IMG/VR virus record: IMGVR_UViG_3300027835_000143
Location: 1 to 64,000 of that record
DNA from: a virus
Reading direction: 5' to 3' (one strand)
Length of the DNA: 64,000 bases
Below, one piece after another: positions 1 to 64,000 of this stretch. The stretch's first letter is position 1, and each line of letters begins with the position of its first letter. The notes under the pieces were generated by a model, which was given only the letters and a program-made list of their open reading frames with translations, was not told the DNA's origin and did not search any database. A program made the position numbers and the translations under genes.

Positions 1-2
1 TG

Positions 3-344
3 ATGGCATACTACTGGATCTTCTGGACGATCGCCGCGTTCATGGCCGTCAGCCTGCTCCACAATCTGACGGCCGCGCTACTGGCGTCCGCGTCCGCGCT
101 GCGCGCCGAAACGGTGCAACGTCAGGTGGAGTTCGCCTACCAGGTCGCCGACAACGTGAAGCGTGACGCCATCATGAATGAACAGAACAGGCTCGTCGCC
201 GAGAGCAGTGCGCTCCAGCACGCGCGCGTCGCGAACGACGAGGCGTACCGCGCGGAGCAGCGGGAGCACTGGAAGGTCTGTGAACGGCGGTACCTCGCCA
301 GGCTAAAGGAGTCGAGCGAGCCGGAACCGCACGGTGTGAACTGA
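3..344 (+). CDS. hypothetical protein with N-terminal transmembrane segment
   Basis: Hydrophobic N-terminus followed by a coiled-coil-like region; + strand like its neighbours. Confidence 0.6.
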   Translation: MAYYWIFWTIAAFMAVSLLHNLTAALLASASALRAETVQRQVEFAYQVADNVKRDAIMNEQNRLVAESSALQHARVANDEAYRAEQREHWKVCERRYLARLKESSEPEPHGVN

Positions 345-362
345 GGGAACCGAGGTGAGACG

Positions 363-491
363 ATGAGCATTGCGACGTTCAAGATCCAGATCGGCGCGAC
401 GGTGACAGACCGCATCAGCGGCTTCCGCGGTGTCGTGACCGCGTACCTAGCCTTAGCCGCGCGGGCCATGGATTTACGGACGCGGACGTGA
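363..491 (+). pseudogene. short or truncated phage protein (42 aa)
   Basis: GAGG RBS then MSIATFKIQIGATVTDRISGFRGVVTAY, resembling the N-terminus of a common small phage protein, ending early. Confidence 0.4.
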
Positions 492-544
492 GGGTGCTCG
501 TCGTCGGCTGAACTAGGGTACGCGTTATCGGGTAGTATTATACA

Positions 545-1030
545 GTGCTTAGAAAACGGCCATGTTCGTTTTGCGGCGAACCGTGCCGGCGAAAGAGGTT
601 CTGCTCGCCAGAATGTTACAACAAGTCTGGTGAGAGAAAGCAAACATGGGCTCGCACATTTGACGGGTCGCTCTCGGACGAAGACATCGAACGGTTCTGG
701 TCGAAAGTCGACAAGGAGTACGGACCAGTCCAACCGCACGTACCGGAACTTGGCCGATGCTGGCCGTGGACTGCCGGCGAGTTCGCCGACGGCTACGGGC
801 TATTCAAGGCGCAGGGCGTCACGATGCGAGCCCACCGCGTCGCTCACGTCATCGCTATCGGGCCGATTCTAGCTAAAATGCTCATCTGTCATAAGTGCGA
901 TTTCACGTTATGTTGCCGCCCAAGTCACTTATTTTCCGGGACTCCTGATGACAATTTAAAGGACGCGGTGCGGAAAGGTCGGCTGCCTCGCGGCGAGAAC
1001 CACTGGCGACGACGAACGGCGGCTGCCTAA
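545..1030 (+). CDS. HNH homing endonuclease
   Basis: RFWSKVDK..CWPWT..GYG..AHRVA..ICHKCD...CCRPSHLFSGTPDDNLKD; N-terminal Cys cluster; lower GC than flanks. Confidence 0.9.
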   Translation: MLRKRPCSFCGEPCRRKRFCSPECYNKSGERKQTWARTFDGSLSDEDIERFWSKVDKEYGPVQPHVPELGRCWPWTAGEFADGYGLFKAQGVTMRAHRVAHVIAIGPILAKMLICHKCDFTLCCRPSHLFSGTPDDNLKDAVRKGRLPRGENHWRRRTAAA

Positions 1031-1881
1031 TGCGTGTGCTGATTATTGGATACGGCAGCATGGGCCGGCGGCACGCGGTGAACGCGGCCGCCCTCGGCCA
1101 TGATGTGCGCGTCAGTGACCGGGACGTCGCGCGGCAGGAAGCGGCGGTCGGCGACGGGTTCGCACACGCGCCGGCCTGGTGGGTGCCGGACGCCGTCGTG
1201 ATCGCGACGCCGGTCGCGACGCATCAGGCGCTCCAGAAGTCGGCGCGTGCGCCGCACGTCCTGATCGAGAAGCCGCTCGCGCTCTCGGAGGCAGACTTCC
1301 TGCAGGGCTACGCGGCCGGCGACTTCGTCAACATCAAAGGCGGCCGCACCTGGGTCGGGCATAATTGGCGGTTCCATCCGGCCGTCGCGACGCTCCGTGA
1401 CGCGCTGGCAGGCGAGACGATGCTGTCGGCGCTGTTCTGCTGCCTCGCCGACATGCGCGCCTGGCCAGGGCAGGGCTACGGCGACGCGCTGCTGGAGTGC
1501 GGGAGCCACGAGGTTGACACGGCGCTGCACCTGCTCGGTCCGGCAGTCCTGCGGTCTGCCGTGCGCGAGGTACGCGTGGACGGCTGGACGCTCGTGCTCA
1601 GGCATGACTCCGGCTGCGAGACGACGGTGGCAGTGCGCGGGGACGTCAGCGCGCCGCAGCGGACCTGCCGCCTCTGGACGTCCCGGGAGACGGTCTGCGG
1701 CTACGATCTGCCGCCGTCGGACCGGCTATCGCAGGAGGCCGTCGAGCGTAGTTATCTGGACGAGATGGCCGCGTTCCTAGCTGCGGCGACCGTGCAGCCT
1801 GTGGACGCGCGGCTCGCGGGGCTGGCGGACGGGATGGCGGTCTTGCGAATCCTCGACGAGGCGCGAAGAGTGGCGGCATGA
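1030..1881 (+). CDS. Gfo/Idh/MocA-family NAD(P)-dependent oxidoreductase
   Basis: IIGYGSMGRRH Rossmann motif, VVIATP, VLIEKPLA, VGHNWRFHP, SHEVD. Confidence 0.9.
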   Translation: MRVLIIGYGSMGRRHAVNAAALGHDVRVSDRDVARQEAAVGDGFAHAPAWWVPDAVVIATPVATHQALQKSARAPHVLIEKPLALSEADFLQGYAAGDFVNIKGGRTWVGHNWRFHPAVATLRDALAGETMLSALFCCLADMRAWPGQGYGDALLECGSHEVDTALHLLGPAVLRSAVREVRVDGWTLVLRHDSGCETTVAVRGDVSAPQRTCRLWTSRETVCGYDLPPSDRLSQEAVERSYLDEMAAFLAAATVQPVDARLAGLADGMAVLRILDEARRVAA

Positions 1882-2228
1882 AGTCAGGAATTCGTCACGC
1901 TCACGTCGCCGCCCGCACCTGCGCGGGGTGCACGCGTGAGGGTGACGTCCGCACGCCTCTCCGGCGCCGAGGCTCCGAGGCGGTCCCGATGCAGGTCCTG
2001 ATGCCGAAGGCCACGTCCCGCTCGCCGCTCGCCAGCCTCCTCGCGGACGCGCGGCGGCAGTTCGAGGAGCGGCTCGGCATCGCCGGAGACGACCGCCTCG
2101 CGCGCGTCCGCCGCCGCCTCCTGCAGCCGCAGCTCGACAGGATGTTCCGCGAGGAGGCCGACCGGATAACCGCCGCCGTGTGCGCGCGCGTCCCGGTCAC
2201 CATCCCGCCGCCGAAGAGGCGGCCCTGA
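1878..2228 (+). CDS. hypothetical protein (start may be 1989)
   Basis: ATGA overlap with the upstream gene; stop abuts terS. Confidence 0.4.
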   Translation: MKSGIRHAHVAARTCAGCTREGDVRTPLRRRGSEAVPMQVLMPKATSRSPLASLLADARRQFEERLGIAGDDRLARVRRRLLQPQLDRMFREEADRITAAVCARVPVTIPPPKRRP

Positions 2229-2992
2229 TGCCGAAGGGGATCCCGCGCAACGGCGAGACGCCGGCCCAGCGCCGGGCGCGGCACGGGAAGACGCTCGTCC
2301 GCAGCGCCTCCGCGCTAAAGAGAAGAGCGGTACGGAAGCGTATTAGGGACCGCGTCAAGGACCGTCAGGAGACGGCGAAGATCCACGGCGGCCCGCGCGG
2401 GCAGGCGCTCGTCCAGGAGGTCACGCAGCAGGTGACACGCGAGAACGAGGCGTTCAAGCTGAAGGTACAGGGGCTGACGTGGGAGCAGATCGGGCAGCGG
2501 CTCGGCGTCTCGCCCATCCAGGCGCGTGACGACGTGTTCAGGGCAGCCGGAGACATCGCCGCAGACACCGCCGAACGCGCGCCGGAACTCCGGGTGATCG
2601 AGGACGCCGGCCTCGACCAGGTCAAGCGGGCGATGATCCCGCTGCTGCACGGCAGCGTGCCGGCACGGACGACGGTGAAGGTGGTCGGGCGCGGGAAGTC
2701 GGCGCGGGTGCTGACGGTGCCGGTGCCGAACGACCCGCTGGACGTCGCGCGGGTGCAGGGGATGGCGGCGCAGCGGCTCGTGAACGTCTCGGCGCGGCGG
2801 AGCGCGCTGCTCGGGCTGGACGCGCCTGTCAAGGTGGCGCCGACGGACCCGAGCGGGACGCGGCGGTATCACGAGCTTGGCGAGGCAGAGCTGGAGCGGC
2901 TGGTCGCGGAGAAGCGGGCGGAACTCGGCGCCCTGCCGCCGGCGAGCGGGAACGGGGGAGGCGGGAATGGGCAGCCTCCGAGGGAGCCATGA
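2228..2992 (+). CDS. terS: putative terminase small subunit (HTH)
   Basis: HTH LKVQGLTWEQIGQRLGVS and C-terminal RRSALLGLDAPVK motif; upstream of terL. Confidence 0.65.
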   Translation: MPKGIPRNGETPAQRRARHGKTLVRSASALKRRAVRKRIRDRVKDRQETAKIHGGPRGQALVQEVTQQVTRENEAFKLKVQGLTWEQIGQRLGVSPIQARDDVFRAAGDIAADTAERAPELRVIEDAGLDQVKRAMIPLLHGSVPARTTVKVVGRGKSARVLTVPVPNDPLDVARVQGMAAQRLVNVSARRSALLGLDAPVKVAPTDPSGTRRYHELGEAELERLVAEKRAELGALPPASGNGGGGNGQPPREP

Positions 2993-3720
2993 ACCCGTTC
3001 GCCATCGAAGGCCCGGCGGTGATTTCGTTTTCTGGAGGCCGCACGAGCGCCTACATGCTGCGTCGCGTCCTCAATGAAGGGCTACGGCCGGACGTGTATG
3101 TGATCTTCGCAGATACGGGCAAGGAGCGCGAGGAAACGTATGCCTTCGTGCGTGAGTGCGCCGAGCGGTGGGACGTCGAGATCGTGACGGTGTTCCGAGC
3201 TGGCCACTTCACGCAGCTCATCACCGATCGGAAGTTTCTCCCGAACCCGGTGACTCGCTTCTGTACCCAGGAGCTAAAGATCCGGCCGATGCGCGACTGG
3301 ATGCGCGCGAAGGGTTACGAGCACTGGACCAACGTCGTTGGCATCAGAGCTGACGAACCACGCCGCGTGGGGAAGATGCGCGAGTCCGCCGAGAAGCGCT
3401 CGGAGCGGTGGGACATCGCATTGCCTCTGGCTGATGCTGGCGTGACGCTCGCGGACGTGAATCACTTCTGGGGCCTTCAGCCGTTCGACCTTCAACTACA
3501 GCCGCACGAAGGGAACTGCGACCTCTGTTTCCTGAAGGGGCTCGGCAAGCGCCGGCAGATCATCAGGGACCGGCCGGATCTTGCGGCATGGTGGATAGAG
3601 CAGGAACAACGGACGGGCGGGACGTTTCGGAACGACACGCCGAGCTACGCCGCGATTGCAGCGCAGCAGGATTTATTTGCTGACACGGACGCGCTGATCG
3701 AATGCTATTGCACCGATTGA
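2989..3720 (+). CDS. PAPS-reductase-family (PP-loop) protein
   Basis: ISFSGGRTSAYM, FADTGKE, RFCTQELK, GIRADE, GNCDLCFLK. Confidence 0.9.
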   Translation: MNPFAIEGPAVISFSGGRTSAYMLRRVLNEGLRPDVYVIFADTGKEREETYAFVRECAERWDVEIVTVFRAGHFTQLITDRKFLPNPVTRFCTQELKIRPMRDWMRAKGYEHWTNVVGIRADEPRRVGKMRESAEKRSERWDIALPLADAGVTLADVNHFWGLQPFDLQLQPHEGNCDLCFLKGLGKRRQIIRDRPDLAAWWIEQEQRTGGTFRNDTPSYAAIAAQQDLFADTDALIECYCTD

Positions 3721-3737
3721 ACCTTTAGAGGCCAGCC

Positions 3738-4001
3738 ATGATCGATCCTGACGCTCTCCAACACGAAAAAGTGCAGGTGAAGGAGACGCGCGTGGGAGAT
3801 CGGAGCCAACGTGAGATGACCAGACGGACAAATTCGGAACGCACCCCGACGGATGGCCGACCGTATTACTGCGATGAATGTGGCTTGGGCTTCGGAGAGT
3901 TCATCGCCTGCGAAGATGGGTGCTGCGGGTTGGAATCGGTCGCAGACGCCGAAGCGCGCCGCGCGAAAGCTAAACGTAAACGCAGAAAGGTTCGCCGATG
4001 A
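3738..4001 (+). CDS. hypothetical Cys-rich protein
   Basis: CDECG..CEDGCC, basic C-terminus. Confidence 0.5.
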   Translation: MIDPDALQHEKVQVKETRVGDRSQREMTRRTNSERTPTDGRPYYCDECGLGFGEFIACEDGCCGLESVADAEARRAKAKRKRRKVRR

Positions 4002-4792
4002 CGCGCGACACAGCCTCTTCTTCCTCTGCTGACGCCCTCCTCACCGGCGCGCGAATCGGCAATTCGTTGCTTGCATTAGTGACGCAGCGCGACAACATCA
4101 AATTAAACGGCGCAGTGTTGGTCGATGGTGAATGGCAGGCTGTTCACAACATCGCGAATGAGACGCTGCTGTATTTGGTGAAAGCCGAAGCCCGCCTCGC
4201 GCAGCTCACCGAGGAGAAGGAGCCAAGCACTGATGCTGGCGTCGATTGCGGCCACGCCTACGCGGACCATTGGCGGAAGCGCGCCGAACAGGCCGAAGCC
4301 GCCCTCACCCGTCTCCGCGTCGAAGAGGAGCAGGTAATCGCTGACATGCGCATCTACGGCAACAGCGGTTGTCACTGCACCAACGTGAGACAGTGGGCGG
4401 ATCGGCTCTCCGCCTTCAATCCTAACGCCGCTGCTGCATCGATCACGCCTCCGATCTATTACATGGGCTGCTGGAACGAGCCTGGCCACTACCTGCACCG
4501 GCCGGACGGCACGATCGTCGCCGTGGCAGGGCCGTTCACGTGTATCGACCTTGACGGCGGCCCGTACATGCCGCCGCCGCCGGACGCGGAGTCGACGCCG
4601 CCGCTGCTGACGCACGACTGCGGCTGGACGGTGCTGTCGATGTGGGACCGGACGGTCGACACGCGGCCGGGGAGCCACGCGACGTTCCTCGCGCCAGGGA
4701 CGTTGGCGAAGCCGGAGATGTGGCGGCTCGCGCGCCGGCACTTCCAGCGCGTCGTCGAGCGGCTGATCGCGCGGCGCGAGGGGCATGCGTGA
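3998..4792 (+). CDS. hypothetical protein (mosaic)
   Basis: 4-nt overlaps at both ends; lower-GC N-terminal half, high-GC C-terminal half. Confidence 0.6.
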   Translation: MTRDTASSSSADALLTGARIGNSLLALVTQRDNIKLNGAVLVDGEWQAVHNIANETLLYLVKAEARLAQLTEEKEPSTDAGVDCGHAYADHWRKRAEQAEAALTRLRVEEEQVIADMRIYGNSGCHCTNVRQWADRLSAFNPNAAAASITPPIYYMGCWNEPGHYLHRPDGTIVAVAGPFTCIDLDGGPYMPPPPDAESTPPLLTHDCGWTVLSMWDRTVDTRPGSHATFLAPGTLAKPEMWRLARRHFQRVVERLIARREGHA

Positions 4793-4989
4793 CCGCCGCG
4801 TCCGCGACGCCACGGCTGCGCCGGCGACGGACGAAGGCAGAATGGCGGCGCCGTCGCGCGGCGCGCGTCCGCCTGCGCGCGGTCCGGCGCCGGCTGCTGC
4901 TGTCCGTCGCGCCGACAGATCTCGGCTCGCGCCACTGCCCGGTGCACGGCTGGCACGCGTTCGGGCCGCGCTGCCCTGAAGGCCACTGA
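4789..4989 (+). CDS. Arg-rich small protein
   Basis: GTG start overlapping the upstream stop; RRRR runs and CPVHG..CPEGH. Confidence 0.4.
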   Translation: MTAASATPRLRRRRTKAEWRRRRAARVRLRAVRRRLLLSVAPTDLGSRHCPVHGWHAFGPRCPEGH

Positions 4990-4992
4990 CAG

Positions 4993-5157
4993 ATGAGACG
5001 GAAGCACGCGCAGACGGAGCGGCGGAGGCGGACGGCGCGGTCGCGCCGGCTGGCGAGGATGCGCCGCCGCCTCAGGGTGGTGCGGGACCGGCTCGGGCGG
5101 CGGCTGCGGGAGGCGGACGTAGTGCTGGTCTTTAAGTCGATGAGGTCACTGTCGTGA
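4993..5157 (+). CDS. Arg-rich small protein (54 aa)
   Basis: MRRKHAQTERRRRTARSRRLARMRRRLR..., fills the gap and overlaps the next start. Confidence 0.4.
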   Translation: MRRKHAQTERRRRTARSRRLARMRRRLRVVRDRLGRRLREADVVLVFKSMRSLS

Positions 5158-5561
5158 CCGACGGGACGGCGGCGTGGATCGCGGAGCAGGTGCGGCTCGC
5201 CGACGTCCGCCTGCGGCTGCAGTCGCAGGCGCCGGCGCCGAGGCAGCACGAATTCGTCCTTGACCTCAGGCCGTCCAGCACTGCGAGCCGCGTCATCCTT
5301 GACGGCAACGACATCTCAGCCGCCCTGCAGGGCGTCGACATCCACGCGGAGGCCGACGACCTGACGCAACTGACGCTCCGGTCATTGGCGCCGTTACGGA
5401 TCCGCGCGCTCCTGCCAGGGTCACAGTGCACCGTCGCCGTCTCGGAATTGACGATGCAGCGCGCGCTCGAGGTGGCGTTCCGCTCCACTGGCGTCGTGCG
5501 CTCGCTGCCGGACGTCAAAAGCCTCGCGCGGAATCTGCTGAAGGCGCTCGGCCAGCCGTGA
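5154..5561 (+). CDS. hypothetical protein
   Basis: Coupled ORF with globular composition. Confidence 0.55.
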   Translation: MTDGTAAWIAEQVRLADVRLRLQSQAPAPRQHEFVLDLRPSSTASRVILDGNDISAALQGVDIHAEADDLTQLTLRSLAPLRIRALLPGSQCTVAVSELTMQRALEVAFRSTGVVRSLPDVKSLARNLLKALGQP

Positions 5562-5962
5562 AGCGGCACTCGGCGCGCCAGGACGTCGTCATGCCGTGCC
5601 CGTGCTGCGGACGCGACTGGCCGCACCGGCGCTTCCCGTCTCTGGAGTCGGACGCTGAAATCGACTGGACATGCGCCGTCTGCCTCCACGCGGAAGTCGC
5701 GGCACTGCGCCGCGCCAGCGCCGCGCTGGAGGCGGCGATCCGGCGGCACCGGAACGAACGCGGGGACGACCGTTGCTGGCGCGACGACGAGGTGCTCTAT
5801 GCTGCCTTGCCGGATGGCCACATGCCGCAGGAGTACGAGGTCGCGGTCGAGATCGAGAACTGCCTCCGGTACATCGCCTGCCGGCGGAACCCGGCGACGG
5901 TCTACGTCTCGCCGCAGCGCGAGATCGAGCGCCTGCGCGCCATCATACAATCGAAGTCGTGA
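5558..5962 (+). CDS. hypothetical protein
   Basis: GTG start; CPCC..CAVC; AIRRHRNERGDDRCWRDD. Confidence 0.55.
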   Translation: MKRHSARQDVVMPCPCCGRDWPHRRFPSLESDAEIDWTCAVCLHAEVAALRRASAALEAAIRRHRNERGDDRCWRDDEVLYAALPDGHMPQEYEVAVEIENCLRYIACRRNPATVYVSPQREIERLRAIIQSKS

Positions 5963-6115
5963 CGACGGCTATACTCCTCGCCTGGCTGCCAGTGGCCTAC
6001 GGCGCCGCGCTCGCCGGCGCGGCGTGCGTTCAACGGCGTCGCCGGCGTGTCGACGCCGTACGCGAACGGCTGACGCGGTCCGCCGGCCGGCGATTCCCCC
6101 CGAACCGGATAGTTC

Positions 6116-7816
6116 GTGGCTGACCAGCCGTCCAGGAAGGAACAACTCCTCGCCCAGCTCGCATCGCTAGACGGCGCGCTGCGCGAGAAGGCCGAGACGC
6201 ACCTGCACGAGTTCGTCCGCCAGTCGTGGAAGGTCGTCGAACCGAAGCGGCCGTTCCAGGACTCGTGGCACATCGGGGCGATCTGCGAGCACCTCGAGGC
6301 TGTCGTCGCCGGCCAGATCGCGAACCTCGGGATCAACGTCCCGCCATCGACCGGCAAGTCGACGATCGTCTCGGTGCAGTTCCCCGCCTGGCTCTGGCTC
6401 CCGCGGCCGGCCCGCAAGGGCGCGCCGGCGAACCCGCTGCTCGGGCCGGGGACGCGCGTCATGGGCGCGTCCTACGACCTGACGCAGTCCGGCGACGCGC
6501 AGACGAAGATGCGGGACCTGGTCATGAGCGACTGGTACCGGGAGCGGTGGGACGTCGCGCTCAGGGAGGACCGCCAGTCGCTCATGCACTACTGGACGGT
6601 GGCCGGCGGGTGGCGGATGGGCGTCGCGGTCAGCGCGCCGCGCATGGGCCAGCACCCGCACCTGAAGATCGTCGACGACCCGCACAACCCGCGCAAGCAG
6701 CTCCTCTCGGACACGGACATCAAGGACGCGCAGCAGTGGTACGACCTGTTCAAGATCCGCGGCGCGATGTTCCCGGCGCCGACCGTCCTCATCATGCAAC
6801 GGCTGCACGAACGCGACCTCTGCGGCCACCTCCGCGCGACGGAGGCTGACTGGACGTGGCTCGTCCTGCCGATGCGGTGGGAGCCGAAGCGGATGGTGCA
6901 GGTGCCGACGGGGTGGGTGGATCCGCGGGAGGGGCAGCCGGGCGCGCTGCTCTGGCCGGAGGCGTGGCCGGCGGACCGGGTGACGAAGACGTACCCGCCC
7001 GGATCCTGGATCGAGGCGAGCCAGGCGCAGCAGCGGCCGGCGCCGGCCGGCGGCCTGATGTTCAAGCGGACGCAGTTCCCGGTCGTCCACGTCCTGCCGT
7101 CCGACGTCGTCGCGGAGGTGCGGTCGTGGGACGTCGCCGGGACGGACGTCGCGGAGAAGACGCCGCAGTCCGCACGCACGGCCGGCGTGCGGATGCTCGC
7201 GACGGCGTCCGGCAAGTACATCGTCCGCGACGTGCGGAAGGGGTGGTGGGGTGCGGCGGAGGTCGACGCTGAGATGCTGCAGACGGCGCAGCTCGACGGG
7301 CGCGAGGTGCCGGTCTGGGAAGAGCGCGAGGGCGGGAGCAGCGGCAAGGCGGTCATCGCGGCCCGGCGGCGCCTGCTTGTCGGATACGGCTACAATGAGT
7401 ACCGGCTCGCCGGCAAGGGAAGCAAGGTGCAGCGCGCGATCCCGCTCCAGTCGCAGGCGCAGGGCGGCAACTGCGCCATCTACGTCCCGCTGCTGCCGGA
7501 CGGGACGCCGCACCCGGCGGCGCAGCAGATGGCGCAGGAGTTCCTGGACGAGATCGAGCTGTTTCCGGCCGGGACGCTGAAGGACCAGGTGGACGCGGCG
7601 ACGCAGGCGTTCAACGTGCTGACGGCCGGCGGCGCGCAGCAGGACCTCGACCTCTCGACCGGCGGGCCGGGAGACGCGGCGCAGGAGACGGAGGAGCAGC
7701 GTGCGGCGCGCGAACTGGAACGGACGGCGGAGGCGGAGCGCGTCGTGCTGGACGAGATCCGGCGCAACGGCGTCTACTGGCCTGGCGGCGGCGGCGGATA
7801 CTTCAACGACAGGTGA
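6116..7816 (+). CDS. terL: terminase large subunit
   Basis: INVPPSTGKS Walker A, IVDDPHN Walker B, IMQRLHERDL, nuclease SWDVAG and FPAGTLKDQVDA. Confidence 0.95.
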   Translation: MADQPSRKEQLLAQLASLDGALREKAETHLHEFVRQSWKVVEPKRPFQDSWHIGAICEHLEAVVAGQIANLGINVPPSTGKSTIVSVQFPAWLWLPRPARKGAPANPLLGPGTRVMGASYDLTQSGDAQTKMRDLVMSDWYRERWDVALREDRQSLMHYWTVAGGWRMGVAVSAPRMGQHPHLKIVDDPHNPRKQLLSDTDIKDAQQWYDLFKIRGAMFPAPTVLIMQRLHERDLCGHLRATEADWTWLVLPMRWEPKRMVQVPTGWVDPREGQPGALLWPEAWPADRVTKTYPPGSWIEASQAQQRPAPAGGLMFKRTQFPVVHVLPSDVVAEVRSWDVAGTDVAEKTPQSARTAGVRMLATASGKYIVRDVRKGWWGAAEVDAEMLQTAQLDGREVPVWEEREGGSSGKAVIAARRRLLVGYGYNEYRLAGKGSKVQRAIPLQSQAQGGNCAIYVPLLPDGTPHPAAQQMAQEFLDEIELFPAGTLKDQVDAATQAFNVLTAGGAQQDLDLSTGGPGDAAQETEEQRAARELERTAEAERVVLDEIRRNGVYWPGGGGGYFNDR

Positions 7817-7822
7817 GGACCC

Positions 7823-8110
7823 ATGGGACCACACTCGCGAGAAGCCAGTTCATTCGAGACGCAGCCGCCGGATCCGACGCTGGTCGACCGCGTACGGCTC
7901 AGGCTCGCCGGCTTCACGCGCGAGACGGCGCTCGTCGGCCAGCGCGTGTGCTGGTCTGGGCCTGGTTGGGCGCTGGAAGGTACGGTGAGGGACGTTAGCG
8001 AGCGGACCTTCGAGGTCGACTTCGCCTTCGGCGGCTGGAAGCGTTTCGCCTGGGGCACCGCTCCCAACGAGACGACCACGGCCGTCCTCCAGCAGCTCGG
8101 CGTATACTAG
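7823..8110 (+). CDS. hypothetical protein
   Basis: GAGG RBS; between terL and portal. Confidence 0.5.
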   Translation: MGPHSREASSFETQPPDPTLVDRVRLRLAGFTRETALVGQRVCWSGPGWALEGTVRDVSERTFEVDFAFGGWKRFAWGTAPNETTTAVLQQLGVY

Positions 8111-8174
8111 CGGCGTCCCGCACGAGCCCAGCGCGCGACAACAGAGCAGCCCTGCTGCTGGAGGCGAAGAACCG

Positions 8175-10877
8175 ATGCCCGCTCCAGTCCTGCCGCTCCG
8201 CGCACGCCTCCTTCTCGCCGTCAAGGCCGTCACCGGCCTCTTCTCTGAGCGTTCCGCGTCCGAGGCCTACGGGATGCTCGCCGGCCTCTGGCCCTCGGCG
8301 TCCGGGCCGATGTCGGAGCGCGGGACGCGCGAGATCCTGGAGGGCTACGGGAAGATGCCCTGGCTCCGCGCCGTCACGCAGAAGATCGGCGAGACGGTCG
8401 CGGCGACGCAGTGGCAGCTCCTCGCGCCGACCGGGCGGACGGCTCCGGAGAAGCTGCGCGGCGCCGTCGCGCTCATCCGGAGCAAGCACCTCCCGGCCGC
8501 CGAGCGGACGCGGCGCGTCAAGGACCTGCTCGCGCAGGAGGATCTGCGCGTCATCGAGGAGCACCCGTTCCTCGACGTCCTCGAGCATCCGAACGAGATG
8601 ATCGTCGGGCAGTCGCTGCTGCACCTGACGCAGGTCCACGTCGACCTCGTCGGCGAGGCGTTCTGGATCAAGGACCGGAACGGCGCCGGGGCGCCGGCCG
8701 GGTTCTGGCCGATCCCGCCGCACTGGGTCCGGCAGACGCCGACGGTCACGCGCCGGAGCTACTCCGTCCAGTGGTCGGCGTGGCAGGGTGACATCCCGGA
8801 CACGGATGTCGTCTGGTTCAAGCACGCGGACCCGGCGAACCCGTACGGGCGCGGCAGCGGCCTCGCGCGGACGCTGGCCGACGAGCTGGAGACGGACGAG
8901 TACGCGGCACGGCACACGCGGATGACGTTCCTGAACCGGGCGCGGCCTGACCTGATCATCTACCCGAAGGAGGGGAAGTTCAACTCCGGGAACACGTCGA
9001 TCGAGAACGCCGACAGGCTCGCTGAGAAGTGGCGGGCCGGGCACCAGGGGTTCCTGCGCGCCGCGCTGCCCTACTTCGCCACGCGCGAGCTAGGCGTGCA
9101 CGAGATGCGGCAGGACTTCGCGGAGCTGCAGCTCGTCGACCTGCGGAAGCACGAGCGCGACGTCATCATCCAGACGTACGGCATGCCTCCGGAAGAACTC
9201 GGCATCACCGAGAGCAGCAACCGCGCGACGGCGAACGTGAGCGAGTTCATCTTCAAGAAGAACCTGATCGTCCCGCGGCTGGAGTTCCTGCGGAGCACGC
9301 TCCAGGAGCGGGTGCTGCCGGAGTACGACGAACGGCTCATCCTGTCCTACGTGTCGCCGGTGAGCGAGGACCGGGAGTTCCTGCTGGAGGTGGCGAAGGC
9401 GCAGCCGGGGACGCTGCTCGTGGACGAGTGGCGGGCGCGGCAGGGGCTGCCGGAGCTGCCGGACGGCGCCGGCCAGGTCTTCCTGATCCCGACGACGGTC
9501 ACGATCCGCCAGGACCTGACGGAGCAGCCGGTGCCGCTCGCGCTCGCGGCGCCGCCGCTCGGGCTGCCGCCGACGCAGCGGGCGCTCCTGCGCCGCGCCG
9601 CCACGGCTGCGGACTGGGGCCAGGCGCTCGCGGCCTGCCGGGACGCCGGTGACACGGCGACGGCGGCGATCATCCGGCGCGAGATGGCGGACGATCCGGA
9701 CGCCCTGCCGGAGCTGTCTCGGCGCGTGGCGCGGCGGGAGCCGGCGTTCCGGCGCCTCGTCGCGGCGCAGCTGACGGCGCTGCGGGAGTCGGCGCCGCTG
9801 GCGACGTGGGAACAGGCCGTCGGGCGCGGCCTCGGCCCGGACGGCGAGGGGGCTGACGGGCTGCTGCCGTGGCACGAGTGGGGCGCGGAGCTGCGCGTCC
9901 AGGTCCGGCCACCGCTGGAGGAGGCGTTCGTCGTCGGCGCGACGGTCGGCGCGGCGGCGGCAGGCGTCAAGCTCGTGCGGTCGGCGGCGCCGGTCGCGAA
10001 GGCGGACCCGCCGCAGTTCGAGTTCAACCGCGCGAACCAGCTCGCCGTCGCGTGGGCGGAGCGGCAGGCGGCGGAGCTGGTCGCCGGCCTGACGGACGTG
10101 ACGAAGGCGGGCGTCCGCGCGGCGGTCGCCGAGGCCCTGCGGCTCGGATGGAGCGCGGAGCGGACGGCGCGCGCGATCCGCGCCTCGGTCGGCCTGACGG
10201 ACCGGCAGGCGGCGTCCGTCGTGAAGTTCGCGGAGCGGCTGGCGGACAAGGACCCGCCTGTCAGCGACGCGCGGCTCTGGGCGCGGGTCGACCGGTACGC
10301 GGACGCGCAGGTGCGGGCGCGGGCGCTCCTGATCGCGCGGACGGAGCTGGCGAGCGCGAGCAGCGCCGGGCAGCAGGAACTGTGGGACAACGCGGCGGCG
10401 GACGGCGTGCTGGACATCTCCGCGCTCCAGAAGGTATGGCTCACAACTGACGACGATGCTTTGTGCGACGAGTGCGAGCCGCTCGGCGAGGAGGAGGTCG
10501 ACGTGGACGGCACCTTCTCGAACGGCGACGACGGGCCGCCGGCCCACCCGGGGTGCCGGTGCGCGAGCGGGCTCGTCCGCACGACGGCGACGGAGGCGCT
10601 CCGGGCCGGCGTCGCGGCGGCGCGCGCGACCGCGGCGAGTAAGGACTTCGCCGACGTCATCAGTGCCGCGGTCTCGGACGGCATCGCCGGCCTCGCGGCG
10701 GCGCTGGATCGCCTGCCCGCGCCTGCCGCGCCGGTCGTCCACGTCCTCCCGGCGACGGTCAACGTCGCCGCACCGGTCGTCAACGTCGCGATCCCTCCGC
10801 GCGGGAAGGTCGTCAGGACGCCGATCCGTGACGCGCACGGGATCATCAGTCACATCATCGAAGAGCCTGCACCGTGA
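8175..10877 (+). CDS. portal protein fused to MuF/SPP1-gp7-like head morphogenesis domain
   Basis: HK97-type portal motifs (LEHPN, LVGEAFW, NPYGRGSG, YGMPPEELG, NRATA); C-terminal IARTE..KVWLT..D...CDEC..PPAHPGCRC. Confidence 0.92.
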   Translation: MPAPVLPLRARLLLAVKAVTGLFSERSASEAYGMLAGLWPSASGPMSERGTREILEGYGKMPWLRAVTQKIGETVAATQWQLLAPTGRTAPEKLRGAVALIRSKHLPAAERTRRVKDLLAQEDLRVIEEHPFLDVLEHPNEMIVGQSLLHLTQVHVDLVGEAFWIKDRNGAGAPAGFWPIPPHWVRQTPTVTRRSYSVQWSAWQGDIPDTDVVWFKHADPANPYGRGSGLARTLADELETDEYAARHTRMTFLNRARPDLIIYPKEGKFNSGNTSIENADRLAEKWRAGHQGFLRAALPYFATRELGVHEMRQDFAELQLVDLRKHERDVIIQTYGMPPEELGITESSNRATANVSEFIFKKNLIVPRLEFLRSTLQERVLPEYDERLILSYVSPVSEDREFLLEVAKAQPGTLLVDEWRARQGLPELPDGAGQVFLIPTTVTIRQDLTEQPVPLALAAPPLGLPPTQRALLRRAATAADWGQALAACRDAGDTATAAIIRREMADDPDALPELSRRVARREPAFRRLVAAQLTALRESAPLATWEQAVGRGLGPDGEGADGLLPWHEWGAELRVQVRPPLEEAFVVGATVGAAAAGVKLVRSAAPVAKADPPQFEFNRANQLAVAWAERQAAELVAGLTDVTKAGVRAAVAEALRLGWSAERTARAIRASVGLTDRQAASVVKFAERLADKDPPVSDARLWARVDRYADAQVRARALLIARTELASASSAGQQELWDNAAADGVLDISALQKVWLTTDDDALCDECEPLGEEEVDVDGTFSNGDDGPPAHPGCRCASGLVRTTATEALRAGVAAARATAASKDFADVISAAVSDGIAGLAAALDRLPAPAAPVVHVLPATVNVAAPVVNVAIPPRGKVVRTPIRDAHGIISHIIEEPAP

Positions 10878-11311
10878 CGGCGCCGGTCCGCGGCATCCGC
10901 CTGGCGACGGTCGCGCGCACCGAGCAGGCGGCGGCGATCGCACGCCGCGTCGTGAGCGGCTGGCTCGACATCTGCGGCGGCGTCAGGCCGGACGACCCGG
11001 ATGCGCCGCCGGAGCGCCGGCTCGCTACGCTGCCGGTGCTGGCCGAGGCGGTGGCTGTCGAGGGCGCGCAGGTCGTCATCTCTGGGCTGGAGGGTGCGGC
11101 CGGCGTGCGCGGCGCCGCGCTCTGGTGGCGGCTCCTGACGCCGGAGGGCGCGGCGATCCTCTCCGGCGACATCGGCCTCCGCGACGTGGACCTGCCGCTT
11201 AGGATCGAGCCAGGGACGATCATGCTGACGCGGCTCGACATCCTCCCTGGCGACGTCGTGCGCGTCGCGCGGCTCGTCGTCGCTGTGCCGGCGCGCGCGG
11301 CACAGGCGTAG
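10874..11311 (+). CDS. putative virion structural protein
   Basis: Resembles a small beta-rich virion protein family (GxRP..D..LATL; GxAxWWRL..ILSGDIG). Confidence 0.5.
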   Translation: MTAPVRGIRLATVARTEQAAAIARRVVSGWLDICGGVRPDDPDAPPERRLATLPVLAEAVAVEGAQVVISGLEGAAGVRGAALWWRLLTPEGAAILSGDIGLRDVDLPLRIEPGTIMLTRLDILPGDVVRVARLVVAVPARAAQA

Positions 11312-11312
11312 G

Positions 11313-13712
11313 ATGGGCATCAGGCACGTCTACTCGAATCAGAAGCCGGACGGGACCGACGCCGGCGTCGTGCGCCCGTCGGACTGGAACTCCGAGCACG
11401 CCTACACGCTGCAGGACGGCGTCTCGCTCGCCGGTACGAACACGGCTGGCGTCCTGGCCGCGATCTCATCCGGCACGCTCCACCTCGCCGGCGGCAGCAA
11501 CATCACGCTCTCGCAGGACGGGAACACGGTCTCCTTCGTCGGAGCCGGCGGCGGGCTGACGAACGTCAAGCTGTCGGCAGGCGCGCTGTCGGCGCTCCGG
11601 AGCGACGTCACCTTCTCGAACGCGAACGGGATCAGCTTCGGCCTAGAGACGAACGGCGCCATCACCGCGACCTACACCGTCCCGTCGGTCCCCGCTCAGA
11701 CCGCGCAGACGCTCGGGCTCTACGGGTCGTCGAACACGCAGTTGACGTCTTCCGGCACGGTCGACGCGCGGTCGTTCACCGTGCGAGCGATGGGGAGCCT
11801 GACCGTCGCCGTATCAGCGAGCGAGATCGTACTGTCGGCGCCGAACGCGATCACGACGGCGATGCTGTCGAACGCGGCGACGCTCAGCAACGTCAGGATC
11901 TCGGCCAGCGGCGGGTCCGCGCTCGGGTCCGACTTCACATTCGCCAACTCGAACGGTTTCACGTTCGGGATCGACACCGCGGCTCGGCAGGTCACAGCTA
12001 GCTACACCGTGCCGAGCGTCCCGGCGCAGACGAACCAGACGGTCGGCCTGTACGCCTCGTCGAACACCTACCTGACGTCGTCGGGCACCGTGGACGCGCG
12101 AAGCCTGTCGTTCCGCGGCGACAAGAGCATCACGATCGGCGTGAGCGCCGGGGAGGTCCTCTTTTCCGTCGGTGCGTACCTCACGACGGCGATGGCATCG
12201 AACCGAGGCAGCGACTTCGTCGCCGCTACCGCCGCCTTCGCCGGGACGAACGCCTCGGGCACGATCAACAGCACCGGCATCTCCGTGTCGGTCGCGGCGC
12301 CCGGCGGCGGGAACGCGCTGACGGTGCAGGACTCGGCGACGACGCTGGCCGTGACGAAGCTCGTCTTCAGCAACGCGAATAACGTCAGCTTCGGCCTCTC
12401 GACGGCTGCGAGCCTGGCGACGGTCACCGCGACGATCACGGTCCCGGCGCAGACGAACCAGAGCGTCGGGCTCTATGCCTCGTCGAACACCATGCTTACC
12501 TCCAGCGGCACCGCCGACGCGCGGTCGCTCAGCTTCCGCGGCATGGGGAACGTGAGCATCGCCGTCAGCGCGAGCGAGGTCGTCATCTCCGTCCCGGCAG
12601 GCGGCGGTGGGATCACGAACGTCAACCTGTCCGCAGGCACGACCAGCCAGAACCTCTCGGCGTTCGTGTTCAGCGACAGCAACCGCCTCTCGTTCGGGCT
12701 CGACGGCTCCACCGTTACGGCCAAGCACGCGCTGAACTTCTCCGCGGGGACGACCAGTAATAACATCTCCGACCAGGTCGTGTTCTCGAACGCGAACGGG
12801 CTCTCGTTCGGGCTGGCCGACAGCACCGTCACAGCGTCTGGCCCGTTCGCGACGCTCGTGCAGTTCGAGCCGTTCCCGCTCGCGAATCCGCTCACGACGA
12901 CGTGGGTGCCTGCTGTGGGGTCGTGGTACGTGCAGCCGTTCGTGCTCCCGCAGCACCTCGCACCGGGGCGCATCAACTACCTCGTCGCGAACTCGAACAC
13001 CAGCCAGGGCGTGTGCCGGCTGTCGAGCGGCAACCTGTTCGCCAGCAACACGACCGGGACGATGTCGGCAGCCTACCGCCTGGCCGACACGTGGGCGCTC
13101 TACACGCGCGGCACGGGCGCCAACGACTCGATCCTCAGTACGATCTGGTCGAACACGCGCCAGATCAGCCTGACGGCGTCCGTGAGCGTGATCCTGACGA
13201 ACGCGTCGCAGGTCAGGCTCAGCGCGTCGCTCACCATCTCATACATAGGCAGCATCGGCACGGACGGGAGCTACACGCTGACGAGCTACGGGACCTCGAC
13301 GAGCACGAGCACGGCCGGGAGCAGCGCGTCGACGACGATCGCGTCGGCCGCGTTCTCGTCGATCTACAACCGGCTGACCGGCTCGATCCTGCAGAACGTC
13401 GGGTTGACGAAGAGCCTGACGCCAGGCAACTACTGGCTCGCCGGCGCCTACAGCACGTCCATCACGACGGGCGGGACGTCGCTGCAGGACATGGTCCCGT
13501 TCGTCCACGAGGTCGGGCTCTATGGCGCCTCGTCGGAGGTCTACCGCGGCTGGCCGAACACGGTCTCTGTGACCAGTTCGCAATACGCGCCCGGCGCCGG
13601 CGTCTGGTCGGCACAGTCGAACGCCGCGCCGAACACGATCGCCTTCAATGCCATCAGGTCGTTCGCGTCGCACGTGACGCAGTACTTCAACGTCCTTCAG
13701 AGTAGCCTTTAA
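11313..13712 (+). CDS. Ser/Thr-rich repeat fibre/appendage protein (799 aa)
   Basis: N-terminal RHVYSNQKPDGTDAGVVRPSDWNSEH; internal repeats; very few charged residues. Confidence 0.75.
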   Translation: MGIRHVYSNQKPDGTDAGVVRPSDWNSEHAYTLQDGVSLAGTNTAGVLAAISSGTLHLAGGSNITLSQDGNTVSFVGAGGGLTNVKLSAGALSALRSDVTFSNANGISFGLETNGAITATYTVPSVPAQTAQTLGLYGSSNTQLTSSGTVDARSFTVRAMGSLTVAVSASEIVLSAPNAITTAMLSNAATLSNVRISASGGSALGSDFTFANSNGFTFGIDTAARQVTASYTVPSVPAQTNQTVGLYASSNTYLTSSGTVDARSLSFRGDKSITIGVSAGEVLFSVGAYLTTAMASNRGSDFVAATAAFAGTNASGTINSTGISVSVAAPGGGNALTVQDSATTLAVTKLVFSNANNVSFGLSTAASLATVTATITVPAQTNQSVGLYASSNTMLTSSGTADARSLSFRGMGNVSIAVSASEVVISVPAGGGGITNVNLSAGTTSQNLSAFVFSDSNRLSFGLDGSTVTAKHALNFSAGTTSNNISDQVVFSNANGLSFGLADSTVTASGPFATLVQFEPFPLANPLTTTWVPAVGSWYVQPFVLPQHLAPGRINYLVANSNTSQGVCRLSSGNLFASNTTGTMSAAYRLADTWALYTRGTGANDSILSTIWSNTRQISLTASVSVILTNASQVRLSASLTISYIGSIGTDGSYTLTSYGTSTSTSTAGSSASTTIASAAFSSIYNRLTGSILQNVGLTKSLTPGNYWLAGAYSTSITTGGTSLQDMVPFVHEVGLYGASSEVYRGWPNTVSVTSSQYAPGAGVWSAQSNAAPNTIAFNAIRSFASHVTQYFNVLQSSL
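11556..12840 (+). repeat. intragenic repeats: 5x F(S/A)(N/D)(A/S)NxxSFG unit and 3x PAQTxQxxGLYxSSNTxLTSSGTxDARS unit
   Basis: Read directly from the translation; boundaries approximate. Confidence 0.85.
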
Positions 13713-13738
13713 CCACGGAATAGAAAGAGAGGAACGCC

Positions 13739-14008
13739 ATGGCATCAGCACTCGCGGTGAGGATTCAGGAAGAGGGCGTCGACGAGGCCGCAGGCACGTT
13801 CTGGCTGCAGTTCCGCGTCTTCTTCTGTAACGACGGAAATTCGGCGTGCTACGTTGACGGCGTCAGGTTCTCATTCGCTATTGCCGCGACGCTCGCGCAG
13901 ATCAAGGCGGCGCTGCAGACGGCGCTCATCGACTTCGCGCTCGCCCAGTACGGGATCGCGCTCCTGCCGAGCGAGATCATCTTCCCGTCGTTCCAGCGCG
14001 GCAGCTAA
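13739..14008 (+). CDS. small hypothetical protein (possible fibre chaperone or tip)
   Basis: Strong RBS; directly follows the fibre. Confidence 0.6.
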   Translation: MASALAVRIQEEGVDEAAGTFWLQFRVFFCNDGNSACYVDGVRFSFAIAATLAQIKAALQTALIDFALAQYGIALLPSEIIFPSFQRGS

Positions 14009-14730
14009 TGAGGCCACAACTCGTCGTGCAGGACTTCGGCGGGTCGCACAACGCCGACCTGACGGGCACGCGCGCGCGGCTGCTCCGTGGCGCCAGCTGG
14101 AAGAAGCAGCGGGTCGTGCTCGTGCTGCCGGCCGCCGACAGCATTCCGGCGAAGGTCGCGCTGTCGCACTGGAACATGATCTTCCCGCCGAACCAGGGCG
14201 TAGTCCGCATCCTCGCACTCGGGATGGAGGTCGGTGACGCCTACTCGACGGCGATCGAACAAGTCCTCGCACACCCGGACCTGTCGGCCTGGGAATACCT
14301 GCTGACCCTCGAGCACGACAACGCACCGCCGCAGGACGGCGTGCTGAAGCTGATCGAGCGGATGGAGGCGCACCCGGAGTTCGCCTGCGTCGGCGGCCTC
14401 TACTTCACGAAGGGCGAGGGCGGCGTGCCGCAGATCTGGGGCGACCCGAGGGACCCGGTCGTCAACTACCGGCCGCAGCTCCCGGTCGCCGGACAGCTGG
14501 TCGAGTGCTGCGGGACCGGCATGGGGTTCAACCTCTGGCGGCTGGCGATGTTCAAGGACGCGCGGCTGCGGAGGCCGTGGTTCAAGACCCTGACAGGAAT
14601 CGAGGGCACCGGCGTCGGCACGCAGGACCTCTACTTCTGGGGCGACGCGCGCAAGTTCGGGTACCGCTGCGCGATCGACTGCGCGGTCACGGTCGGGCAC
14701 TACGACCAGGCGACGGACGTGATGTGGTAG
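14008..14730 (+). CDS. GT-A fold (GT2-like) glycosyltransferase
   Basis: EYLLTLEHDN (DxD equivalent), VGGLYFTK, GTGMGFNL, TQDLYFW, VTVGH. Confidence 0.8.
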   Translation: MRPQLVVQDFGGSHNADLTGTRARLLRGASWKKQRVVLVLPAADSIPAKVALSHWNMIFPPNQGVVRILALGMEVGDAYSTAIEQVLAHPDLSAWEYLLTLEHDNAPPQDGVLKLIERMEAHPEFACVGGLYFTKGEGGVPQIWGDPRDPVVNYRPQLPVAGQLVECCGTGMGFNLWRLAMFKDARLRRPWFKTLTGIEGTGVGTQDLYFWGDARKFGYRCAIDCAVTVGHYDQATDVMW

Positions 14731-14746
14731 GGCGAGGGAGGGACGC

Positions 14747-15352
14747 ATGGCGACGAGGTCGCGGAAGAAGAAAGGCCCGTTCAGGAAGCTGGAGGCGCCG
14801 CTCCTGCGGCTGGACTTCGGGTGCGGGCCGAATCCGCGCGAGGGGTTCGAGGGGGTCGACCGCCTGGCCTTCGGCGGGAAGGTCAGGCACGTCGTCGACC
14901 TGCGCCACGCGCCGTGGCCATGGACGGACGGCTCCGTCGCGGAGGCGTACGCGTCGCACTTCGTGGAGCACCTGACGGCGCCGGAGCGCGTGCTGTTCTG
15001 CAACGAGCTGCACCGGGTGCTCGTGCCGGGCGGGACCTGCCAACTGGTCGTCCCGCACTGGGCGAGCTGCCGCGCCTACGGCGACCCGACGCACCAGTGG
15101 CCGCCGGTCTCCGAGTTCTGGTTCTACTACCTGTCGCGCGAGTGGCGGGTCGGGAAGGACGGGCAGGCCGCCAACGCACCGCACACGGACGTCGCCCACG
15201 ACCCGGCCGGGTTCGCCTGCGACTTCGAGGCGACGTGGGGCTACGGCCTGCGGCCGGACGCGGCCACGCGGAACCCGGAGTGGCAGCAGTTCGCCGTCGC
15301 GAACTACAAGGAGTTCTGCACTGACATCGTGGCGACGCTAAAGAGGCGGTGA
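14747..15352 (+). CDS. class I SAM-dependent methyltransferase
   Basis: LDFGCG, GVD, ASHFVEHL, ELHRVLVPGG, AYGDPTH. Confidence 0.9.
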   Translation: MATRSRKKKGPFRKLEAPLLRLDFGCGPNPREGFEGVDRLAFGGKVRHVVDLRHAPWPWTDGSVAEAYASHFVEHLTAPERVLFCNELHRVLVPGGTCQLVVPHWASCRAYGDPTHQWPPVSEFWFYYLSREWRVGKDGQAANAPHTDVAHDPAGFACDFEATWGYGLRPDAATRNPEWQQFAVANYKEFCTDIVATLKRR

Positions 15353-15357
15353 CGTAG

Positions 15358-15849
15358 ATGGTGACCGCCTTCCAGGCTGACGCCGTCCAGACTGACGCCT
15401 TCCAGGTTGACACCGCTACGGCGACCGTCGTCGTCGGCCCACCGTCGCCGCCGACAGGCGTGTGGATACGGAGGCCGCCGAGGTACTACATCCCTGGCGT
15501 CGACGTCGTCGAGATCATCACCGGGCGCGGCAACGCCGTCATCCCCGTGCTCACGGCGAGCGGGCACGGTTCGGTCTCCGCGGCGTCGGACATCGTCGCG
15601 GCGACAGTAGCGCTCGCGGGCGCGTCGGCGTCCGGCCACGGTACTGTCGGCGCGCGCGTGGAGTCCGCAGCGGCACGCGTCCCCGCCGGTACCGCCGTCG
15701 CGTCCGGGGACGGGACCGTCGTCGCTGGCATCACGTGCGCGTCGGCGCGCGTCGAACTCGTCTCGGCCGTAGCGGTCAGCGGCTTCATTGACGTCGACCG
15801 GCGCCCGCTCCTCCTCGCGCAGGACGACGAGCTGCTGCTGTATGACTGA
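15358..15849 (+). CDS. putative virion protein with N-terminal AFQ repeat
   Basis: AFQADAVQTDAFQVD; three ASG(H/D)G(S/T)V repeats; C-terminal DDELLL. Confidence 0.6.
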   Translation: MVTAFQADAVQTDAFQVDTATATVVVGPPSPPTGVWIRRPPRYYIPGVDVVEIITGRGNAVIPVLTASGHGSVSAASDIVAATVALAGASASGHGTVGARVESAAARVPAGTAVASGDGTVVAGITCASARVELVSAVAVSGFIDVDRRPLLLAQDDELLLYD

Positions 15850-15912
15850 TTTGGTAGCCGAGTGAGACTGACGAGTAGTAAGCTAAGCCGTACCGCACAA
15901 CACGAGCACGCT

Positions 15913-16168
15913 ATGCCGGACCCGGCCGTCATACTCATCACGGCGTCGATCGCGGGCATGTCCTGCGCTTTCGTCTATGTCGTCTCGAGGTCGCGCAGGC
16001 GGCGGGCGCGCGCGCGCCCGCAGGTACTGGCAGGCGCGGTTCGCCTGGCGCCAGCAGGTCCGCGCGGAACTCAGGCGGCAGGGACAGGCGGCGGTCGGCC
16101 GCGCGGCGCCGCGGCCGGTGCGCCGATCGGCCGCGCGCGAGATCCAGCGGAAGGCTCTACAGCGATGA
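15913..16168 (+). pseudogene. small membrane protein with apparent +1 frameshift near 16018
   Basis: TM segment in one frame; plausible continuation RYWQARFAWRQQ.. in the +1 frame, ending in an ATGA overlap. Confidence 0.4.
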
Positions 16169-16563
16169 CGTCCCGCGCGCTGCATTCGGATACGTTCGGA
16201 GACGTCGTCAACGTATATATCGAGCAGCGACGCGAGACGATCGACGTTACGTCCGTCTCGGATGTATCCCGCAGGTTCATGCCAGGACCGAGGGTGACCG
16301 ATCTTACGCTGGAGATCGCATGGCCGACAGACGTCGCGCTCCCCTTCTTCGGCGGCGAAGAGTTCGACGTCGAAGAGACGTTCATGGTCCCCGGCGGCCG
16401 CGCGGCCCGCGTCGCTGGCCGCGCCTATGTCGCAGATAGGTCTAGGATCAGCCTCAGGGCCACGATGACCGTGACCTTGCGCGGTGCGCTCACGGTCACT
16501 GCCGTCGACCCAACCGCCGAATCCATCCGCCGCCGCGTCCGCGAGATCCGAAGGAGCCTCTGA
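16165..16563 (+). CDS. hypothetical protein with tail-tube-like ETIDVTS..RRFMPG motif
   Basis: C-terminal part of ORF 15862..16563; ATG at 16165. Confidence 0.5.
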   Translation: MTSRALHSDTFGDVVNVYIEQRRETIDVTSVSDVSRRFMPGPRVTDLTLEIAWPTDVALPFFGGEEFDVEETFMVPGGRAARVAGRAYVADRSRISLRATMTVTLRGALTVTAVDPTAESIRRRVREIRRSL

Positions 16564-17327
16564 TGCCGAGCGCGAGCCCGCCGATCACACCATACGTCCT
16601 CTCACCGCACGTCGCGGACCTCGTCGTCGAGGACGGAGGCGTCCGCTACCGCGACGAGTCGCTCCGCCGGAGGAAGGTCGCCATCTGCGGCGGGCCTGGC
16701 CAGCGCGACATGCCGTGGGACGATCCGGCGTACGAGTGCTGGGCGATGAACAACTTCTGGAACGGCGCGCGCGACAGCCAGGGACGGATCGCGGCGAGCC
16801 GGTGGTTCGAGCAGCACCAGATCTTCCCGGATCCGGACGGTCTGCACTACCTGGACGAGATCCAGAATGCGAACGATCTGGCGTGGATCCGCGAGTGCCC
16901 GGTCCCGCTCTACACGACGGAGCCGTTCCCGGAGAACCCGACGGCGGTCGTCTTTGACGTCGACGCGCTCGTCGCGAAGGGCTACCGCGACTACTTCACC
17001 TGCACGTTCGCCTACCAGGTCGCGCTCGCGCTCGACGAGGGGTTCCGTGAGCTGCGCGTCTGCGGCATCGAGCTGCTGCTCGGGACGAAGCGCGAAGCGA
17101 CGGTCGAATCCGCGTGCTTCAACTACTGGCTCGGCCTCGCCGAGGGACGTGGGATGCGGATCGATCTCGCGCCGTGCATTGGCCGGTCGGTCGCGTTCGG
17201 CCGCATGGCGCCAGAGTCGCAGTTCCTGCTGAACCACCCATGGCGGTACGGCCATGAGTACTGGCTCGAAGCGGACTTCACTGCGTTTTTCGTCTCGCGG
17301 TGGGATACGAAGAAGGTCGCTGTATGA
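16563..17327 (+). CDS. Maf/sialyltransferase-like putative glycosyltransferase, paralog 1
   Basis: KVAICGG..WDDPAYECWAMN; YFTCTFAYQVALALDEGFRELRVCGIEL; paralog of 23951..24883. Confidence 0.55.
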   Translation: MPSASPPITPYVLSPHVADLVVEDGGVRYRDESLRRRKVAICGGPGQRDMPWDDPAYECWAMNNFWNGARDSQGRIAASRWFEQHQIFPDPDGLHYLDEIQNANDLAWIRECPVPLYTTEPFPENPTAVVFDVDALVAKGYRDYFTCTFAYQVALALDEGFRELRVCGIELLLGTKREATVESACFNYWLGLAEGRGMRIDLAPCIGRSVAFGRMAPESQFLLNHPWRYGHEYWLEADFTAFFVSRWDTKKVAV

Positions 17328-17779
17328 GTCACCGCGTCTGGCACGTCAAGGCGCTCCGGCTCGAATGGTGGAAGACGCACACCATGTTCGGCGCGGCGAC
17401 CTACACGCTGCGGTGCCGGTTCCTGAGATGGGAGCCAGGCATCGAACTGACGGTCTATCCGAAGCAGCCGAATGAGGTGACGCTTGAAGCTCCGATTAAG
17501 GTGACCATCGAGCGCGCCGCTGAGCATGGCGGGACGATCACCTGGTCGGACGTCTACCTCTGCATCAGCCGGCAGCACGAGACGCCGCAGTTCGCGTCGA
17601 AGCGACTGCATACGCCGCAAGGGCCGTGCGAGTATTGCGAGCCGTGCGCGGAGTGGGCGCTGAAGATCCACGAGACGCTCGGCTGTCACGTCCACGTCGA
17701 GCGGCTGGAGCCTATCGCGACGCTCGTGGACCGGATCCGCGCAGTCGCAGAGAGGCTCACGTCTACGAAGGAGGGCTAG
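17324..17779 (+). CDS. hypothetical protein
   Basis: ATGA-coupled ORF; PCEYCEPC. Confidence 0.55.
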   Translation: MSHRVWHVKALRLEWWKTHTMFGAATYTLRCRFLRWEPGIELTVYPKQPNEVTLEAPIKVTIERAAEHGGTITWSDVYLCISRQHETPQFASKRLHTPQGPCEYCEPCAEWALKIHETLGCHVHVERLEPIATLVDRIRAVAERLTSTKEG

Positions 17780-17783
17780 ACAG

Positions 17784-18089
17784 ATGGCGGTGACACGCAA
17801 CGTGAACGTACCAGCTTCGGCGCAGCCGACGATCGAAGGCATGGTCAGGCGGATGCTCGACGCGGTCGACGGGAAGCCGGCGGTGCAGGGCGAACTCGCG
17901 ACGCTCTACGCCTACTGTCACATCGCCGGCGGCTGCCGCGAGATGCCGGCCGAGACGCGCGCGCGGCGGATCTCGCTCATCGTGCAGGCGGCGCAGACGT
18001 TCTTGTGTGGCGAGATCGTCCGCGTCGCGGCGATACCGGATAAGGAGGTCATCGGCCTAACTTCGACGGCGTCGGCGACATGTCACTGA
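17784..18089 (+). CDS. hypothetical protein
   Basis: GGAGG RBS. Confidence 0.5.
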   Translation: MAVTRNVNVPASAQPTIEGMVRRMLDAVDGKPAVQGELATLYAYCHIAGGCREMPAETRARRISLIVQAAQTFLCGEIVRVAAIPDKEVIGLTSTASATCH

Positions 18090-18322
18090 CCGCCGACGAC
18101 TGGTTCGCGGTCCGGGTGCGTGACCTGGAGGCACAGTTGGACCAGCGCGTCCGGCTCGCGAATGATACGCGCCGCATGATCGAAGCCGACGCCACCGACG
18201 CGCGCGTCGTCGCGTGGTTCATCGCCATCCACGGCACCGGTCACGGCAGCCGGCCTGGCGTCAGGCGGATCGATGGGCCGCCTGACGCGCTGCCCGACCA
18301 TGTGCCGCGCCACAACTCCTGA
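18080..18322 (+). CDS. hypothetical protein
   Basis: Overlapping coupled ORF. Confidence 0.4.
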   Translation: MSLTADDWFAVRVRDLEAQLDQRVRLANDTRRMIEADATDARVVAWFIAIHGTGHGSRPGVRRIDGPPDALPDHVPRHNS

Positions 18323-18430
18323 CGGCCACACGAATCGCCGAAGCGACGGAACGCGCCGCCCAGTCGCGGCTAACCGCAGTAGCCGTGGACAGACGAGGGA
18401 CTGCTCGGCACTGCGGTTCAGCCAGGACAT

Positions 18431-18640
18431 ATGGACCAACTTACCCGCCGCATCCGGGACAACCGCATCGAAGCGTTATTTAGGGCCGGCGAGACGCACG
18501 CGCGCATCGCCGCCGCCGTCGGCCTGACGCGGGAGCGGGTCACTGAGATCCTCAAGGATCGCGGCGTTCCGCGCGCCTCCGGCGGCGCCTCGCAGCGCGC
18601 CGCGCGCAAAAAGGTAAACAGGCTCGCGTTAAGGTCATAG
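18431..18640 (+). CDS. small HTH DNA-binding protein (sigma70 region 4-like)
   Basis: GETHARIAAAVGLTRERVTEIL. Confidence 0.75.
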   Translation: MDQLTRRIRDNRIEALFRAGETHARIAAAVGLTRERVTEILKDRGVPRASGGASQRAARKKVNRLALRS

Positions 18641-18677
18641 CGTCACCTCCGAAACGGTTCTGCGGCCGAACTCGATG

Positions 18678-18738
18678 CGGGAGCCGCCGTTCTCACCGGG
18701 CCGTCCCTTCCACGGCTCAGCGGGACCGGCGGCTCCCG
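18678..18738 (+). promoter_or_regulatory. stem-loop in the leader of the protease/capsid operon
   Basis: CGGGAGCCGCCG (18678-89) pairs with CGGCGGCTCCCG (18727-38); internal GGGCCGT/ACGGCTC stem. Confidence 0.55.
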
Positions 18739-18764
18739 TCGCGTACGGCCAGGACACGAGGCAT

Positions 18765-21647
18765 ATGGCGCTGACCCACTATCAGGCATACCAGAACGCC
18801 GTCGCTGCTGGCGGGCCGGACCCGCTTGCGGCGACGGGCGTGACCATCTTCAAGCAGTACGACGTCGAGGTCGAAGTCGGAAAGGACGGGACGAACGCGT
18901 ACGAAGGCCGGCGCGTCAAGTTCGTCATCACCACGAGCGCGCCGGACCGCGAGAACGACGTCGTCGAGACGCCCGGCATCGAGACCAGCAACTTCGAGAA
19001 GAACCCGGTCGTCATGTGGGCGCACGACTACCGCCAGTTGCCGATTGGACGCTGTGTCGCGATCGAACGGTATCCGACGAAGATGATCGCGACGGTCGAG
19101 TTCGCGCCGGCCGAGATGAACCCGCTGGCGGAACAGGTCTTCCGCATGATCAAGGGCGGGTTCCTGAAGGCGTGCAGCATCGGCTTCCGCCCGCTCGGGT
19201 GGGACTACAACGAGGAACGCGGCGGCGTCGACTTCCAGAAGGCCGAGATGCTCGAGTTCAGCGTCTGCCCGATCCCGGCGAACGCCGAGGCGCTCGTCGC
19301 CGCGAGCGCGGCCGGCATCGACATCTCCGTCGTCAAGGACTGGGCCGCGCGCGTACTCGCGGAGCCGGCACAGTCACGGCCGGCCGGCGTTGCGGCCGTC
19401 GTCATAGACGTCGCGAAGTTCCTCGGCGGCCCTGACGCAGACCCGATCCGCTGGAACCTGGCGCTCCCGAAGTCCTTCGATGTCGCGTCGCAGGAGTTCC
19501 CGCCGCTCAGCAAGGAGCAGGACGTCGCCGCGAAGTACGTCGGCTGCGCCATCAAGGAGCTGTACCACCGGCAGGAGCCTGTGATGTCGACGCGCATGGG
19601 CGCCTTCCTGTCCGCGCTGGACGAGGTCGTCAGGCACACGGCGGTCGACGACATCCGGAACCTGACGTCCGGCGGCAGCGAGGAGCCGCCGCTCTACGAG
19701 CGCATCCAGCTGAACTCGACGCGGACCGAGGAGTTCCTCGTCGACGGCCTGCGGTTCCTGCGCTGGAACAACGTGCGGCTGACGCTCCGCGTGGAACCGC
19801 GCTGGTACGGCCTGCAGGTGACGACCTACGCGGCGAGGCAGCACGCCGACGCGGCGCGCGCGCTGCTCGATAAGGCGTTCGCTCGCGCGCGCGAGCTGAA
19901 CTTCCTCAAGGGCGAAGCGTTTTCACTTTCCGGCGAGTTCCTGACGCGGAGCGCGGAGACGTTCGACGACATCTTCCTCGCAGAGAAGAACGTCGCGGCC
20001 GGGAAGCGGCTACGCGACCTCGTCAACGAGCACGGCGCGAACCTCGAGAACCGCGGCGTCATCATGCTCGGCCCTCCCGGGAACGGGAAGACGCTGCTCG
20101 GCCGCATCCTGATGAGCGAGGCGAAGGCGACGTTCATCTGGTGCTCGGCCCGTGACTTCTACCACGGCGGCGGCTTCCGCGGGATCGCGGAGGCGTTCGA
20201 GATCGCGCGCGAATGCGCGCCGTCGATCATCTTCGTGGAGGACGTCGACAACTACCTCGACGGCTACACGACGGACCTGATGAAGACGGAGATGGACGGC
20301 ATCGCGCAGTCCAAGGGTGTCGTGACGATCCTGACGACGAACTATCCGGAGCTGCTGCCGAAGGCGCTGATCGACAGGCCGGGCCGGTTCCACGACATCC
20401 TCCGCTTCGACCTCCCGGACGCAGAGGCGCGGCTCGCGATGCTGCGGAAGTGGATGCCGGCGCTGAGCGGCGTCGCGCTGCAGGAGACGGTGAAGGCGCT
20501 GCACGGCTACAGCGGCGCGCACGTGCGCGAGTTCGTGCGGTTCGCCGGCATCCTCGCCGTACAGGACGGGCTCGCCGTCGCGGACGCGGCGCGGCTGGCG
20601 CTGGCGAAGCTCGCTGAGCAGCGCGACCTGATTACGCAGGTGCAGACGCAGGGCAGCCGGTACCGCGGGTTCGACGTCGCCAAGGCGGTACCGAGGTCGG
20701 TGGAGACCGTGCCCGCTCAGCTGCCGGTGCACGTCGCGAGGGGCGCCGCGCGGGAGGCGCTGCTCGTCGCATGCGCCACTGCCGCAGATTCGCCGGCCAT
20801 CCCTGCGCCGTTCTCGCGCGACGCGGCTGGCTGGAAGGCGTTCACGAAGGCGCGGGACAGGTTCGCGCGCAAGTCGCACGAGCCGCTGACGCCGGAGAAG
20901 CTGGCCGAGTTCCTCGGTGACTACGGGTTCGAGCCGGAGGCCGCCGTCCTGCGGGACGTGATGGTCACGGACGCTGGCGAGGAGGAAGCGGAGCTGGTCG
21001 GCTACCAGACGCTCCAAGCTCTGCTCGGGCAGGCCGCGCAGAGCGTCTCGGACGCCGCGGCACAGGTCGCCGCGCTGGTCGCCGCCGAGAGCGGCGAGGC
21101 GGCGGCGGAGACGCCGGAGGCGGAGGCGGTCGAGGAGAACGTCGAGGCGGCACGCCTCAGCGCGGTCGTCGCGTTCGCGACGCAGGGGATCGGGACGCTG
21201 CAGGCGGTCTGCGGTCTCGCCTGCGACCTGAACGCAGAGGACGAATACGAAGCCGAGAATCCGCTACTGATGGCGCACGGCGACGGGTCGCTGACGGTGT
21301 GGAAGTCCGGCCGCGTCCTGAGCCGCGCGAACGAGACGAAGCTGAAGAACGCGATGGCGCACATGTCCGCCGGGTCGCAGCACGTGCAGGACGTCCTCGA
21401 CAGCGTCGCGCAGGACGACGGCGACGCCGAGGCGGCCGCGGCCGCGCTCCGGGACGCGGACGTGCTCATGGACGACGCAGAAGCGGACGACGGGATCGTC
21501 ATCCTGCGCGAGGAGGAGCCTGTCAGCGACGCCCTCGTCGACGTCGCGCCGGAGATGCTGGCGGCCGCGATCAGCGACGCCATCGGGAAGATCGTAGGGG
21601 CGGAAGTGCACGCGGCGGTCGCGTCCGCGCGCGGACGCATCGACTAA
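18765..21647 (+). CDS. HK97-family prohead protease fused to an AAA+ ATPase and an acidic scaffold-like tail
   Basis: DRENDVV, NPVVMWAHD, CSIGF, EFSVCPIPAN; GPPGNGKT, IIFVEDVD, TTNYP..ALIDRPGRF; KSGRVLSRANETKL; RBS supports ATG 18765. Confidence 0.9.
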   Translation: MALTHYQAYQNAVAAGGPDPLAATGVTIFKQYDVEVEVGKDGTNAYEGRRVKFVITTSAPDRENDVVETPGIETSNFEKNPVVMWAHDYRQLPIGRCVAIERYPTKMIATVEFAPAEMNPLAEQVFRMIKGGFLKACSIGFRPLGWDYNEERGGVDFQKAEMLEFSVCPIPANAEALVAASAAGIDISVVKDWAARVLAEPAQSRPAGVAAVVIDVAKFLGGPDADPIRWNLALPKSFDVASQEFPPLSKEQDVAAKYVGCAIKELYHRQEPVMSTRMGAFLSALDEVVRHTAVDDIRNLTSGGSEEPPLYERIQLNSTRTEEFLVDGLRFLRWNNVRLTLRVEPRWYGLQVTTYAARQHADAARALLDKAFARARELNFLKGEAFSLSGEFLTRSAETFDDIFLAEKNVAAGKRLRDLVNEHGANLENRGVIMLGPPGNGKTLLGRILMSEAKATFIWCSARDFYHGGGFRGIAEAFEIARECAPSIIFVEDVDNYLDGYTTDLMKTEMDGIAQSKGVVTILTTNYPELLPKALIDRPGRFHDILRFDLPDAEARLAMLRKWMPALSGVALQETVKALHGYSGAHVREFVRFAGILAVQDGLAVADAARLALAKLAEQRDLITQVQTQGSRYRGFDVAKAVPRSVETVPAQLPVHVARGAAREALLVACATAADSPAIPAPFSRDAAGWKAFTKARDRFARKSHEPLTPEKLAEFLGDYGFEPEAAVLRDVMVTDAGEEEAELVGYQTLQALLGQAAQSVSDAAAQVAALVAAESGEAAAETPEAEAVEENVEAARLSAVVAFATQGIGTLQAVCGLACDLNAEDEYEAENPLLMAHGDGSLTVWKSGRVLSRANETKLKNAMAHMSAGSQHVQDVLDSVAQDDGDAEAAAAALRDADVLMDDAEADDGIVILREEEPVSDALVDVAPEMLAAAISDAIGKIVGAEVHAAVASARGRID

Positions 21648-21674
21648 CCGTAGGAACACGAAGGAGAAGCAGCC

Positions 21675-22991
21675 ATGTCGCAGACGATGACGCGCGCGGA
21701 ATTGGCGGAACTGGTCGCCATAAACGTCCGTGACGCAGTCGGCAAGGAACTGACGGAGAAGATCCGTGCGAACGTCGAGGCGGCCACGGCCGGTCTCCGC
21801 GAGAAGGTCACGAGCTGGGGCGAGCGGGTCACCGGCGACGTCGACCAGCGGCGCGTCGGCAAGCAGAAGCGGTGGTCGGTCGAGAACGACCCGTCGATGC
21901 CTCAGGACGTGGACACGCGCGGCATCGCGCTTGCCCGCTGCGTCCGAGCGACGGCAGCCGCGCGCGCCTCCGGGCAGGGTCCGGAGTACGCGATGGACGT
22001 GCTGAAGATGTGGGGTAACGGCGACCTCGCCGAGGAGTGGGCCGCGGCCCGCGGCAAGGCGATGACGGCAGGCGACGCGACGGCCGGCGGTTTCATCGTG
22101 CCGATCCAGTTCGTGCAGGACTTCGTCGCGTTCCTGCGCGCCGCGACGGTCATCAGGCGGCTCGGCTGCCCGACGATCCCGCTGCCGACGGGCACGGCGA
22201 AGATGGGCAAGGCGACGGCCGGCGCGAGCGCCGGATACGTCGGCGAGTCCACGAACGCGCCGAAGACGCAGCTCTCCACCGGGCAGCTCACCCTCAGCTT
22301 CAAGAAGCTGATGGCGCTCATCCCGGTCTCGAACGACCTGCTCCGCTACAGCTCACCCGGCGCGGACATGATCGTCCGCAACGACCTCGTCGCAGCGATG
22401 AGCGTCAGGGAGGACAGCGCGTTCATCCGCGGGGACGGCACGGACGGCTCGCCGCGCGGCCTGCGCTACTGGACTCCCGGCGGCAACATCGTCCAGGCGA
22501 ACGGGACCGCGTCGCTGCAGAACACGGCGACGGACCTCGGGCAACTCATGCAGGCGCTGATGACGGCGAACATCCCGATGATCAACCCGTGCTGGATCAT
22601 GTCTCCGCGCTCGCGCAACTTCCTCATGACGCTGCTGACGACGACCGGCACCTTCGTCTACAAGGACGAGATGGCCGGCGGCACGCTCTGGGGCTACCCG
22701 TTCGGCGTGACGACCGGCGTGCCGGACAACCTGAACTTCACGGCGGCCGGAAACAACAACGAGTCTGAGATCTACTTCGCCGACATCGGGCAGGGGCTGA
22801 TCGGCGAGGCGGAGACGCTGACGATCGACGCGAGCCGAGAGGCGGCGTACCACGACGGCAACGCGGTGCAGTCGGCGTGGTCGCGAGACGAGACGACAAT
22901 CCGCGCGATCGCGGAGCACGACTTCGTCATGCGCTACGACGCGGCCGTGGCCGTGCTCGCCGGCGTGACGTGGAGGCCGGGCAGCGTCTAA
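21675..22991 (+). CDS. major capsid protein (HK97 fold)
   Basis: AGGFIVP, YVGES, KKLMALIPVSNDLL, FIRGDGT..PRGL, TLWGYP, IRAIAEHDF. Confidence 0.95.
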   Translation: MSQTMTRAELAELVAINVRDAVGKELTEKIRANVEAATAGLREKVTSWGERVTGDVDQRRVGKQKRWSVENDPSMPQDVDTRGIALARCVRATAAARASGQGPEYAMDVLKMWGNGDLAEEWAAARGKAMTAGDATAGGFIVPIQFVQDFVAFLRAATVIRRLGCPTIPLPTGTAKMGKATAGASAGYVGESTNAPKTQLSTGQLTLSFKKLMALIPVSNDLLRYSSPGADMIVRNDLVAAMSVREDSAFIRGDGTDGSPRGLRYWTPGGNIVQANGTASLQNTATDLGQLMQALMTANIPMINPCWIMSPRSRNFLMTLLTTTGTFVYKDEMAGGTLWGYPFGVTTGVPDNLNFTAAGNNNESEIYFADIGQGLIGEAETLTIDASREAAYHDGNAVQSAWSRDETTIRAIAEHDFVMRYDAAVAVLAGVTWRPGSV

Positions 22992-23057
22992 CCCGTAGGC
23001 GTCCTGGCCGTCATGGTGGCGGCCGGTGGCTGAGGATCACTTCGAGGAGAAACAGAC

Positions 23058-23705
23058 ATGATCACGCGAGACGTCGGAGAAGTCCGGGTCGTCCCCGCGT
23101 TCAACTCCGCCAGCTACGACGCGAGCTGCGGGTCGATGAACGGGGACAGCACCGGCAACCTTGTCCTGGGGTTCATCATCGACCGGCTCGGGCTCGGCCG
23201 CAGCTTCAACGCGGTCCTGGTCGAGGCGGACGTGGACGCTGACATCGGCACGTCGACGGCGTCGGACAACAAGGCCGGGTTCATCAGCGCGTGGCTCTTC
23301 CACAGCTCGACGACCTGCGCCGCGGACTTCGACCTCTACTCGACGGAGCGGGTCGCGCGCCAGCCGCTCTTCATCTTCGCAGGGCCGAACGCCACCTCGA
23401 CGCTGACGGGCGGCTACACGGCGACGTCGACGAGCGTCGGCACCTTCGGGACGTTCTCGGCCACGGCGACCGGCAGCGCTCGCGCCGGCTTCGGGGCCGT
23501 CTACTCCCTCGCCGGCGCCGGCCGCTACCTGCAGGTCGCGGTCCTGCCGGAGGCGTACGCGTCGAGTTCCGGCGGGACCCGGATGCGCTGCTCGGCGAGC
23601 CTGATCTTCGGCGAGCCGGACGACGTCGCGGTGTTCCCGACGACGAGCACCGGGCAGGGCGCCGCGGGATCGAGCAGTGCCTACACCTCCCCTTGGAGGT
23701 CGTAG
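23058..23705 (+). CDS. putative capsid decoration protein, Ser/Thr-rich
   Basis: Directly after the capsid gene with strong RBS; IIDRLG..RYLQV pattern. Confidence 0.55.
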   Translation: MITRDVGEVRVVPAFNSASYDASCGSMNGDSTGNLVLGFIIDRLGLGRSFNAVLVEADVDADIGTSTASDNKAGFISAWLFHSSTTCAADFDLYSTERVARQPLFIFAGPNATSTLTGGYTATSTSVGTFGTFSATATGSARAGFGAVYSLAGAGRYLQVAVLPEAYASSSGGTRMRCSASLIFGEPDDVAVFPTTSTGQGAAGSSSAYTSPWRS

Positions 23706-23942
23706 GTGCTCATCGCAGCCGTAGTCGCTGCGCGTCCCCTGCAACTGCAGGGGGCGCGCTACAACGTCGGGGAGGGCATCATGCTCGACCCGACGAACGC
23801 CCAGCACCGCGAGGTGCTGGATAGCGGATGGGCGCTGCCTGTGCCAGCGACGGCGGCCGTCGTCGCGCCGCCAGCGCACAAGATGGTCGTCTCGGCGGCC
23901 GCCAAATCCCTGGCGCCAGCACCGCCGCGCGGCAAGTCGTAG
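23706..23942 (+). CDS. small hypothetical head-associated protein
   Basis: YNVGE..L..GWA..PPAHKMV pattern typical of post-capsid small genes. Confidence 0.55.
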   Translation: MLIAAVVAARPLQLQGARYNVGEGIMLDPTNAQHREVLDSGWALPVPATAAVVAPPAHKMVVSAAAKSLAPAPPRGKS

Positions 23943-23950
23943 GGGGGCAC

Positions 23951-24883
23951 ATGAGCAGCAACGTGACGGACGCGGTCGTCCCGCAGGGCGTCGAGGGCGT
24001 CGATCCGAACCACCCGGCGAAGAACCGGACGATGCGGATCCTCGACGCCGAGCACGGCCTGATCGAGCGGACGCGCGACAAGCTCGCGATCGTCGGCTAC
24101 GCCAGCAGCACGCGCGACATGGCGCCGTTCGACGACCCGGAGTACGACATCGCCGGCCTGAACCAGATCTACCGGTTCCTGCCGCGCGAGGACGTGCACA
24201 TGGACATCCATGTCAACTGGGACGAGGAGAACGTCGAAGGGACGGACCATCGCGGATGGATCAGAGACTGCGGCATCCCGGTCCTGATGACGAAGGTCCA
24301 CATGGACCTCCCGACGTCCGTGGCCTTTCCGGTCGACGCCGTGATCGGCATCGCGACGGACTACCTGACGAGCAGCGTCGCGTTCTACATCGCCTGGGCG
24401 ATCCATCAGGGGTACAAGCGGATCGACCTGTTCGGAATCGACCTGATCGTCGGGACCGAGTACGAGTTCCAGAAGGCGTGCGCGGAGTTCTGGCTCGGCG
24501 TCGCGCACGGCCGCGGGATCCACGTCAACATCCCGCCGCAGAGCGCGCTCCTCCGGCACTCGCACCGGTACGGCTACGAGCGGGAGCCGCAGATCGGCCT
24601 CGTCAGCTTCGCGGAGATGGACGCGCGCCTCGGCGGCCTCACGAAGCAGCGCGACAAGCAGCTCTCGCGGCTCTACGCCTTCGACGGCGCGCTGCACGAG
24701 AACGTCAAGCACGACGAGTGGAAGGACGACCCGGCGAAGCGGCGCGCGTGGCTGAACGAGCAGCGCAGCGACACGATGGCGCAGATCGCGACGTTCGACG
24801 GCGCGCTGCAGGAGGCCGGATATACGCGCGAGCTGTACCGCCTGCGGAGCCGCGGCGCGGCCGTCCCGATCGTGACCGAGTAG
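23951..24883 (+). CDS. Maf/sialyltransferase-like putative glycosyltransferase, paralog 2
   Basis: KLAIVGY..FDDPEYDIAGLN; YLTSSVAFYIAWAIHQGYKRIDLFGIDL; EYEFQKACAEFWLGVAHGRGI; C-terminal coiled coil. Confidence 0.6.
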   Translation: MSSNVTDAVVPQGVEGVDPNHPAKNRTMRILDAEHGLIERTRDKLAIVGYASSTRDMAPFDDPEYDIAGLNQIYRFLPREDVHMDIHVNWDEENVEGTDHRGWIRDCGIPVLMTKVHMDLPTSVAFPVDAVIGIATDYLTSSVAFYIAWAIHQGYKRIDLFGIDLIVGTEYEFQKACAEFWLGVAHGRGIHVNIPPQSALLRHSHRYGYEREPQIGLVSFAEMDARLGGLTKQRDKQLSRLYAFDGALHENVKHDEWKDDPAKRRAWLNEQRSDTMAQIATFDGALQEAGYTRELYRLRSRGAAVPIVTE

Positions 24884-24923
24884 CGGACGTCGGCGCGCGC
24901 CATGGCGCGCAGGAGGTGACCTG

Positions 24924-25241
24924 GTGCCACTGCAGACGGCGATGTTCGCGAACCAATTCTCGACCGACATCCTGCTCGCGGCGGCGTCTCCGAACGGCTC
25001 GGCGTTCGTGTTCGGCTTCAATTCCACGTACGTCCGGGTCATCAACCTCGCAGAGGTGCCGATCCGGGTCAACCTGAAGTCCACGGCTCCGGCGACGACG
25101 GATGACCCGCTGCTCCTGCCTGGCAAGGACATCAGCATCTACGACGTCCCGATCGGCGGCGGCGCTGTGATGACGACGTCGACGACGACGAGCACGGACG
25201 AGTCAGGCCACTGGGTGTCGGTTAGCGCGTGGGGGATCTAG
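24924..25241 (+). CDS. small beta-rich virion protein, S/T-rich
   Basis: GGAGG RBS; MTTSTTTSTDES. Confidence 0.6.
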   Translation: MPLQTAMFANQFSTDILLAAASPNGSAFVFGFNSTYVRVINLAEVPIRVNLKSTAPATTDDPLLLPGKDISIYDVPIGGGAVMTTSTTTSTDESGHWVSVSAWGI

Positions 25242-25244
25242 GGC

Positions 25245-25577
25245 ATGCCGATCACACGTCAGGTCCCGCGCGTCTTCAACACGACGTCGACCGGCGGCAT
25301 CGTCACGTCGAGCAGCGGGCAGAACTACCAGCTCGGCTTCCGGCCGCGCGTGATCCAGATCGAGAACCTCGGCGGCTCGCCGCTCTGGATCACGTTCGGC
25401 ACGACGTGCGTCGCGACGACGAGCGGCCTGATGATCTCGACCGGCCAGACCGGGAGCGTCTTCTACGCCCAGCTCGGGCTCGAGAACGGGCCGCCGGCGA
25501 TCAGCGGGTTCGAGATCTTCAGCATCGGCGGGACGTCGACGACCACATCGCAGGTCAACATCTGGGCGCTCGGGTAG
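25245..25577 (+). CDS. small beta-rich virion protein, S/T-rich; likely distant paralog of the previous gene
   Basis: FGFNSTYVRVINL vs LGFRPRVIQIENL; both end in V.V/I.AWG/WALG. Confidence 0.6.
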   Translation: MPITRQVPRVFNTTSTGGIVTSSSGQNYQLGFRPRVIQIENLGGSPLWITFGTTCVATTSGLMISTGQTGSVFYAQLGLENGPPAISGFEIFSIGGTSTTTSQVNIWALG

Positions 25578-25586
25578 GGACCGTGA

Positions 25587-26270
25587 ATGATCACCTCAGT
25601 CTGCACGACGTCTACCGAGACGCAATTCGCCGCGATCGGGGACCTGATGGTGCTCCTCAACAGTACCGCGTCGTCCTCCGGACTCGACAAGGCGCTGACG
25701 GACGCGACGGCGTGGACGGAGCGGTTCGTGACGAACCGCATCGCCGGGTCGATCCGTCGGAGCCTCGTGCGGGAGACGGTCGCCGGCAGCGGGTCGCAGC
25801 AACTTATGCTCTCGCGGACGCCGATCCTCAAGGTCGTCCGGATGTTCGACGCGACGGACACAGGGCAGGCGACCGAGTACTGCTCGACGGACTTCCGCAT
25901 CGAGGACGCGGACGCCGGGTTCGTCACGCTGACGAACAACGCCGGGTTCTCCTGGGACTACGTGCCGGACTATTACCTGGACCGGTACCCGCGGCCGGGG
26001 CAGGTCGTGCGCCGGTGGCTCGTCGAGTACGAGGCCGGGTGGCAGCTCGCCTGCTCGTCCTCGACCGGCAAATGGGCGAGCGTGACGACCGGCCGGACGC
26101 TGCCGGAGGACGTCGAGCGCGCGGTCCTGCTGAAGGCGGCGGACTTCGCGCAGGGCAGCGTCGGGCAGTCGATCAGCGGGATGCGCGTGGGACCACTCGC
26201 GCTGAACTACGCCTCGGAGTCGCTCGACCCGGTCGTCGAGCTGCTGTCGCCGTACCGGCGGGAGGCGTAG
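25587..26270 (+). CDS. head-tail adaptor (gp6/gp15-like)
   Basis: ATAWTERF, LSRTPI, VEYEAGW, LPEDVERAVL, LLSPYRR. Confidence 0.8.
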   Translation: MITSVCTTSTETQFAAIGDLMVLLNSTASSSGLDKALTDATAWTERFVTNRIAGSIRRSLVRETVAGSGSQQLMLSRTPILKVVRMFDATDTGQATEYCSTDFRIEDADAGFVTLTNNAGFSWDYVPDYYLDRYPRPGQVVRRWLVEYEAGWQLACSSSTGKWASVTTGRTLPEDVERAVLLKAADFAQGSVGQSISGMRVGPLALNYASESLDPVVELLSPYRREA

Positions 26271-26636
26271 GTGCCGGCGATCTCCGTCCGCAGCTTCGCG
26301 CCGCTGATGCGCCAGCGCGTGACGGTCAACCCGATCGTCGCGAGCAGCAGCGGGTACGACGACTACGGGAACGCGTCGTACGGCGCCTCGGTCGTATACC
26401 AGTGCGCTGTCGTCATGGAGATGAAGCTCGTCACGGACGCGCAGGGGCAGCAGGTGCCGTCCGGGACGCAGGTCTACCTCGCCTCCGCCGCGGCCGTGCG
26501 TCCGGAGGACAGGATCACGCTCAGCACCGCCGACGTCGGCAGCACGGAGAGCTACGCGATCAACCCGCGGATCATCTCGGTCCAGCGGTACCCGTTCACG
26601 CGCGGGCAGTTCGTGACGTGCATCTACTCGAAGTGA
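26271..26636 (+). CDS. head closure/stopper protein
   Basis: Position; DDYGN, LVTDAQGQQVPS, EDRITL. Confidence 0.65.
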   Translation: MPAISVRSFAPLMRQRVTVNPIVASSSGYDDYGNASYGASVVYQCAVVMEMKLVTDAQGQQVPSGTQVYLASAAAVRPEDRITLSTADVGSTESYAINPRIISVQRYPFTRGQFVTCIYSK

Positions 26637-26640
26637 CTGC

Positions 26641-27048
26641 ATGCCAGACAACCTGACCATCACCGGCATCGCGTCCGTGTCGGACGCCCTGTATAGGCTC
26701 GCGGATTCCATGCTGTCCGAGTCGGCGATCGTGCTGAACGCGATCGCCGAGGCGACCATGACGGACGCGAAGGAGCACACGCCGGTGCAGTACGGCGTCC
26801 TGCGGCGCAGCGGCAAGGTCGACACGCATGCGGAGCCGACGCGGCTGCACGCGGTTCTCTCGTTCGGGACCGAGTACGGCGTCTACGTCCACGAGGACCT
26901 CCGCGCCAGGCATCACGTCGGAGAAGCGAAATTCCTAGAGAACGCCGTGAAGCGCGCGGCGCTGACGTTCGAGCGCGACGTGGCGGCCGGGCTCGGGGTC
27001 GGGAAGGGCCACGCGGCGCCCTCCCCCGGCGGGGGAGGACTGCTGTGA
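26641..27048 (+). CDS. HK97 gp10-like neck/tail protein
   Basis: AKEHTPVQYGVLRRSG, YGVYVHE, AKFLENA. Confidence 0.8.
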   Translation: MPDNLTITGIASVSDALYRLADSMLSESAIVLNAIAEATMTDAKEHTPVQYGVLRRSGKVDTHAEPTRLHAVLSFGTEYGVYVHEDLRARHHVGEAKFLENAVKRAALTFERDVAAGLGVGKGHAAPSPGGGGLL

Positions 27049-27359
27049 TGTCGACGACCTGTCACGCGACGTTCTCAGGGCGGATCGACCCGTCTGTAGA
27101 CCGGCTGCTCCGCGCCTATGGCGCCGCCATGGCGGTGGCCGGGATCGACGAGGCAGTCGACGAACTCCTGGCGCGCGTCGTGACGCCGCACCGGCTGCTG
27201 ACGATCAAGCACGACGGCCCGTGCTCCTTCTCAATGGCGCTGACGCCGTTCGCGGAGCTGGCGCTGCGGCAGTCGATCCACATCGCGCAGGACGGCGCGC
27301 TGGACGGCGCGACGAAACTGCGCCGGGTGCGCGAGACGCTCGCGCTGAGCGGGTTCTGA
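27045..27359 (+). CDS. hypothetical protein
   Basis: Coupled ORF. Confidence 0.5.
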   Translation: MMSTTCHATFSGRIDPSVDRLLRAYGAAMAVAGIDEAVDELLARVVTPHRLLTIKHDGPCSFSMALTPFAELALRQSIHIAQDGALDGATKLRRVRETLALSGF

Positions 27360-27362
27360 TGG

Positions 27363-27773
27363 ATGGCCGGCATCGAGGACGACCTGGCGGACTTCCTATC
27401 AACCGGTGGGATCTCGACGACGATGTTCAAGGACTTCCTGCCGGAGCGGCCGGACGAGGCGCTGCAGATCCTCCGGACCGGTGGATACCCGCCGGTGCAC
27501 CGGATGTCGGCGACGGCCGGGAACCCGGTCGAGGAGCGGCCGACGGTGCAGATCCTGCGACGGTCGCAGTCGGTCCAGCGCGCGCTCGCGGAAATGAACG
27601 TCATCTGGCGGATGCTCGACGGCGCCGGGGACGTCACGATCAACGGGACGCGGTACTTCTGGGTCGAGGCGATGCAATCGCCGTTCCCGTTCCCGCGCGA
27701 CGAGACGAACCGGGCGCGGATCGTCTGCAACTTCATGGCGTGCAAGGCCGTGACGACGGCCACGTCGACGTAG
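27363..27773 (+). CDS. tail terminator
   Basis: LPERPD, TGGYPP, PTVQILRR, QSPFP..RDETNR..CNF. Confidence 0.8.
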   Translation: MAGIEDDLADFLSTGGISTTMFKDFLPERPDEALQILRTGGYPPVHRMSATAGNPVEERPTVQILRRSQSVQRALAEMNVIWRMLDGAGDVTINGTRYFWVEAMQSPFPFPRDETNRARIVCNFMACKAVTTATST

Positions 27774-27785
27774 CGAGGGGCTGAG

Positions 27786-28184
27786 ATGGCGACACTGGAC
27801 TATCGCGATGCGCGCATCTATGTCGATGGCTACGAGCTGTCAGGGGACTTCGACACGCTGAACGTCGCGCTCTCGGCCGAGACGCTCGATGAGACGAGCA
27901 TGGGCGACACGACGCGCATCCGCAAGGGTGGCCTGACGGTCGCGGATATCGACGGATCAGGGTTCTGGGACGGCGCGGCAGGGCACGTCGACCAGCTCGC
28001 GTTCGGGATCGTCGGCACGGACGATAAGATCATCACGGTCTTCGCGAACGGGCTGACCGAAGGGACGGCGACCGACAAGGGGTTCTCGTTCAAGGGCGTG
28101 CTGAACAAGTTTAACCTCAAGGGCACCGTCGCGCAGTTGCTCGCCTTCGACTTCGGCGCGAAGGGGAGAGGAATCGAGGCATGA
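27786..28184 (+). CDS. tail tube-like protein, paralog A
   Basis: ETLDETSMGDTTRIRKGGL; paralog of 28566..28979. Confidence 0.7.
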   Translation: MATLDYRDARIYVDGYELSGDFDTLNVALSAETLDETSMGDTTRIRKGGLTVADIDGSGFWDGAAGHVDQLAFGIVGTDDKIITVFANGLTEGTATDKGFSFKGVLNKFNLKGTVAQLLAFDFGAKGRGIEA

Positions 28185-28552
28185 TCCTCAGGTCAGTACC
28201 GCTGAAGGACGCCACGCAGGTCGCGCTCACGAGCTGCGGGCAGGGGACCGTCTTTGACGTCGGCGGCGTCTGGGCCGGGAAGAAGGCGTACGCCGGCCTG
28301 CACATCCTCAGCTCGTCGACGGGCGGATTCAAGTGCCGGATCCTCTCGAACAGCTCGTCCGGCTTCACCGGCGGCAACCCGGGGACCGTCCGGTTCAACT
28401 TCACGTGCTCGGCGGCGCGCGCGGCCGAGTGGCTGAACCCGCTGTCGACGTCGACGATCACGTCGACGGACCAGAAGTTCTGGCGCACGATCTGGGAGAT
28501 GACGACAAGCGGCGAGAGCTACAAGGCGCTCCCGTTCATGGGCATCCAGTAG
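28181..28552 (+). CDS. tail-associated beta-sandwich protein, S/T-rich
   Basis: ATGA overlap; resembles the C-terminal domain normally fused to paralog A. Confidence 0.6.
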   Translation: MILRSVPLKDATQVALTSCGQGTVFDVGGVWAGKKAYAGLHILSSSTGGFKCRILSNSSSGFTGGNPGTVRFNFTCSAARAAEWLNPLSTSTITSTDQKFWRTIWEMTTSGESYKALPFMGIQ

Positions 28553-28565
28553 AGGAGAAGATACC

Positions 28566-28979
28566 GTGGCGACACTCCACTTCCGCAACGCGAACCTCCA
28601 GGTCAACGGGGTCGACCTGAGCGCAGACACCGACTCGATCGCCCTGAACTACAGCTCGGAGATGCTGGACGAGACGGCGATGGGCGACACGACGCGCATC
28701 CGCAAGGGCGGCCTGCTCGTCTGGTCGATCGACGTGAATTTCCACCAGGACTTCTCGGCCAGCCATCCGGACGGGACGTTGTTCTCGCTGATCGGGACGA
28801 CGGTCTGCGTCGAGTGCAGGCCGAACAACGTCTGCTCGACGACGATCAACCCGATCTACTCCGGCGTCGGCATCCTGGAGAAGTACAACCCTCTGGGCGG
28901 CAAGGTCGGCACGCTGCTCGACGCGCCGATGACGATCCAGAGCGCCGGAACGCTCTCGCGGAATACGACCGCGACGTAG
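28566..28979 (+). CDS. major tail tube protein, paralog B
   Basis: Strong RBS; VNGVDLS, EMLDETAMGD, FHQDF, NPIYSG, GKVG. Confidence 0.75.
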   Translation: MATLHFRNANLQVNGVDLSADTDSIALNYSSEMLDETAMGDTTRIRKGGLLVWSIDVNFHQDFSASHPDGTLFSLIGTTVCVECRPNNVCSTTINPIYSGVGILEKYNPLGGKVGTLLDAPMTIQSAGTLSRNTTAT

Positions 28980-28982
28980 CCG

Positions 28983-29696
28983 ATGCCGACGTTCGGATCC
29001 CTCTACACGGGGCTCGGCGGGTTCGACTGCGGGCTCGTCAAGGCCGGCTACCGCTGCCGCTGGCAGGCGGAGACGGACGCCGACTTGCGCGCGCACCTCG
29101 CGCGCCGGTTCCCGGACGCGCGGCAGCACGAGAGCGCGGCGGCGGCGAGGAGCGACGAGATCGCGGACGTCGACCTCGTCTACGCGGAGATCCCGCTCGG
29201 GTCATTCGGGCCGGAGTGGGCGATGCCGGCCGTCGAGGTCGCGCTCACGCGCGCGTCCTGGCTCCTGCTGGACGGCTCTCCGGCGCCGTGGCTCGAGATC
29301 GGGGCGCCGAGTGTGCAGCTGATCGCGCACGGCTGGCGCGTCTCCTACCGTTACATCGTCTATGCGACGGACGGGCCGACCGGCCGGTCGCTCGTCCGTA
29401 AGCGCGTCTGGATGCTCGCCAGCCGGACCGGACACCCGTCGGCCGTCATGGACCTGCTTCACCTCGATCCTGACGAGCCGGACGGGCGTCCGCAGCCGGT
29501 ACCTGGCGTCGTCGGCGAGACGGACGCGGCGGCGCTCGCGGACGTCGAGGCGATCCGCATGCTGCCGTCCGGCTGGACGGACGGCCTGCCGGAGGCGGAC
29601 GCGCGCGACGGGCTGGCCGGCGCCGCGAGCCCGGCGGTCGGATATGCGTTCGGACTGGTGCTGAAGGAGATCGGCGGATGCGTGCGAGCGGCCTGA
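28983..29696 (+). CDS. degenerate C5 cytosine DNA methyltransferase-like protein
   Basis: SLYTGLGGFDCGL..AG..WQAE motif I/II retained; catalytic PC replaced by EIPL; RKRVW and LPSGWT retained. Confidence 0.7.
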   Translation: MPTFGSLYTGLGGFDCGLVKAGYRCRWQAETDADLRAHLARRFPDARQHESAAAARSDEIADVDLVYAEIPLGSFGPEWAMPAVEVALTRASWLLLDGSPAPWLEIGAPSVQLIAHGWRVSYRYIVYATDGPTGRSLVRKRVWMLASRTGHPSAVMDLLHLDPDEPDGRPQPVPGVVGETDAAALADVEAIRMLPSGWTDGLPEADARDGLAGAASPAVGYAFGLVLKEIGGCVRAA

Positions 29697-29986
29697 GCGG
29701 GGAGCTACGGTACGGCTATGAGACGGCCGCGCGGCTCGGCACGTGGGCGATCGAGAGTGACGGCACGGCGTTCCGGTTCTCGGCGGTGGTCACGCAGGCG
29801 CATGAGCTGTGGGCGCTGCGACGGCCGCTGACGCTCGTGCTCGCGCTCGGGAACTTCGAGTGGTCGTGGACTGGCCTCGATCCGGCGATCGCAGGCGCGC
29901 GAGCGGAGGTCGTCCTGACGCGCAGGCCGGACATGACCGGGCCGCGCCAGGACGTGTCGGCTGAAACAGCAGGAGGAATGAAGTGA
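29678..29986 (+). CDS. hypothetical tail-region protein
   Basis: Between the tube and chaperone genes; beta-rich. Confidence 0.55.
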   Translation: MRASGLSGELRYGYETAARLGTWAIESDGTAFRFSAVVTQAHELWALRRPLTLVLALGNFEWSWTGLDPAIAGARAEVVLTRRPDMTGPRQDVSAETAGGMK

Positions 29987-30444
29987 TGGCAGGCGTGAAT
30001 CCATGGATCGTCGACCCGAACGGGCCGGACGCAGAGCGGACGCTAACCCTGACGGTGCCAGGCATCGGTCCTGACGGCGGCGACCTGACGCTATGGGTCA
30101 GGGTCAAGTCCCAGCTGTCGATCGGGCAGCAGCGGAAGATGCTGAAGAACATCCAGACCATCTCGCAGCCGGTCGCGTCGATCGGCGCGAAGCAGGACGC
30201 GACGGCCACGTTCGAATGGACGGACTACAGCTTCGCGCGGATGGGCGCGTACATCAACGACTGGTCACTGGCGCACGACCAGGAGACGGCCCACCGGCTG
30301 CCGGCGACGCGCGCCAGCTACGAGGCGCTCAGCGAGGAGGTCTTTAAGGTCATCGACGTCGCGCTCGACGCGCACGAGAAGGCGATGGCCGACGAAAAAA
30401 AAGCGAGGCGTTCAGAGAGCAGGCTGAAAGTGATCTCGGCGTGA
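29983..30444 (+). CDS. tail assembly chaperone (G)
   Basis: Upstream of tape measure; INDWSL, EKK slippery end. Confidence 0.75.
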   Translation: MMAGVNPWIVDPNGPDAERTLTLTVPGIGPDGGDLTLWVRVKSQLSIGQQRKMLKNIQTISQPVASIGAKQDATATFEWTDYSFARMGAYINDWSLAHDQETAHRLPATRASYEALSEEVFKVIDVALDAHEKAMADEKKARRSESRLKVISA

Positions 30445-30554
30445 TGCTGCTCACCGGATGGAGCTACAGGCAGCTCTGCGAGCTGCCTGACGGCTACTTC
30501 CCGGTACTGATCCAGGTGCTCCAGAAGCGCGCACGGGAGCGACAAGGACGCTGA
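30395..30554 (+). other. programmed -1 frameshift site (8-A run at 30395-30402) and G-T extension
   Basis: -1 frame reads SEAFREQAESDLGVMLLTGWSYRQLCELPDGYF.. to TGA 30552-54, 4 nt before the tape measure start. Confidence 0.85.
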
Positions 30555-30558
30555 CGAC

Positions 30559-33500
30559 ATGCCTGTAAATGTCGGAACGATACAAGCCGTGCTCCAGCTC
30601 CGCGACGAAATGAGCGCGAAGCTCAATGAGGCATCGCATAACCTCTCCGGGTTCGGGCAGGAATCCGTCTCGACGAGCACCGTCGTGAAGGCCAGCATGG
30701 CCGCAGCGGCAGCCGCAGTGACGGCCGTGGCCGCGTCGATCTACGAACTCGGCAACCGCGGGTCCGACGTCGACGACGTCCGGGCCGCGTTCGAGCGCAT
30801 GACGCACAGCATGGGCACGGACGCGACTGAGGCCATCGCCGCGCTGCGCAAGGGCGTCGTCGGCACCGTCGGCGACTACGACCTCATGATCGCGTCGAAC
30901 AAGCTGATGGGCGCTGGGATGCATCTCACGGCGGACCAGTTCGGCATGGTCGCGACCGCGGCGCGCGCGCTGGCGAAGAACACCGGCAAGGACATCCCGG
31001 AGGCGTTCGACCTCGTCGCCGGCGCGCTGACGACCGGGCGTGTCCGGTCACTGCAGGCGGCCGGCGCGCTGGTCGAGATAAAGGGCGCGAGCGCGGAGCT
31101 GACCGCGCAGCTCAAGGCCGAGGGCGAGGGCATGACGACCGGCGCCGACATGGCGACGAAGCGCGGCGCCGTGATGGAGACGCTGGCGCAGATCGTCAAG
31201 CAGAGCGGCGTCTCCGAGGCCGACTTCAAGGAGAAGGTCGACGCCGGGATCACCAGCTTCCGCAACTGGATCGACGACCTCGCCGTCGCCGTCGCGAACT
31301 CGCCGGTCTTCGCCAAGATGCTCGACGGCATCGGTGCCGCCTTCAGCGAGGCGTTCGGCGGCAAGCAAGAGGACTCGATCCACGCGATCGTGCACGGGCT
31401 GGAGCAGGCTGCGACTATCATCGCGGACGTCGGTGTCGTCGCCCTGCAGGCTGGCAACGTGTTCGTCCAGGTATGGGGCGGGATCAAGACGGTCGTGCTC
31501 GGCGTCGAGACGGTCATCCTTGGACTAGTTACCGCAGTCGGCGAGGTCCTGCTCGTGGCTGAGAAGCTCGCCGTTAAGCTCCATATCTTCCCGCCGGAGG
31601 AGGTCGCGCGGATCCAGTCGACGCAGAACGCCCTGCGGCAGATGACGGTCGGTCTCGCGCTGGAGACCGCCGAGGCGGCGAAGACGGCGGCCGGCAACTC
31701 GGAGGCGACGAAGACCATCGACAGGATGAGCGGCGCGCTCTACAAGATCAAGGACGACATGGCGGCCGCGTCGTCTGCGGCGACCACGCACGCCGCGGCG
31801 GCCACTGGTGTCGGCGGCGCGTGGGCCGGCGCGGCTGGCGGGATGGCGATGGCCAGCGCGGCATCCGTGGCGGCCGCGAAGGCGATGCGCGAGCTGACGG
31901 CCGAGGTCGAGTCCGCGTTCCTGCATGGCGTGCCGATGAACACGATGATCGCCGACTACGGGGACAAGGCGTACAAGGCGGTCGCCGCGTCCCTCGCACT
32001 CGGCGGCGCGATCTCTGACGTGACGGCCCAGATGGCCGCGTCGTACATGCTGCAGGAGGCGCACAAGATGGAGACCGCCGGTCTTACCGGCGAGATCAAG
32101 CCGATTGGCGCCAGCACAGAAGACCAGTACAAGCGCGAACTGGCGAAGGCCGACGAGTACTGGAAGGCGTACGAGACGCTCCAGACGAACGCGCTCAAGC
32201 GCGGCAGCGACGAAGCCGTCGCCGTCGCCCAGCAGCACGTGGACCTGGACAAGATGCGCGGCGCCTCGCACGCCCAGCTCTTCGCCGACATGGAGCAGGT
32301 CGAGGTCGCGAAGGCGAAGAGCGGCATCGAACAGGAGAATCGCCGGTTCGAGCTGGCGACAGATGGTGTCAACAAGCTGTCTGACACCTACCGCGTCATG
32401 GCTGAGGATCACCGGCAGGCCGTCGCGCAGATGACCGCGGACTACGGACGCGGCGTCGCGACGCGCCTCGAAGCGGAGAAGGGCGCCGACTTCGGCCAGA
32501 CGTTCAAAGCCGCGTTCGCCGCGCTGCCGCAGGCGCTGCTCGCGGCGTTCCAGGGCGGTGGCGACATCGGGAAGACGATCGGCGGCCTGTTTGGGACGCA
32601 TATCTTCGGCCCAGAGTCCGGGCTGACGAAGCACCTGACGGGCCTGATGTCGGCCCATCTTGGCAAGACGATCGGCGGGGCGCTAGGGACGATGATCCCA
32701 GGGATCGGCACACTCCTCGGCGGCATGGCTGGGCAGCTGATCGGACCGCTGATTGGGAAGATCAGCGGCTTCTTCGCGCACCTGTTCGGCGGCGCGAGCG
32801 ACCAGGAGAAGGCTGGTAGGCAGCTGACCGACCAGTTCGCGGCGTCGATGGGTTCGCTGGCGTCGGCGGCGGACCAGGCCGAGATCCGCGCGAACGAGGC
32901 CGCCGGCGCGAGCGCGAAGTGGGCGGAGACTGCCGTCACGGTCAAGAACGCGTACGTCGCCGTCGGACGTTCCGGGGAGGAGGCGCTCGCCGACGTCCAG
33001 CGCCTGTTTGACGCAGAGAAACAGGGTGGCGGCGCAGTACAGAAGGTGATCGATGAGATTACGGCGAAGATGCACGCTCAGGAATCGCAAGCGACTGCAA
33101 CCGCTGAGACGTGGCTTGGTTCTATGGATACGGCTACCGCGGGCGTCATTTCTGGCGTAGACGCGACAGGGCGAGCATTTAGCGATGTCGGCCAGTCAGC
33201 CGTCGGCGCAGCGAAAGTCGCTGCCTCGGCATGGCAGATGGCCGTCAACAGCGTCGACGTCTCTAGGCTGAAGCAGCAGTTCAACTTCTCCTACACGTCC
33301 GGCGGCGGCACCGGCGAGCAGAGCACGAGCGAGGGCCGGAACGAGTCGCACATCTTTGAGGGGATGTCGGCGGCGGAGGCCGCGGCGGTCTGGCTCGCGG
33401 ACGTCGCGAGCAGAGGGTCGACGGAGCAGGACTGGAATCGCGTCAAGGACCAGTACGGGTTCGCGGCCGGCGGCATCGTCACGGGGCCGGTCGACGCGCG

Positions 33501-33681
33501 GATCGGCGAGGGCGGATCGCCGGAGATGGTGCTGCCGCTCCCGACCGGCGGCGGACCGGTCTACGACGCCGACGTCCACGACGAGATCCGGAAGCTCCGT
33601 GAGGATGTCGCCGCGATGCAGCGCGACCAGCCGCGCGCGCTCGCGATCGCCATCCGGGACGCGCTGACACTGGCACGATAG
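30559..33681 (+). CDS. tape measure protein
   Basis: 1040 aa, Ala-rich helical; N-terminal VGTIQAVLQLRD; C-terminal FAAGGIVTGP..IGEGG.PEMVLPL. Confidence 0.92.
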   Translation: MPVNVGTIQAVLQLRDEMSAKLNEASHNLSGFGQESVSTSTVVKASMAAAAAAVTAVAASIYELGNRGSDVDDVRAAFERMTHSMGTDATEAIAALRKGVVGTVGDYDLMIASNKLMGAGMHLTADQFGMVATAARALAKNTGKDIPEAFDLVAGALTTGRVRSLQAAGALVEIKGASAELTAQLKAEGEGMTTGADMATKRGAVMETLAQIVKQSGVSEADFKEKVDAGITSFRNWIDDLAVAVANSPVFAKMLDGIGAAFSEAFGGKQEDSIHAIVHGLEQAATIIADVGVVALQAGNVFVQVWGGIKTVVLGVETVILGLVTAVGEVLLVAEKLAVKLHIFPPEEVARIQSTQNALRQMTVGLALETAEAAKTAAGNSEATKTIDRMSGALYKIKDDMAAASSAATTHAAAATGVGGAWAGAAGGMAMASAASVAAAKAMRELTAEVESAFLHGVPMNTMIADYGDKAYKAVAASLALGGAISDVTAQMAASYMLQEAHKMETAGLTGEIKPIGASTEDQYKRELAKADEYWKAYETLQTNALKRGSDEAVAVAQQHVDLDKMRGASHAQLFADMEQVEVAKAKSGIEQENRRFELATDGVNKLSDTYRVMAEDHRQAVAQMTADYGRGVATRLEAEKGADFGQTFKAAFAALPQALLAAFQGGGDIGKTIGGLFGTHIFGPESGLTKHLTGLMSAHLGKTIGGALGTMIPGIGTLLGGMAGQLIGPLIGKISGFFAHLFGGASDQEKAGRQLTDQFAASMGSLASAADQAEIRANEAAGASAKWAETAVTVKNAYVAVGRSGEEALADVQRLFDAEKQGGGAVQKVIDEITAKMHAQESQATATAETWLGSMDTATAGVISGVDATGRAFSDVGQSAVGAAKVAASAWQMAVNSVDVSRLKQQFNFSYTSGGGTGEQSTSEGRNESHIFEGMSAAEAAAVWLADVASRGSTEQDWNRVKDQYGFAAGGIVTGPVDARIGEGGSPEMVLPLPTGGGPVYDADVHDEIRKLREDVAAMQRDQPRALAIAIRDALTLAR

Positions 33682-33684
33682 GGT

Positions 33685-34500
33685 ATGTCGAACGTCCTGG
33701 CGCACGTCTTCGTTTCCGCCAAGGTGGCGTCCGCCGATGCGACCCTCGTCGACTCCGCGAAGTGGAACGACGGCCACGTGTTCACCGGCGGCGCGAACGG
33801 GAACCTGCTGTTCCGTGACACGACGGACGCGACGTACGGTGCGGCGTGGTCCTCTGGCCTGACATATCTCAGCAGCGTCCTAAAGAACGCGGTCAACGGT
33901 CTTGCGGCCACGTCAACCGACGGCTATGTCCTGGCGAACGAGACAGCAGCCACAGCTGGTGTCCCGGTCCAGCAATCTCCTCGACTCAGGTTCCGCAGCA
34001 ACGTCTGGAACACCACAGCCGTGGCGGCGAACAATACGGATGATTGGTGGATTGAGAGCGTCCCGGTCAGCGGACTGACACCATCAGGGCTGCTGAAGAT
34101 TGTGAGTTCGCTGAATGGAGGGGCTGCTCGAAACGAATTAACGCTGACTGGGGGCGCGGGAGGAATCGGGCTCACCATCATCAGTAACATCACCACCAAT
34201 AGCGGGCTGATCGCAGCTGCTGGAGGATTCTTATCCTTTAATACACGTGGGGCCATCTATTCCCCCGCTGATGCCCAATTCAATTTCTTCAAAGCTGATC
34301 AGGTGACAGGCGTTGGTCTGGATTGGGGGACGGCGAATGTATTTAAGTTTCGCACCTCGGCCCAGACCGGCTACGCGACGGTGGATGCGCTGGCGTACTG
34401 GGTGAGCGGAGTGGCTGGCATCGATGCCACCGTGACGACGGGATTGCTGGTGGGCAAGACGATGACGTTCTCAAAGGGCGTTCTGACCGCATTCGCATAG
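33685..34500 (+). CDS. putative fibre/receptor-binding protein
   Basis: N-terminal HVFVSAKVASADATLVDSAKWNDGH related to 11313; G/T/A-rich; lower-GC body. Confidence 0.65.
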   Translation: MSNVLAHVFVSAKVASADATLVDSAKWNDGHVFTGGANGNLLFRDTTDATYGAAWSSGLTYLSSVLKNAVNGLAATSTDGYVLANETAATAGVPVQQSPRLRFRSNVWNTTAVAANNTDDWWIESVPVSGLTPSGLLKIVSSLNGGAARNELTLTGGAGGIGLTIISNITTNSGLIAAAGGFLSFNTRGAIYSPADAQFNFFKADQVTGVGLDWGTANVFKFRTSAQTGYATVDALAYWVSGVAGIDATVTTGLLVGKTMTFSKGVLTAFA

Positions 34501-34502
34501 CA

Positions 34503-34940
34503 ATGGGGCGAGAAGCGAGATACAACGAAACAAGGCGACAAATGAAGCGACTATTAGTATTCGATGGCGGAGATGAAAGCAAGCGGATCTGCGTGGCGCT
34601 CCTGATGTCCTTGCGCTTCGGGCGCAGCCTCACGCAGACGGCACCTGGCAAGGCCGTCCTGCGGCAGGAGCGCGACATCAAGCGCGCGTTCGCGGTTGTC
34701 ACGGAGCCGGACCCAGAGAAGGCCAATGACCTGCTCTGCCAGAAATGCGCGCACAAGGTCATGGAGCGCGATCCGGTCGCGCGGCGCCTGCTCTCTGGAG
34801 GCGGAACGGTCGAACTCATCGACGCCGACGTCGAGCTGCTCACTGAGCGCATCGACAAGGGGCCGTGGACTGGTGACGTATCGGAAGACATGGCGGACGC
34901 GTTGGACTTCCTCGTGCGTGCCCCGGAGGCGAAGGCGTAG
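34503..34940 (+). CDS. hypothetical protein (possible fibre chaperone)
   Basis: Follows the fibre; helical. Confidence 0.55.
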   Translation: MGREARYNETRRQMKRLLVFDGGDESKRICVALLMSLRFGRSLTQTAPGKAVLRQERDIKRAFAVVTEPDPEKANDLLCQKCAHKVMERDPVARRLLSGGGTVELIDADVELLTERIDKGPWTGDVSEDMADALDFLVRAPEAKA

Positions 34941-34943
34941 GGC

Positions 34944-36503
34944 ATGAGTATCTCCATCAGGTCACGCATCGAGATCATGCTCGGCGGGGCGGACATCGCG
35001 TTCGACCCGTTAGCATTCGACATCTCCGCGTTCGATGCGGCGTGGACGGACATCTCAGATGACGTGCTCGGCCAGGTGTCGGCGCGGTACGGCATCCAAG
35101 GGAATGGCCCGAAGGACGGCACGGCGAGCGGCGGCGAGCTGCACTTCGACCTCGACAACAGCGCGCAGAACGCCGGAGCGACGCTCGGCTGGTACTCGCC
35201 AGCCTCGGCGAGCGTCCGCGCCGGCTGGACGTACGGCGTGACGGTCCGTTGGGTACTGACCTATTCAGGCACCGACTACACGCGCTTCCGAGGGAAGGTC
35301 GGTTCGATTCAGCCGGACCCTGGCCTCGCTATGGCGCGGCGCGTGCACGTCGTCGTCTACGACCACATGCGCGACCTCATGGATGCCGACGTGAGGCAGG
35401 TGACGACACAGATCTCGAAGAATGAGAACGATCTGATCACGGCCGTCCTCGCCGCGCTACCTTCGTCCTCGCAGCCGCCGGCGACCAGCTTCGATTCCGG
35501 GCTCGACACCTACGCCTACGCGTTCGACAACGTCCGTGGTGGCGTGAAGGCCGGCACGCTCCTGAATGACATCGTGCTGAGCAGCTTCGGCGCGCTCTAC
35601 ACAAAGGGCGACGGGACGCTCGTGTACAAGACGCGCCGGTCGCGGTCGCTCGCCGTCAGCGCCGCGACGCTGTCGGATACCATGCGCGGTCTCACGGTGC
35701 CGTCGACGCTCGACGGAATCTTCAATCGCGTCCGAGCCGTGATACATCCGAAGACGGTCGACGCGGCGGCGACGACCGTGCTATGGGCGCAGACAGGGAC
35801 GGCGCCAAGCCTGAGCCCTGGCTCATCGACGACGATCTGGGGGACGTACCGCGACCCTACGAATACGTTGAAGCTGATCGGCGCGACGGCGCAGGTCACG
35901 CCGATCGTCTCGACGACGGACTACACGGCGAATAGCGCGAGTGACGGGAGCGGGTCGGACCTGACGGCGAACATGAGCGTGGTGACAACGGCGTTCGCGA
36001 CGACTGTGCAGTTCGTCGTCACGAATACCGGAACAGCGACGCTCTACGTCACGAAGCTCCAGATCCGCGGGAAGGGCATCTATGACAACGGGCCGCGGAC
36101 GTTCGAGAACTACGTCGCGCAGAGCTACGGCGACCGGCCGGTCACGATCGACCTACCGTATCAAGACGATGCCGCAGTGGCGCAGGATATCGCCGCCTAC
36201 ATCGCGGCGCAGTTCGGCAACCTGACGCAGCAGATCTCTGACGTCACATTCTGGACGCAGGCATCAGCCGCGCTCGCGACCGCCGCGCTGACGCTGGAAC
36301 CGACCGACGTCGTGACGCTGACGGAGACGGTCAGCGGCCTCAGCGCCGTCAAGGTAGTGATCCAGGGCGTCGAGTTCGTCTGGAACTCCGCGAAAGAACT
36401 GCTCTGCAAGTGGCGTCTCGCGCCATCGTCGCCGTTCACGTTCTGGCAGCTCGGGACGGCCGGCGCGTCCGAACTCGGCCAGACGACTGTCCTGGGGTTC
36501 TGA
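34944..36503 (+). CDS. tail tip/hub protein
   Basis: WTDISDDV, FDLDN, FRGKV, LYTKGDGTLVYKTR, IFNRVR, QSYG, C-terminal LGTAGASELGQTTVLGF. Confidence 0.75.
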   Translation: MSISIRSRIEIMLGGADIAFDPLAFDISAFDAAWTDISDDVLGQVSARYGIQGNGPKDGTASGGELHFDLDNSAQNAGATLGWYSPASASVRAGWTYGVTVRWVLTYSGTDYTRFRGKVGSIQPDPGLAMARRVHVVVYDHMRDLMDADVRQVTTQISKNENDLITAVLAALPSSSQPPATSFDSGLDTYAYAFDNVRGGVKAGTLLNDIVLSSFGALYTKGDGTLVYKTRRSRSLAVSAATLSDTMRGLTVPSTLDGIFNRVRAVIHPKTVDAAATTVLWAQTGTAPSLSPGSSTTIWGTYRDPTNTLKLIGATAQVTPIVSTTDYTANSASDGSGSDLTANMSVVTTAFATTVQFVVTNTGTATLYVTKLQIRGKGIYDNGPRTFENYVAQSYGDRPVTIDLPYQDDAAVAQDIAAYIAAQFGNLTQQISDVTFWTQASAALATAALTLEPTDVVTLTETVSGLSAVKVVIQGVEFVWNSAKELLCKWRLAPSSPFTFWQLGTAGASELGQTTVLGF

Positions 36504-36504
36504 C

Positions 36505-36927
36505 ATGCCGCTGATCCCGACCGACCGCATCTTCGGGCCGCGCGAACTTCACGGCATCGCGACGGCGCGCCAGTATCGGACGCTCGTTAAGCGCACGATG
36601 GCGAAGGGACGTGCGGCGTACCCGGCCCTGACGTGGCCGCCGCCGCACGACGTCCCGCTGCAGCCGCCGCACCGGATCGTCGTCAACCGGTCGCGCTGGC
36701 AGGTGCCGTGCGACTGCGGGAACTACCCGCTCTACGACCCGGAGTGGCAGATCGCCGGTTGTCTCGACTGCGGCGCGATCTACGTCGGGCCTCCGCCGCG
36801 ACTCTGGCGGCAGCTTCGCGACCTCCTGCTCGCGCGCCCACGGCTGGAGAACAGGAACTGGGTCGGCGAGCCGCTCGACGTGATACTGGCTGAGAACGTC
36901 GCGAACGGCGTCGGAGCGCCGGCCTGA
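36505..36927 (+). CDS. hypothetical Zn-binding tail-region protein
   Basis: VNRSRWQVPCDCG..CLDCG; LLLARP..NRNW..GE. Confidence 0.6.
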   Translation: MPLIPTDRIFGPRELHGIATARQYRTLVKRTMAKGRAAYPALTWPPPHDVPLQPPHRIVVNRSRWQVPCDCGNYPLYDPEWQIAGCLDCGAIYVGPPPRLWRQLRDLLLARPRLENRNWVGEPLDVILAENVANGVGAPA

Positions 36928-38228
36928 TGGCATGGGTCTCGCCATCGAACCGCACGACGGGCACGCTGATCACGGCCGCGATCTGGAATCAGGACGTGGT
37001 CGCGAACCCGATCGCGCTCTACGCGAACCATGTCCAGCAGGTGTTCCGCGGGCTGCAGGTCCGCACGCATCCTGACAGTGACAGTTGGAAGACGAAGGTG
37101 ATGCTTGTCCACGCGGACGAGATCGTCTTCGACGATGGGACACGGATCGCAGCCGGCCTCGACCGTCTCGTGGCCGACATCACCGTGGCCGGCGCCGGCG
37201 GGCTCGACACGGGCGCGGAGGGCGCATCCCGGTGGTATGAGGCCTACTGCATCCGCAAGTCCAGCGACGGGACGCTGAACCTACTGCTGCATAGGGCGAA
37301 GGACTGGACGTCGGACACGTCCTTCCTGACCGCGTCGGATGCGACGCGAGCCTTGCGCCTGTTGACGGCGACCGCGACTGACAAGCTCGCCCAGGGCGTG
37401 CAGTTCGCGAACAGTAAGCCGGTCCCGTTCATCGACATCTATCTGGCGACGAACACTACGCCGGTCGCCGGCAACATCTGGCTGACGCTGGAGTCGGATA
37501 CTGCTGGCAGCCCGAGCGGCGTGGCGCTCGCAACGAGCGACAAGCTCGACGGCTCGCTGGTGTCAGCCGTCGGTCAGCAACTCGTCCGATTTGCCTTCCG
37601 CACGCCCTACACGGTGACGGCGACGACACAGTACCACGTCGTCCTGCAGGGCGATTACACGCGCAGCGATACCGTGACCATCCTGTGGTACGGCGTGGCT
37701 GCCGGCGGATATGCGAACGGCAGCGGGAAGCAGTACAACGGCGCGGCGTGGGCGGCGGCCACTGGCGTCGGTGACTTTCGGTTCAACGCCTACACGGAAC
37801 TGAACAACGTCGCCGTGACGATGCCGGCCGGCTACAACCAGAAGTGCTTGGTCGGATCCGTCCGCAACGACGGCGGCAGTGACTTCGTGCCGTTCATAGC
37901 AATTGACCGGGATGTGAAATATCGAGACCCATCCGCACTGGTGTCTGGCGGCGCGGCGACCTTTCAGACCTTGGTCGATTTGGCTGCCATTGTCCCGCCA
38001 GGCCCTGTCGTCGGCACGAGTTGGGAGCTTGAAAATACCGGCCTGAACAATATACAGGTGGCTTCAGCGCTCGGTCAGAGCGGACACGTCTACGGCATCT
38101 ACGTCGACGAGCCGCGTGCGGCGGCATTCATCGACACCGGCGCCGTGGTGCCCATCGAGAATCAGAGCCTCTATTACATGGTCGCCGCCGGCGCCTGCAC
38201 GATCTATCTGCGCTCATTCAGATGGTGA
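36927..38228 (+). CDS. tail fibre protein
   Basis: MAWVSPSNRTTGTLITAAIWN N-terminus; GAGGLDTG; MPAGY..LVGSVR. Confidence 0.75.
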   Translation: MAWVSPSNRTTGTLITAAIWNQDVVANPIALYANHVQQVFRGLQVRTHPDSDSWKTKVMLVHADEIVFDDGTRIAAGLDRLVADITVAGAGGLDTGAEGASRWYEAYCIRKSSDGTLNLLLHRAKDWTSDTSFLTASDATRALRLLTATATDKLAQGVQFANSKPVPFIDIYLATNTTPVAGNIWLTLESDTAGSPSGVALATSDKLDGSLVSAVGQQLVRFAFRTPYTVTATTQYHVVLQGDYTRSDTVTILWYGVAAGGYANGSGKQYNGAAWAAATGVGDFRFNAYTELNNVAVTMPAGYNQKCLVGSVRNDGGSDFVPFIAIDRDVKYRDPSALVSGGAATFQTLVDLAAIVPPGPVVGTSWELENTGLNNIQVASALGQSGHVYGIYVDEPRAAAFIDTGAVVPIENQSLYYMVAAGACTIYLRSFRW

Positions 38229-38235
38229 GGGTGAC

Positions 38236-39552
38236 ATGTCAGATTACGTGATGCCGATGCCGAGCACCGATCCCGCCATCAATACGGCCGCGTTCGTCGC
38301 GCTCAGGACGAGGGTCGCCGCAGACGGTAGCGGATGGATCTCGTTCCCATCCGGTGACTACACGTTCCAATTGATCGGCGGCAGCGGTCCGAACCAGACC
38401 TACGCCCTCGAGTTGCCGCCGCAGCGGTTCGCCGTCGTCGGTGCCGGGCATGGCGCGACGCGGCTCAGGCTCGCCGCCGGCAGCCCGACATGGGCGCGCG
38501 TGATCGGGACGAATGGATCCGTCGATGGCCGGATCGCGCACCTGACGGTGGACGGCAACAAGGCTGCCGTCTCTGTCAGCGAGCAGTCACACGGTATCTT
38601 TCTGAGCAGTACGGAACGCCTTACGATCGAAAATCTAGCCGTATACGCGACGCATGGCGATGGGATCTACTGGCACAATTATGCGCGTCGGAACGTCATC
38701 CGTGGCGTGCACTTGGACGACATCGGCAGGGTCGGCATCCACGCGCAGACGTTCGAGAGCTGCGCCATTCGCGAGTCGTTCTTCACCGGCGCGATGGGGC
38801 AGGGCTGCATCAAGACGGAACAGGACAATCCAGGCACGATCGCGAACGGATTGACGATCGCGAACAATCACTTCGATGGCGATGGGTCCTACGCTGATAA
38901 CTTCGCTATCCTCATTAGCGGCTTCGACTCCGCGAACCGAGCCTTGAAGATCATCGTTGAGGGGAACCAGATCAAGCGATTCCGGCTGGCGATCGGACTT
39001 GGAATCTGGTCGACCGGCTGGAACATTAGCGGGAACATCATCGACAGTTGCCACTCCGGGATCGTCGAGACGAATTACGCCGTCACCTACGGATATGACA
39101 GCCACGAGGATATCTCAATCGCGGGGAACGACTTACTCTACATGATCGACGCAGGCTATGAGGAATGGGCGATCAGCCTGTCGAACGCGCGCGTCGCCTC
39201 CATCCTCGGTAATACGGCCTCGGTGCGCACGCGCGGGCTGCGCCTGCGCCACTGCACCGACATCGATACCGCGAGGAACAATATCATGATCCGCGAGGCG
39301 GACGGCATGGGTGTCATGTTCTACCGCAGCCCGGACGTCTCATCGTTGGGGGATTCGGTACGTACTGCCGGTGGTGTCGCCTACGGTGCGTACATCGCCG
39401 ACGACGCGACGTATATCGGCACGCCGGCGCAGATCCTCGACTTCACGGTGCGCGGGCATTGCCAGTACGGCATCCGGCGCGATCTCATCAATCCGACATT
39501 GGTCACGGTGCGCGACTTGATCGCGGCCGACGCGGTCTATCCGCTGTACTGA
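38236..39552 (+). CDS. right-handed beta-helix tailspike/depolymerase-like protein
   Basis: FPSGDY, GAGHGATRL, LTVDGNK, HGIF, GDGIY, repeated IxGN strands. Confidence 0.8.
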   Translation: MSDYVMPMPSTDPAINTAAFVALRTRVAADGSGWISFPSGDYTFQLIGGSGPNQTYALELPPQRFAVVGAGHGATRLRLAAGSPTWARVIGTNGSVDGRIAHLTVDGNKAAVSVSEQSHGIFLSSTERLTIENLAVYATHGDGIYWHNYARRNVIRGVHLDDIGRVGIHAQTFESCAIRESFFTGAMGQGCIKTEQDNPGTIANGLTIANNHFDGDGSYADNFAILISGFDSANRALKIIVEGNQIKRFRLAIGLGIWSTGWNISGNIIDSCHSGIVETNYAVTYGYDSHEDISIAGNDLLYMIDAGYEEWAISLSNARVASILGNTASVRTRGLRLRHCTDIDTARNNIMIREADGMGVMFYRSPDVSSLGDSVRTAGGVAYGAYIADDATYIGTPAQILDFTVRGHCQYGIRRDLINPTLVTVRDLIAADAVYPLY

Positions 39553-39724
39553 GGGTAAATGACATGGCAATCCTACGCACGACGGCGACGACGCTCATCG
39601 ACATGGCGCTCTGCGTCTGGGATGGGACCAATGTCTAGGCGCATCCTGATCGCGATCTGGGTGGCGGCGCAATGGCTCGGCGCGGCGGCCGTCATCGCCG
39701 CCGTCGGAAGATGAGGCGGATGCG

Positions 39725-40054
39725 GTGGCTTGGATATTGACGTGGGCGCCGGCCGCGGCGCTGATCTGGGCGGTGATCTCCACAATCGTCGCGTGGGCAT
39801 TCGCCTCCGGCAGGTTCACCGGGCGCACGGTCACGCTCGACCAGCTCAATGCGGCGCTGATCGAGAAGGGCGTCGTCACTGAGGCTGTACTGCTGCGCCG
39901 CCTGGAGGCGGAGCGCCACAGCGTGCGCGACGAGCTGAACGCAGCGACAGGGAAATGCGTGCCGCGCGAACTCTATACTTCGGAGCACCTGGCACTCGCG
40001 AACAAGGTCGACCGTCTTGAGCGCGCCTTCGACGGCGCGAGACAGAATGACTGA
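39725..40054 (+). CDS. membrane protein of the lysis region
   Basis: N-terminal TM plus coiled coil. Confidence 0.55.
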   Translation: MAWILTWAPAAALIWAVISTIVAWAFASGRFTGRTVTLDQLNAALIEKGVVTEAVLLRRLEAERHSVRDELNAATGKCVPRELYTSEHLALANKVDRLERAFDGARQND

Positions 40055-40589
40055 CCCTCTGCCGCCTGAGTACGCCGCGGTCCTCTCGGCGCTGTCCGAC
40101 GCGCAGGTCGTCGCCGGGACGGCGTGGGCCGAGGCGCGAGCGCGGCTCGAGGGCGGCACGTGGCGAACGAACCCTCCGGAGGCGATGCACGACATCGCCG
40201 ACGTCATCGACCGGCGCGTCCACGACCGACGGTGGTCTCGGCTCGGCTACAGGGGCGTCTGCCTCCAGCCGTTCGCGTTCTCATGCTGGCTACCGCGCGC
40301 AGGCGCCGACAACGACCGCGACCCGCAGCACCTCGCGGACAACTTCCAGGCGCTGATGGACCGGATGCGGCGGCTGCTCGCAGGCGAGACGCCGAGCGCC
40401 ACGCTGTTGACGTGCCTCGCGATCGCGGAGGTCGTCACCGGCCGCGGCGCGCCGGACCCGACGTCACCGGTCGCCGGGGCGACGCACTACTACGCGAAGT
40501 GGCTGGCGGCGCCCCCGCGCTGGTCGCTACCGCCGTCAGTCCTCGTCGCCGAGCGGTTCGGCCAGAGGTTCTTCAGGAACGTGCGGTGA
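40047..40589 (+). CDS. endolysin, SleB/Hydrolase_2 cell wall hydrolase
   Basis: TAWAEAR, IADVIDRR, VCLQPFAFSCW, GATHYYA..PPRW. Confidence 0.85.
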   Translation: MTDPLPPEYAAVLSALSDAQVVAGTAWAEARARLEGGTWRTNPPEAMHDIADVIDRRVHDRRWSRLGYRGVCLQPFAFSCWLPRAGADNDRDPQHLADNFQALMDRMRRLLAGETPSATLLTCLAIAEVVTGRGAPDPTSPVAGATHYYAKWLAAPPRWSLPPSVLVAERFGQRFFRNVR

Positions 40590-40606
40590 CAGGGAGGTCT
40601 GAATAA

Positions 40607-41005
40607 ATGGACGCGAACATGCTCATCGCGCAACTGATCCAAGAGGGCGTGACGCACGCGACGTGGGCGGCGCTCATCTGCTACGCGCTGCAGGCGCTGA
40701 AGCGGTCGGTGCGGTTCCGGTGGGTGACGCCGGACACGAAGGCCGTCAACGCCTGGATCTCGTTCCTGAGTGCTGGCGCTGTCGCGCTCGGCATTGGGAT
40801 CGTCAGCACCGGGTCGTCGGCGACCGGGTTCGACGTCCACATCCACATCCCGCCGCTTGCTGCGCTCGCCGCTGGCGCGCTGGACTGGGGGAAGCAGTAC
40901 GCGACGAACCAGTTCTTCTACGACAAGGTCGTGCAGCCGAGCGGAACGGCGCGTCCGGCGGACGTCGCCGGAGCGGTCCGCGATGCGCTCATGATGAAGT
41001 CGTGA
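40607..41005 (+). CDS. putative holin
   Basis: Follows the endolysin; several hydrophobic segments. Confidence 0.6.
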   Translation: MDANMLIAQLIQEGVTHATWAALICYALQALKRSVRFRWVTPDTKAVNAWISFLSAGAVALGIGIVSTGSSATGFDVHIHIPPLAALAAGALDWGKQYATNQFFYDKVVQPSGTARPADVAGAVRDALMMKS

Positions 41006-41020
41006 GGTGGGACGCACATC

Positions 41021-41266
41021 GTGGACGCCGGACGGCCGAATGCGTGCCCGGACTGCGAAACGTCGGCCCGTGCCGAACGGCTCGACGACGGCTGGTGGTT
41101 CTGCGCCGCCTGCGGCCTGGCCTGGCGTCACGGCGCAGACGGGAACATCGCGCGCGCGCTGACGAGTCATAGCCCGCGCGCGAAGGAGGTTGTCCTCGCC
41201 GCCGCGTCGGGCCGAGCGGCGCTGGGAACTGCCCCTCCCCCGAAGGGCAGAGCCGCCGGAGACTGA
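41021..41266 (+). CDS. small Zn-ribbon protein
   Basis: CPDC..WWFCAACG. Confidence 0.5.
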   Translation: MDAGRPNACPDCETSARAERLDDGWWFCAACGLAWRHGADGNIARALTSHSPRAKEVVLAAASGRAALGTAPPPKGRAAGD

Positions 41267-41310
41267 CAAGTGGCGGGGACAACGATTCGGAACGGAGAAA
41301 GGATTAGGCC

Positions 41311-41718
41311 ATGCGTCCGGGGTTCCTGCTCGCCTGCCTCGTCGCGGCCGTCAGCCTCGGCGCGTCTCCGCCGGTTCCAGCACCGGTTCGCATCGCGCTG
41401 CCGTGGGGCTACGTCGAGCTGACAACGAACGAGGTATCGGTCGTCTCGACCGTCGACGACCCGCCGGCCGTGCGGCTGGTGTCCGTCGGGCGCGCGCTCG
41501 GCAAGGTCTCGTTCAACCGCCTGCGTCCGGACGGCCGGCAGGAGGAGGTCGCGATCCTGCAGGGCAAGATCGACGAGCGGTACCCGTCGCGGCTCGCCGG
41601 CGAGGTGACGATCCACGTGCGGAACCTCGGCACCGGCGACTCGGCGATGGTCCCGGTCCTGCTGCTGCGGTCCGACGAGGCGGTCTTCTACGTCCCGGTC
41701 TATCAGGCGCGACGGTAA
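41311..41718 (+). CDS. putative secreted protein
   Basis: Signal-peptide-like N-terminus. Confidence 0.55.
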   Translation: MRPGFLLACLVAAVSLGASPPVPAPVRIALPWGYVELTTNEVSVVSTVDDPPAVRLVSVGRALGKVSFNRLRPDGRQEEVAILQGKIDERYPSRLAGEVTIHVRNLGTGDSAMVPVLLLRSDEAVFYVPVYQARR

Positions 41719-41754
41719 CAAGCGGGTCACAGGCGAGACCTAGCAGGGTTAGCT

Positions 41755-42138
41755 ATGCGGGCACGTCTCCTCGTATCGGTCCTGGTGGTCGGTCCACTCC
41801 TGTTCCTCGTTGTCGCTGCGGCCGTTCGCGAGCCGCCGGTCGCGGTCGCGATCGAGCACGGCGCGATCCTCCCGTATCGTGGCACCGCGCGGCTCCGCGT
41901 CACGGTCGTGCCGAACCGTAAGAACGCCGGGCTCTGGACGGCCATCGAGTCGTCCGGCTACGCCTCCGCGCACTATGAGCAGCTCGACGGCGCGCACGCG
42001 CCTCGGGTGCGGTGGGTCGAGTTCAAGGACCTGCCGTCCGGCGACTACACGGCGTGGGTCCGCCTGTTGTGGGCGCACGGCGAGACGTCGGCGCGCGTGA
42101 CCTTCATCGTCGGGCACAGCAAGGAGCCGTTCCCGTGA
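41755..42138 (+). CDS. putative membrane-anchored or secreted protein
   Basis: N-terminal TM; Ig-like ending FKDLPSGDYTA. Confidence 0.55.
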   Translation: MRARLLVSVLVVGPLLFLVVAAAVREPPVAVAIEHGAILPYRGTARLRVTVVPNRKNAGLWTAIESSGYASAHYEQLDGAHAPRVRWVEFKDLPSGDYTAWVRLLWAHGETSARVTFIVGHSKEPFP

Positions 42139-42407
42139 CCGCGCGCGGGTTCTGCGCGCCCGGCGAGGCCGAGGCAGCGAAGGGCGCCGTCCACGCGCTC
42201 GCGACTGCGCTCTGCGGTGTGATGGCGATCTACAACGGCGCCGCGTTCCTCTATAGGCGCGAGCGGCACCTGGCGTTCAACGCCGTCGCCTACGGCCTGG
42301 CGACGTGGTGGGAGGCCCAGCAGACCGCGCGGCACTGGCGCCGGACGGTACCTAGAACGGCGGAGCGATCTTTGAATGGCGGTCCTTGTCACCGCATGTC
42401 TTCGTAA
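42135..42407 (+). CDS. small membrane protein
   Basis: AGGAG RBS and GTG; two hydrophobic helices. Confidence 0.55.
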   Translation: MTARGFCAPGEAEAAKGAVHALATALCGVMAIYNGAAFLYRRERHLAFNAVAYGLATWWEAQQTARHWRRTVPRTAERSLNGGPCHRMSS

Positions 42408-42957
42408 GTCCTGCGCGAAGGCTCCCGGCATAGATAACCTTCTCGGTCCCGCAATCGCACAAGCATTTCCATTTCGATTGGCCAACATACCTGATTGTCA
42501 CGAGCGCGCCGAAGCGCGTTCCTATTTCAACCGGCGCAGTCGCAGAGATTTTTCCGCGGCTTAATCGCCGCACGCAATCAGAGCACGTCCCGGAGCCTGC
42601 TTGGAACGCGTCGCGCCGCTTAGACGAATCGCATTCAGGACATCGCTGAAGTAGATCATCAGGAATCCGTCGACCGCGCCGTCGCGACTGTTCCGGCCGC
42701 ATCGTATAGGGGAAGAGCATTGGCTGTTTGAGATAACCAACCGCTGCCGCTAACCATCTACTGCCCCACGCGTCAAGGGTCCCGAGTCGGCTATTGCACG
42801 TCCCGCACAAGGCTCCCCTAACGAAGCCTGTCGAATGGTCGTGATCTAGCACGGCCGCCTCGGCCGGACAAAGGGCGCAACTGCCGGAAGAATTGGACGC
42901 AGCTAAGCGCAAGGCGTCCATGTAAGCCGGATCGTCTATTTTTGTTAGCCTTTTCAT
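42352..42957 (-). CDS. endonuclease VII-like homing nuclease with Zn-ribbon and WKCLCDCG domain
   Basis: CALC..LDHDHSTGFVRGALCGTCNSRLG; CPEC..CSDC; GTRFGAL..WKCLCDCG..SLRAGLTKTCG. Confidence 0.85.
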   Translation of the reverse strand: MKRLTKIDDPAYMDALRLAASNSSGSCALCPAEAAVLDHDHSTGFVRGALCGTCNSRLGTLDAWGSRWLAAAVGYLKQPMLFPYTMRPEQSRRRGRRIPDDLLQRCPECDSSKRRDAFQAGSGTCSDCVRRLSRGKISATAPVEIGTRFGALVTIRYVGQSKWKCLCDCGTEKVIYAGSLRAGLTKTCGDKDRHSKIAPPF

Positions 42958-42969
42958 CTAAAATAAGTA

Positions 42970-42998
42970 TAGACACGTTTACCGGATATATGTATACT
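42970..42998 (+). promoter_or_regulatory. sigma70-type early promoter
   Basis: TAGACA-17 nt-TATACT in a markedly AT-rich patch. Confidence 0.75.
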
Positions 42999-43004
42999 TT
43001 CTTA

Positions 43005-43517
43005 CGTAAGACGCGACGCTCCTACCGGGAGCCATTGACAACTGAATGACCAGCAGCGCCGGATGACCCCGCCGAAACGGAGGGCCGGCCGACAGGAAGG
43101 CAGCGAGACGGCCGGTAACAGGTAGGCCGCCAGTCGCAGCCGCCAGAGACTCCCAACAACAACCGTAGAGCAGAGACCGCGGCCATGTCCGTATCGGTAA
43201 TGAACTTTTGCCGGATACGCGAAAACGGACCGCTGAGTACGCCGTCCGCGCCTTCACCAGGTTGACGTTTGAGACGGGAGTCCGCGCGATGGTGGATCGC
43301 GTAGATGTCGGTGCAGCGAGAACCGTCCGAGCCTACCCTTGCCGCGCGGCGGCTGGCGATTGTGGCGATGAGGACGCGGGCGCCGACATAGAGGGGGAAA
43401 CGGGTAAGGCCCGGCCTGAGCGCCGGGCGCGCCGCTTCACGGAGCGCCGCGCCGGACGCTCGAACCGAGAACGGAACTTCAACCGCGCGGTCAATGACCG
43501 CCATAGACGAGGCCGAC
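43005..43517 (+). ncRNA. candidate structured early leader/ncRNA
   Basis: No convincing ORF; multiple local and long-range complementary segments. Confidence 0.5.
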
Positions 43518-43640
43518 ATGATCACACTCCGCACCGTCCTGACCTACGGGTTCCTGCTGCTCGCGTCGCTCCACGGCGAGCACGTCCACTTGCACAGGCA
43601 TGCAGCGCACGCGGTTCGCGTCCACGCGAACGTCCACTAA
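43518..43640 (+). CDS. 40-aa His-rich peptide
   Basis: GAGG RBS; MITLRTVLTYGFLLLASLHGEHVHLHRHAAHAVRVHANVH. Confidence 0.5.
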   Translation: MITLRTVLTYGFLLLASLHGEHVHLHRHAAHAVRVHANVH

Positions 43641-43699
43641 CTAATAATCGTCAGCGAGTTTTTAACCGCGCGCTACGCGCGCCTTAGAGGAGAACGACG

Positions 43700-44137
43700 A
43701 TGGTAAAACTATCCACGAAGAATGCCGACGTACTCCGCGCTCGCCGCGCGGACGCAGAACAGGTCTTCGAGCTGACGATGGAAGAAGCGCGCGCATTACC
43801 CGGACTCTTCGGACGGTTCGTGCCTGCAGCCTTCGAGCACGTCGGCTTCTATACGTGCACGAAGCTCGCGAACGGCGATGACCGGACCGGCGTTAAGACG
43901 CTCTACGTGCTCAAGGGTATCGACGCGCCGCGCTGCCATTTTATGAACTGCAAGAAGACGGTGACGCATACCGTTCAACGGCTCTGGACGATTCGCGGTC
44001 GCGCGCCGTTCGCGCAGCAGCATTGCTGCGACGATCACATACCCGGCATCTTCGATCGCGAGAGCACGTTCATGCGTTCGCTCCGGCGCGCTGGCTACGC
44101 CGTGTCGCGCTACTATCGAGTCGAGAGGATCAAATGA
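43700..44137 (+). CDS. hypothetical early protein
   Basis: Strong RBS; C..C..CCDDH. Confidence 0.6.
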   Translation: MVKLSTKNADVLRARRADAEQVFELTMEEARALPGLFGRFVPAAFEHVGFYTCTKLANGDDRTGVKTLYVLKGIDAPRCHFMNCKKTVTHTVQRLWTIRGRAPFAQQHCCDDHIPGIFDRESTFMRSLRRAGYAVSRYYRVERIK

Positions 44138-44427
44138 GAGTCGCCGTTATCTGCGAGACGTCCGGCAAAGTCCGCGAAGCTTTCAGAAAGCTTGGGCACG
44201 ACGCGGTAAGCGTCGACGTTCTTCCGGCAGATGATCGGAGCGCGTATCACTACGTCGCCGACGCGCTCGCGTATCTCGCCGAACATGAAGCGTCGCTCGA
44301 TCTCGTCGTCGCGCATCCGCCTTGCACGTATCTCTGTAACTCCGGCGTTCAATGGTTGACGCGAACGCCGAAGATGCCGAAAGCCGGAACGCAGTGGGGC
44401 GTGCCGAGCGTCGATACGCTGTTCTAA
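44134..44427 (+). pseudogene. internally deleted phage DNA cytosine methyltransferase
   Basis: VAVICETSGKVREAF..GHDA.SVD, DLVVAHPPCTYL joined almost directly to a terminal QWG. Confidence 0.65.
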
Positions 44428-44572
44428 ACCGCCTTCCGTTAATCGCCTTAACCGGCAATTTGACTTGCGGCGTATCGCCGCCTTAGAGGAGCCTCCGATG
44501 AAAACTTCCAACGCTTCGATCTTCCGCCGCTACGCCGTCGCCGTCCGCGTCGTGCGGAATTAGGAGGTCAGT

Positions 44573-44980
44573 ATGAACGATGGAAACTTCAACGCATTCG
44601 AGAAGCGCGGAGCGCAGGCGACGCCACTGACGTTCGCGAAGACGTTCCGGCGCGGCGACCGCGTCGCCTATACGCTCGTCGATGGCACGGTCGCCGTCGG
44701 CGAGTTCGTCCGGATCTCGCGCGAATCCGGATTCGCGATCGTCGAGATCGGCGATCCGGACGGCCTGATCTCGGTCGACTTCGAAACGCTCCGGCACGCG
44801 CCGGTCGAGGTCGTCGGCCCGCTGCCTGCGCCGCTGCCGACGGCCTGCCCGGACTGCGGAGGGACGCTGACGGTAGACCCGGAGGCGCGCAAGGGCACGC
44901 CGCAGCCGGGAGGGCGGACGCGCTACCGGACGGTGCGCGTCGCCTTCTGCGGCGGCTGCGAGTACGCGGTCGAGTGTTAG
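44573..44980 (+). CDS. hypothetical protein with C-terminal Zn ribbon
   Basis: GGAGG RBS; CPDCGG..CGGC. Confidence 0.6.
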   Translation: MNDGNFNAFEKRGAQATPLTFAKTFRRGDRVAYTLVDGTVAVGEFVRISRESGFAIVEIGDPDGLISVDFETLRHAPVEVVGPLPAPLPTACPDCGGTLTVDPEARKGTPQPGGRTRYRTVRVAFCGGCEYAVEC

Positions 44981-45003
44981 GCGATTAACGAAGGGATGGT
45001 TCG

Positions 45004-45252
45004 ATGACGAGTGAGACGCTGATCCGCAAGCTCGAAGCGGCCGGGTTCGAGCCGCATTCCTACAGCGGCCGGGCGATGTTCGGCCGTCAATGTGTGGCCG
45101 TCAGCGGCGGCGGGATGTTTGTGTGGCCGGCGACGGCCGTGCTGCGCGGGTGGCGGCAGGACAGCATGGGCCGCGGCGCCGTCATCTACTGGCCGGAGGT
45201 CGCGTGGCCAGGCGAGATTGACGACGCGGAACTGCCCGATGGCCGCGCGTAA
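45004..45252 (+). CDS. hypothetical protein
   Basis: SYSGRAMFGRQCVAV..DSMGRG.VIYWP, a recurring phage motif. Confidence 0.65.
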   Translation: MTSETLIRKLEAAGFEPHSYSGRAMFGRQCVAVSGGGMFVWPATAVLRGWRQDSMGRGAVIYWPEVAWPGEIDDAELPDGRA

Positions 45253-45336
45253 GATGTGGATCCGAAAGAGGCGGCCGACTGCGAAGAACCGTTAAACGCG
45301 CCATGATCTGGCGCCATAGAACGAGGAGACACGACG

Positions 45337-46023
45337 ATGGCAAAGACGCAGAAGCTGACGCGCGAGGAGAAGGCCGCGGCCGCGCAGGCGGAGCGGACGG
45401 CGAAATGGGTGGCGGACTTCAAGGCGCGCCAGGAGCGCGCACGCGGCCGTCGCCTCTACAGCGAGCGCGACGCCTGGGACGCCACTTGCGCGGGGGTGGC
45501 GCCGAAGGGCGCCCGGATCTACGACGCGACCGGGGCGCTCTGGGAGATGATGCGTGAGTGGAAGGACGCGACGGCCGACATCCGCCGGAAGATCCAGTAT
45601 GCGCAGGAGCGGCTGACGGAGTCGCTGGCACGCATGGACCGCGGCGAGCGCGCCGCGTATTACTCCGACGGCATCCTGTCCGGCCAGCTGGAGCTGGAGC
45701 GGCAGGAGCAGCGCGCGTGGACGCTGGCCGAGGCGGTCATACGGCTCGCCTACGCGACGAACTGGTACGTCCCGGACGTCCACCCGCAGCGGGAGCGGGA
45801 CCGGATAGACCTGCTGCGCCGCGTGACGGCCGTGCGAACGGCCGGCGGGGAGTGGATCCTGCGGCGCGACGACGACGATGCGACGCGGTGGTTCGACGGC
45901 GCGGCGATGAAGTGGGTGTCTACCGCCGAGATCGACGAGGAACGTGGACGCGAAACCGCCTACGCCGACGAACTGTCGGCGCTCCGCGCGTTCGCCGCGC
46001 TCGTTGGTGACCGCGCGGAGTGA
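45337..46023 (+). CDS. hypothetical protein
   Basis: Strong RBS; coiled coil. Confidence 0.65.
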   Translation: MAKTQKLTREEKAAAAQAERTAKWVADFKARQERARGRRLYSERDAWDATCAGVAPKGARIYDATGALWEMMREWKDATADIRRKIQYAQERLTESLARMDRGERAAYYSDGILSGQLELERQEQRAWTLAEAVIRLAYATNWYVPDVHPQRERDRIDLLRRVTAVRTAGGEWILRRDDDDATRWFDGAAMKWVSTAEIDEERGRETAYADELSALRAFAALVGDRAE

Positions 46024-46036
46024 AGGGAGGTAGGCG

Positions 46037-46315
46037 ATGATGCAGCAATGGGACCGGACCTGCACGACGCTCGACCACGTCTATCCGGCGACAGTACCGG
46101 GCACGCCGTGCCACTGCGGGAAGCGGACGTGGGCCGGCGCGCCGCGTTCGCAGGCGGCGAGGCGGCTCGCCTCCGGCACGGCCGTCGCGATCCGGGCGAC
46201 CGGCGAGCGGACGCACGTCGCCGAGGTCGTATCGGACAGCGGCGACGTCGTCTACCGCGTCGCGCGGGAGAAGGGACGGACGCTGTTCGACCGCGACGAA
46301 CTGGAGATCGTATGA
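46037..46315 (+). CDS. hypothetical protein
   Basis: GGAGG RBS. Confidence 0.55.
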   Translation: MMQQWDRTCTTLDHVYPATVPGTPCHCGKRTWAGAPRSQAARRLASGTAVAIRATGERTHVAEVVSDSGDVVYRVAREKGRTLFDRDELEIV

Positions 46316-46497
46316 GTAGCAAACTGAAACCGGTGCACATGCGCGCGTACAAGGCGCCCACGCGGAGCTGGGAGGGCACGCTCTGCGGCAGGCCGCTCGG
46401 CGACCTGACGTTCACGACGAATACGCGGTACGTCACGTGCCGCACGTGCCGGCGGTCACTGCGCACGAAACCGGAATACCGCGAGGCGCGGCCGTGA
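46312..46497 (+). CDS. small Zn-finger protein
   Basis: H..TLCG..VTCRTC. Confidence 0.55.
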   Translation: MSSKLKPVHMRAYKAPTRSWEGTLCGRPLGDLTFTTNTRYVTCRTCRRSLRTKPEYREARP

Positions 46498-46664
46498 CCG
46501 CCGAGAATCTGCTCGGCATCGGCACTGTCGCCAGCTCGCTCATCGGCATCGCTGCGCGCGAGTGCGGCCTGCGGCGGCTCGCCTCGGCGGCCGGCTACGT
46601 CACGCTCTGGCAGTTCGGCGTCCTGACGCTGCTGCTGCTGTTCGACTAGGGAAGGAGTGGGACC

Positions 46665-46919
46665 ATGACAGGGAAGACTCCGCAGGAGCGCCTGCGCGAC
46701 GCCGCGACGGAGGTCGAGGCGGCGCTCAAGGGGCTCGACATACGGGAGCACGCCTGCGAGTGCTGCAAGACGCGGCGGTTCGACAACTTCGCCCACGCGA
46801 AGGCGTACGCCGCGCTGAAGGAGACGCCGGCGAAGCTGCGCGACGCGGCCTCGCGGCTCGACGAGAAGGACGTCCATACGCGCCGAGACGGCGCCATCGA
46901 TGAGAGGAGCCCATCATGA
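46665..46919 (+). CDS. hypothetical protein
   Basis: AGGAG RBS; CECC. Confidence 0.55.
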   Translation: MTGKTPQERLRDAATEVEAALKGLDIREHACECCKTRRFDNFAHAKAYAALKETPAKLRDAASRLDEKDVHTRRDGAIDERSPS

Positions 46920-47959
46920 CCGGAGCCTGTGCACGACCCACGGAACTCTACGCCCTCGTCCGCGCCGCGATCGCGGCGCGCCTGCCGGTGCTCGTCACCG
47001 GCGCGCCTGGGCTCGGCAAGTCGCAGATCGTCGAGGCGGCGGCGGCGGCGGAGGGCGCCGACATGATCCTCTCCCATCCGGCCGTCGCGGACCCGACGGA
47101 TGCGAAGGGGCTGCCGTGGCCATCGCCGGAGGGCGACTGCGCGACGTTCCTCCCGTTCGGCGAGCTGGCGCGGGCGCTCAAGGCGACGAAGCCGACGGTC
47201 TGGTTCCTGGACGACCTCGGCCAGGCGCCGCCGAGCGTGCAGGCCAGCTTCATGCAGCTCCTGCTCGCGCGGCGCGTCAACGGGCACGCGCTGCCGGACT
47301 GCGTGACGTTCGTCGCGGCGACGAACCGGCGGACGGACCGCGCGGGCGTCAGCGGGATCCTGGAGCCGGTGAAGAGCCGGTTCGCGTTCATCGTGGAGCT
47401 GACGGCGCACATCGACGACTGGTGCGCGTGGGCGTTCGGGCACGGCATCCCGCCGGAACTGATCGCGTTCCTGCGGTTCCGCACCGAGTTGCTCTGCGAC
47501 TTCAAGGCGAGTGCGGACCTGACGAACTCGCCGCTCCCGCGCACCTGGGCGCACGCGGCGCGGATCCTAGCGCTCGGCCTGCCGCGCGGGATCGAGCAGG
47601 CGGCGCTCTGCGGCGCCGTCGGCGAGGGGGCGGCGGTCGAGTTCTCGGCCTTCCGGCGGTTCTTCGCCGAGATGCCGAACATCGACGAGATCCTCCGCGA
47701 CCCGGACAGGGTGGCGGTCCCTGACCGGCCGGAGACGCTCTACGCCATCGTGACGGCGCTCGGCATGCGGGCGACGACGGCGAACTTCCCGAAGGTCGGG
47801 CGGTACGCGGAGCGGCTCGTCGCGGCGAAGCACGGCGAGTTCGCCGCGCTGCTGCTGCGCGACATCGTCGCGCGCGACGCCGGGGTCATGCAGTCGCCGA
47901 CGTTCGTCAAGCTGGCCGCCGGGCCGCTCGGCGAGCTGATCGATGGGAGCAAGGCGTAG
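46916..47959 (+). CDS. MoxR-like AAA+ ATPase
   Basis: GAPGLGKS, DAKGLP, FLDDLGQA, AATNR, SRF, PRTW. Confidence 0.9.
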   Translation: MTGACARPTELYALVRAAIAARLPVLVTGAPGLGKSQIVEAAAAAEGADMILSHPAVADPTDAKGLPWPSPEGDCATFLPFGELARALKATKPTVWFLDDLGQAPPSVQASFMQLLLARRVNGHALPDCVTFVAATNRRTDRAGVSGILEPVKSRFAFIVELTAHIDDWCAWAFGHGIPPELIAFLRFRTELLCDFKASADLTNSPLPRTWAHAARILALGLPRGIEQAALCGAVGEGAAVEFSAFRRFFAEMPNIDEILRDPDRVAVPDRPETLYAIVTALGMRATTANFPKVGRYAERLVAAKHGEFAALLLRDIVARDAGVMQSPTFVKLAAGPLGELIDGSKA

Positions 47960-47998
47960 AGCCGCGGCAATCCGGCCGCCATGAAGGAGGGTAGGGCG

Positions 47999-48907
47999 AT
48001 GACGAACTACGCAGAGGTGAACGCGCGCGCGCTGCTCGTGAGCCTGCACGTCGCGGTCTGGGGTGCGCAGCGGTTCGACCGCGCCGTCAGCGACGCGGTC
48101 ACGGACGGGAAGCACGCGGACAGGAGCAGCGGCCGGTTCAACAAGCACCTGTTCGGGACGACGCGCGCCGGGCGCGGGCACGCGCCGGAATTCTTCGCCG
48201 TGATCGACGCGGCCGACCGGCTGCGCAACCTTCACGACCGCGAGACGCTGCCGTGGTCCAAGCGCGCCGGCGAGCGGCTGCTGCCGGTGACGAACTACTT
48301 CGACTACATGGCGAAGGTCCGCGCGGCCGGCGGCGAGTTTGAGTTGGCCGTCGAGGCGCTCATCGCCGCGTACCCACGGCTGCAGGAGGCGGCGCGGACG
48401 CGGCTCGCCGGCCTCTACCGCGCGGAGGACTTCGTCGCGCGGGCAGACCTCCGGTGGCGGTTCCACTACGAGGTCGAGGTGACGCCGGTGCCCGGAGGCG
48501 GCGACGTCCGGCTCGACCTGCCGCAGGACCAGATCCGGCAGATCGAGGCGGCGCTGACGGAGCGCATGGAGCGGACGACGCGCGAGGCGATGCGGGACGC
48601 CTGGGCGCGGCTGCACGAGGCCGTCACGCGCATCGCGCGGGCGAGCGGCGAGGGCGGGATCGTCCGGGAGTCGCTGCTCGAGAACGCGCGGATGGTCTGC
48701 GACGTCCTCCAGCGCCTGAACGTCGCCCAGGACGCGGACCTGGAGCAGATGCGGCGCCGCGTCGAAGCCGAGCTGACTGTCCTTTCGCTCGAGGACCTGC
48801 GGACGAACGACCGGCTGCGGACGGACACGGAGAGCAGGGCGCAGGCGATCCTGGCGCAGATGGCCCAGTTCTACGCGCCGGTGAAGGCCGATGCCATCCA
48901 CGCGTGA
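47999..48907 (+). CDS. DUF3150-like protein
   Basis: LVSLHVAVW, GRFNKHL, TLPW, YP; typical position between MoxR ATPase and VWA genes. Confidence 0.6.
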   Translation: MTNYAEVNARALLVSLHVAVWGAQRFDRAVSDAVTDGKHADRSSGRFNKHLFGTTRAGRGHAPEFFAVIDAADRLRNLHDRETLPWSKRAGERLLPVTNYFDYMAKVRAAGGEFELAVEALIAAYPRLQEAARTRLAGLYRAEDFVARADLRWRFHYEVEVTPVPGGGDVRLDLPQDQIRQIEAALTERMERTTREAMRDAWARLHEAVTRIARASGEGGIVRESLLENARMVCDVLQRLNVAQDADLEQMRRRVEAELTVLSLEDLRTNDRLRTDTESRAQAILAQMAQFYAPVKADAIHA

Positions 48908-49177
48908 GCCGAAGGAGAAGGTCGGCCTCGCCCTGTGGCCGAAGCTGAAGCCGCACAACATCACCCTGCGTGCTCCGGTTCACGGGTCGCGAGCCTTACG
49001 GCTCGTCCAGCGGGAGCACGGGACGCGCCACCGGAGAGCCGGTGGCGCGTGCGATAGCCTCGCGGCCGAGATCCGCAGGCAGATGATGAGGGACGAGCCG
49101 ATGGCATTGTCGGCGGTGCGGACGGCCGTCGCGCGCACGGCGCGGCGGCTGCGCAATCTGATGAGGGAGGGGACATC

Positions 49178-50323
49178 ATGACCAGGAAGCAGGTGACCGC
49201 AGACGACATCGTTCGGCGCGCGCGGACGGCGCTCATCCTCGACCACCCGTTCTTCGGCGCGCTCGCGCTCCGGCTGACGCTCGTCGAGAGCACGGAGCGG
49301 CCGACCGCGTGGACGGACGGCAAGATCCTCGGCTACAACCCGGACTTCATCGCGACGCTCCCGTTCGCGGAGGTCGTCGGCGTGATGGCGCATGAGGTCA
49401 TGCACTGCGCCTGCGGCCACCCGTGGCGGCGCGACGGGCGCGAGCCGCAGAAGGCGAACGTCGCGATGGACTACGCCATCAACTGGGAGATCGAGCAGTG
49501 CGGCCTGAAGCTCCAGGCGGGCCGGCTGCGCGAGGCGGCGTACGACGGCAAGTCGTTCGAATGGATCTACAACCGCCTGCCGGACGCGCGGCAGCGGAAG
49601 GGCGGCGGAATGCCGGGCGGCGGAATGCCTGGTGCGGGCGGCGAGGACGTCGTCGACGCGGTGACCGGCGCTGCTGGCGCCGAGGGTGCGACGGAGGCAG
49701 ACTGGCAGCAAGCCGTCCAGCAGGCGGCGGCGGCGGCGAAGATGCGCGGCGACCTGCCGGCGTCGCTGGACCGGTTCGCGAAGGCGGCAGTGGAGCCGCG
49801 CATCGACTGGAAGTCGGTCCTCAGGCGGTTCGTCCAGCAGGCCGCCAAGAACGACTACAACTGGACGCGGCCGTCCGCGCGGTACCTCGCGCGCGGCCTC
49901 TACCTGCCGTCGCTGCGGAGCGAGGCGATGGGGCCGATCGCGGTCGCGGTCGACACGAGCGGCAGCATCGACCAGGTGACGCTCGACGCGTTCGCGGCGG
50001 AGATCAACGCCGTCGCGAGCGAGGCGCAGCCGGAGCGCGTCGTCGTCCTCTACTGCGACGCGCGGGTCCACCGGACGGACGTCTTCGAGCGGGACGAGCC
50101 GGTCGAGATGCATCCCTGCGGCGGCGGCGGGACGTCGCACAGGCCGGTGATGGACGCCGTGGACGCGATGCCGGAGCCGCCTGTCTGCCTGATCTGCCTG
50201 ACGGACCTGATGACGGAGCACCGGGCGCAGCCGCCGGAGATGCCGGTGCTGTGGGCGACGACGTCGATGGCGTGGGCCGACAGGGTGCCGTACGGCGAAG
50301 TCGTGAGCCTCGAACGCGTATGA
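49178..50323 (+). CDS. metallopeptidase-VWA protein (DUF2201-like)
   Basis: PFFGAL, TAWTDG, AHEVMH (HExxH), VDTSGS MIDAS, GGGGT. Confidence 0.9.
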   Translation: MTRKQVTADDIVRRARTALILDHPFFGALALRLTLVESTERPTAWTDGKILGYNPDFIATLPFAEVVGVMAHEVMHCACGHPWRRDGREPQKANVAMDYAINWEIEQCGLKLQAGRLREAAYDGKSFEWIYNRLPDARQRKGGGMPGGGMPGAGGEDVVDAVTGAAGAEGATEADWQQAVQQAAAAAKMRGDLPASLDRFAKAAVEPRIDWKSVLRRFVQQAAKNDYNWTRPSARYLARGLYLPSLRSEAMGPIAVAVDTSGSIDQVTLDAFAAEINAVASEAQPERVVVLYCDARVHRTDVFERDEPVEMHPCGGGGTSHRPVMDAVDAMPEPPVCLICLTDLMTEHRAQPPEMPVLWATTSMAWADRVPYGEVVSLERV

Positions 50324-50589
50324 CGTGCTGGCAGAATCGCCGCCAGCCGATGTCGTCGCGGCGATCAGGGATTGATTTACGGACAGGAGGCGCGAATGTG
50401 CAGGACATGGAACGACCACGAGTGGGGTGAGCCGCGCGTCGTCGCGGCCGGACGGCATCCGACGCAGGGCTACTGGCAGCGGGTCTCCTGCCGCTGCACG
50501 CGCGACGGGTGCGACCGCGAGCTGACCGTGACGCACTGGCCGACGCCATCGAGCGTACGGCCGGAACCGCAACAGACGGGAGGGGACGC

Positions 50590-51354
50590 ATGACGCGAAC
50601 AGGAAACGAGGCTGCGGTCGCGCTCACACAGGAGATCGCGGAAGTATTCGCGGCGCACGGGGCGACGCTATGCCGGCCGTCGGTCGTCGAGGACAACGGG
50701 CAGTGGACGCTCCAGGTGACGTTCGTGGCGCAGACGACCGAGGCCGCGCTGGAGATCCTCGAACTCGCGACGGCGCTGCGGCGCGTGCAGGACGTCGCGC
50801 AGATCCGTGGGTTCGCTGAGACGTATGGCATCGAACCATGGAAGCTGGAGGCGCTGCTGCCTGACGCCGCGCGGGCCGGGCTCAAAGAACTGCGCACGCA
50901 GCATTCTGCGGCCGGCGACGACCGCGTGCGCGAGATCGTGGCTGAGATCGCCGAGACGTTCCGCTGCTTCGGCGACGGCGTAATCGATGCCGCCTCCGAC
51001 CCGGTCATGGCGGCTGCGGCCGCGCAGCAGCCGTTCTTCGCAGCCGGCGTTGACATCGCGCAGGTCGTCCGGTTCGTCCTTGAGCGATTGGAGGCCGGCA
51101 ATGGTGCAGCGCGGGTGCCGTCGGCAGGTAGGTTAGGAGCAGGCCGAGCACCTCGTTGGTGTCCCTATGCGAAACGGAAACTGCTCGGCGACCTCGAACG
51201 GGCCGCCGAGCACAACGCCTCGCTGATGGAGACAGTACGGCGCCTGCGGGCGCGGCTCGCCGAGCGGCTCACGGCGGCCGGGACTCGACCGGACTGGAAG
51301 GCGCCACCGGTCGCCACCCATGATGTCGGTCAGAAGAATGGAGACGGCCTATGA
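50590..51354 (+). CDS. hypothetical protein
   Basis: Coupled ORF. Confidence 0.55.
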   Translation: MTRTGNEAAVALTQEIAEVFAAHGATLCRPSVVEDNGQWTLQVTFVAQTTEAALEILELATALRRVQDVAQIRGFAETYGIEPWKLEALLPDAARAGLKELRTQHSAAGDDRVREIVAEIAETFRCFGDGVIDAASDPVMAAAAAQQPFFAAGVDIAQVVRFVLERLEAGNGAARVPSAGRLGAGRAPRWCPYAKRKLLGDLERAAEHNASLMETVRRLRARLAERLTAAGTRPDWKAPPVATHDVGQKNGDGL

Positions 51355-51917
51355 ACCTAAAGGAACGCTCGGCCGTGCGCACGACGCGGAAGAAGTGCGC
51401 GCGCTGCGGGCGCACCGGCTGGTACCGGCCGCGGGAGCGGCGGTGCAAGCAGATGGAGCGGACCGCGATGGGCAAGACCGGGTACTGGTGCTATGGCGCC
51501 CTGGCGAAGGTCGTCACGGCTCGGAGGGCGCCGAGGCCCCTCGTGCCGCTGCTGGACCCGAGGCTCGGGATCGGGCAGGTGCTCGGCGAGGACTACCAGG
51601 CCCGCGTCGCGGCGGAGATCCTGCGGCGCGGCGCCACGCACCGGGTGAAGTATGGGAGGCAGCTCACGGCCGTACGGATCGCCACGGCGAAGCTCGCGAC
51701 GCGGATCAAGCGGCTGCAGACGGCGCTCCGCAAGCGGCAGCAGCAGGTCCGGCGGCTGGAGCGGCTGGCGACCCTGCCGGACGCGGAGGTCGAGGCCATA
51801 CGGCGCAGGGCCGAGACGGCCGCCAGGGTCCAGCAGGTCCGGCGGCGGCTCCTGAAGGCGTCTGGGCAGGCCGGGGCCGTGGACGCCTCGCGGCAGGCCG
51901 CCAGCGCGTCGCCGTAG
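51351..51917 (+). CDS. hypothetical basic coiled-coil protein with N-terminal Cys cluster
   Basis: CARCG..C..C. Confidence 0.55.
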   Translation: MNLKERSAVRTTRKKCARCGRTGWYRPRERRCKQMERTAMGKTGYWCYGALAKVVTARRAPRPLVPLLDPRLGIGQVLGEDYQARVAAEILRRGATHRVKYGRQLTAVRIATAKLATRIKRLQTALRKRQQQVRRLERLATLPDAEVEAIRRRAETAARVQQVRRRLLKASGQAGAVDASRQAASASP

Positions 51918-51991
51918 CGAGAGCCGGCAGGGCCGCGTAGGGTTATCCGGCCGGGAACCGCGCGCCTTAGAACGGCGCTAATAGCCTCAGA

Positions 51992-52007
51992 TGTTAGTCG
52001 CCTAACA
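51992..52007. promoter_or_regulatory. palindromic operator-like site
   Basis: TGTTAG-TCGC-CTAACA, intergenic; related copies at 44438 and 44975. Confidence 0.5.
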
Positions 52008-52057
52008 GCCGGCTGGCCTGGTGTATTAGAACGCTACAGGAGCGGAGGGAGGTGCTC

Positions 52058-52327
52058 ATGAGTGGGACGCTGCGCGTCCAGCGGCACCCGTGCGCGACAT
52101 GCATCTACCGGGCGGACTCGCCGCTGGACCTCCGGGCGCTGGAAGCGGCGATCGCGGACCCGCGCTGCGCCGGGTTCTTCGCCAACTTCCGCGTCTGCCA
52201 CCACAGCGCTGATGCGTGCTGCCGCGGATTCTGGGACAGGTACCGCGACGCCTTCACGCTCGGGCAGTTGGCGCAGCGGCTCGGCCTCGTCGAGTTCGTG
52301 CAGGACGACATAGGGAAGAAGGAGTGA
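52058..52327 (+). CDS. small Cys-rich protein
   Basis: PCATCIYR..VCHH..CCRG; strong RBS. Confidence 0.6.
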   Translation: MSGTLRVQRHPCATCIYRADSPLDLRALEAAIADPRCAGFFANFRVCHHSADACCRGFWDRYRDAFTLGQLAQRLGLVEFVQDDIGKKE

Positions 52328-52330
52328 GAC

Positions 52331-52555
52331 GTGACGATGATCTACATCGTGATGGTCGCGCGCGCGTTCTCCGGCGACAAGATCCTGGACGTCTTCGCCG
52401 ACGCGGACCTCGCGCGCCGCTGGATCGAGGTCGCCGCGCGGCTCGACGGCGTCCGGGGCGAGTGGCGGACCGGCGAGCACGGCGCGGTCTTCACCGACGG
52501 CATCGACGAGTGGCACGTGTTCCCGCGCGACCTGCGGGTGAGGGAGGAGGCGTGA
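52331..52555 (+). CDS. hypothetical protein
   Basis: AGGAG RBS. Confidence 0.5.
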   Translation: MTMIYIVMVARAFSGDKILDVFADADLARRWIEVAARLDGVRGEWRTGEHGAVFTDGIDEWHVFPRDLRVREEA

Positions 52556-52974
52556 TGGCGTCAGAAACGCGAGCGACGACTAAGAGGACGGCCGAACCGC
52601 AGTGGTATCCGGTGACCGACCTCGTCTTGTATGTGCACACGGCGAAAGCGGTCCGCGCAAATTCAGCGGTGCCAGCTGACCGAGTCCTGCTGGTAGTCGC
52701 GACCGGCGGAAAACAGTGCGAGGCATGGAAGTGCACGTGGACGCCGAAGGGTCTCGATCACCCGGCGTTCAAGAAGCCGTTACCGTTCACCGACGCAGGA
52801 CTGCGACGCGGAATGATTCGTGGCATCGCGCGAAACGGCAGCGAACCGACGGCAGTGTTCAAACCGGATTCATTCTATCGTCGGGTGACCGTGGCTCAGT
52901 TGAAAGGTGGCCAATATGGCGTTCGAGACGACGGCGGACCAGTCCGACTTCGAGGCGCGCGCGGACCGGATTGA
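52555..52974 (+). CDS. hypothetical protein
   Basis: GGAGG RBS; lower GC. Confidence 0.5.
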   Translation: MASETRATTKRTAEPQWYPVTDLVLYVHTAKAVRANSAVPADRVLLVVATGGKQCEAWKCTWTPKGLDHPAFKKPLPFTDAGLRRGMIRGIARNGSEPTAVFKPDSFYRRVTVAQLKGGQYGVRDDGGPVRLRGARGPD

Positions 52975-53125
52975 GGAGCTGTGCGCGCAGATCGACCGGC
53001 TGACGTGGACACTCCTTGACGCGCAGTCCCCGCTCGCGCACCGGCTGCGGAAGAACGCGAAGGACATCGAACTCGCCGTCGCGGACCTGCGCGCGCTGGC
53101 GCAGAAGGGAGGACGGCAGTCGTGA
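52916..53125 (+). CDS. hypothetical protein
   Basis: Helical small ORF. Confidence 0.45.
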   Translation: MAFETTADQSDFEARADRIEELCAQIDRLTWTLLDAQSPLAHRLRKNAKDIELAVADLRALAQKGGRQS

Positions 53126-53208
53126 GGAAGGGTTCGTGTACACCATCGGCTACCGACACGTCTGTCAGGTGATCATCACCCGATGAAACCGCAAGGAGGC
53201 GGACGAAA

Positions 53209-53613
53209 ATGGGATTTCGATTATCGAAGGCGCAAGCACGTGACTGGGATGAACGGTGTACGCAACTATCCAAGATTCAAGCTCTCGCCGAGAGCGAGTT
53301 TGCGACGCTGCTACAGGAGCTCGACATGATCGTGGCGCCGCTCAACGACCTAATCCGCCGCTACATCGACGCGGCTACTGAGGTGCGCACCCTTGCTGAA
53401 GCGATTGCAACAGAGCACCGCGAGAGTTACGACGAGCGTTCGGAGTAATGGCAGGAGAGTGATGTAGGACAGGCAGCGCTCGATTTTGTTGAAGCGTGGG
53501 AAAGTGTCGGAGATGCACTACAGGATGTCGAGGAGATCGAGATCGTCGCGCCAGACGAGCCCAGCTTCGCCGATCTGACCCTCGCTGACCTGCCGGAAGG
53601 AGCAGACCAATGA
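53209..53613 (+). pseudogene. phage helical protein interrupted by in-frame TAA at 53446-53448
   Basis: YDERSE*WQESDVGQ; frame stays open to TGA 53611-13, which overlaps the next ATG. Confidence 0.75.
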
Positions 53614-53942
53614 CACGGCCAATTGGCTATGACGCGCTGCCGAAGCGGTTCAAGACCTACATCGACGATCTAGAATCACAACTCCGGACGTTGGCAATGC
53701 AGGTTCCGGCTAGGAAGGCGGTCCAAGGTACGCAGCTCAAGCTCGTCGACCGCCTCTACCAAGGCAACGACGGCTATCTGTCGGATGATACGGAGTTCGC
53801 GTTCCTGATTGGAACTGATGAGTTCAGGGTCAAAGCGGCGCGGAATCACGGCGTCGACGGCGTCGAGGTGTCGTCACCGAGCGGGCCGCTCGTCGTCCAC
53901 CCGCGCGTCTCGAACGTCGTCGTGATCGGGGCGGCACCGTGA
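53610..53942 (+). CDS. hypothetical protein
   Basis: LPK..YIDDLE; LVVHPRVSNVV. Confidence 0.6.
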   Translation: MTRPIGYDALPKRFKTYIDDLESQLRTLAMQVPARKAVQGTQLKLVDRLYQGNDGYLSDDTEFAFLIGTDEFRVKAARNHGVDGVEVSSPSGPLVVHPRVSNVVVIGAAP

Positions 53943-54106
53943 GCCGGTCGCCGCTCGGCGCGCTCATCCGCCTGCTGACGGCCTCGGCGAAGGTCGCGCG
54001 GGACGTCAACGCCGTCGCGACCGGCCACGTCGCGCGGCGAGTCAGGAACAGGGCTATCGGCCGCGCGCTCGGACGCCTCGGCGTCTGGCGGCGGCTCTGG
54101 AGGTGA
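53939..54106 (+). CDS. small basic protein
   Basis: AKVARDVNAVATG..RRVRNRAIGR. Confidence 0.5.
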   Translation: MSRSPLGALIRLLTASAKVARDVNAVATGHVARRVRNRAIGRALGRLGVWRRLWR

Positions 54107-54110
54107 CGCG

Positions 54111-54341
54111 ATGACAGGACGACAGGACGTGCCGCTCTTGCTCCGTGACGGTTTCTTCGCATTCATGATCGCTATCAGCGTCGCGGTCGGCGTCGCGACC
54201 GGGGTGCTGCTGGCCTATCAGGTAGACGCTAACCAGCCGATCCTCGCGGCGATTAGCTGCGTTAGCATGCTGGCGCAGGCTGTGTTCGTCGCCTTCGAGG
54301 CGCACTTGTGGAGGCGGGCGCGGAGCCTGCGCGGCCGGTGA
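54111..54341 (+). CDS. two-TM membrane protein
   Basis: Two hydrophobic helices; GGAGG RBS. Confidence 0.55.
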   Translation: MTGRQDVPLLLRDGFFAFMIAISVAVGVATGVLLAYQVDANQPILAAISCVSMLAQAVFVAFEAHLWRRARSLRGR

Positions 54342-54820
54342 GGGTCGGCTTCACGGGCACGCGACGCGGCATGTCGCAGCCGCAGAAGGACCAGCTTGCG
54401 TTCGTGCTCGGCATCTGCTGCCTGCCGCCCGGGCAGGAGTTCCATTACGGTACGCACGAGTCCGCGGTGCTGCTCGCGGACGTCGAGGCGGCGACGATCG
54501 CGGCCTCGTTCGGGTTCCGGCTCCGGCCGCATTACGCGCGGTCCGGCGAGGAACTGCAGCGCGACATGGAACAGGTCGCCTCGGTCGATCTCTTAATCGC
54601 CGCACCGCTGACGGACAGGGAGAAGATCCGGAGCGACACGTGGGCGACGGTACGGCGGGCGCGCGCGGCGCGGAAGCCGGTCGTCATGCTCTCGCGCGGC
54701 GACGCGGCCAGGCGCGCCGCGCCGCCTGACCATCTCCGCCTGGAACTCGTTAAGCGACTGACGGGAGGACGTCATGGCGGACCGCGACTTACGACCGACG
54801 TCACGCACCACACGGATTGA
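54338..54820 (+). CDS. SLOG/DprA-like nucleotide-binding protein
   Basis: VGFTGTRRGM, FHYG..AD, RD..QV..DLLIAAP, SDTWATVRRA. Confidence 0.65.
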   Translation: MRVGFTGTRRGMSQPQKDQLAFVLGICCLPPGQEFHYGTHESAVLLADVEAATIAASFGFRLRPHYARSGEELQRDMEQVASVDLLIAAPLTDREKIRSDTWATVRRARAARKPVVMLSRGDAARRAAPPDHLRLELVKRLTGGRHGGPRLTTDVTHHTD

Positions 54821-56750
54821 GCGCGCGCCGGAGGTCGTCCGGACCGGCGAGTGGTACTGGGTGACTGAGAGGGGCGGCCGGTGGCTCGGCTGCGTGACGC
54901 ACCTCGGGACGAACTACGTCGAGCTGCGGGGACCGTACGTCGGCAAGGACTATTGCAGCCGGCACGAGGAGCGCGTCCACCTCGACGCCTTCTCCGCGCG
55001 GTGCGAACGCGAACCGGACGCGCGCGCGGTGATCGAGGCCGAACTCGCGCGGCGGCGCGGGACCGTCGCGCGCCTGCTCGGCGAGGTCAAGGAGCTGACG
55101 GCGCGGCTCGGCGTCTCGCACGCGGAGCGCCTCACGGACGGCGCCGTGGAGACGCAGGCGATCGCCACGCGGCAGGAGGGGCGGCTAAAGGACTACCGGA
55201 AGGCGCTTGCGAAGGCAGAGAAGACGGATCTGCCGGCGCTATTCAAGCGCATCGAGCACGAACACGAGGCGCTCGCCGCGTGGATGACGGCCGACCTGCT
55301 GCCGCTGCAGGCCCAGGCCGACCTGCTCGACCCGCTCGTCGCCGCGATCAAGGGCCGGATCCTGAACGTCGAGCTGTACGCCGGCCTCTGCGAGACGGTC
55401 GAACTCGTCGCCGACGGCGCGCCAGCGCCGCTCGCCGAGCCGGTGCGCGTCATGCAGCGGCGGCACTACATGGACGAGGAGTGCCTGGCGAACTATGAGG
55501 CCGGCGGGATGCGGATAGCCGGCCTGCCCGGGTTCGACCGGTGGCTCTCGAGGCCGGAGAACCGCGACCGCCTGCTGCCGTTCCCGCGCTGCGTCCTCGC
55601 CTTCCGCGTCCGGCGCCACAGGAAGGAGGACGAGGGCGACTGGCGCGGGCGGTGGATCCGCATTGACGGCATCGCCGGCGACCCTGACGCGTGGACGTTC
55701 CTCTACCTGCGGAACGGCGAGCGGCTCTGGCGGCTGAACACCGGCATCGAGTTCGGCGAGCGGCTGTTTCCGGACGTCTCGCAGGCGCGGATGCTCGATG
55801 GCTCCGTCCTCTACGCGAAGTGCTTCGCCGGCGTGCGGCGCGGCGACGACGCCGAGCTGATCACGGATGGGCACTACGAGACGCTGAAGGCCGAGTACCT
55901 CACGCTGCGGGACGCGCGCAGCGATGACCTGTTCACGAAGGACGCCCGTCAGCGGAGGAAGAACGCGGAACGGATGCTCGCGTCGCGGCGGACGGAGGTC
56001 GCGAAGGCCGAGAAGACGTTCGAGCCGATCTCGCTCGGCTTCTACTCTTGGGTCCGGTTCGACCGACGGAGCACGCTCTACGACGACGTCGCGGCCGTCG
56101 TCGCGGCGCACGTCGAGCGGCACAACCGTCTCGTCATGGTCCTGCAGGGGCTGCTCGACCGCAGCGAGGTCTTCCACCCGCATCCGCCGTACCGGCTCTG
56201 GGAGGCGGCGGACTTCGGGCGCGCGCTCGTGCTCGTGCACGATGAGAGCCGTGCACTGACCTCCGGCGCGGCGCCGGATTTCGAGGCGTACCGCGCGCGG
56301 CTGAATGCGACGCTCGCGACCGGGTCGACGTGCGTCGGCCAGGACGACTACTGGCAGGAGCGCGAGGCCATGCGTGAGAACGAGCGGCAGCGGAACGACT
56401 GGCGCGTCAGGCACGAGTCGCACTACACGCGGTTCACGCCGTACGGCGACCGCGGCCCAGGCGACCTCGCGCAGCCGATCCGTGTGACGAGGTCAGCTGC
56501 GGTGTTCGAATGGTCGAAGGAGCGGAGCCAGCGTGCGCGGCGGCGGTGGGGTACGCCGGACGGCGACATCCGGCGGACGCTGACGGTCCCGTTCGCGCGG
56601 CTGCTGAACGTCTCGGCCTACGTGCCGGGAGACTTCCGGCGGTTCTTCGCCGACCCGCGGACGCGGGCGGATTATTTGAAGTGGGCGCCGCTGCTGCTGG
56701 CGGCCGAGGACTGGCACGCGAAGAGGAATGGGGAAGGGAAGAAGCGATGA
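54774..56750 (+). CDS. large hypothetical phage protein (658 aa)
   Basis: Long ORF with high-GC codon bias; coiled coil, VELYAGL, QRRHYMDEE. Confidence 0.75.
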   Translation: MADRDLRPTSRTTRIERAPEVVRTGEWYWVTERGGRWLGCVTHLGTNYVELRGPYVGKDYCSRHEERVHLDAFSARCEREPDARAVIEAELARRRGTVARLLGEVKELTARLGVSHAERLTDGAVETQAIATRQEGRLKDYRKALAKAEKTDLPALFKRIEHEHEALAAWMTADLLPLQAQADLLDPLVAAIKGRILNVELYAGLCETVELVADGAPAPLAEPVRVMQRRHYMDEECLANYEAGGMRIAGLPGFDRWLSRPENRDRLLPFPRCVLAFRVRRHRKEDEGDWRGRWIRIDGIAGDPDAWTFLYLRNGERLWRLNTGIEFGERLFPDVSQARMLDGSVLYAKCFAGVRRGDDAELITDGHYETLKAEYLTLRDARSDDLFTKDARQRRKNAERMLASRRTEVAKAEKTFEPISLGFYSWVRFDRRSTLYDDVAAVVAAHVERHNRLVMVLQGLLDRSEVFHPHPPYRLWEAADFGRALVLVHDESRALTSGAAPDFEAYRARLNATLATGSTCVGQDDYWQEREAMRENERQRNDWRVRHESHYTRFTPYGDRGPGDLAQPIRVTRSAAVFEWSKERSQRARRRWGTPDGDIRRTLTVPFARLLNVSAYVPGDFRRFFADPRTRADYLKWAPLLLAAEDWHAKRNGEGKKR

Positions 56751-58561
56751 GACTGAAGCGGGACGGAGGAGGACAAGTGAAACAGATCCAGACGATCCGG
56801 ACGCCAAGCGGTCCGCTCGCGCTCGTCAGGCAGACGGCGGAGAAACTCCTCGCGGAAGGCGTCATCAGCGGGACGATGGACGGCGATCTGCATGCGGCGG
56901 ACGCGGCGACGGTGAAGGCCGCGATCCTAGCGTCCGCGATCTGCGACTTCTGCAGCGCGCCTGGCGCGGTGCACTTCTTCGACGTGCCGGACTTCGGCAT
57001 TACGAAGAACGCTGATGCGACGAACTACTCCGCGTCGAAGTCGACCGGCGGCTGGATGGCCTGCGATGACTGCGACGCGCTGATCCGGGCCGACAAGCGG
57101 AAGCAGCTCCTTGATCGTGCCGTCTCGAACCACGCCTTCCCTAAGTTCTCGCGCCGGATGATCGAGGAGCTGTACGGGAAGTTCTGGCAGGGAATGGATG
57201 AGCGCGCCGCCGGTGCTGGCGCGGCGGCCGCGATCGCCGACTACGTCGAAGGGCAGCTCACTGAAGTCGCGCAGCAGCCGAGGACGGCCCGCGATGAACG
57301 GATCGCCGCGATCTGTCGCGCGACCGGGCTGTCGCCGCAGGAGATGATCACCGTCCTCGAACAGCGGGTCGCGCTCCTGGCGCGGCAGAGCGGTGAGATC
57401 AACCAGAAGATCGCGACGGTCGGACACGAGATCTACGCGAAGCTCGCGCGGTTCGGACGGCAGATCGATAAGTTGGACCTCGGCGCGACGATCGACAAGC
57501 TGCTGGCAGAGCCTCGGAAACCGCTCGCCGACATCGTCCCGCACTGGCAGCGCGCGCTGGACGCGAAGTTCGAGGCGGCGCGGACGATCAGGGCGATCGT
57601 CGCCGGTGCGCGGGCGCTCATCCAGACGGATGCGACCGACCTGAACGATCCGCGAGCACTTCGAGATCTCGTGACGCGGACATCGCACGTCCGCGAGATG
57701 CAGGCGCTCGGCTTCGCCGACGACGTCCGGGCGCTCATGGCGGCGCAGGCGTACTCGTTCAACAGCGAGACGGCGTCAGCGATCCGCGAGGCCGCGCGGA
57801 GCGTGCCGCACGACGCGCCGCTCTCGTCGATCGAGACGCCGAACGTCGGCGCCGGCTGGTTCTGGTTCGCTGAACCGCTCGAACTCGCCGGAGCGCCTAT
57901 GGTCTCAGACAAGACGGACGCGCTGCTCTGGACGTGGACCGGGAGCGGAACGGACGCGTCGATCCGGTTCTCTGCGTTCGTCGTCGCGCGGAAGGGCACC
58001 GCCGCGGACGACCTGCTTGGGAAGGTCCTGCCGTCGACGAAGTGGCACTGGCCGCTCAACATGACCTTCCACGACATGCTCGCCTATAGCAGAGAGTGCC
58101 ATCGCCGCGACTACGGCGAAGGCGGGAAGCTCCTGCGAGACGGCATGCGGATCGCCCCCGAGGAGGAGACGATGCGCGTCGTCGGCGAGCTGAGCCTGTT
58201 CTTCGTCATGGCCTGCCTCTGGTTCCGGCAGACGGTGCCGGTCCTGACGCGCGCGCCGGGGCAGGTCGAGCGGCACGCGCGGAAACGGATGATGCGGGAG
58301 CACAAGCTCGCGGAGCCGCCGACGGTGCAGGTCGTCGCGCTGCGGAAGTCGCTCCGCGTCCCGGCGGGGGCGGCGGAGGGCGACCGCGTCGCCGGCGCGC
58401 GGGAGTACCGCTGCCGGTGGATCGTCCGCGGTCATCCTCGCCTGCAGGCGTGCGGTCCGGGCCGCAAGGACCGCAAGCTGATCTGGGTCGAGGCGCACGT
58501 CGCGGGACCACCAGAACAGCCACTTAAGACACGCCAGCGCGTTTACGCTGTGGTGCGTTAA
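56747..58561 (+). CDS. large hypothetical protein with N-terminal Zn finger and C-terminal VRGH motif
   Basis: CDFCS..WMACDDC; RWIVRGH.R.Q.CGP..IWVEAH..GP. Confidence 0.7.
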   Translation: MRLKRDGGGQVKQIQTIRTPSGPLALVRQTAEKLLAEGVISGTMDGDLHAADAATVKAAILASAICDFCSAPGAVHFFDVPDFGITKNADATNYSASKSTGGWMACDDCDALIRADKRKQLLDRAVSNHAFPKFSRRMIEELYGKFWQGMDERAAGAGAAAAIADYVEGQLTEVAQQPRTARDERIAAICRATGLSPQEMITVLEQRVALLARQSGEINQKIATVGHEIYAKLARFGRQIDKLDLGATIDKLLAEPRKPLADIVPHWQRALDAKFEAARTIRAIVAGARALIQTDATDLNDPRALRDLVTRTSHVREMQALGFADDVRALMAAQAYSFNSETASAIREAARSVPHDAPLSSIETPNVGAGWFWFAEPLELAGAPMVSDKTDALLWTWTGSGTDASIRFSAFVVARKGTAADDLLGKVLPSTKWHWPLNMTFHDMLAYSRECHRRDYGEGGKLLRDGMRIAPEEETMRVVGELSLFFVMACLWFRQTVPVLTRAPGQVERHARKRMMREHKLAEPPTVQVVALRKSLRVPAGAAEGDRVAGAREYRCRWIVRGHPRLQACGPGRKDRKLIWVEAHVAGPPEQPLKTRQRVYAVVR

Positions 58562-58573
58562 AAAGGAGACGAG

Positions 58574-59269
58574 ATGTCGAGACGAGGGACAGCACCAAAA
58601 TGTCCGCGCTGTGCGCAGTTCTACAAGGGCGCGCTGGCGCAGCACGTCTGCGGCAAGCCGGGCACGCGGCCCGGATACCGCGTGCCGAGGGATACCGTAG
58701 AGAAACGCGCCGCAGCGAATCGCGGTCGCAAGCAGACGGCGCAGGCCCGCGCGAACATGTGCGTTGCCGCGCGCACTCGTGCTGCGAAAGGAGGCCATCC
58801 GTTTCAACGCCAAGACGTTCGCGCGCGCGGAGCTGCGTCACGCCGCGGGAAGCCGGTTCTCTCATTCTTGAGACCGGATTCAGTTCATAAAAGAACCGAG
58901 GCCATCGCGAAGACGGAACGGTCGCGCGCGTCGACGTCGATCGAGCTAACGGTCAGAGTTGCGCTGGCCGCTATGGGCGTGGCCTTTATCAGGAGCTATC
59001 CGGTCGCGCCGTTCATTGTCGACATGTTCGTGCCTGCGCTCGACCTTGCGATTGAATGCGACGGCGACTACTGGCATTCGCGTCCTGAAGCAGCTGCGCA
59101 CGACGCTCGCAAGACAGCTGCGCTCGTGGCTGCTGGTCTGACTGTTCTAAGGTTGACCGAAACGGAGATCCGAAACGGATCGTTCTACGAGAAACTCTGT
59201 GCCGCCGTAGGCCGCACGCCGAACTCTATCGACGGCGAGACGCCGAACGAGAAAGCGAAACGCCGATGA
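58574..59269 (+). CDS. DUF559/Vsr-like PD-(D/E)xK endonuclease with basic N-terminus
   Basis: TSIE, FIVD, LAIECDGDYWH, D..K..L..G..VLRL.E. Confidence 0.85.
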   Translation: MSRRGTAPKCPRCAQFYKGALAQHVCGKPGTRPGYRVPRDTVEKRAAANRGRKQTAQARANMCVAARTRAAKGGHPFQRQDVRARGAASRRGKPVLSFLRPDSVHKRTEAIAKTERSRASTSIELTVRVALAAMGVAFIRSYPVAPFIVDMFVPALDLAIECDGDYWHSRPEAAAHDARKTAALVAAGLTVLRLTETEIRNGSFYEKLCAAVGRTPNSIDGETPNEKAKRR

Positions 59270-59505
59270 GCTACAGGTTCGTCGCGCGTCTCTCGCCGGG
59301 CCTCGTGCGCCTCAGCGGCGGCGAGTTCGGGATGCAGCTCTGGTCGGTCGGCTGGGCGCGGAAGGACGCGCGCTGCATGCACCGGACGACCTGCGGCCTC
59401 GCGCTGCCGAAGGGTACGCGGACGTACCGGCCGATCACGAACGGAAACAACCGCATGCACCGCATCGGCGAGGCGTGCATGGCGCTCATGGAGGAGATCG
59501 GATGA
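59266..59505 (+). CDS. hypothetical protein
   Basis: Coupled ORF. Confidence 0.5.
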   Translation: MSYRFVARLSPGLVRLSGGEFGMQLWSVGWARKDARCMHRTTCGLALPKGTRTYRPITNGNNRMHRIGEACMALMEEIG

Positions 59506-59987
59506 CCATCAAGACGCGGGAGCGGAAGGCGAAGAGGCAGGCGAAGGGACTGCGGCCGCGTGACGGTGTCGTGCCGTACCCGTTCGGTGAGCGGTCCGAT
59601 ATCGAGGACATCGAGGCCGGCGAGCAGCGGGAGGAGGTACCTGGCGGCCTGAGGAAGGAGCAGGCTGTCGCGCTTGGGCGCAAGCTCCGCGACCGCATGG
59701 ACGGCCACGGCTGGCGGCTACACGTCTGGCAGAACCTCGGCTGGCGCTACACCGTGCATCGCGGCCCGCTCTCGGTCTACCCGGTCTATGGATGTCGTGG
59801 CGGCGTAACGTACTTATGCCGGCTCGCCGCCGCGCCTGAGGATACGAGCGGCTCCGGCGCCATCTTCTGGCCGGACCAGTCGCGCAGGCGCAACCCGAAC
59901 GCCGCAGTCGCCTCGCAGCTCGTCGTGGCGCGGGCGTTCGTCGAGAGGTGTGTGCTCGCTATCGAAGCGGCCAGTAGTCAGCTATGA
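59502..59987 (+). CDS. hypothetical protein
   Basis: GW..HVWQNLGWRY. Confidence 0.55.
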   Translation: MTIKTRERKAKRQAKGLRPRDGVVPYPFGERSDIEDIEAGEQREEVPGGLRKEQAVALGRKLRDRMDGHGWRLHVWQNLGWRYTVHRGPLSVYPVYGCRGGVTYLCRLAAAPEDTSGSGAIFWPDQSRRRNPNAAVASQLVVARAFVERCVLAIEAASSQL

Positions 59988-61234
59988 CGGCCTACACGCT
60001 CCGCCCCTATCAGCAGGCGGCCGTCGACGCCTCGCTCGCCTACCTGCAGGACCGGAAGCTCGCCGGTCGGAACGGCATCGTCGTCCAGCCGACCGGCGGC
60101 GGGAAGTCGCTCGTCATCGCCGCGCTCTGCGACCGGCTCGACGCCCCGGCGCTCGTCTTCCAGCCGTCGCGGGAGATCCTGGAGCAGAACGCGGAGAAGC
60201 TCGCTCACTACGGCTACCGCGCCGCCGTCTTCTCCGCCAGCCTCGGGCGCCGGGAGGTCGGGCGCATCACGCTCGCGACGGTCGGCAGCGTGATGCGCTA
60301 CCCGGAGGTCTTCCGCGACGTGAGGTACGTGCTCGTCGACGAGTGCCACGCGGTGAACGCGCGCGGCGGGATGTACGACGAGTTCCTCGCCGGCCTCGCC
60401 GGCGTCCGTGTCCTCGGCCTGACGGCGACGCCGTTCCGGCTGGCGTCGAACAGCTTCGGGAGCGAGCTGCGGTTCCTGACGCGGACGCGTCCGCGCGTCT
60501 TCCGCGACGTCGTCCACGTGACGCAGGTCCAGGACCTCGTACGCGCCGGCTGGTGGGCGCCGCTCCGCTACCTGACGGACCGGACGGTCGTCGACCGGTC
60601 GCGCCTGAAGCTGAACTCCAAGGGTAGCGACTACACGGACGAGAGCGTCCAGGGTCACCTGCTGGAGGTCGGCTTCGTCGGCGAGCTGCAGGCGGCGGTC
60701 GAGCGGCAGCTCGACGAGGGCCGGCGGAACGTCCTCGTCTTCACGCGGTTCGTGAACGAGAGCGAGCGGCTCGCGAAGGCCGTACCCGGGACGGCCGTCG
60801 TGACGGCGGAGACGCCACCGCAGGAGCGCGCGCAGATCCTCTCGGACTACCGGCGCGGGAAGATCCGCGTCGTCTCGAACGTGGGAATCATCGCACTCGG
60901 CTTCGACTTTCCGGAGCTGGAGTGCGTCGTGCTCGGACGCCCGTCGATCTCGCTCGCGCTGTACTATCAGCAGGTCGGCCGCGGCGTGCGGCCGCATCCG
61001 GCGAAGGCGTACACGCAGGTCGTCGACCTCGTCGGGCTGACGCACCTGTTCGGCAAGGCCGAGGACCTCACGCTGCGGAAGGTCGGCGCCGGATCCGACC
61101 AGTGGGTAATGGCGAGCGGCGCGCGGCATCTGACGAACATCTATTTCTCGGACCGCGACAGCGTCAACCCGAAGATCGCGGCGAAGGCGATCGCGACGCG
61201 GCGGTACTGGGCGAAGCGAAGGAGGCGGGCATGA
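59984..61234 (+). CDS. SF2 DExH-box helicase (YejH/RadD-like)
   Basis: LRPYQ, PTGGGKS, VDECH, GLTATP, GFDFP, YQQVGRG.R. Confidence 0.93.
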   Translation: MTAYTLRPYQQAAVDASLAYLQDRKLAGRNGIVVQPTGGGKSLVIAALCDRLDAPALVFQPSREILEQNAEKLAHYGYRAAVFSASLGRREVGRITLATVGSVMRYPEVFRDVRYVLVDECHAVNARGGMYDEFLAGLAGVRVLGLTATPFRLASNSFGSELRFLTRTRPRVFRDVVHVTQVQDLVRAGWWAPLRYLTDRTVVDRSRLKLNSKGSDYTDESVQGHLLEVGFVGELQAAVERQLDEGRRNVLVFTRFVNESERLAKAVPGTAVVTAETPPQERAQILSDYRRGKIRVVSNVGIIALGFDFPELECVVLGRPSISLALYYQQVGRGVRPHPAKAYTQVVDLVGLTHLFGKAEDLTLRKVGAGSDQWVMASGARHLTNIYFSDRDSVNPKIAAKAIATRRYWAKRRRRA

Positions 61235-61848
61235 AGAGACAGCAAGAAGTACTCGGTAGCGGGAAGATCGACCGCGGCCGGGCCTGTGAGCACGAACACA
61301 TCATGCCGCGCGCGGTGCTCGTCCTGCGGCTCGGGATCGCCAGGATGCGCGCGCCGGCCGCGCAGAACATGAATGACGCGGACTTCGCCAGGGCGATCGC
61401 GGCGCTGCGGCGCGGCGCGGCCTACACCATACAGCCGGCGTTCAGCGGGCGGTGGGAAGAAGTGATCGTGAACTGCGGTGGCCGCGCCGCGGTCAGCCTG
61501 AGGCTGCCGCTGTCGAGGCCGGAGCTCGACCAAATCATCATCGGCGTGCCGAACTATATCTGGTCCGTCTTCCACGTCCGCATGTCGCGGTACGGGTTCC
61601 GGTGCCGCTGCTGCAGACGGTTCATGCGGAGCCGGACTCGAGCCGCCTGGCTCCCGGCAGAGGCGACGGCCGGGATGACGCTCGCGGAGGTGCTCGCACT
61701 AGACGGCGGCGATAGGGACTCGCTGGCCAGCCGCGCGCGGTGGTGCCTGCCGTGCGCCGCCGACCTGGCCGGATTGGCCGAAGCGGCGGCCGTCGCTGCG
61801 CGCTTCTCGCCCAGGCGCTTGACCGTTGACGTAGCGGCGCCGGATTAG
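61231..61848 (+). CDS. hypothetical protein with C-terminal Cys motifs
   Basis: ATGA coupling; CRCC..CLPC. Confidence 0.5.
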   Translation: MKRQQEVLGSGKIDRGRACEHEHIMPRAVLVLRLGIARMRAPAAQNMNDADFARAIAALRRGAAYTIQPAFSGRWEEVIVNCGGRAAVSLRLPLSRPELDQIIIGVPNYIWSVFHVRMSRYGFRCRCCRRFMRSRTRAAWLPAEATAGMTLAEVLALDGGDRDSLASRARWCLPCAADLAGLAEAAAVAARFSPRRLTVDVAAPD

Positions 61849-61854
61849 TAGCGT
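61826..61854 (+). promoter_or_regulatory. sigma70-type promoter
   Basis: TTGACG-17 nt-TAGCGT. Confidence 0.55.
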
Positions 61855-61860
61855 CTGAAT

Positions 61861-62550
61861 ACGTAACCTGATTGGCAGACTATACACGCGCGGCCGGGAT
61901 AGGTTATTCTTGCCGGTGAAGCTGCGGGTTGGGTTTGGCCGCCCTGACCGTAGACGACGGGTTCACCCGACGGTGTTTCGTTGATCGCACCGAAGGGAAT
62001 CCGCAGCAGACTTTCGTCGCAGGATCGACGTCATGAGATTGTTCCTACAGACAATTCACGCCGTGAACCTCCAGCGCACCGTAGGTCTGCACATCCGCAG
62101 CTCCTGTTCTCCCGCTCCGAACGCGGCGGGCTCTAAGTAGGCGTTCCGTCGAGATTCCGCTCTCGGACGCGCGCGGGAACCACGTAGCGCGTGCGCCGGC
62201 CAAGTGGCGACCGACCGGGCGATGACGCCCTGGCGGTCACGCGCCGTTCCGGCTCCGGCTGGGACGGCCGCGGCACTATGGGACAGGGCTCCAGCCCAAC
62301 GCCACGAGGTAGAGTGCGGCGCGCGGCGCCGTCGTCGGGTCACCTGCTGGAGGCGCGCCGGTTTGTCGGCGCGGAAAAAGCTGACGCTGCTCGGCATGGG
62401 CAGGCGGGGACTACCCGTCGTCTGCTCGGCCGACGCTGACGCGTCGTCCGGTCACGGTACGCTCTTACGGTTCGTTTCGGACTAGCTGGTTACAAGTACT
62501 TCGAGTACAACCTCTCGGATCAAGTACGTGGACGGGCCGTACTAAGTACG
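61861..62550 (+). ncRNA. candidate large structured ncRNA or origin-associated RNA
   Basis: ~700 nt without a credible ORF; long-range helices, G-U pairs, cUCCGg tetraloop. Confidence 0.55.
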
Positions 62551-62563
62551 TAGGAGGAAGGCG

Positions 62564-62872
62564 ATGCAGCACGTGATGGAGGTCCTCGACGCGAGCGGGC
62601 ACGTCGAGCTGACGTGGACGCCAGGGGACGCTGAGAGCGAGGCGACGGCGCGCGCGGAGTTCGATCGGCTGAAGGCCGCCGGGTTCGCGTTCTTCTCGAC
62701 GCCTGGAGATGACGCGGAGGAGGTCATGGGCTGGCCGACGCGCGGTCGGCCGCCAGCGTGGACGAAGGCAGGGACGCTTGACGTGCGCACCGAGCCGATC
62801 GCGGAGCAGACGACGGAGTTCCGCCCTTATGCGAGCCGGACGGTCGCCGTCCGGCCGATGCGGGGAGGCTAG
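62564..62872 (+). CDS. hypothetical protein
   Basis: AGGAGG RBS; ends in PMRGG. Confidence 0.65.
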   Translation: MQHVMEVLDASGHVELTWTPGDAESEATARAEFDRLKAAGFAFFSTPGDDAEEVMGWPTRGRPPAWTKAGTLDVRTEPIAEQTTEFRPYASRTVAVRPMRGG

Positions 62873-62874
62873 CG

Positions 62875-63069
62875 ATGGCGAGGAAGGACGCGAAGCGGAA
62901 CGTGCGCGCGGTCACGACGCTCCCGTGGGGCATGTCGGCGCTCGTCGACAGCCTCGTCGGGACGCTCTACGGGCAGACGCGCGCGGAGGTCCTGCGGTTC
63001 ATGATCGTAAGTTGGGCGCACGACAACGCGCAGGCCGCGATCCGGCGCGAGACCGGGCAGGTGCGCTGA
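62875..63069 (+). CDS. ribbon-helix-helix DNA-binding protein
   Basis: VRAVTTLP..LVDSLV..YGQTRAEVLRFMI. Confidence 0.65.
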   Translation: MARKDAKRNVRAVTTLPWGMSALVDSLVGTLYGQTRAEVLRFMIVSWAHDNAQAAIRRETGQVR

Positions 63070-63662
63070 TGCCGGACGCCTCGACGCAGCCGCCGGCCTA
63101 CGGCGACGGTGGCTCCACGGCACGGACGCCGGCATGGGAGGAGACGGCTGACCTCGCCGGACGCCTCGCGCGCTCCGAGGTCGCGGCTGATACCTGCGTC
63201 GAATGGTGCGACTGGACGCCGGCTGCGCGCCGGGAGTGCATCGCGCTCGCGTGCTACGAGATCGGACGGCAACGGGACCGGCGGCCGCAGCGGATGGCGC
63301 GGCGCCTATTTAGGTCGTGGCTGACGCAACGCCAGCGCGACGAGCACCGGCGGCGCGGCTCTGTCGTCGTCCGCGGGTCCGCCGGCGGCACCTACCGCGT
63401 CCAGCCGGAGTCTGTCAGGACGACCGTCCGCGTCGAGCGGCACGGATCGCGGTGGTACGCACGCGGCGCCTGGTACTGCCTGCACCCGGAGGACGTGGAC
63501 CTCCCGCCAGCCGACCTCGCGCTCGCGCACCTGCTCCTGCTGACAACCGATGAGCCGGCGTTCCTCGCGGCGGCGAACGCGCACGCGGCCGGCGACCAGA
63601 TGTGGGACCGCGACTACCTGCGGCGCCTGCGTGAGGCACGCGACCGCGAGGCGGCAGCGTGA
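63069..63662 (+). CDS. hypothetical protein
   Basis: A..LF.SWLT..QR; VRGSAGGTYR; YCLHP..LPPAD..LA..L.L.TDE..FLAAAN. Confidence 0.6.
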   Translation: MPDASTQPPAYGDGGSTARTPAWEETADLAGRLARSEVAADTCVEWCDWTPAARRECIALACYEIGRQRDRRPQRMARRLFRSWLTQRQRDEHRRRGSVVVRGSAGGTYRVQPESVRTTVRVERHGSRWYARGAWYCLHPEDVDLPPADLALAHLLLLTTDEPAFLAAANAHAAGDQMWDRDYLRRLREARDREAAA

Positions 63663-64000
63663 GCGTCCCGGACCTCTCGGCGATCAAGGCGCGGCTCCTG
63701 CCGAGACTCGACGACCCGTACTTCACGCGCGCGAACGAGCACGTCGGGAGGGGCTGCGATCACGTGAACGCCGGCATGACGCTCGACCACAAGTCGCGGA
63801 CGGTCGCCTGCGCGTGCGGGACCGTCCTCGACCCGTTCGACGCCCTCGTGCTCTACGCGCGGAGCGAGGATCGCCTCGTCTCGACGCTGGGCGAGATGCG
63901 GAAGCGGGACGCGCGGCTGGCCGAAGAGAAGCAGCGCGAGAAGGCCCGGCGCCCGTTCGCGCGCGCGGTCGTCGGCCGAGCGGCGATTAAGGACGAGACG
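63659..64000 (+). CDS. hypothetical protein, truncated by the window end
   Basis: GTG overlap; CDH..RTVACACGTVLDPFDAL. Confidence 0.55.
   Translation, partial: MSVPDLSAIKARLLPRLDDPYFTRANEHVGRGCDHVNAGMTLDHKSRTVACACGTVLDPFDALVLYARSEDRLVSTLGEMRKRDARLAEEKQREKARRPFARAVVGRAAIKDET

Follow-up and report, generated by a model that had tools for sequence, protein, structure and literature searches.

An uncultured tailed phage of about 96 kb carries a transferase-like gene in its head-to-tail operon, among structural proteins with short clusters of serine and threonine. This locus raises the question whether the phage glycosylates its own particle, and whether the clusters are the sites. We analysed a window of 64,000 nt, part of the 95.7-kb genome, and placed it beside the rest of the genome and related contigs (features in Table 1; ORFs are named by start coordinate). 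Two sialyltransferase-shaped enzymes among the head genes, a sugar pathway and conserved Ser/Thr clusters in a few accessory particle proteins together suggest that parts of the particle are probably coated with sugar by the phage itself. We found no published account of a phage system combining Maf-like enzymes with a sugar pathway.

Table 1. Features of the window that bear on the proposed modification
Feature	Coordinates	Strand	Remarks
GFO/IDH/MocA-type oxidoreductase	1030..1881	+	PF01408, E 1.4e-8
Paralog of transferase-like gene, 254 aa	16563..17327	+	between portal and protease; without coiled-coil tail
Jelly-roll, capsid-decoration-like protein	23058..23705	+	directly 3' of MCP; 7 S/T triplet clusters
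Small conserved ORF, 78 aa	23706..23942	+	between 23058 and transferase-like gene
Transferase-like gene, 310 aa	23951..24883	+	CstI/CstII/Maf-fold core, then C-terminal coiled-coil hairpin
Small beta-rich protein, lineage-specific	24924..25241	+	TTSTTTST tract; triplet windows z = 4.8
Small beta-rich protein	25245..25577	+	4 S/T clusters: TTSTGG, TSSSGQ, ATTSG, GTSTTTS
Head-tail adaptor	25587..26270	+	phrog_442, E 2.6e-13
Tail terminator	27363..27773	+	PF12691, E 2.4e-12; LSTGG motif, short S/T C-terminal tail
S/T-cluster protein, 123 aa	28181..28552	+	between two tube paralogs; own ribosome-binding site

Serine and threonine clusters in head-to-tail proteins

All Ser/Thr strings quoted in the preliminary description were recovered in the translations of their ORFs. 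Ser/Thr content is 7-12% in enzymes and early genes vs 18-25% in seven ORFs (23058, 24924, 25245, 25587, 26271, 28181 and 28566). As the null for Ser/Thr runs we used composition-preserving shuffles of each protein. Clustering exceeded the shuffles in five proteins: 23058 (7 runs of at least three residues vs 2.2 shuffled), 25245 (4 vs 1.2), 28181 (5 vs 1.2), 24924 and the head-tail adaptor 25587; the tail terminator showed a weak excess (2 vs 0.3). By the same test, clustering was at chance in the MCP 21675, in 26271, 26641 and 27045 and in tube1 27786 and tube2 28566, and the portal showed none above shuffles. Three fibres (11313, 33685 and 34944) are Ser/Thr-rich (20-28%) without clustering beyond composition, and thus provide an internal negative control. 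The Ser/Thr clusters are real, but the earlier claim that they run through almost all proteins of head, neck and tail was overstated: the trait is limited to three conserved families and two lineage-specific small proteins, and so is not virion-wide.

When all 104 coding-like ORFs of the genome were ranked by clustering z, the order was 25245 (z = 5.4), 24924, 23058, the 23828-24883 ORF, 28181, a FemAB-like gene, the adaptor and the terminator. The 23828-24883 ORF, which holds the transferase-like gene, owes its rank to only two triplets, and the FemAB-like sugar-pathway gene likewise ranks high on two; the ATG at 23828 is probably not the true start of the transferase-like gene. The clusters also have a direction. 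Across 12 head-to-tail proteins, [S/T]3-Gly occurs 12 times vs 1.3 expected, and the reverse order, Gly-[S/T]3, 3 times vs 1.3. In the same 12 proteins, a Cys lies within two residues of a triplet 6 times vs 0.6 expected.

Conservation and placement of the clusters

The clusters occupy conserved alignment columns in all three conserved clustered families, among relatives spanning 47-73% GC, and the directional motif is common to the three. In 23058 these columns are conserved in 32 orthologs. The adaptor conserves VC-TSSTE, TASSSG, FDSTSTxxATE, ETS-STD and ATTTT, and its 36 orthologs average 6.6 triplet windows vs 2.0 expected and 1.1 [S/T]3-Gly motifs vs 0.15. In 28181 (HILSSSTGG, NSSSGF, PLSTSTITST and MTTSGES) the motif averages 2.2 vs 0.23 expected over 18 orthologs, with S58-S59-S60 and T96 invariant. 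Enrichment in the terminator family is weak (1.4 vs 0.7). Homologs of 24924 occur only in contigs L027, L074 and L075, and the protein is weakly paralogous to 25245. The adaptor is largely buried in the neck, a counterpoint to its candidacy as an acceptor.

The preliminary description had expected the clusters in loops. In the AF2 model of 23058 (pLDDT 71, pTM 0.71), the one protein mapped, all of them do lie in turns, loops or low-confidence segments. The model has jelly-roll matches to XepA (Z 8.8), YomS (7.9) and the cement protein of phage BPP-1 (6.5), and 23058 has no homolog among GenBank phages. We regard its product as the prime candidate acceptor. Distant relatives carry counterparts of the adjacent 23706 at the corresponding position; these have about 70 aa and share its core R-G-Y-x-Q-Y-N-x-G-E/D.

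Conserved clusters could also be structural. The particle would then carry nonulosonic acid on acceptors elsewhere, for example on fibres or a few single residues, while the clusters form turns, hydrogen-bond networks or subunit contacts of jelly-roll and neck proteins. Cluster columns in the ortholog alignments show above-average identity and little Ser/Thr interchange, as ordinary structural columns do, a pattern compatible with a structural role and an acceptor role alike. No sequon is known for Maf substrates (PMC11339370). A jelly-roll fold like that of Bbp16 may be common to several of the clustered proteins, which may then not be independent; an Atlas lead connects 28181, whose sequence aligns with the C-terminal half of phrog_9522, to Bbp16-like clusters. 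Against this, [S/T]3-Gly recurs in its one direction across families without detectable homology (hhalign probability 1% for 23058 vs 28181, with the adaptor unrelated to both), the clusters in the 23058 model avoid strands, and the fibres of the same phage are Ser/Thr-rich yet unclustered. On balance we consider the structural explanation unlikely.

Orthologs without the transferase had been proposed earlier as a control, but the enriched families, none of which is known outside this clade, always co-occur with the transferase-like enzyme and so offer no such orthologs for comparison; 23058 is accompanied by the enzyme wherever the contig reaches far enough. Some distant 23058 homologs (L054, L059, L066 and L069) retain the enzyme without triplet clustering, as a structural role would allow. 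Co-occurrence inside one clade is in any case not independent evidence.

Two paralogs with a sialyltransferase-like fold

The description of 23951 as Maf/sialyltransferase-like proved sound at the level of fold. Its AF2 model (pLDDT 84) comprises a core at residues ~29-204 and an antiparallel coiled-coil hairpin at 218-298. Foldseek matches the model to CstI/CstII (E 5e-4), and the best structural matches are these GT42 enzymes of Campylobacter jejuni: Cst-I at Z 10.6 (2p56), 2p2v at 10.5 and CstII at 10.1 (1ro7), with 152-161 residues aligned. The catalytic core of Maf matches at Z 10.3 (5mu5; rmsd 3.8 Å over 164 residues, model 31-204 on chain 259-499). The six best glycosyltransferase matches all use CMP-sugar donors. 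An N-Q motif after strand 2 and a T-S motif may resemble the nucleotide-sugar contacts of CstII; the GT42 likeness shown here is one of fold, any counterparts of CstII His188, Tyr156 and Tyr162 being putative.

Profile searches gave no Pfam or PHROG match for 23951. PF06002 (GT42) was not matched by the protein or 34 relatives in hmmscan against Pfam-A at E<=1, and PF01973 (Maf/MptE-like) was matched nowhere in the genome at this threshold and by one of 34 family members at E 0.23. With 4,979 cluster representatives among its homologs (E<=0.001), this is a very large uncharacterised family, mostly viral. Paralog 16563 is 34% identical to 23951 (E 2.6e-22), and both share the invariant polar residues N71, H87, D137, Y138, T140, E170, R206 and Y207, a set that looks enzyme-like from sequence. 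In three distant homologs, inteins split a conserved motif between GTEY and SQK.

The fold is also compatible with other activities. An MptE-type HPPK matches 23951 at Z 10.0, within one unit of the glycosyltransferases, with SteA (9.3) and TPK (8.6) near, and the family could comprise MptE/TPK-like pyrophosphokinases or non-catalytic assembly factors, the sugar pathway serving something else. The missing Pfam membership, the fusion of some relatives to a SAM methyltransferase, and a complete Microcystis phage with an enzyme homolog but without NeuB and cytidylyltransferase would fit such a role. We consider it improbable, given the uniform CMP-sugar use of the top glycosyltransferase matches, the presumed likeness to CstII contacts and a CMP-sugar pathway alongside in every near-complete relative. 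That 23951 is a CMP-sugar transferase seems likely to us.

A sugar pathway in the same genome

The sugar genes lie at genome positions 89151-95591, at the other end of the record and outside the window, and the pathway precedes the packaging and head genes, with which it shares the strand; the oxidoreductase near the start of the window is possibly its last gene. The cluster encodes a PseB-like dehydratase (PF02719, E 9e-68), a cytidylyltransferase (PF02348, 104 bits) and a NeuB/PseI-like synthase (PF03102, 100 bits), along with a class-III aminotransferase, a FemAB-like protein and a GNAT; acyltransferases are among the sugar-pathway genes of the genome. For the PseB, PseI and PseF counterparts, only Pfam family-level matches pass, the NCBIfam equivalog scores falling below their cut-offs (TIGR03589, 240 vs 408 bits; TIGR03586, 85 vs 340; TIGR03584, 27 vs 206). 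A DegT-type PseC aminotransferase (PF01041) does not occur in the genome, which has the class-III enzyme instead. This type of NeuB had no match in 50,697 GenBank phages. All six relatives with a completeness of 90% or higher carry NeuB, cytidylyltransferase and PseB-like genes, as do 9 of the 10 longest records, which measure at least 36 kb; the lone exception ends at the portal gene, where the cluster would be expected. Linkage to CMP-nonulosonic-acid biosynthesis, typical of Maf, is therefore found in this genome and in all six near-complete relatives.

Such a pathway might serve to remodel the host. The two enzymes would then act on lipopolysaccharide, capsule or flagellin, perhaps for superinfection exclusion or release, and leave virion proteins unmodified. 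GT42 enzymes normally sialylate glycans, and the usual interpretation of phage-borne sugar genes, pseI among them, is that of auxiliary metabolic genes (PMC6359870). Yet both paralogs keep their head-operon positions in about 90 related contigs of 47-73% GC, one in the portal/protease interval and one between decoration-like protein and adaptor, and the pathway runs directly into the packaging genes. Reading the translations by eye revealed no transmembrane regions, no signal peptides and no partner resembling a flippase. Remodelling of the host therefore strikes us as distinctly unlikely.

Hypermodification of phage DNA with the sugar is extremely improbable. We know of no case of nonulosonic acid on DNA, and known DNA glycosyltransferases belong to a fold class other than that of the 23951 family. 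The genes belong to the morphogenesis operon rather than to the replication module, even though phage glycosyltransferases often modify DNA (bioRxiv 10.1101/2023.12.21.572611).

Proposed modification of the particle and known systems

In the mechanism we propose, late-operon enzymes would make a CMP-activated 5,7-diamino nonulosonic acid of the pseudaminic or legionaminic type. Two small cytoplasmic enzymes of CstII/Maf fold would transfer it to Ser/Thr hydroxyls of selected accessory proteins of the virion, either ahead of assembly or while it proceeds, with 23058, 24924, 25245, the head-tail adaptor and the tail-associated 28181 as candidate acceptors and conserved loop clusters, often [S/T]3-Gly, as putative sites. 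While the fold, the pathway genes, synteny, co-occurrence and the cluster statistics with their conservation are observed, we infer the donor sugar, the transferase activity, a protein rather than a glycan as acceptor, and the sites. If 23951 is a CMP-sugar transferase, virion proteins are its rather probable targets; if they are, the clusters may reasonably be expected to be the sites. O-glycosylation of selected virion proteins with phage-made nonulosonic acid as a whole is, in our judgement, quite possible though short of probable. The earlier proposal that the virion coats itself is supported by the enzyme fold, the phage's own pathway, which lies beyond the window, cluster conservation and loop placement in 23058; the virion-wide extent is not supported. 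A broader version, in which a minimal Maf/GT42-fold family of about 5,000 clusters reads [S/T]3-Gly loops and coats accessory proteins in many uncultured phages, we find somewhat doubtful.

To our knowledge, particle glycosylation is established in few phages only, and with ordinary sugars. If the broader version is true, these would be the first phage particles decorated with nonulosonic acid, and protein O-glycosylation of this kind would have its first sequon-like acceptor motif. Self-coating with such a sugar, if true, would also give the very large viral family a function and change views of how stable phages are, how they adsorb, and how hosts, grazers and immune systems recognise them. 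Small enzymes that modify Ser/Thr directly, in the manner of sialylation, at a short acceptor motif would interest glyco-engineers. The named candidate acceptors and sites make the idea testable without the uncultured host.

The closest parallel is flagellin O-glycosylation by Maf with pseudaminic or legionaminic acid in Campylobacter, Helicobacter, Aeromonas, Magnetospirillum (5MU5) and Clostridium botulinum (CbMaf). Like Maf, the phage enzymes are soluble, cytoplasmic and linked to a PseB/NeuB/cytidylyltransferase pathway; as with Maf substrates (PMC11339370), their proposed acceptors are surface Ser/Thr of self-assembling structural proteins, near hydrophobic or low-complexity sequence. Unlike Maf, which has about 600 aa in a three-domain layout with flanking helical domains, they have 310 or 254 aa without the N- and C-terminal domains, the hairpin of 23951 standing in their place; the proposed acceptors are phage particle proteins, and these show a recurrent motif. 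CstI and CstII likewise use CMP-sugars, but transfer to lipooligosaccharide sugars instead of proteins.

The jelly-roll of 23058 beside the MCP recalls Bbp16, the cement protein of Bordetella phage BPP-1 (3J4U), at a Z within the common beta-sandwich range and without a sequence match; we know of no glycosylation of Bbp16. Mycobacteriophages offer the precedent of phage-encoded enzymes with the own particle as target. These are reportedly conventional glycosyltransferases adding hexose-type glycans, whereas the sugar here would be a nonulosonic acid. In the work of Freeman et al. 2023 (PMC10527164, as cited in PMC12619734), the enzymes modify the phage's own particle, the glycans sitting at the C-termini of its capsid subunits and tail tube subunits. 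In this phage, by contrast, accessory proteins bear the clusters in internal loops, and the MCP and tube families show no enrichment and no Ser/Thr-rich C-terminal extensions of that type. Short Ser/Thr tails occur only on the terminator and tube2.

A predicted nonulosonic acid pathway in the same genome

The preliminary description had proposed that the phage glycosylates serine/threonine (S/T) clusters across its virion with its own Maf/sialyltransferase-like enzyme, encoded by ORF 23951 (paralog 1). The decisive new evidence for a glycosylation reading comes from beyond the window, which covers the first 64 kb of a 95.7-kb IMG/VR record (94% complete by CheckV estimate; GC ~68%): a set of sugar genes lies at 89.1-95.6 kb of the same record (see table). 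None of them reaches an NCBIfam equivalog cut-off, and a DegT-type PseC is absent from the genome. The predicted product is best described as an unspecified 5,7-diamino nonulosonic acid, probably with unusual N-acylation.

We sought NeuB in the records of 18 related loci, and the cytidylyltransferase and PseB-like genes in the ten longest (at least 36 kb). All three genes occur in each of the six records of at least 90% completeness and in nine of the ten longest, the one exception being a contig that ends at the portal gene, where the sugar cluster would begin. In three relatives, the cluster precedes the packaging and head genes and shares their strand; the same adjacency would hold in the window's own genome only if the record ends are joined. 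Since the phage NeuB-like protein had no match in 50,697 GenBank phage records, the co-occurrence of pathway and enzyme is not background. A CMP-sugar pathway that travels with enzymes shaped like CMP-sugar transferases argues for reading ORFs 23951 and 16563 (paralog 2) as putative transferases rather than kinases. In the full-text literature, our searches turned up neither a phage Maf-like enzyme nor a nonulosonic acid on a phage particle, and phage pseI only within a list of auxiliary genes (PMC6359870).

Features of the head-to-tail region and the sugar cluster (record positions; single numbers are ORF starts)
Feature	Position	Strand	Remark
GFO/IDH/MocA oxidoreductase	1030-1881		
Portal with Mu-F domain	8175-10877	+	
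S/T-rich repeat fibre	11313-13712	+	799 aa, 28% S/T
GT-A-like gene	within 14008-15352	+	weak: PF00535, E 0.13
Methyltransferase-like gene	within 14008-15352	+	weak: Methyltransf_11, E 0.001
First transferase-like gene	16563-17327	+	paralog 2
Prohead serine protease (Peptidase_S78)	18675-21647	+	fused in frame to AAA+ ATPase
HK97-type major capsid protein (MCP)	21675-22991	+	
Protein without assigned function	23058-23705	+	215 aa
Small ORF	23706-23942	+	78 aa
Second transferase-like gene	23951-24883	+	paralog 1
Two small proteins	24924, 25245	+	
Head-tail adaptor	25587	+	
Connector	26271	+	
gp10-like neck protein	26641	+	
ORF between gp10-like neck protein and terminator	27045	+	
Tail terminator	27363	+	
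Tube paralog 1	27786	+	
Protein between tube paralogs	28181	+	123 aa
Tube paralog 2	28566	+	
Tail-module protein	28983-29696	+	237 aa
Tape measure protein	30559-33681	+	then fibres
GIY-YIG/NUMOD3 homing endonuclease	87831-88421		locus L110: 8831-9421; ~0.7 kb upstream of first sugar gene
GIY-YIG/NUMOD3 homing endonuclease	90888-91760		locus L110: 11888-12760; inside sugar cluster
PseB-like UDP-GlcNAc 4,6-dehydratase	within 89.1-95.6 kb		
CTP_transf_3 cytidylyltransferase	within 89.1-95.6 kb		
NeuB/PseI-like synthase	within 89.1-95.6 kb		
FemAB-like protein	within 89.1-95.6 kb		
Class-III aminotransferase	within 89.1-95.6 kb		
GNAT acetyltransferase	within 89.1-95.6 kb		

Two transferase-like enzymes

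The ORF 23951 product gave no match in Pfam, PHROGs or PDB sequence profiles beyond coiled-coil noise. A PF01973 profile search of the genome was likewise empty, as was one with PF06002, a search whose controls also gave no match. Its AlphaFold model (34 sequences; pLDDT 84) matched only CstI/CstII in Foldseek at E<0.001, and VIA-align returned Z scores of 10.6 and 10.5 (Cst-I), 10.3 (Maf, 5MU5) and 10.1 (CstII), along with 10.0 for an MptE-type HPPK, 9.3 for SteA and 8.6 for TPK. All VIA-align matches span residues 29-204, which are followed by a coiled-coil hairpin (218-298). These structural matches place the modelled protein in the GT42/Maf/MptE-like fold group, in agreement with its earlier designation as Maf/sialyltransferase-like. 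A non-transferase function of the 23951/16563 family is a rival reading: the predicted fold by itself fails to tell a transferase from a pyrophosphokinase, and it is the accompanying CMP-sugar pathway that favours the transferase.

Both paralogs share the invariant polar residues N71 (in an N-Q motif), H87, D137-Y138-x-T140, E170 and R206-Y207-G208. The family comprises 4,979 cluster representatives at E≤0.001 and appears mostly viral; its long homologs carry no informative fused domains, only inteins. In three distant homologs (P0242, P0249 and P0325), an intein with a Cys start, an SHN end followed by Ser and a LAGLIDADG-like insert lies exactly within the conserved GIDLxVGTEY/SQKAC motif, between GTEY and SQK. 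Inteins usually occupy functionally critical sites, and this placement lends indirect support to a catalytic role for the family. The cultured cyanophage Microcystis phage Mvi-Yong1342-1 (PP496355.1) encodes a 267-aa homolog (6914-7717; 31% identity) directly upstream of its small terminase gene, annotated as a "type 11 methyltransferase"; neither NeuB nor a cytidylyltransferase was found in that genome. One viral cluster in the Atlas has the enzyme fold fused to Methyltransf_11.

S/T clustering is confined to a subset of particle proteins

All S/T strings quoted in the preliminary description were found in the translations, and S/T content is indeed higher in seven small structural proteins (18-25%) than in enzymes and early genes (7-12%). 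Against shuffles that keep each protein's composition, an excess of runs of at least three S/T is confined to 23058, 25245 and 28181, apart from a weak one in the terminator. When 104 coding-like ORFs of the whole genome are ranked by overlapping triplets (three adjacent S/T residues), 25245, 24924, 23058, ORF 23828-24883 and 28181 come first, with the adaptor and terminator below them. ORF 23828-24883 contains the transferase-like gene and has two triplets only, both in its own conserved motifs. Across twelve head-to-tail proteins, three S/T followed by Gly ([ST]3-Gly) occur 12 times against 1.3 expected, whereas the reverse order, Gly-[ST]3, occurs 3 times against 1.3. The reported proximity of Cys was also borne out, with 6 triplets adjoined by Cys against 0.6 expected. 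The clustering is real, but it is limited to five proteins and not virion-wide as claimed: no excess over chance is seen in the MCP, 26271, 26641, 27045, either tube paralog, the portal or the tape measure protein. The fibres 11313, 33685 and 34944 are the S/T-richest proteins of the phage (20-28%), and their S/T residues are not clustered beyond composition; they serve as an internal control, indicating that high S/T content by itself does not yield the cluster pattern.

When an alignment of the transferase-like protein was used for a pattern scan, 80 viral loci were retrieved, and a second scan with a 23058 alignment yielded eight more. The order portal, paralog 2, protease, MCP, 23058, paralog 1, adaptor ... 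tube paralog 1, 28181, tube paralog 2 is kept across 47-73% GC in relatives with MCP identities of 38-66%. Triplet windows are enriched among orthologs of 23058 (9.3 vs 2.7 expected; n=32), the adaptor (6.6 vs 2.0; n=36) and 28181 (5.4 vs 1.9; n=18), and [ST]3-Gly is six- to ten-fold above expectation in these three families; among orthologs of the MCP, portal, tube and neck proteins, no enrichment was seen. GC-driven composition was rejected as the cause, because relatives with 47-57% GC still have the clusters and the shuffles preserve composition.

Within the three families, the clusters occupy fixed alignment columns, for example DIGTSTAS, HSSTTC, NTTST, MATSTSVGT, ASSSGG and TTSTG in 23058, HxLSSSTGG, SSSSGF, PLTTxTxTST and MTTSGES in 28181, and VC-TSSTE, TASSSG, FDSTST and ATTTT in the adaptor. 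Of the columns in these families, 13-20% are conserved S/T, compared with 2-9% in controls; the conserved S/T columns are mostly clustered, and their identity conservation is above the family average. The S/T columns are thus under constraint, which fits an acceptor role and a structural role alike. Interchange of S and T within alignment columns, as might be expected of acceptor regions, was looked for and not found. The main rival explanation is a glycosylated virion in which the S/T clusters are structural.

In tblastn, 23058, 28181 and the adaptor had no match among 50,697 GenBank phages, and in metagenomic contigs the enzyme is always alongside them. Distant 23058 homologs (N-terminus MINR...) contain 18-25% S/T; several have 10-14 triplets against ~2.5 expected, but others are at chance though the enzyme is present. 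The enzymes and pathway might instead remodel the host surface, and DNA modification is a further rival.

Candidate acceptor proteins

ORF 23058 has 190 relatives, all without a name and none in cultured phages. Its model is a jelly-roll (pLDDT 71, pTM 0.71) with strands at 10-21, 52-63, 71-83, 139-150, 157-167 and 174-184. All of its clusters map to hairpin turns (64-69 and 168-173), a strand end or loop (82-87) and segments with pLDDT below 50 (110-117, 122-136 and 195-215). The structural neighbours are XepA (Z 8.8), YomS (7.9), the cement protein of BPP-1 (6.5) and TNF-like domains of the BclA type (~6), scores such as common beta-sandwiches give. These neighbours and its place after the MCP together suggest that 23058 is a capsid decoration protein. 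The family has four invariant residues (C24, D42, R43 and H82); a metal site, a cross-link or chemistry at the triplets are possible roles for these residues and for the Cys beside triplets.

ORF 28181 lies between tube paralogs that are 43% identical (27786-28979, + strand). It overlaps tube paralog 1 by ATGA and aligns with the C-terminal half of a 241-aa "major tail protein" PHROG; since this single PHROG spans both proteins, they may be fused in other phages. A frameshift fusion here was rejected, because 28181 has its own ribosome-binding site (Shine-Dalgarno) and a slippery site was not seen. An hhalign probability of 1% for 23058 against 28181 led us to reject homology between these two as well. 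Pfam scans of 23058 and the 28181 family for Bbp16 (PF21190) gave no match, nor did 28181 match any other Pfam family, so a likeness to Bbp16 rests on the weak structure match of 23058 (Z 6.5) and, for 28181, on an Atlas lead to Bbp16-like clusters.

A putative virion glycosylation system

The self-coating interpretation is partly supported: the sugar pathway strengthens it considerably, but its virion-wide scope did not stand. In the most likely picture, the phage would make a CMP-nonulosonate late in infection, and the two soluble enzymes would move its sugar onto Ser/Thr in exposed loops of the decoration-like 23058, the small proteins 24924 and 25245, the adaptor and 28181. The resulting acidic sugar coat would change the particle surface, with shielding, solubility or host-glycan mimicry as speculative effects. 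The presence of two paralogs could reflect two separate acceptor sets, or the addition of a second sugar to the first. Such a putative system would be kin both to protein glycosylation of the Maf type and to the virion glycosylation of phages. Maf enzymes attach nonulosonic acids to flagellin by O-glycosylation and have no known sequon (PMC11339370), whereas the candidate acceptors here are phage particle proteins. Mycobacteriophage glycans are described as C-terminal on the capsid and tail tube subunits (Freeman 2023, PMC10527164, cited in PMC12619734), in contrast to the MCP and tube families here, which lack S/T enrichment.

Other features of the operon

The morphogenesis operon is on the plus strand throughout. 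The 11313-15352 block is missing in the closest relatives, where paralog 2 directly follows the portal. The protease fusion product has a long acidic tail besides Peptidase_S78 and a classic AAA+ ATPase. ORFs of ~70 aa with the same R-G-Y-x-Q-Y-N-x-G core as the 78-aa ORF occupy its position in the distantly related loci L047, L049, L052, L057 and L062-L068. The 237-aa tail-module protein matches C5 cytosine DNA methyltransferases only over their first ~68 residues and may be a truncated or repurposed methyltransferase domain. Among cultured phages, tube paralog 2 (28566-28979) is closest to the major tail proteins of Rhodococcus phages and of Pontimonas phage phiPsal1 (31-35% identity), a weak hint of an actinobacterial host.

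Follow-up and report, generated by a model that had tools for sequence, protein, structure and literature searches.

A gene-free stretch with a candidate GTAC operator at an operon boundary of a very isolated phage

What does a stretch of 715 nt without genes (61849-62563, described here on the + strand) do between two strings of coupled phage genes? The window analysed covers the first 64 kb of an IMG/VR virus record that has 95,717 bases and an estimated completeness of 94%. The genome has a GC content of about 69%, nearly all its genes lie on the + strand and many of them are translationally coupled; the gap is of intermediate composition (64% GC vs 69% in the genome), with local falls to 57-61%. 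A preliminary description of this region had proposed a novel structured RNA with extensive long-range pairing, an attenuator or a replication primer. The string of genes upstream of the gap includes a DUF559/Vsr-like endonuclease gene, an SF2 helicase gene (59984-61234; Pfam ResIII and Helicase_C, PHROG 16) and, as its last member, a 205-aa orphan gene (61231-61848, + strand, GC3 of 0.87), whose product has itself as the sole match among 5.8 billion proteins, has no Pfam, PHROG or NCBIfam match, and gave a single-sequence AF2 model of pLDDT 36, which is unusable. The downstream string starts at 62564 after a strong GGAGG, and consists of small unknown genes followed by genes encoding an SbcD-like phosphoesterase and an SbcC/Rad50-like ATPase. 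Both flanking gene sets are tightly coupled and entirely on the + strand, indicating that the gap is an operon boundary. It sits in the replication/recombination part of the phage, and the SbcD-like (Metallophos) and SbcC/Rad50-like (AAA_23/SMC_N) pair, located at genome positions 68136-72419 in the same string as the genes after the gap, indicates that the operon behind it leads into recombination functions.

The gap is non-coding, as had been claimed for the approximately 700-nt region. The real genes of this genome have GC3 values of 0.83-0.97, and no reading frame between 61850 and 62540 rises above approximately 0.8 over more than 100 nt; a genome-wide codon-periodicity scan gave the same picture, with 61800-62490 as one of the stretches lacking periodicity. 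The longest open reading frames of the gap, of 113 aa on the - strand and of 93 aa on the + strand, mirror each other as "shadow" frames and have Arg/Ala/Pro-rich translations, and none of the frames combines a ribosome-binding site with a coding signal. No Pfam match was found in the gap, and none of 10 candidate frames was present letter for letter in a public gene-call collection of 15 billion proteins, in which the flanking genes are present. A hidden gene is ruled out by these three results (no Pfam match, no frame led by a ribosome-binding site with coding signal, no public gene call). No protein remnant was recognisable when the gap was compared by tblastx with the syntenic genes of relatives. 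Two further candidates were discarded: the template repeat of a diversity-generating retroelement or another dispersed repeat, since the gap sequence is unique in the genome; and the dispersed GTTAA..TTAAC palindrome of this phage, which is not present in the gap.

The preliminary description had recognised no tRNA, tmRNA, RNase P or intron signature and had called for a scan against Rfam. That scan agrees with it: nowhere in the genome did an Rfam 15 covariance model reach its gathering score, 58000-64000 has no match even at E<=1, and relaxing the threshold to E<=10 in 61800-62600 added just two rows, both on the - strand and at chance level (14 bits vs a gathering score of 36, and 12 vs 70). 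The families covered include RNase P, tmRNA, 6S RNA and riboswitches. ARAGORN reported no tRNA or tmRNA gene either, in the window or elsewhere in the genome. Related DNA was equally absent from the collections compared: blastn of the gap returned nothing from the phage collection and one 44-nt chance match from the plasmid collection, and the gap was unmatched by blastn and nhmmer at 80 loci around relatives of the helicase gene, the closest of which are 48% and 40% identical and belong to phages of 47% and 32% GC. Relatives of the 205-aa gene yielded one locus, a doubtful one. Seven loci were recovered for relatives of the first downstream gene (102 aa) from viral, metagenome and genome collections; at all seven, coding genes directly precede the homolog, with no gap, and nhmmer and tblastx of the gap against these loci detected no similarity, the tblastx synteny beginning only at 62561. 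A single related phage is known, a Logan contig of 93,717 nt; it encodes P0116, which is 79% identical to the product of the second downstream gene (64 aa), a gene without relatives in IMG/VR. The phage lineage is very isolated.

The complementary segments pointed out in the preliminary description are all present, as confirmed by reading of the sequence and by a repeat search: TGACCG (61945-50) is complementary to CGGTCA (62449-54); TAGACGACGGGT (61951-62) forms 11 Watson-Crick pairs and one terminal G-U pair with ACCCGTCGTCTG (62413-24); CCTCCAGC (62068-75) is complementary to GCTGGAGG (62346-53), and ACCCGACG (61965-72) to CGTCGGGT (62333-40); and two partners are available to GCTGCGGGT, namely the ATCCGCAGC copies at 61999 and 62093. 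The gap also contains a two-copy composite repeat, CGCACCG..ATCCGCAGC, with the copies about 90 nt apart. The claim that this pairing is extensive did not survive comparison with chance, stem length and stem count both being at shuffle level. The longest perfect stem in the stretch has 11 nt, and a perfect stem at least that long turned up in 19 of 150 dinucleotide-shuffled versions of these 690 nt; seven perfect stems of at least 8 nt were observed, compared with 5.5±2.5 in the shuffles, 34 of 100 of which reach seven. The ensemble also disfavours the helices in question: the 12-bp helix 61951-62/62413-24 has a pair probability of 0.04, the helix 62068-75/62346-53 and the helix 61965/62330 that crosses it (the proposed pseudoknot) have 0.00 each, and the 6-bp helix 61945-50/62449-54 reaches 0.97 with the exact ends of the preliminary description and no more than 0.03 with three other choices of ends. 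With its helices at chance level and disfavoured in the ensemble, the defined long-range architecture proposed for the region is not supported. Hand-picked long-range complementarity in DNA of 65-70% GC needs a shuffle check before it is read as RNA architecture.

Among the helices listed, only the hairpin with the UCCG loop is robust. This 11-bp stem (62243-53/62258-68, + strand), with two G-U pairs and a cUCCGg loop, was confirmed with a mean pair probability of 0.95 in each of five sequence contexts, and the 32-nt fold that includes it (62240-62271) has an energy of -23.9 kcal/mol (z=-3.7). The best-defined local fold consists of three hairpins on a closing stem (62199-62311, + strand, 113 nt; MFE of -68.3 kcal/mol, z=-4.5 vs 200 shuffles, MFE frequency of 0.19). 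Its RNALfold SVM z is -3.65, in a genome with 81 elements at z<=-3.5. A tRNA identity of this three-hairpin element was rejected by ARAGORN.

Folding of the region as a whole exceeds that of shuffled controls only marginally. The + strand has a minimum free energy at z=-2.3, with two of 150 dinucleotide shuffles folding as well, and the - strand one at z=-1.6; six coding control windows of the same length range from +0.26 to -1.99, so that one coding control comes near the + strand value of the region (-2.0 vs -2.3). When energy was regressed on GC over 83 genome windows, the + strand of the region had a residual of -20 kcal/mol (z=-1.8), a value undercut by two of the 83. The asymmetry in favour of the + strand is accounted for by the positive GC skew of the whole genome. 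The density of locally stable structures in the gap is that of the genome background: three RNALfold elements at z<=-2.5, compared with a genome mean of 2.6 per 715 nt, 53% of windows having at least three. With a z of -2.3 for the region and of -4.5 for the one 113-nt element, some RNA structure with a function may exist here.

The 5' end of the gap is marked by a promoter-like site, TTGACG-17-TAGCGT (61827-61855, + strand; TTGACG at 61827-32, TAGCGT at 61850-55), located at the end of the upstream gene. Its -10 hexamer, TAGCGT, fits only the TANNNT pattern, and a consensus promoter scan of both strands of 61000-63200 reported no promoter. The motif TACGTAA follows 5 nt downstream of the hexamer (61860-61866, + strand) and is possibly a start-site or operator element. 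It has three copies on the + strand of the 95.7-kb genome, another of which (43003-43009) lies 4 nt after the -10 hexamer TATACT (42994-99) of an early promoter; this early promoter (42971-42999) is the best promoter-like site of the phage and is followed by a long gene-free stretch. The geometry common to both sites gives modest, after-the-fact support to a promoter and to transcription of the leader behind it. The start proposed in the preliminary description thus stands as a sequence and gains indirect support from TACGTAA, and is not reported by the consensus scan; given this indirect support, the attenuator option of that description overlaps with the reading as a transcribed leader. No intrinsic terminator was found on the + strand. 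The other leader (42970-43700) resembles the gap in its promoter-like site with TACGTAA, in being free of genes over 500-700 nt and in preceding an operon; it differs from the gap in folding at z=-0.6 and in having no GTAC array of the kind described below. A sequence common to both leaders was looked for, and no significant similarity was found.

The 3' end of the gap carries an array of five GTAC half-sites (62494-62551): AAGTACTT, GAGTACA, AAGTACGT and CGTACTAAGTACG, the last a palindrome of 13 bp. The half-sites are direct and inverted; their five GTAC cores take up no more than 55 nt (62496-62549), and only 3 nt separate the last core from the Shine-Dalgarno sequence GGAGG (62553-57, + strand). 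Five GTAC in 55 nt were found in none of 2000 shuffles of the gap and in none of 200 shuffles of the whole genome; the tetramer has a frequency of 2.9 per kb in the genome, the array is the only such cluster in 95.7 kb, and three of the 15 genomic copies of AAGTAC lie within 56 nt at the array. The array is thus unique in the genome and statistically significant, and is a candidate operator. Its folding as RNA does not exceed that of shuffles (z +0.2 to +0.7), and an RNA-level role was rejected on this ground; the lack of excess folding makes a DNA-level role as a protein-binding array the better reading. An exact-pattern scan of IMG/VR for the array gave 0 matches, and there is no GTAC array upstream of the homolog of the 102-aa gene in the seven relatives.

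Upstream of the array, and about 100 nt from the start codon, lies CGCTCTTA (62460-62467), an 8-mer that the + strand of the genome contains only once; it equals lambda boxA (PMC2724277), a match that was spotted after the fact and is weak evidence. A boxB-type hairpin is absent 8-9 nt past it, the nearest one (62496-62508; 5 bp with a 3-nt loop) being located 28 nt downstream. Since there is no boxB-like hairpin at the right distance, the boxA match is treated as a curiosity.

The second gene of the downstream operon (62875-63069, + strand) encodes the 64-aa protein, which is a candidate ribbon-helix-helix protein. Its AF2 model (pLDDT 69) shows an extended N-terminus followed by two helices, and in a structural search independent of Foldseek about 20 of the 50 listed matches were ribbon-helix-helix antitoxins or repressors, with Z of only 3-4 (TacA, MazE, ParD, DinJ, RelB, PrpA, CopA, NikR and operator-bound PutA). 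Foldseek of the model against the PDB returned nothing at E<=0.001, and the sequence-level searches gave no match. The model is thus weakly ribbon-helix-helix-like, and the protein would be a candidate binder of the GTAC array. At L083, the only relative locus checked in this respect, the next gene (a homolog of 63066-63662) directly follows the homolog of the 102-aa gene, indicating that the 64-aa gene is absent there.

The explanation that we favour, holding it about as probable as all others together, is that the gap is an untranslated leader or inter-operon spacer with an autoregulatory operator, and not a stand-alone structured RNA. The functional parts of the stretch are most likely its two ends: the weak promoter with TACGTAA, and the GTAC array abutting the ribosome-binding site, which is probably bound by the operon's own small repressor. 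Host RNA polymerase would start at the weak TTGACG-17-TAGCGT at the end of the upstream gene, transcribe some 700 nt with ordinary GC-rich hairpins and then enter the operon starting at 62564. Control would be exerted at the 3' end, where the five GTAC half-sites, direct and inverted, extend up to the Shine-Dalgarno sequence and would serve, at the DNA level, as binding sites for a small repressor dimer. The ribbon-helix-helix-like 64-aa product of the second gene is the best candidate for this role, which would make the circuit autoregulatory. What we infer here is that the promoter is active, that the 64-aa protein has the ribbon-helix-helix fold and that it binds the array. Several observations weaken parts of this explanation. 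The leader is called into doubt by the poor -10 hexamer and the consensus scan of 61000-63200 without a promoter, and also because approximately 700 nt is long for a leader and the first 600 nt are left without an explanation; the operator, because the spacing of the half-sites is irregular (3, 9 and 1 nt), unlike that of a single fixed dimer site; and the repressor, because the ribbon-helix-helix assignment rests on Z of 3-4 without a sequence or Foldseek match.

Alternatively, the gap might be a functionless spacer made of decayed lost genes or acquired DNA, of which only the last 70 nt or so (operator and ribosome-binding site) would be active; we consider this rather unlikely. It would fit the flat GC3 profile, the intermediate GC (64% vs 69%), the junk-like translations of the reading frames and an adjoining 205-aa gene that is itself an orphan, as well as the arrangement in all relatives, where coding genes directly precede the homolog of the downstream gene without a gap, and the free-standing endonuclease genes nearby (58574-59269, 42352-42957), which point to a history of insertions. 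However, the tblastx comparison with the syntenic genes of the relatives left no protein remnant, TACGTAA beside the promoter-like site suggests a functional 5' end, and phages seldom keep 700 nt of useless DNA. The main idea of the preliminary description, a new large structured RNA of about 700 nt on the + strand with a functional three-dimensional architecture, is improbable in our judgement. A gene-free stretch in a tightly packed phage, a promoter-like site at its 5' end, the + strand z of -2.3 vs -1.6 on the - strand, the well-defined MFE of the 113-nt three-hairpin element (z=-4.5), the UNCG-type hairpin, which includes G-U pairs, and the unusual occurrence, twice in the same phage, of a gene-free stretch behind a promoter all speak for such an RNA; but the long-range helices of that description either have probabilities of 0-0.04 or change with the choice of ends, stems are no longer or more numerous than in shuffles, local structure is as dense as in the mostly coding genome, one coding control window lies at z=-2.0, the + strand bias follows the genome-wide positive GC skew, and neither an Rfam family (at E<=10, apart from the two chance-level rows) nor a homolog in the collections searched was found. 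The claim of a novel large structured RNA is not supported: its helices are at chance level, local structure is at background level and there is no Rfam family. A more specific form of it, in which an RNA of about 700 nt without Rfam relatives is made from its own promoter, has 62199-62311 as its core and acts in replication or host takeover, has only a slim chance of being right; if the reading as a non-coding RNA were true, the two units of promoter and TACGTAA, each with a gene-free transcript of 500-700 nt, would be a deliberate design of this phage lineage.

A replication origin, or the template of a primer RNA like ColE1 RNA II, beside the helicase gene is highly improbable. The position in the replication/recombination module, between the helicase gene (59984-61234) and the SbcD/SbcC-like genes downstream, speaks for it, as do the local GC dip to 57-61% and the two copies of CGCACCG..ATCCGCAGC about 90 nt apart. 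However, repeated 8- and 9-mers are at or below the level of shuffles and fewer than in most genome windows, the cumulative GC skew is monotonic and does not turn at 62 kb, neither an antisense promoter nor an RNA I-like element was detected, and no initiator gene is recognisable, the 205-aa neighbour being without a family. The suggestion of a ColE1-RNAII-like primer near the helicase was not borne out, since an antisense promoter, an excess of repeats and a skew switch are all missing. The gap resembles ColE1 RNA II as a potential transcript of several hundred nt near replication genes, a likeness of length and neighbourhood only; it lacks an antisense RNA I promoter, the features of an origin and any homology. 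Similarly, it shares with the large RNAs GOLLD, ROOL, OLE and HEARO and with group I/II introns the size range of 600-800 nt and the phage context, and is unlike them in lacking a covariance-model match, neighbouring tRNAs and conserved relatives.

The closer likenesses are those of the favoured leader with an operator. Like the lambda PL/PR leaders with their nut sites, the gap is a gene-free and putatively transcribed stretch that follows a putative host-type promoter and leads up to the first gene of an operon, and both contain the exact boxA 8-mer CGCTCTTA; the lambda leaders are far shorter than this gap, which also differs from a lambda nut site in having no boxB-type hairpin at a spacing of 8-9 nt. 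Ribbon-helix-helix proteins (among them Arc, Mnt, CopG and the omega repressor) typically bind several short sub-sites at their own promoter, and the omega operator is made of 7-bp repeats in direct and inverted orientation. The GTAC array is like the operators of these four in having several short sub-sites of mixed orientation at, or overlapping, the start of the regulated operon, and the operon is like those systems in containing a small candidate repressor gene. The GTAC core and the irregular spacing match, to our knowledge, no described operator. On this reading the locus is of a common type, a leader between operons that carries an operator, here in this very isolated lineage. Its GTAC array and the 64-aa gene make up a compact candidate repressor-operator pair that lends itself to testing.

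The operon under this candidate control opens with the 102-aa gene (62564-62872, + strand), the first of the downstream coupled string. Its product belongs to an unnamed and unstudied family of small, mostly viral proteins (113 representative clusters) with the conserved C-terminus ...RTVAVRPMRGG, has no Pfam, PHROG or NCBIfam match, and in an atlas search matched only viral clusters of "hypothetical protein". The ubiquitin tail reads ...LVLRLRGG; the C-terminal RGG of the 102-aa product resembles it, and the product may be a phage ubiquitin-like protein.

Other features of the genome were noted in passing. Two free-standing endonuclease genes with weak codon signal, one encoding an endonuclease VII homolog (42352-42957, the only clear gene on the - strand) and the other a DUF559/Vsr/MTES_1575-type endonuclease (58574-59269), are probably selfish insertions. 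The early region contains a gene for a DUF2201 protein (49178-50323), with metallopeptidase-like N-terminal and VWA-like domains, and upstream of it, with other genes in between, a gene for an AAA_5 (MoxR-like) ATPase (46916-47959). Several long perfect hairpins, with no tRNA or Rfam match, lie at 79333-80788, in and around a C5-methyltransferase region; their local folding z values (-9.2, -7.5, -6.1 and -6.0) are by far the lowest of the genome.
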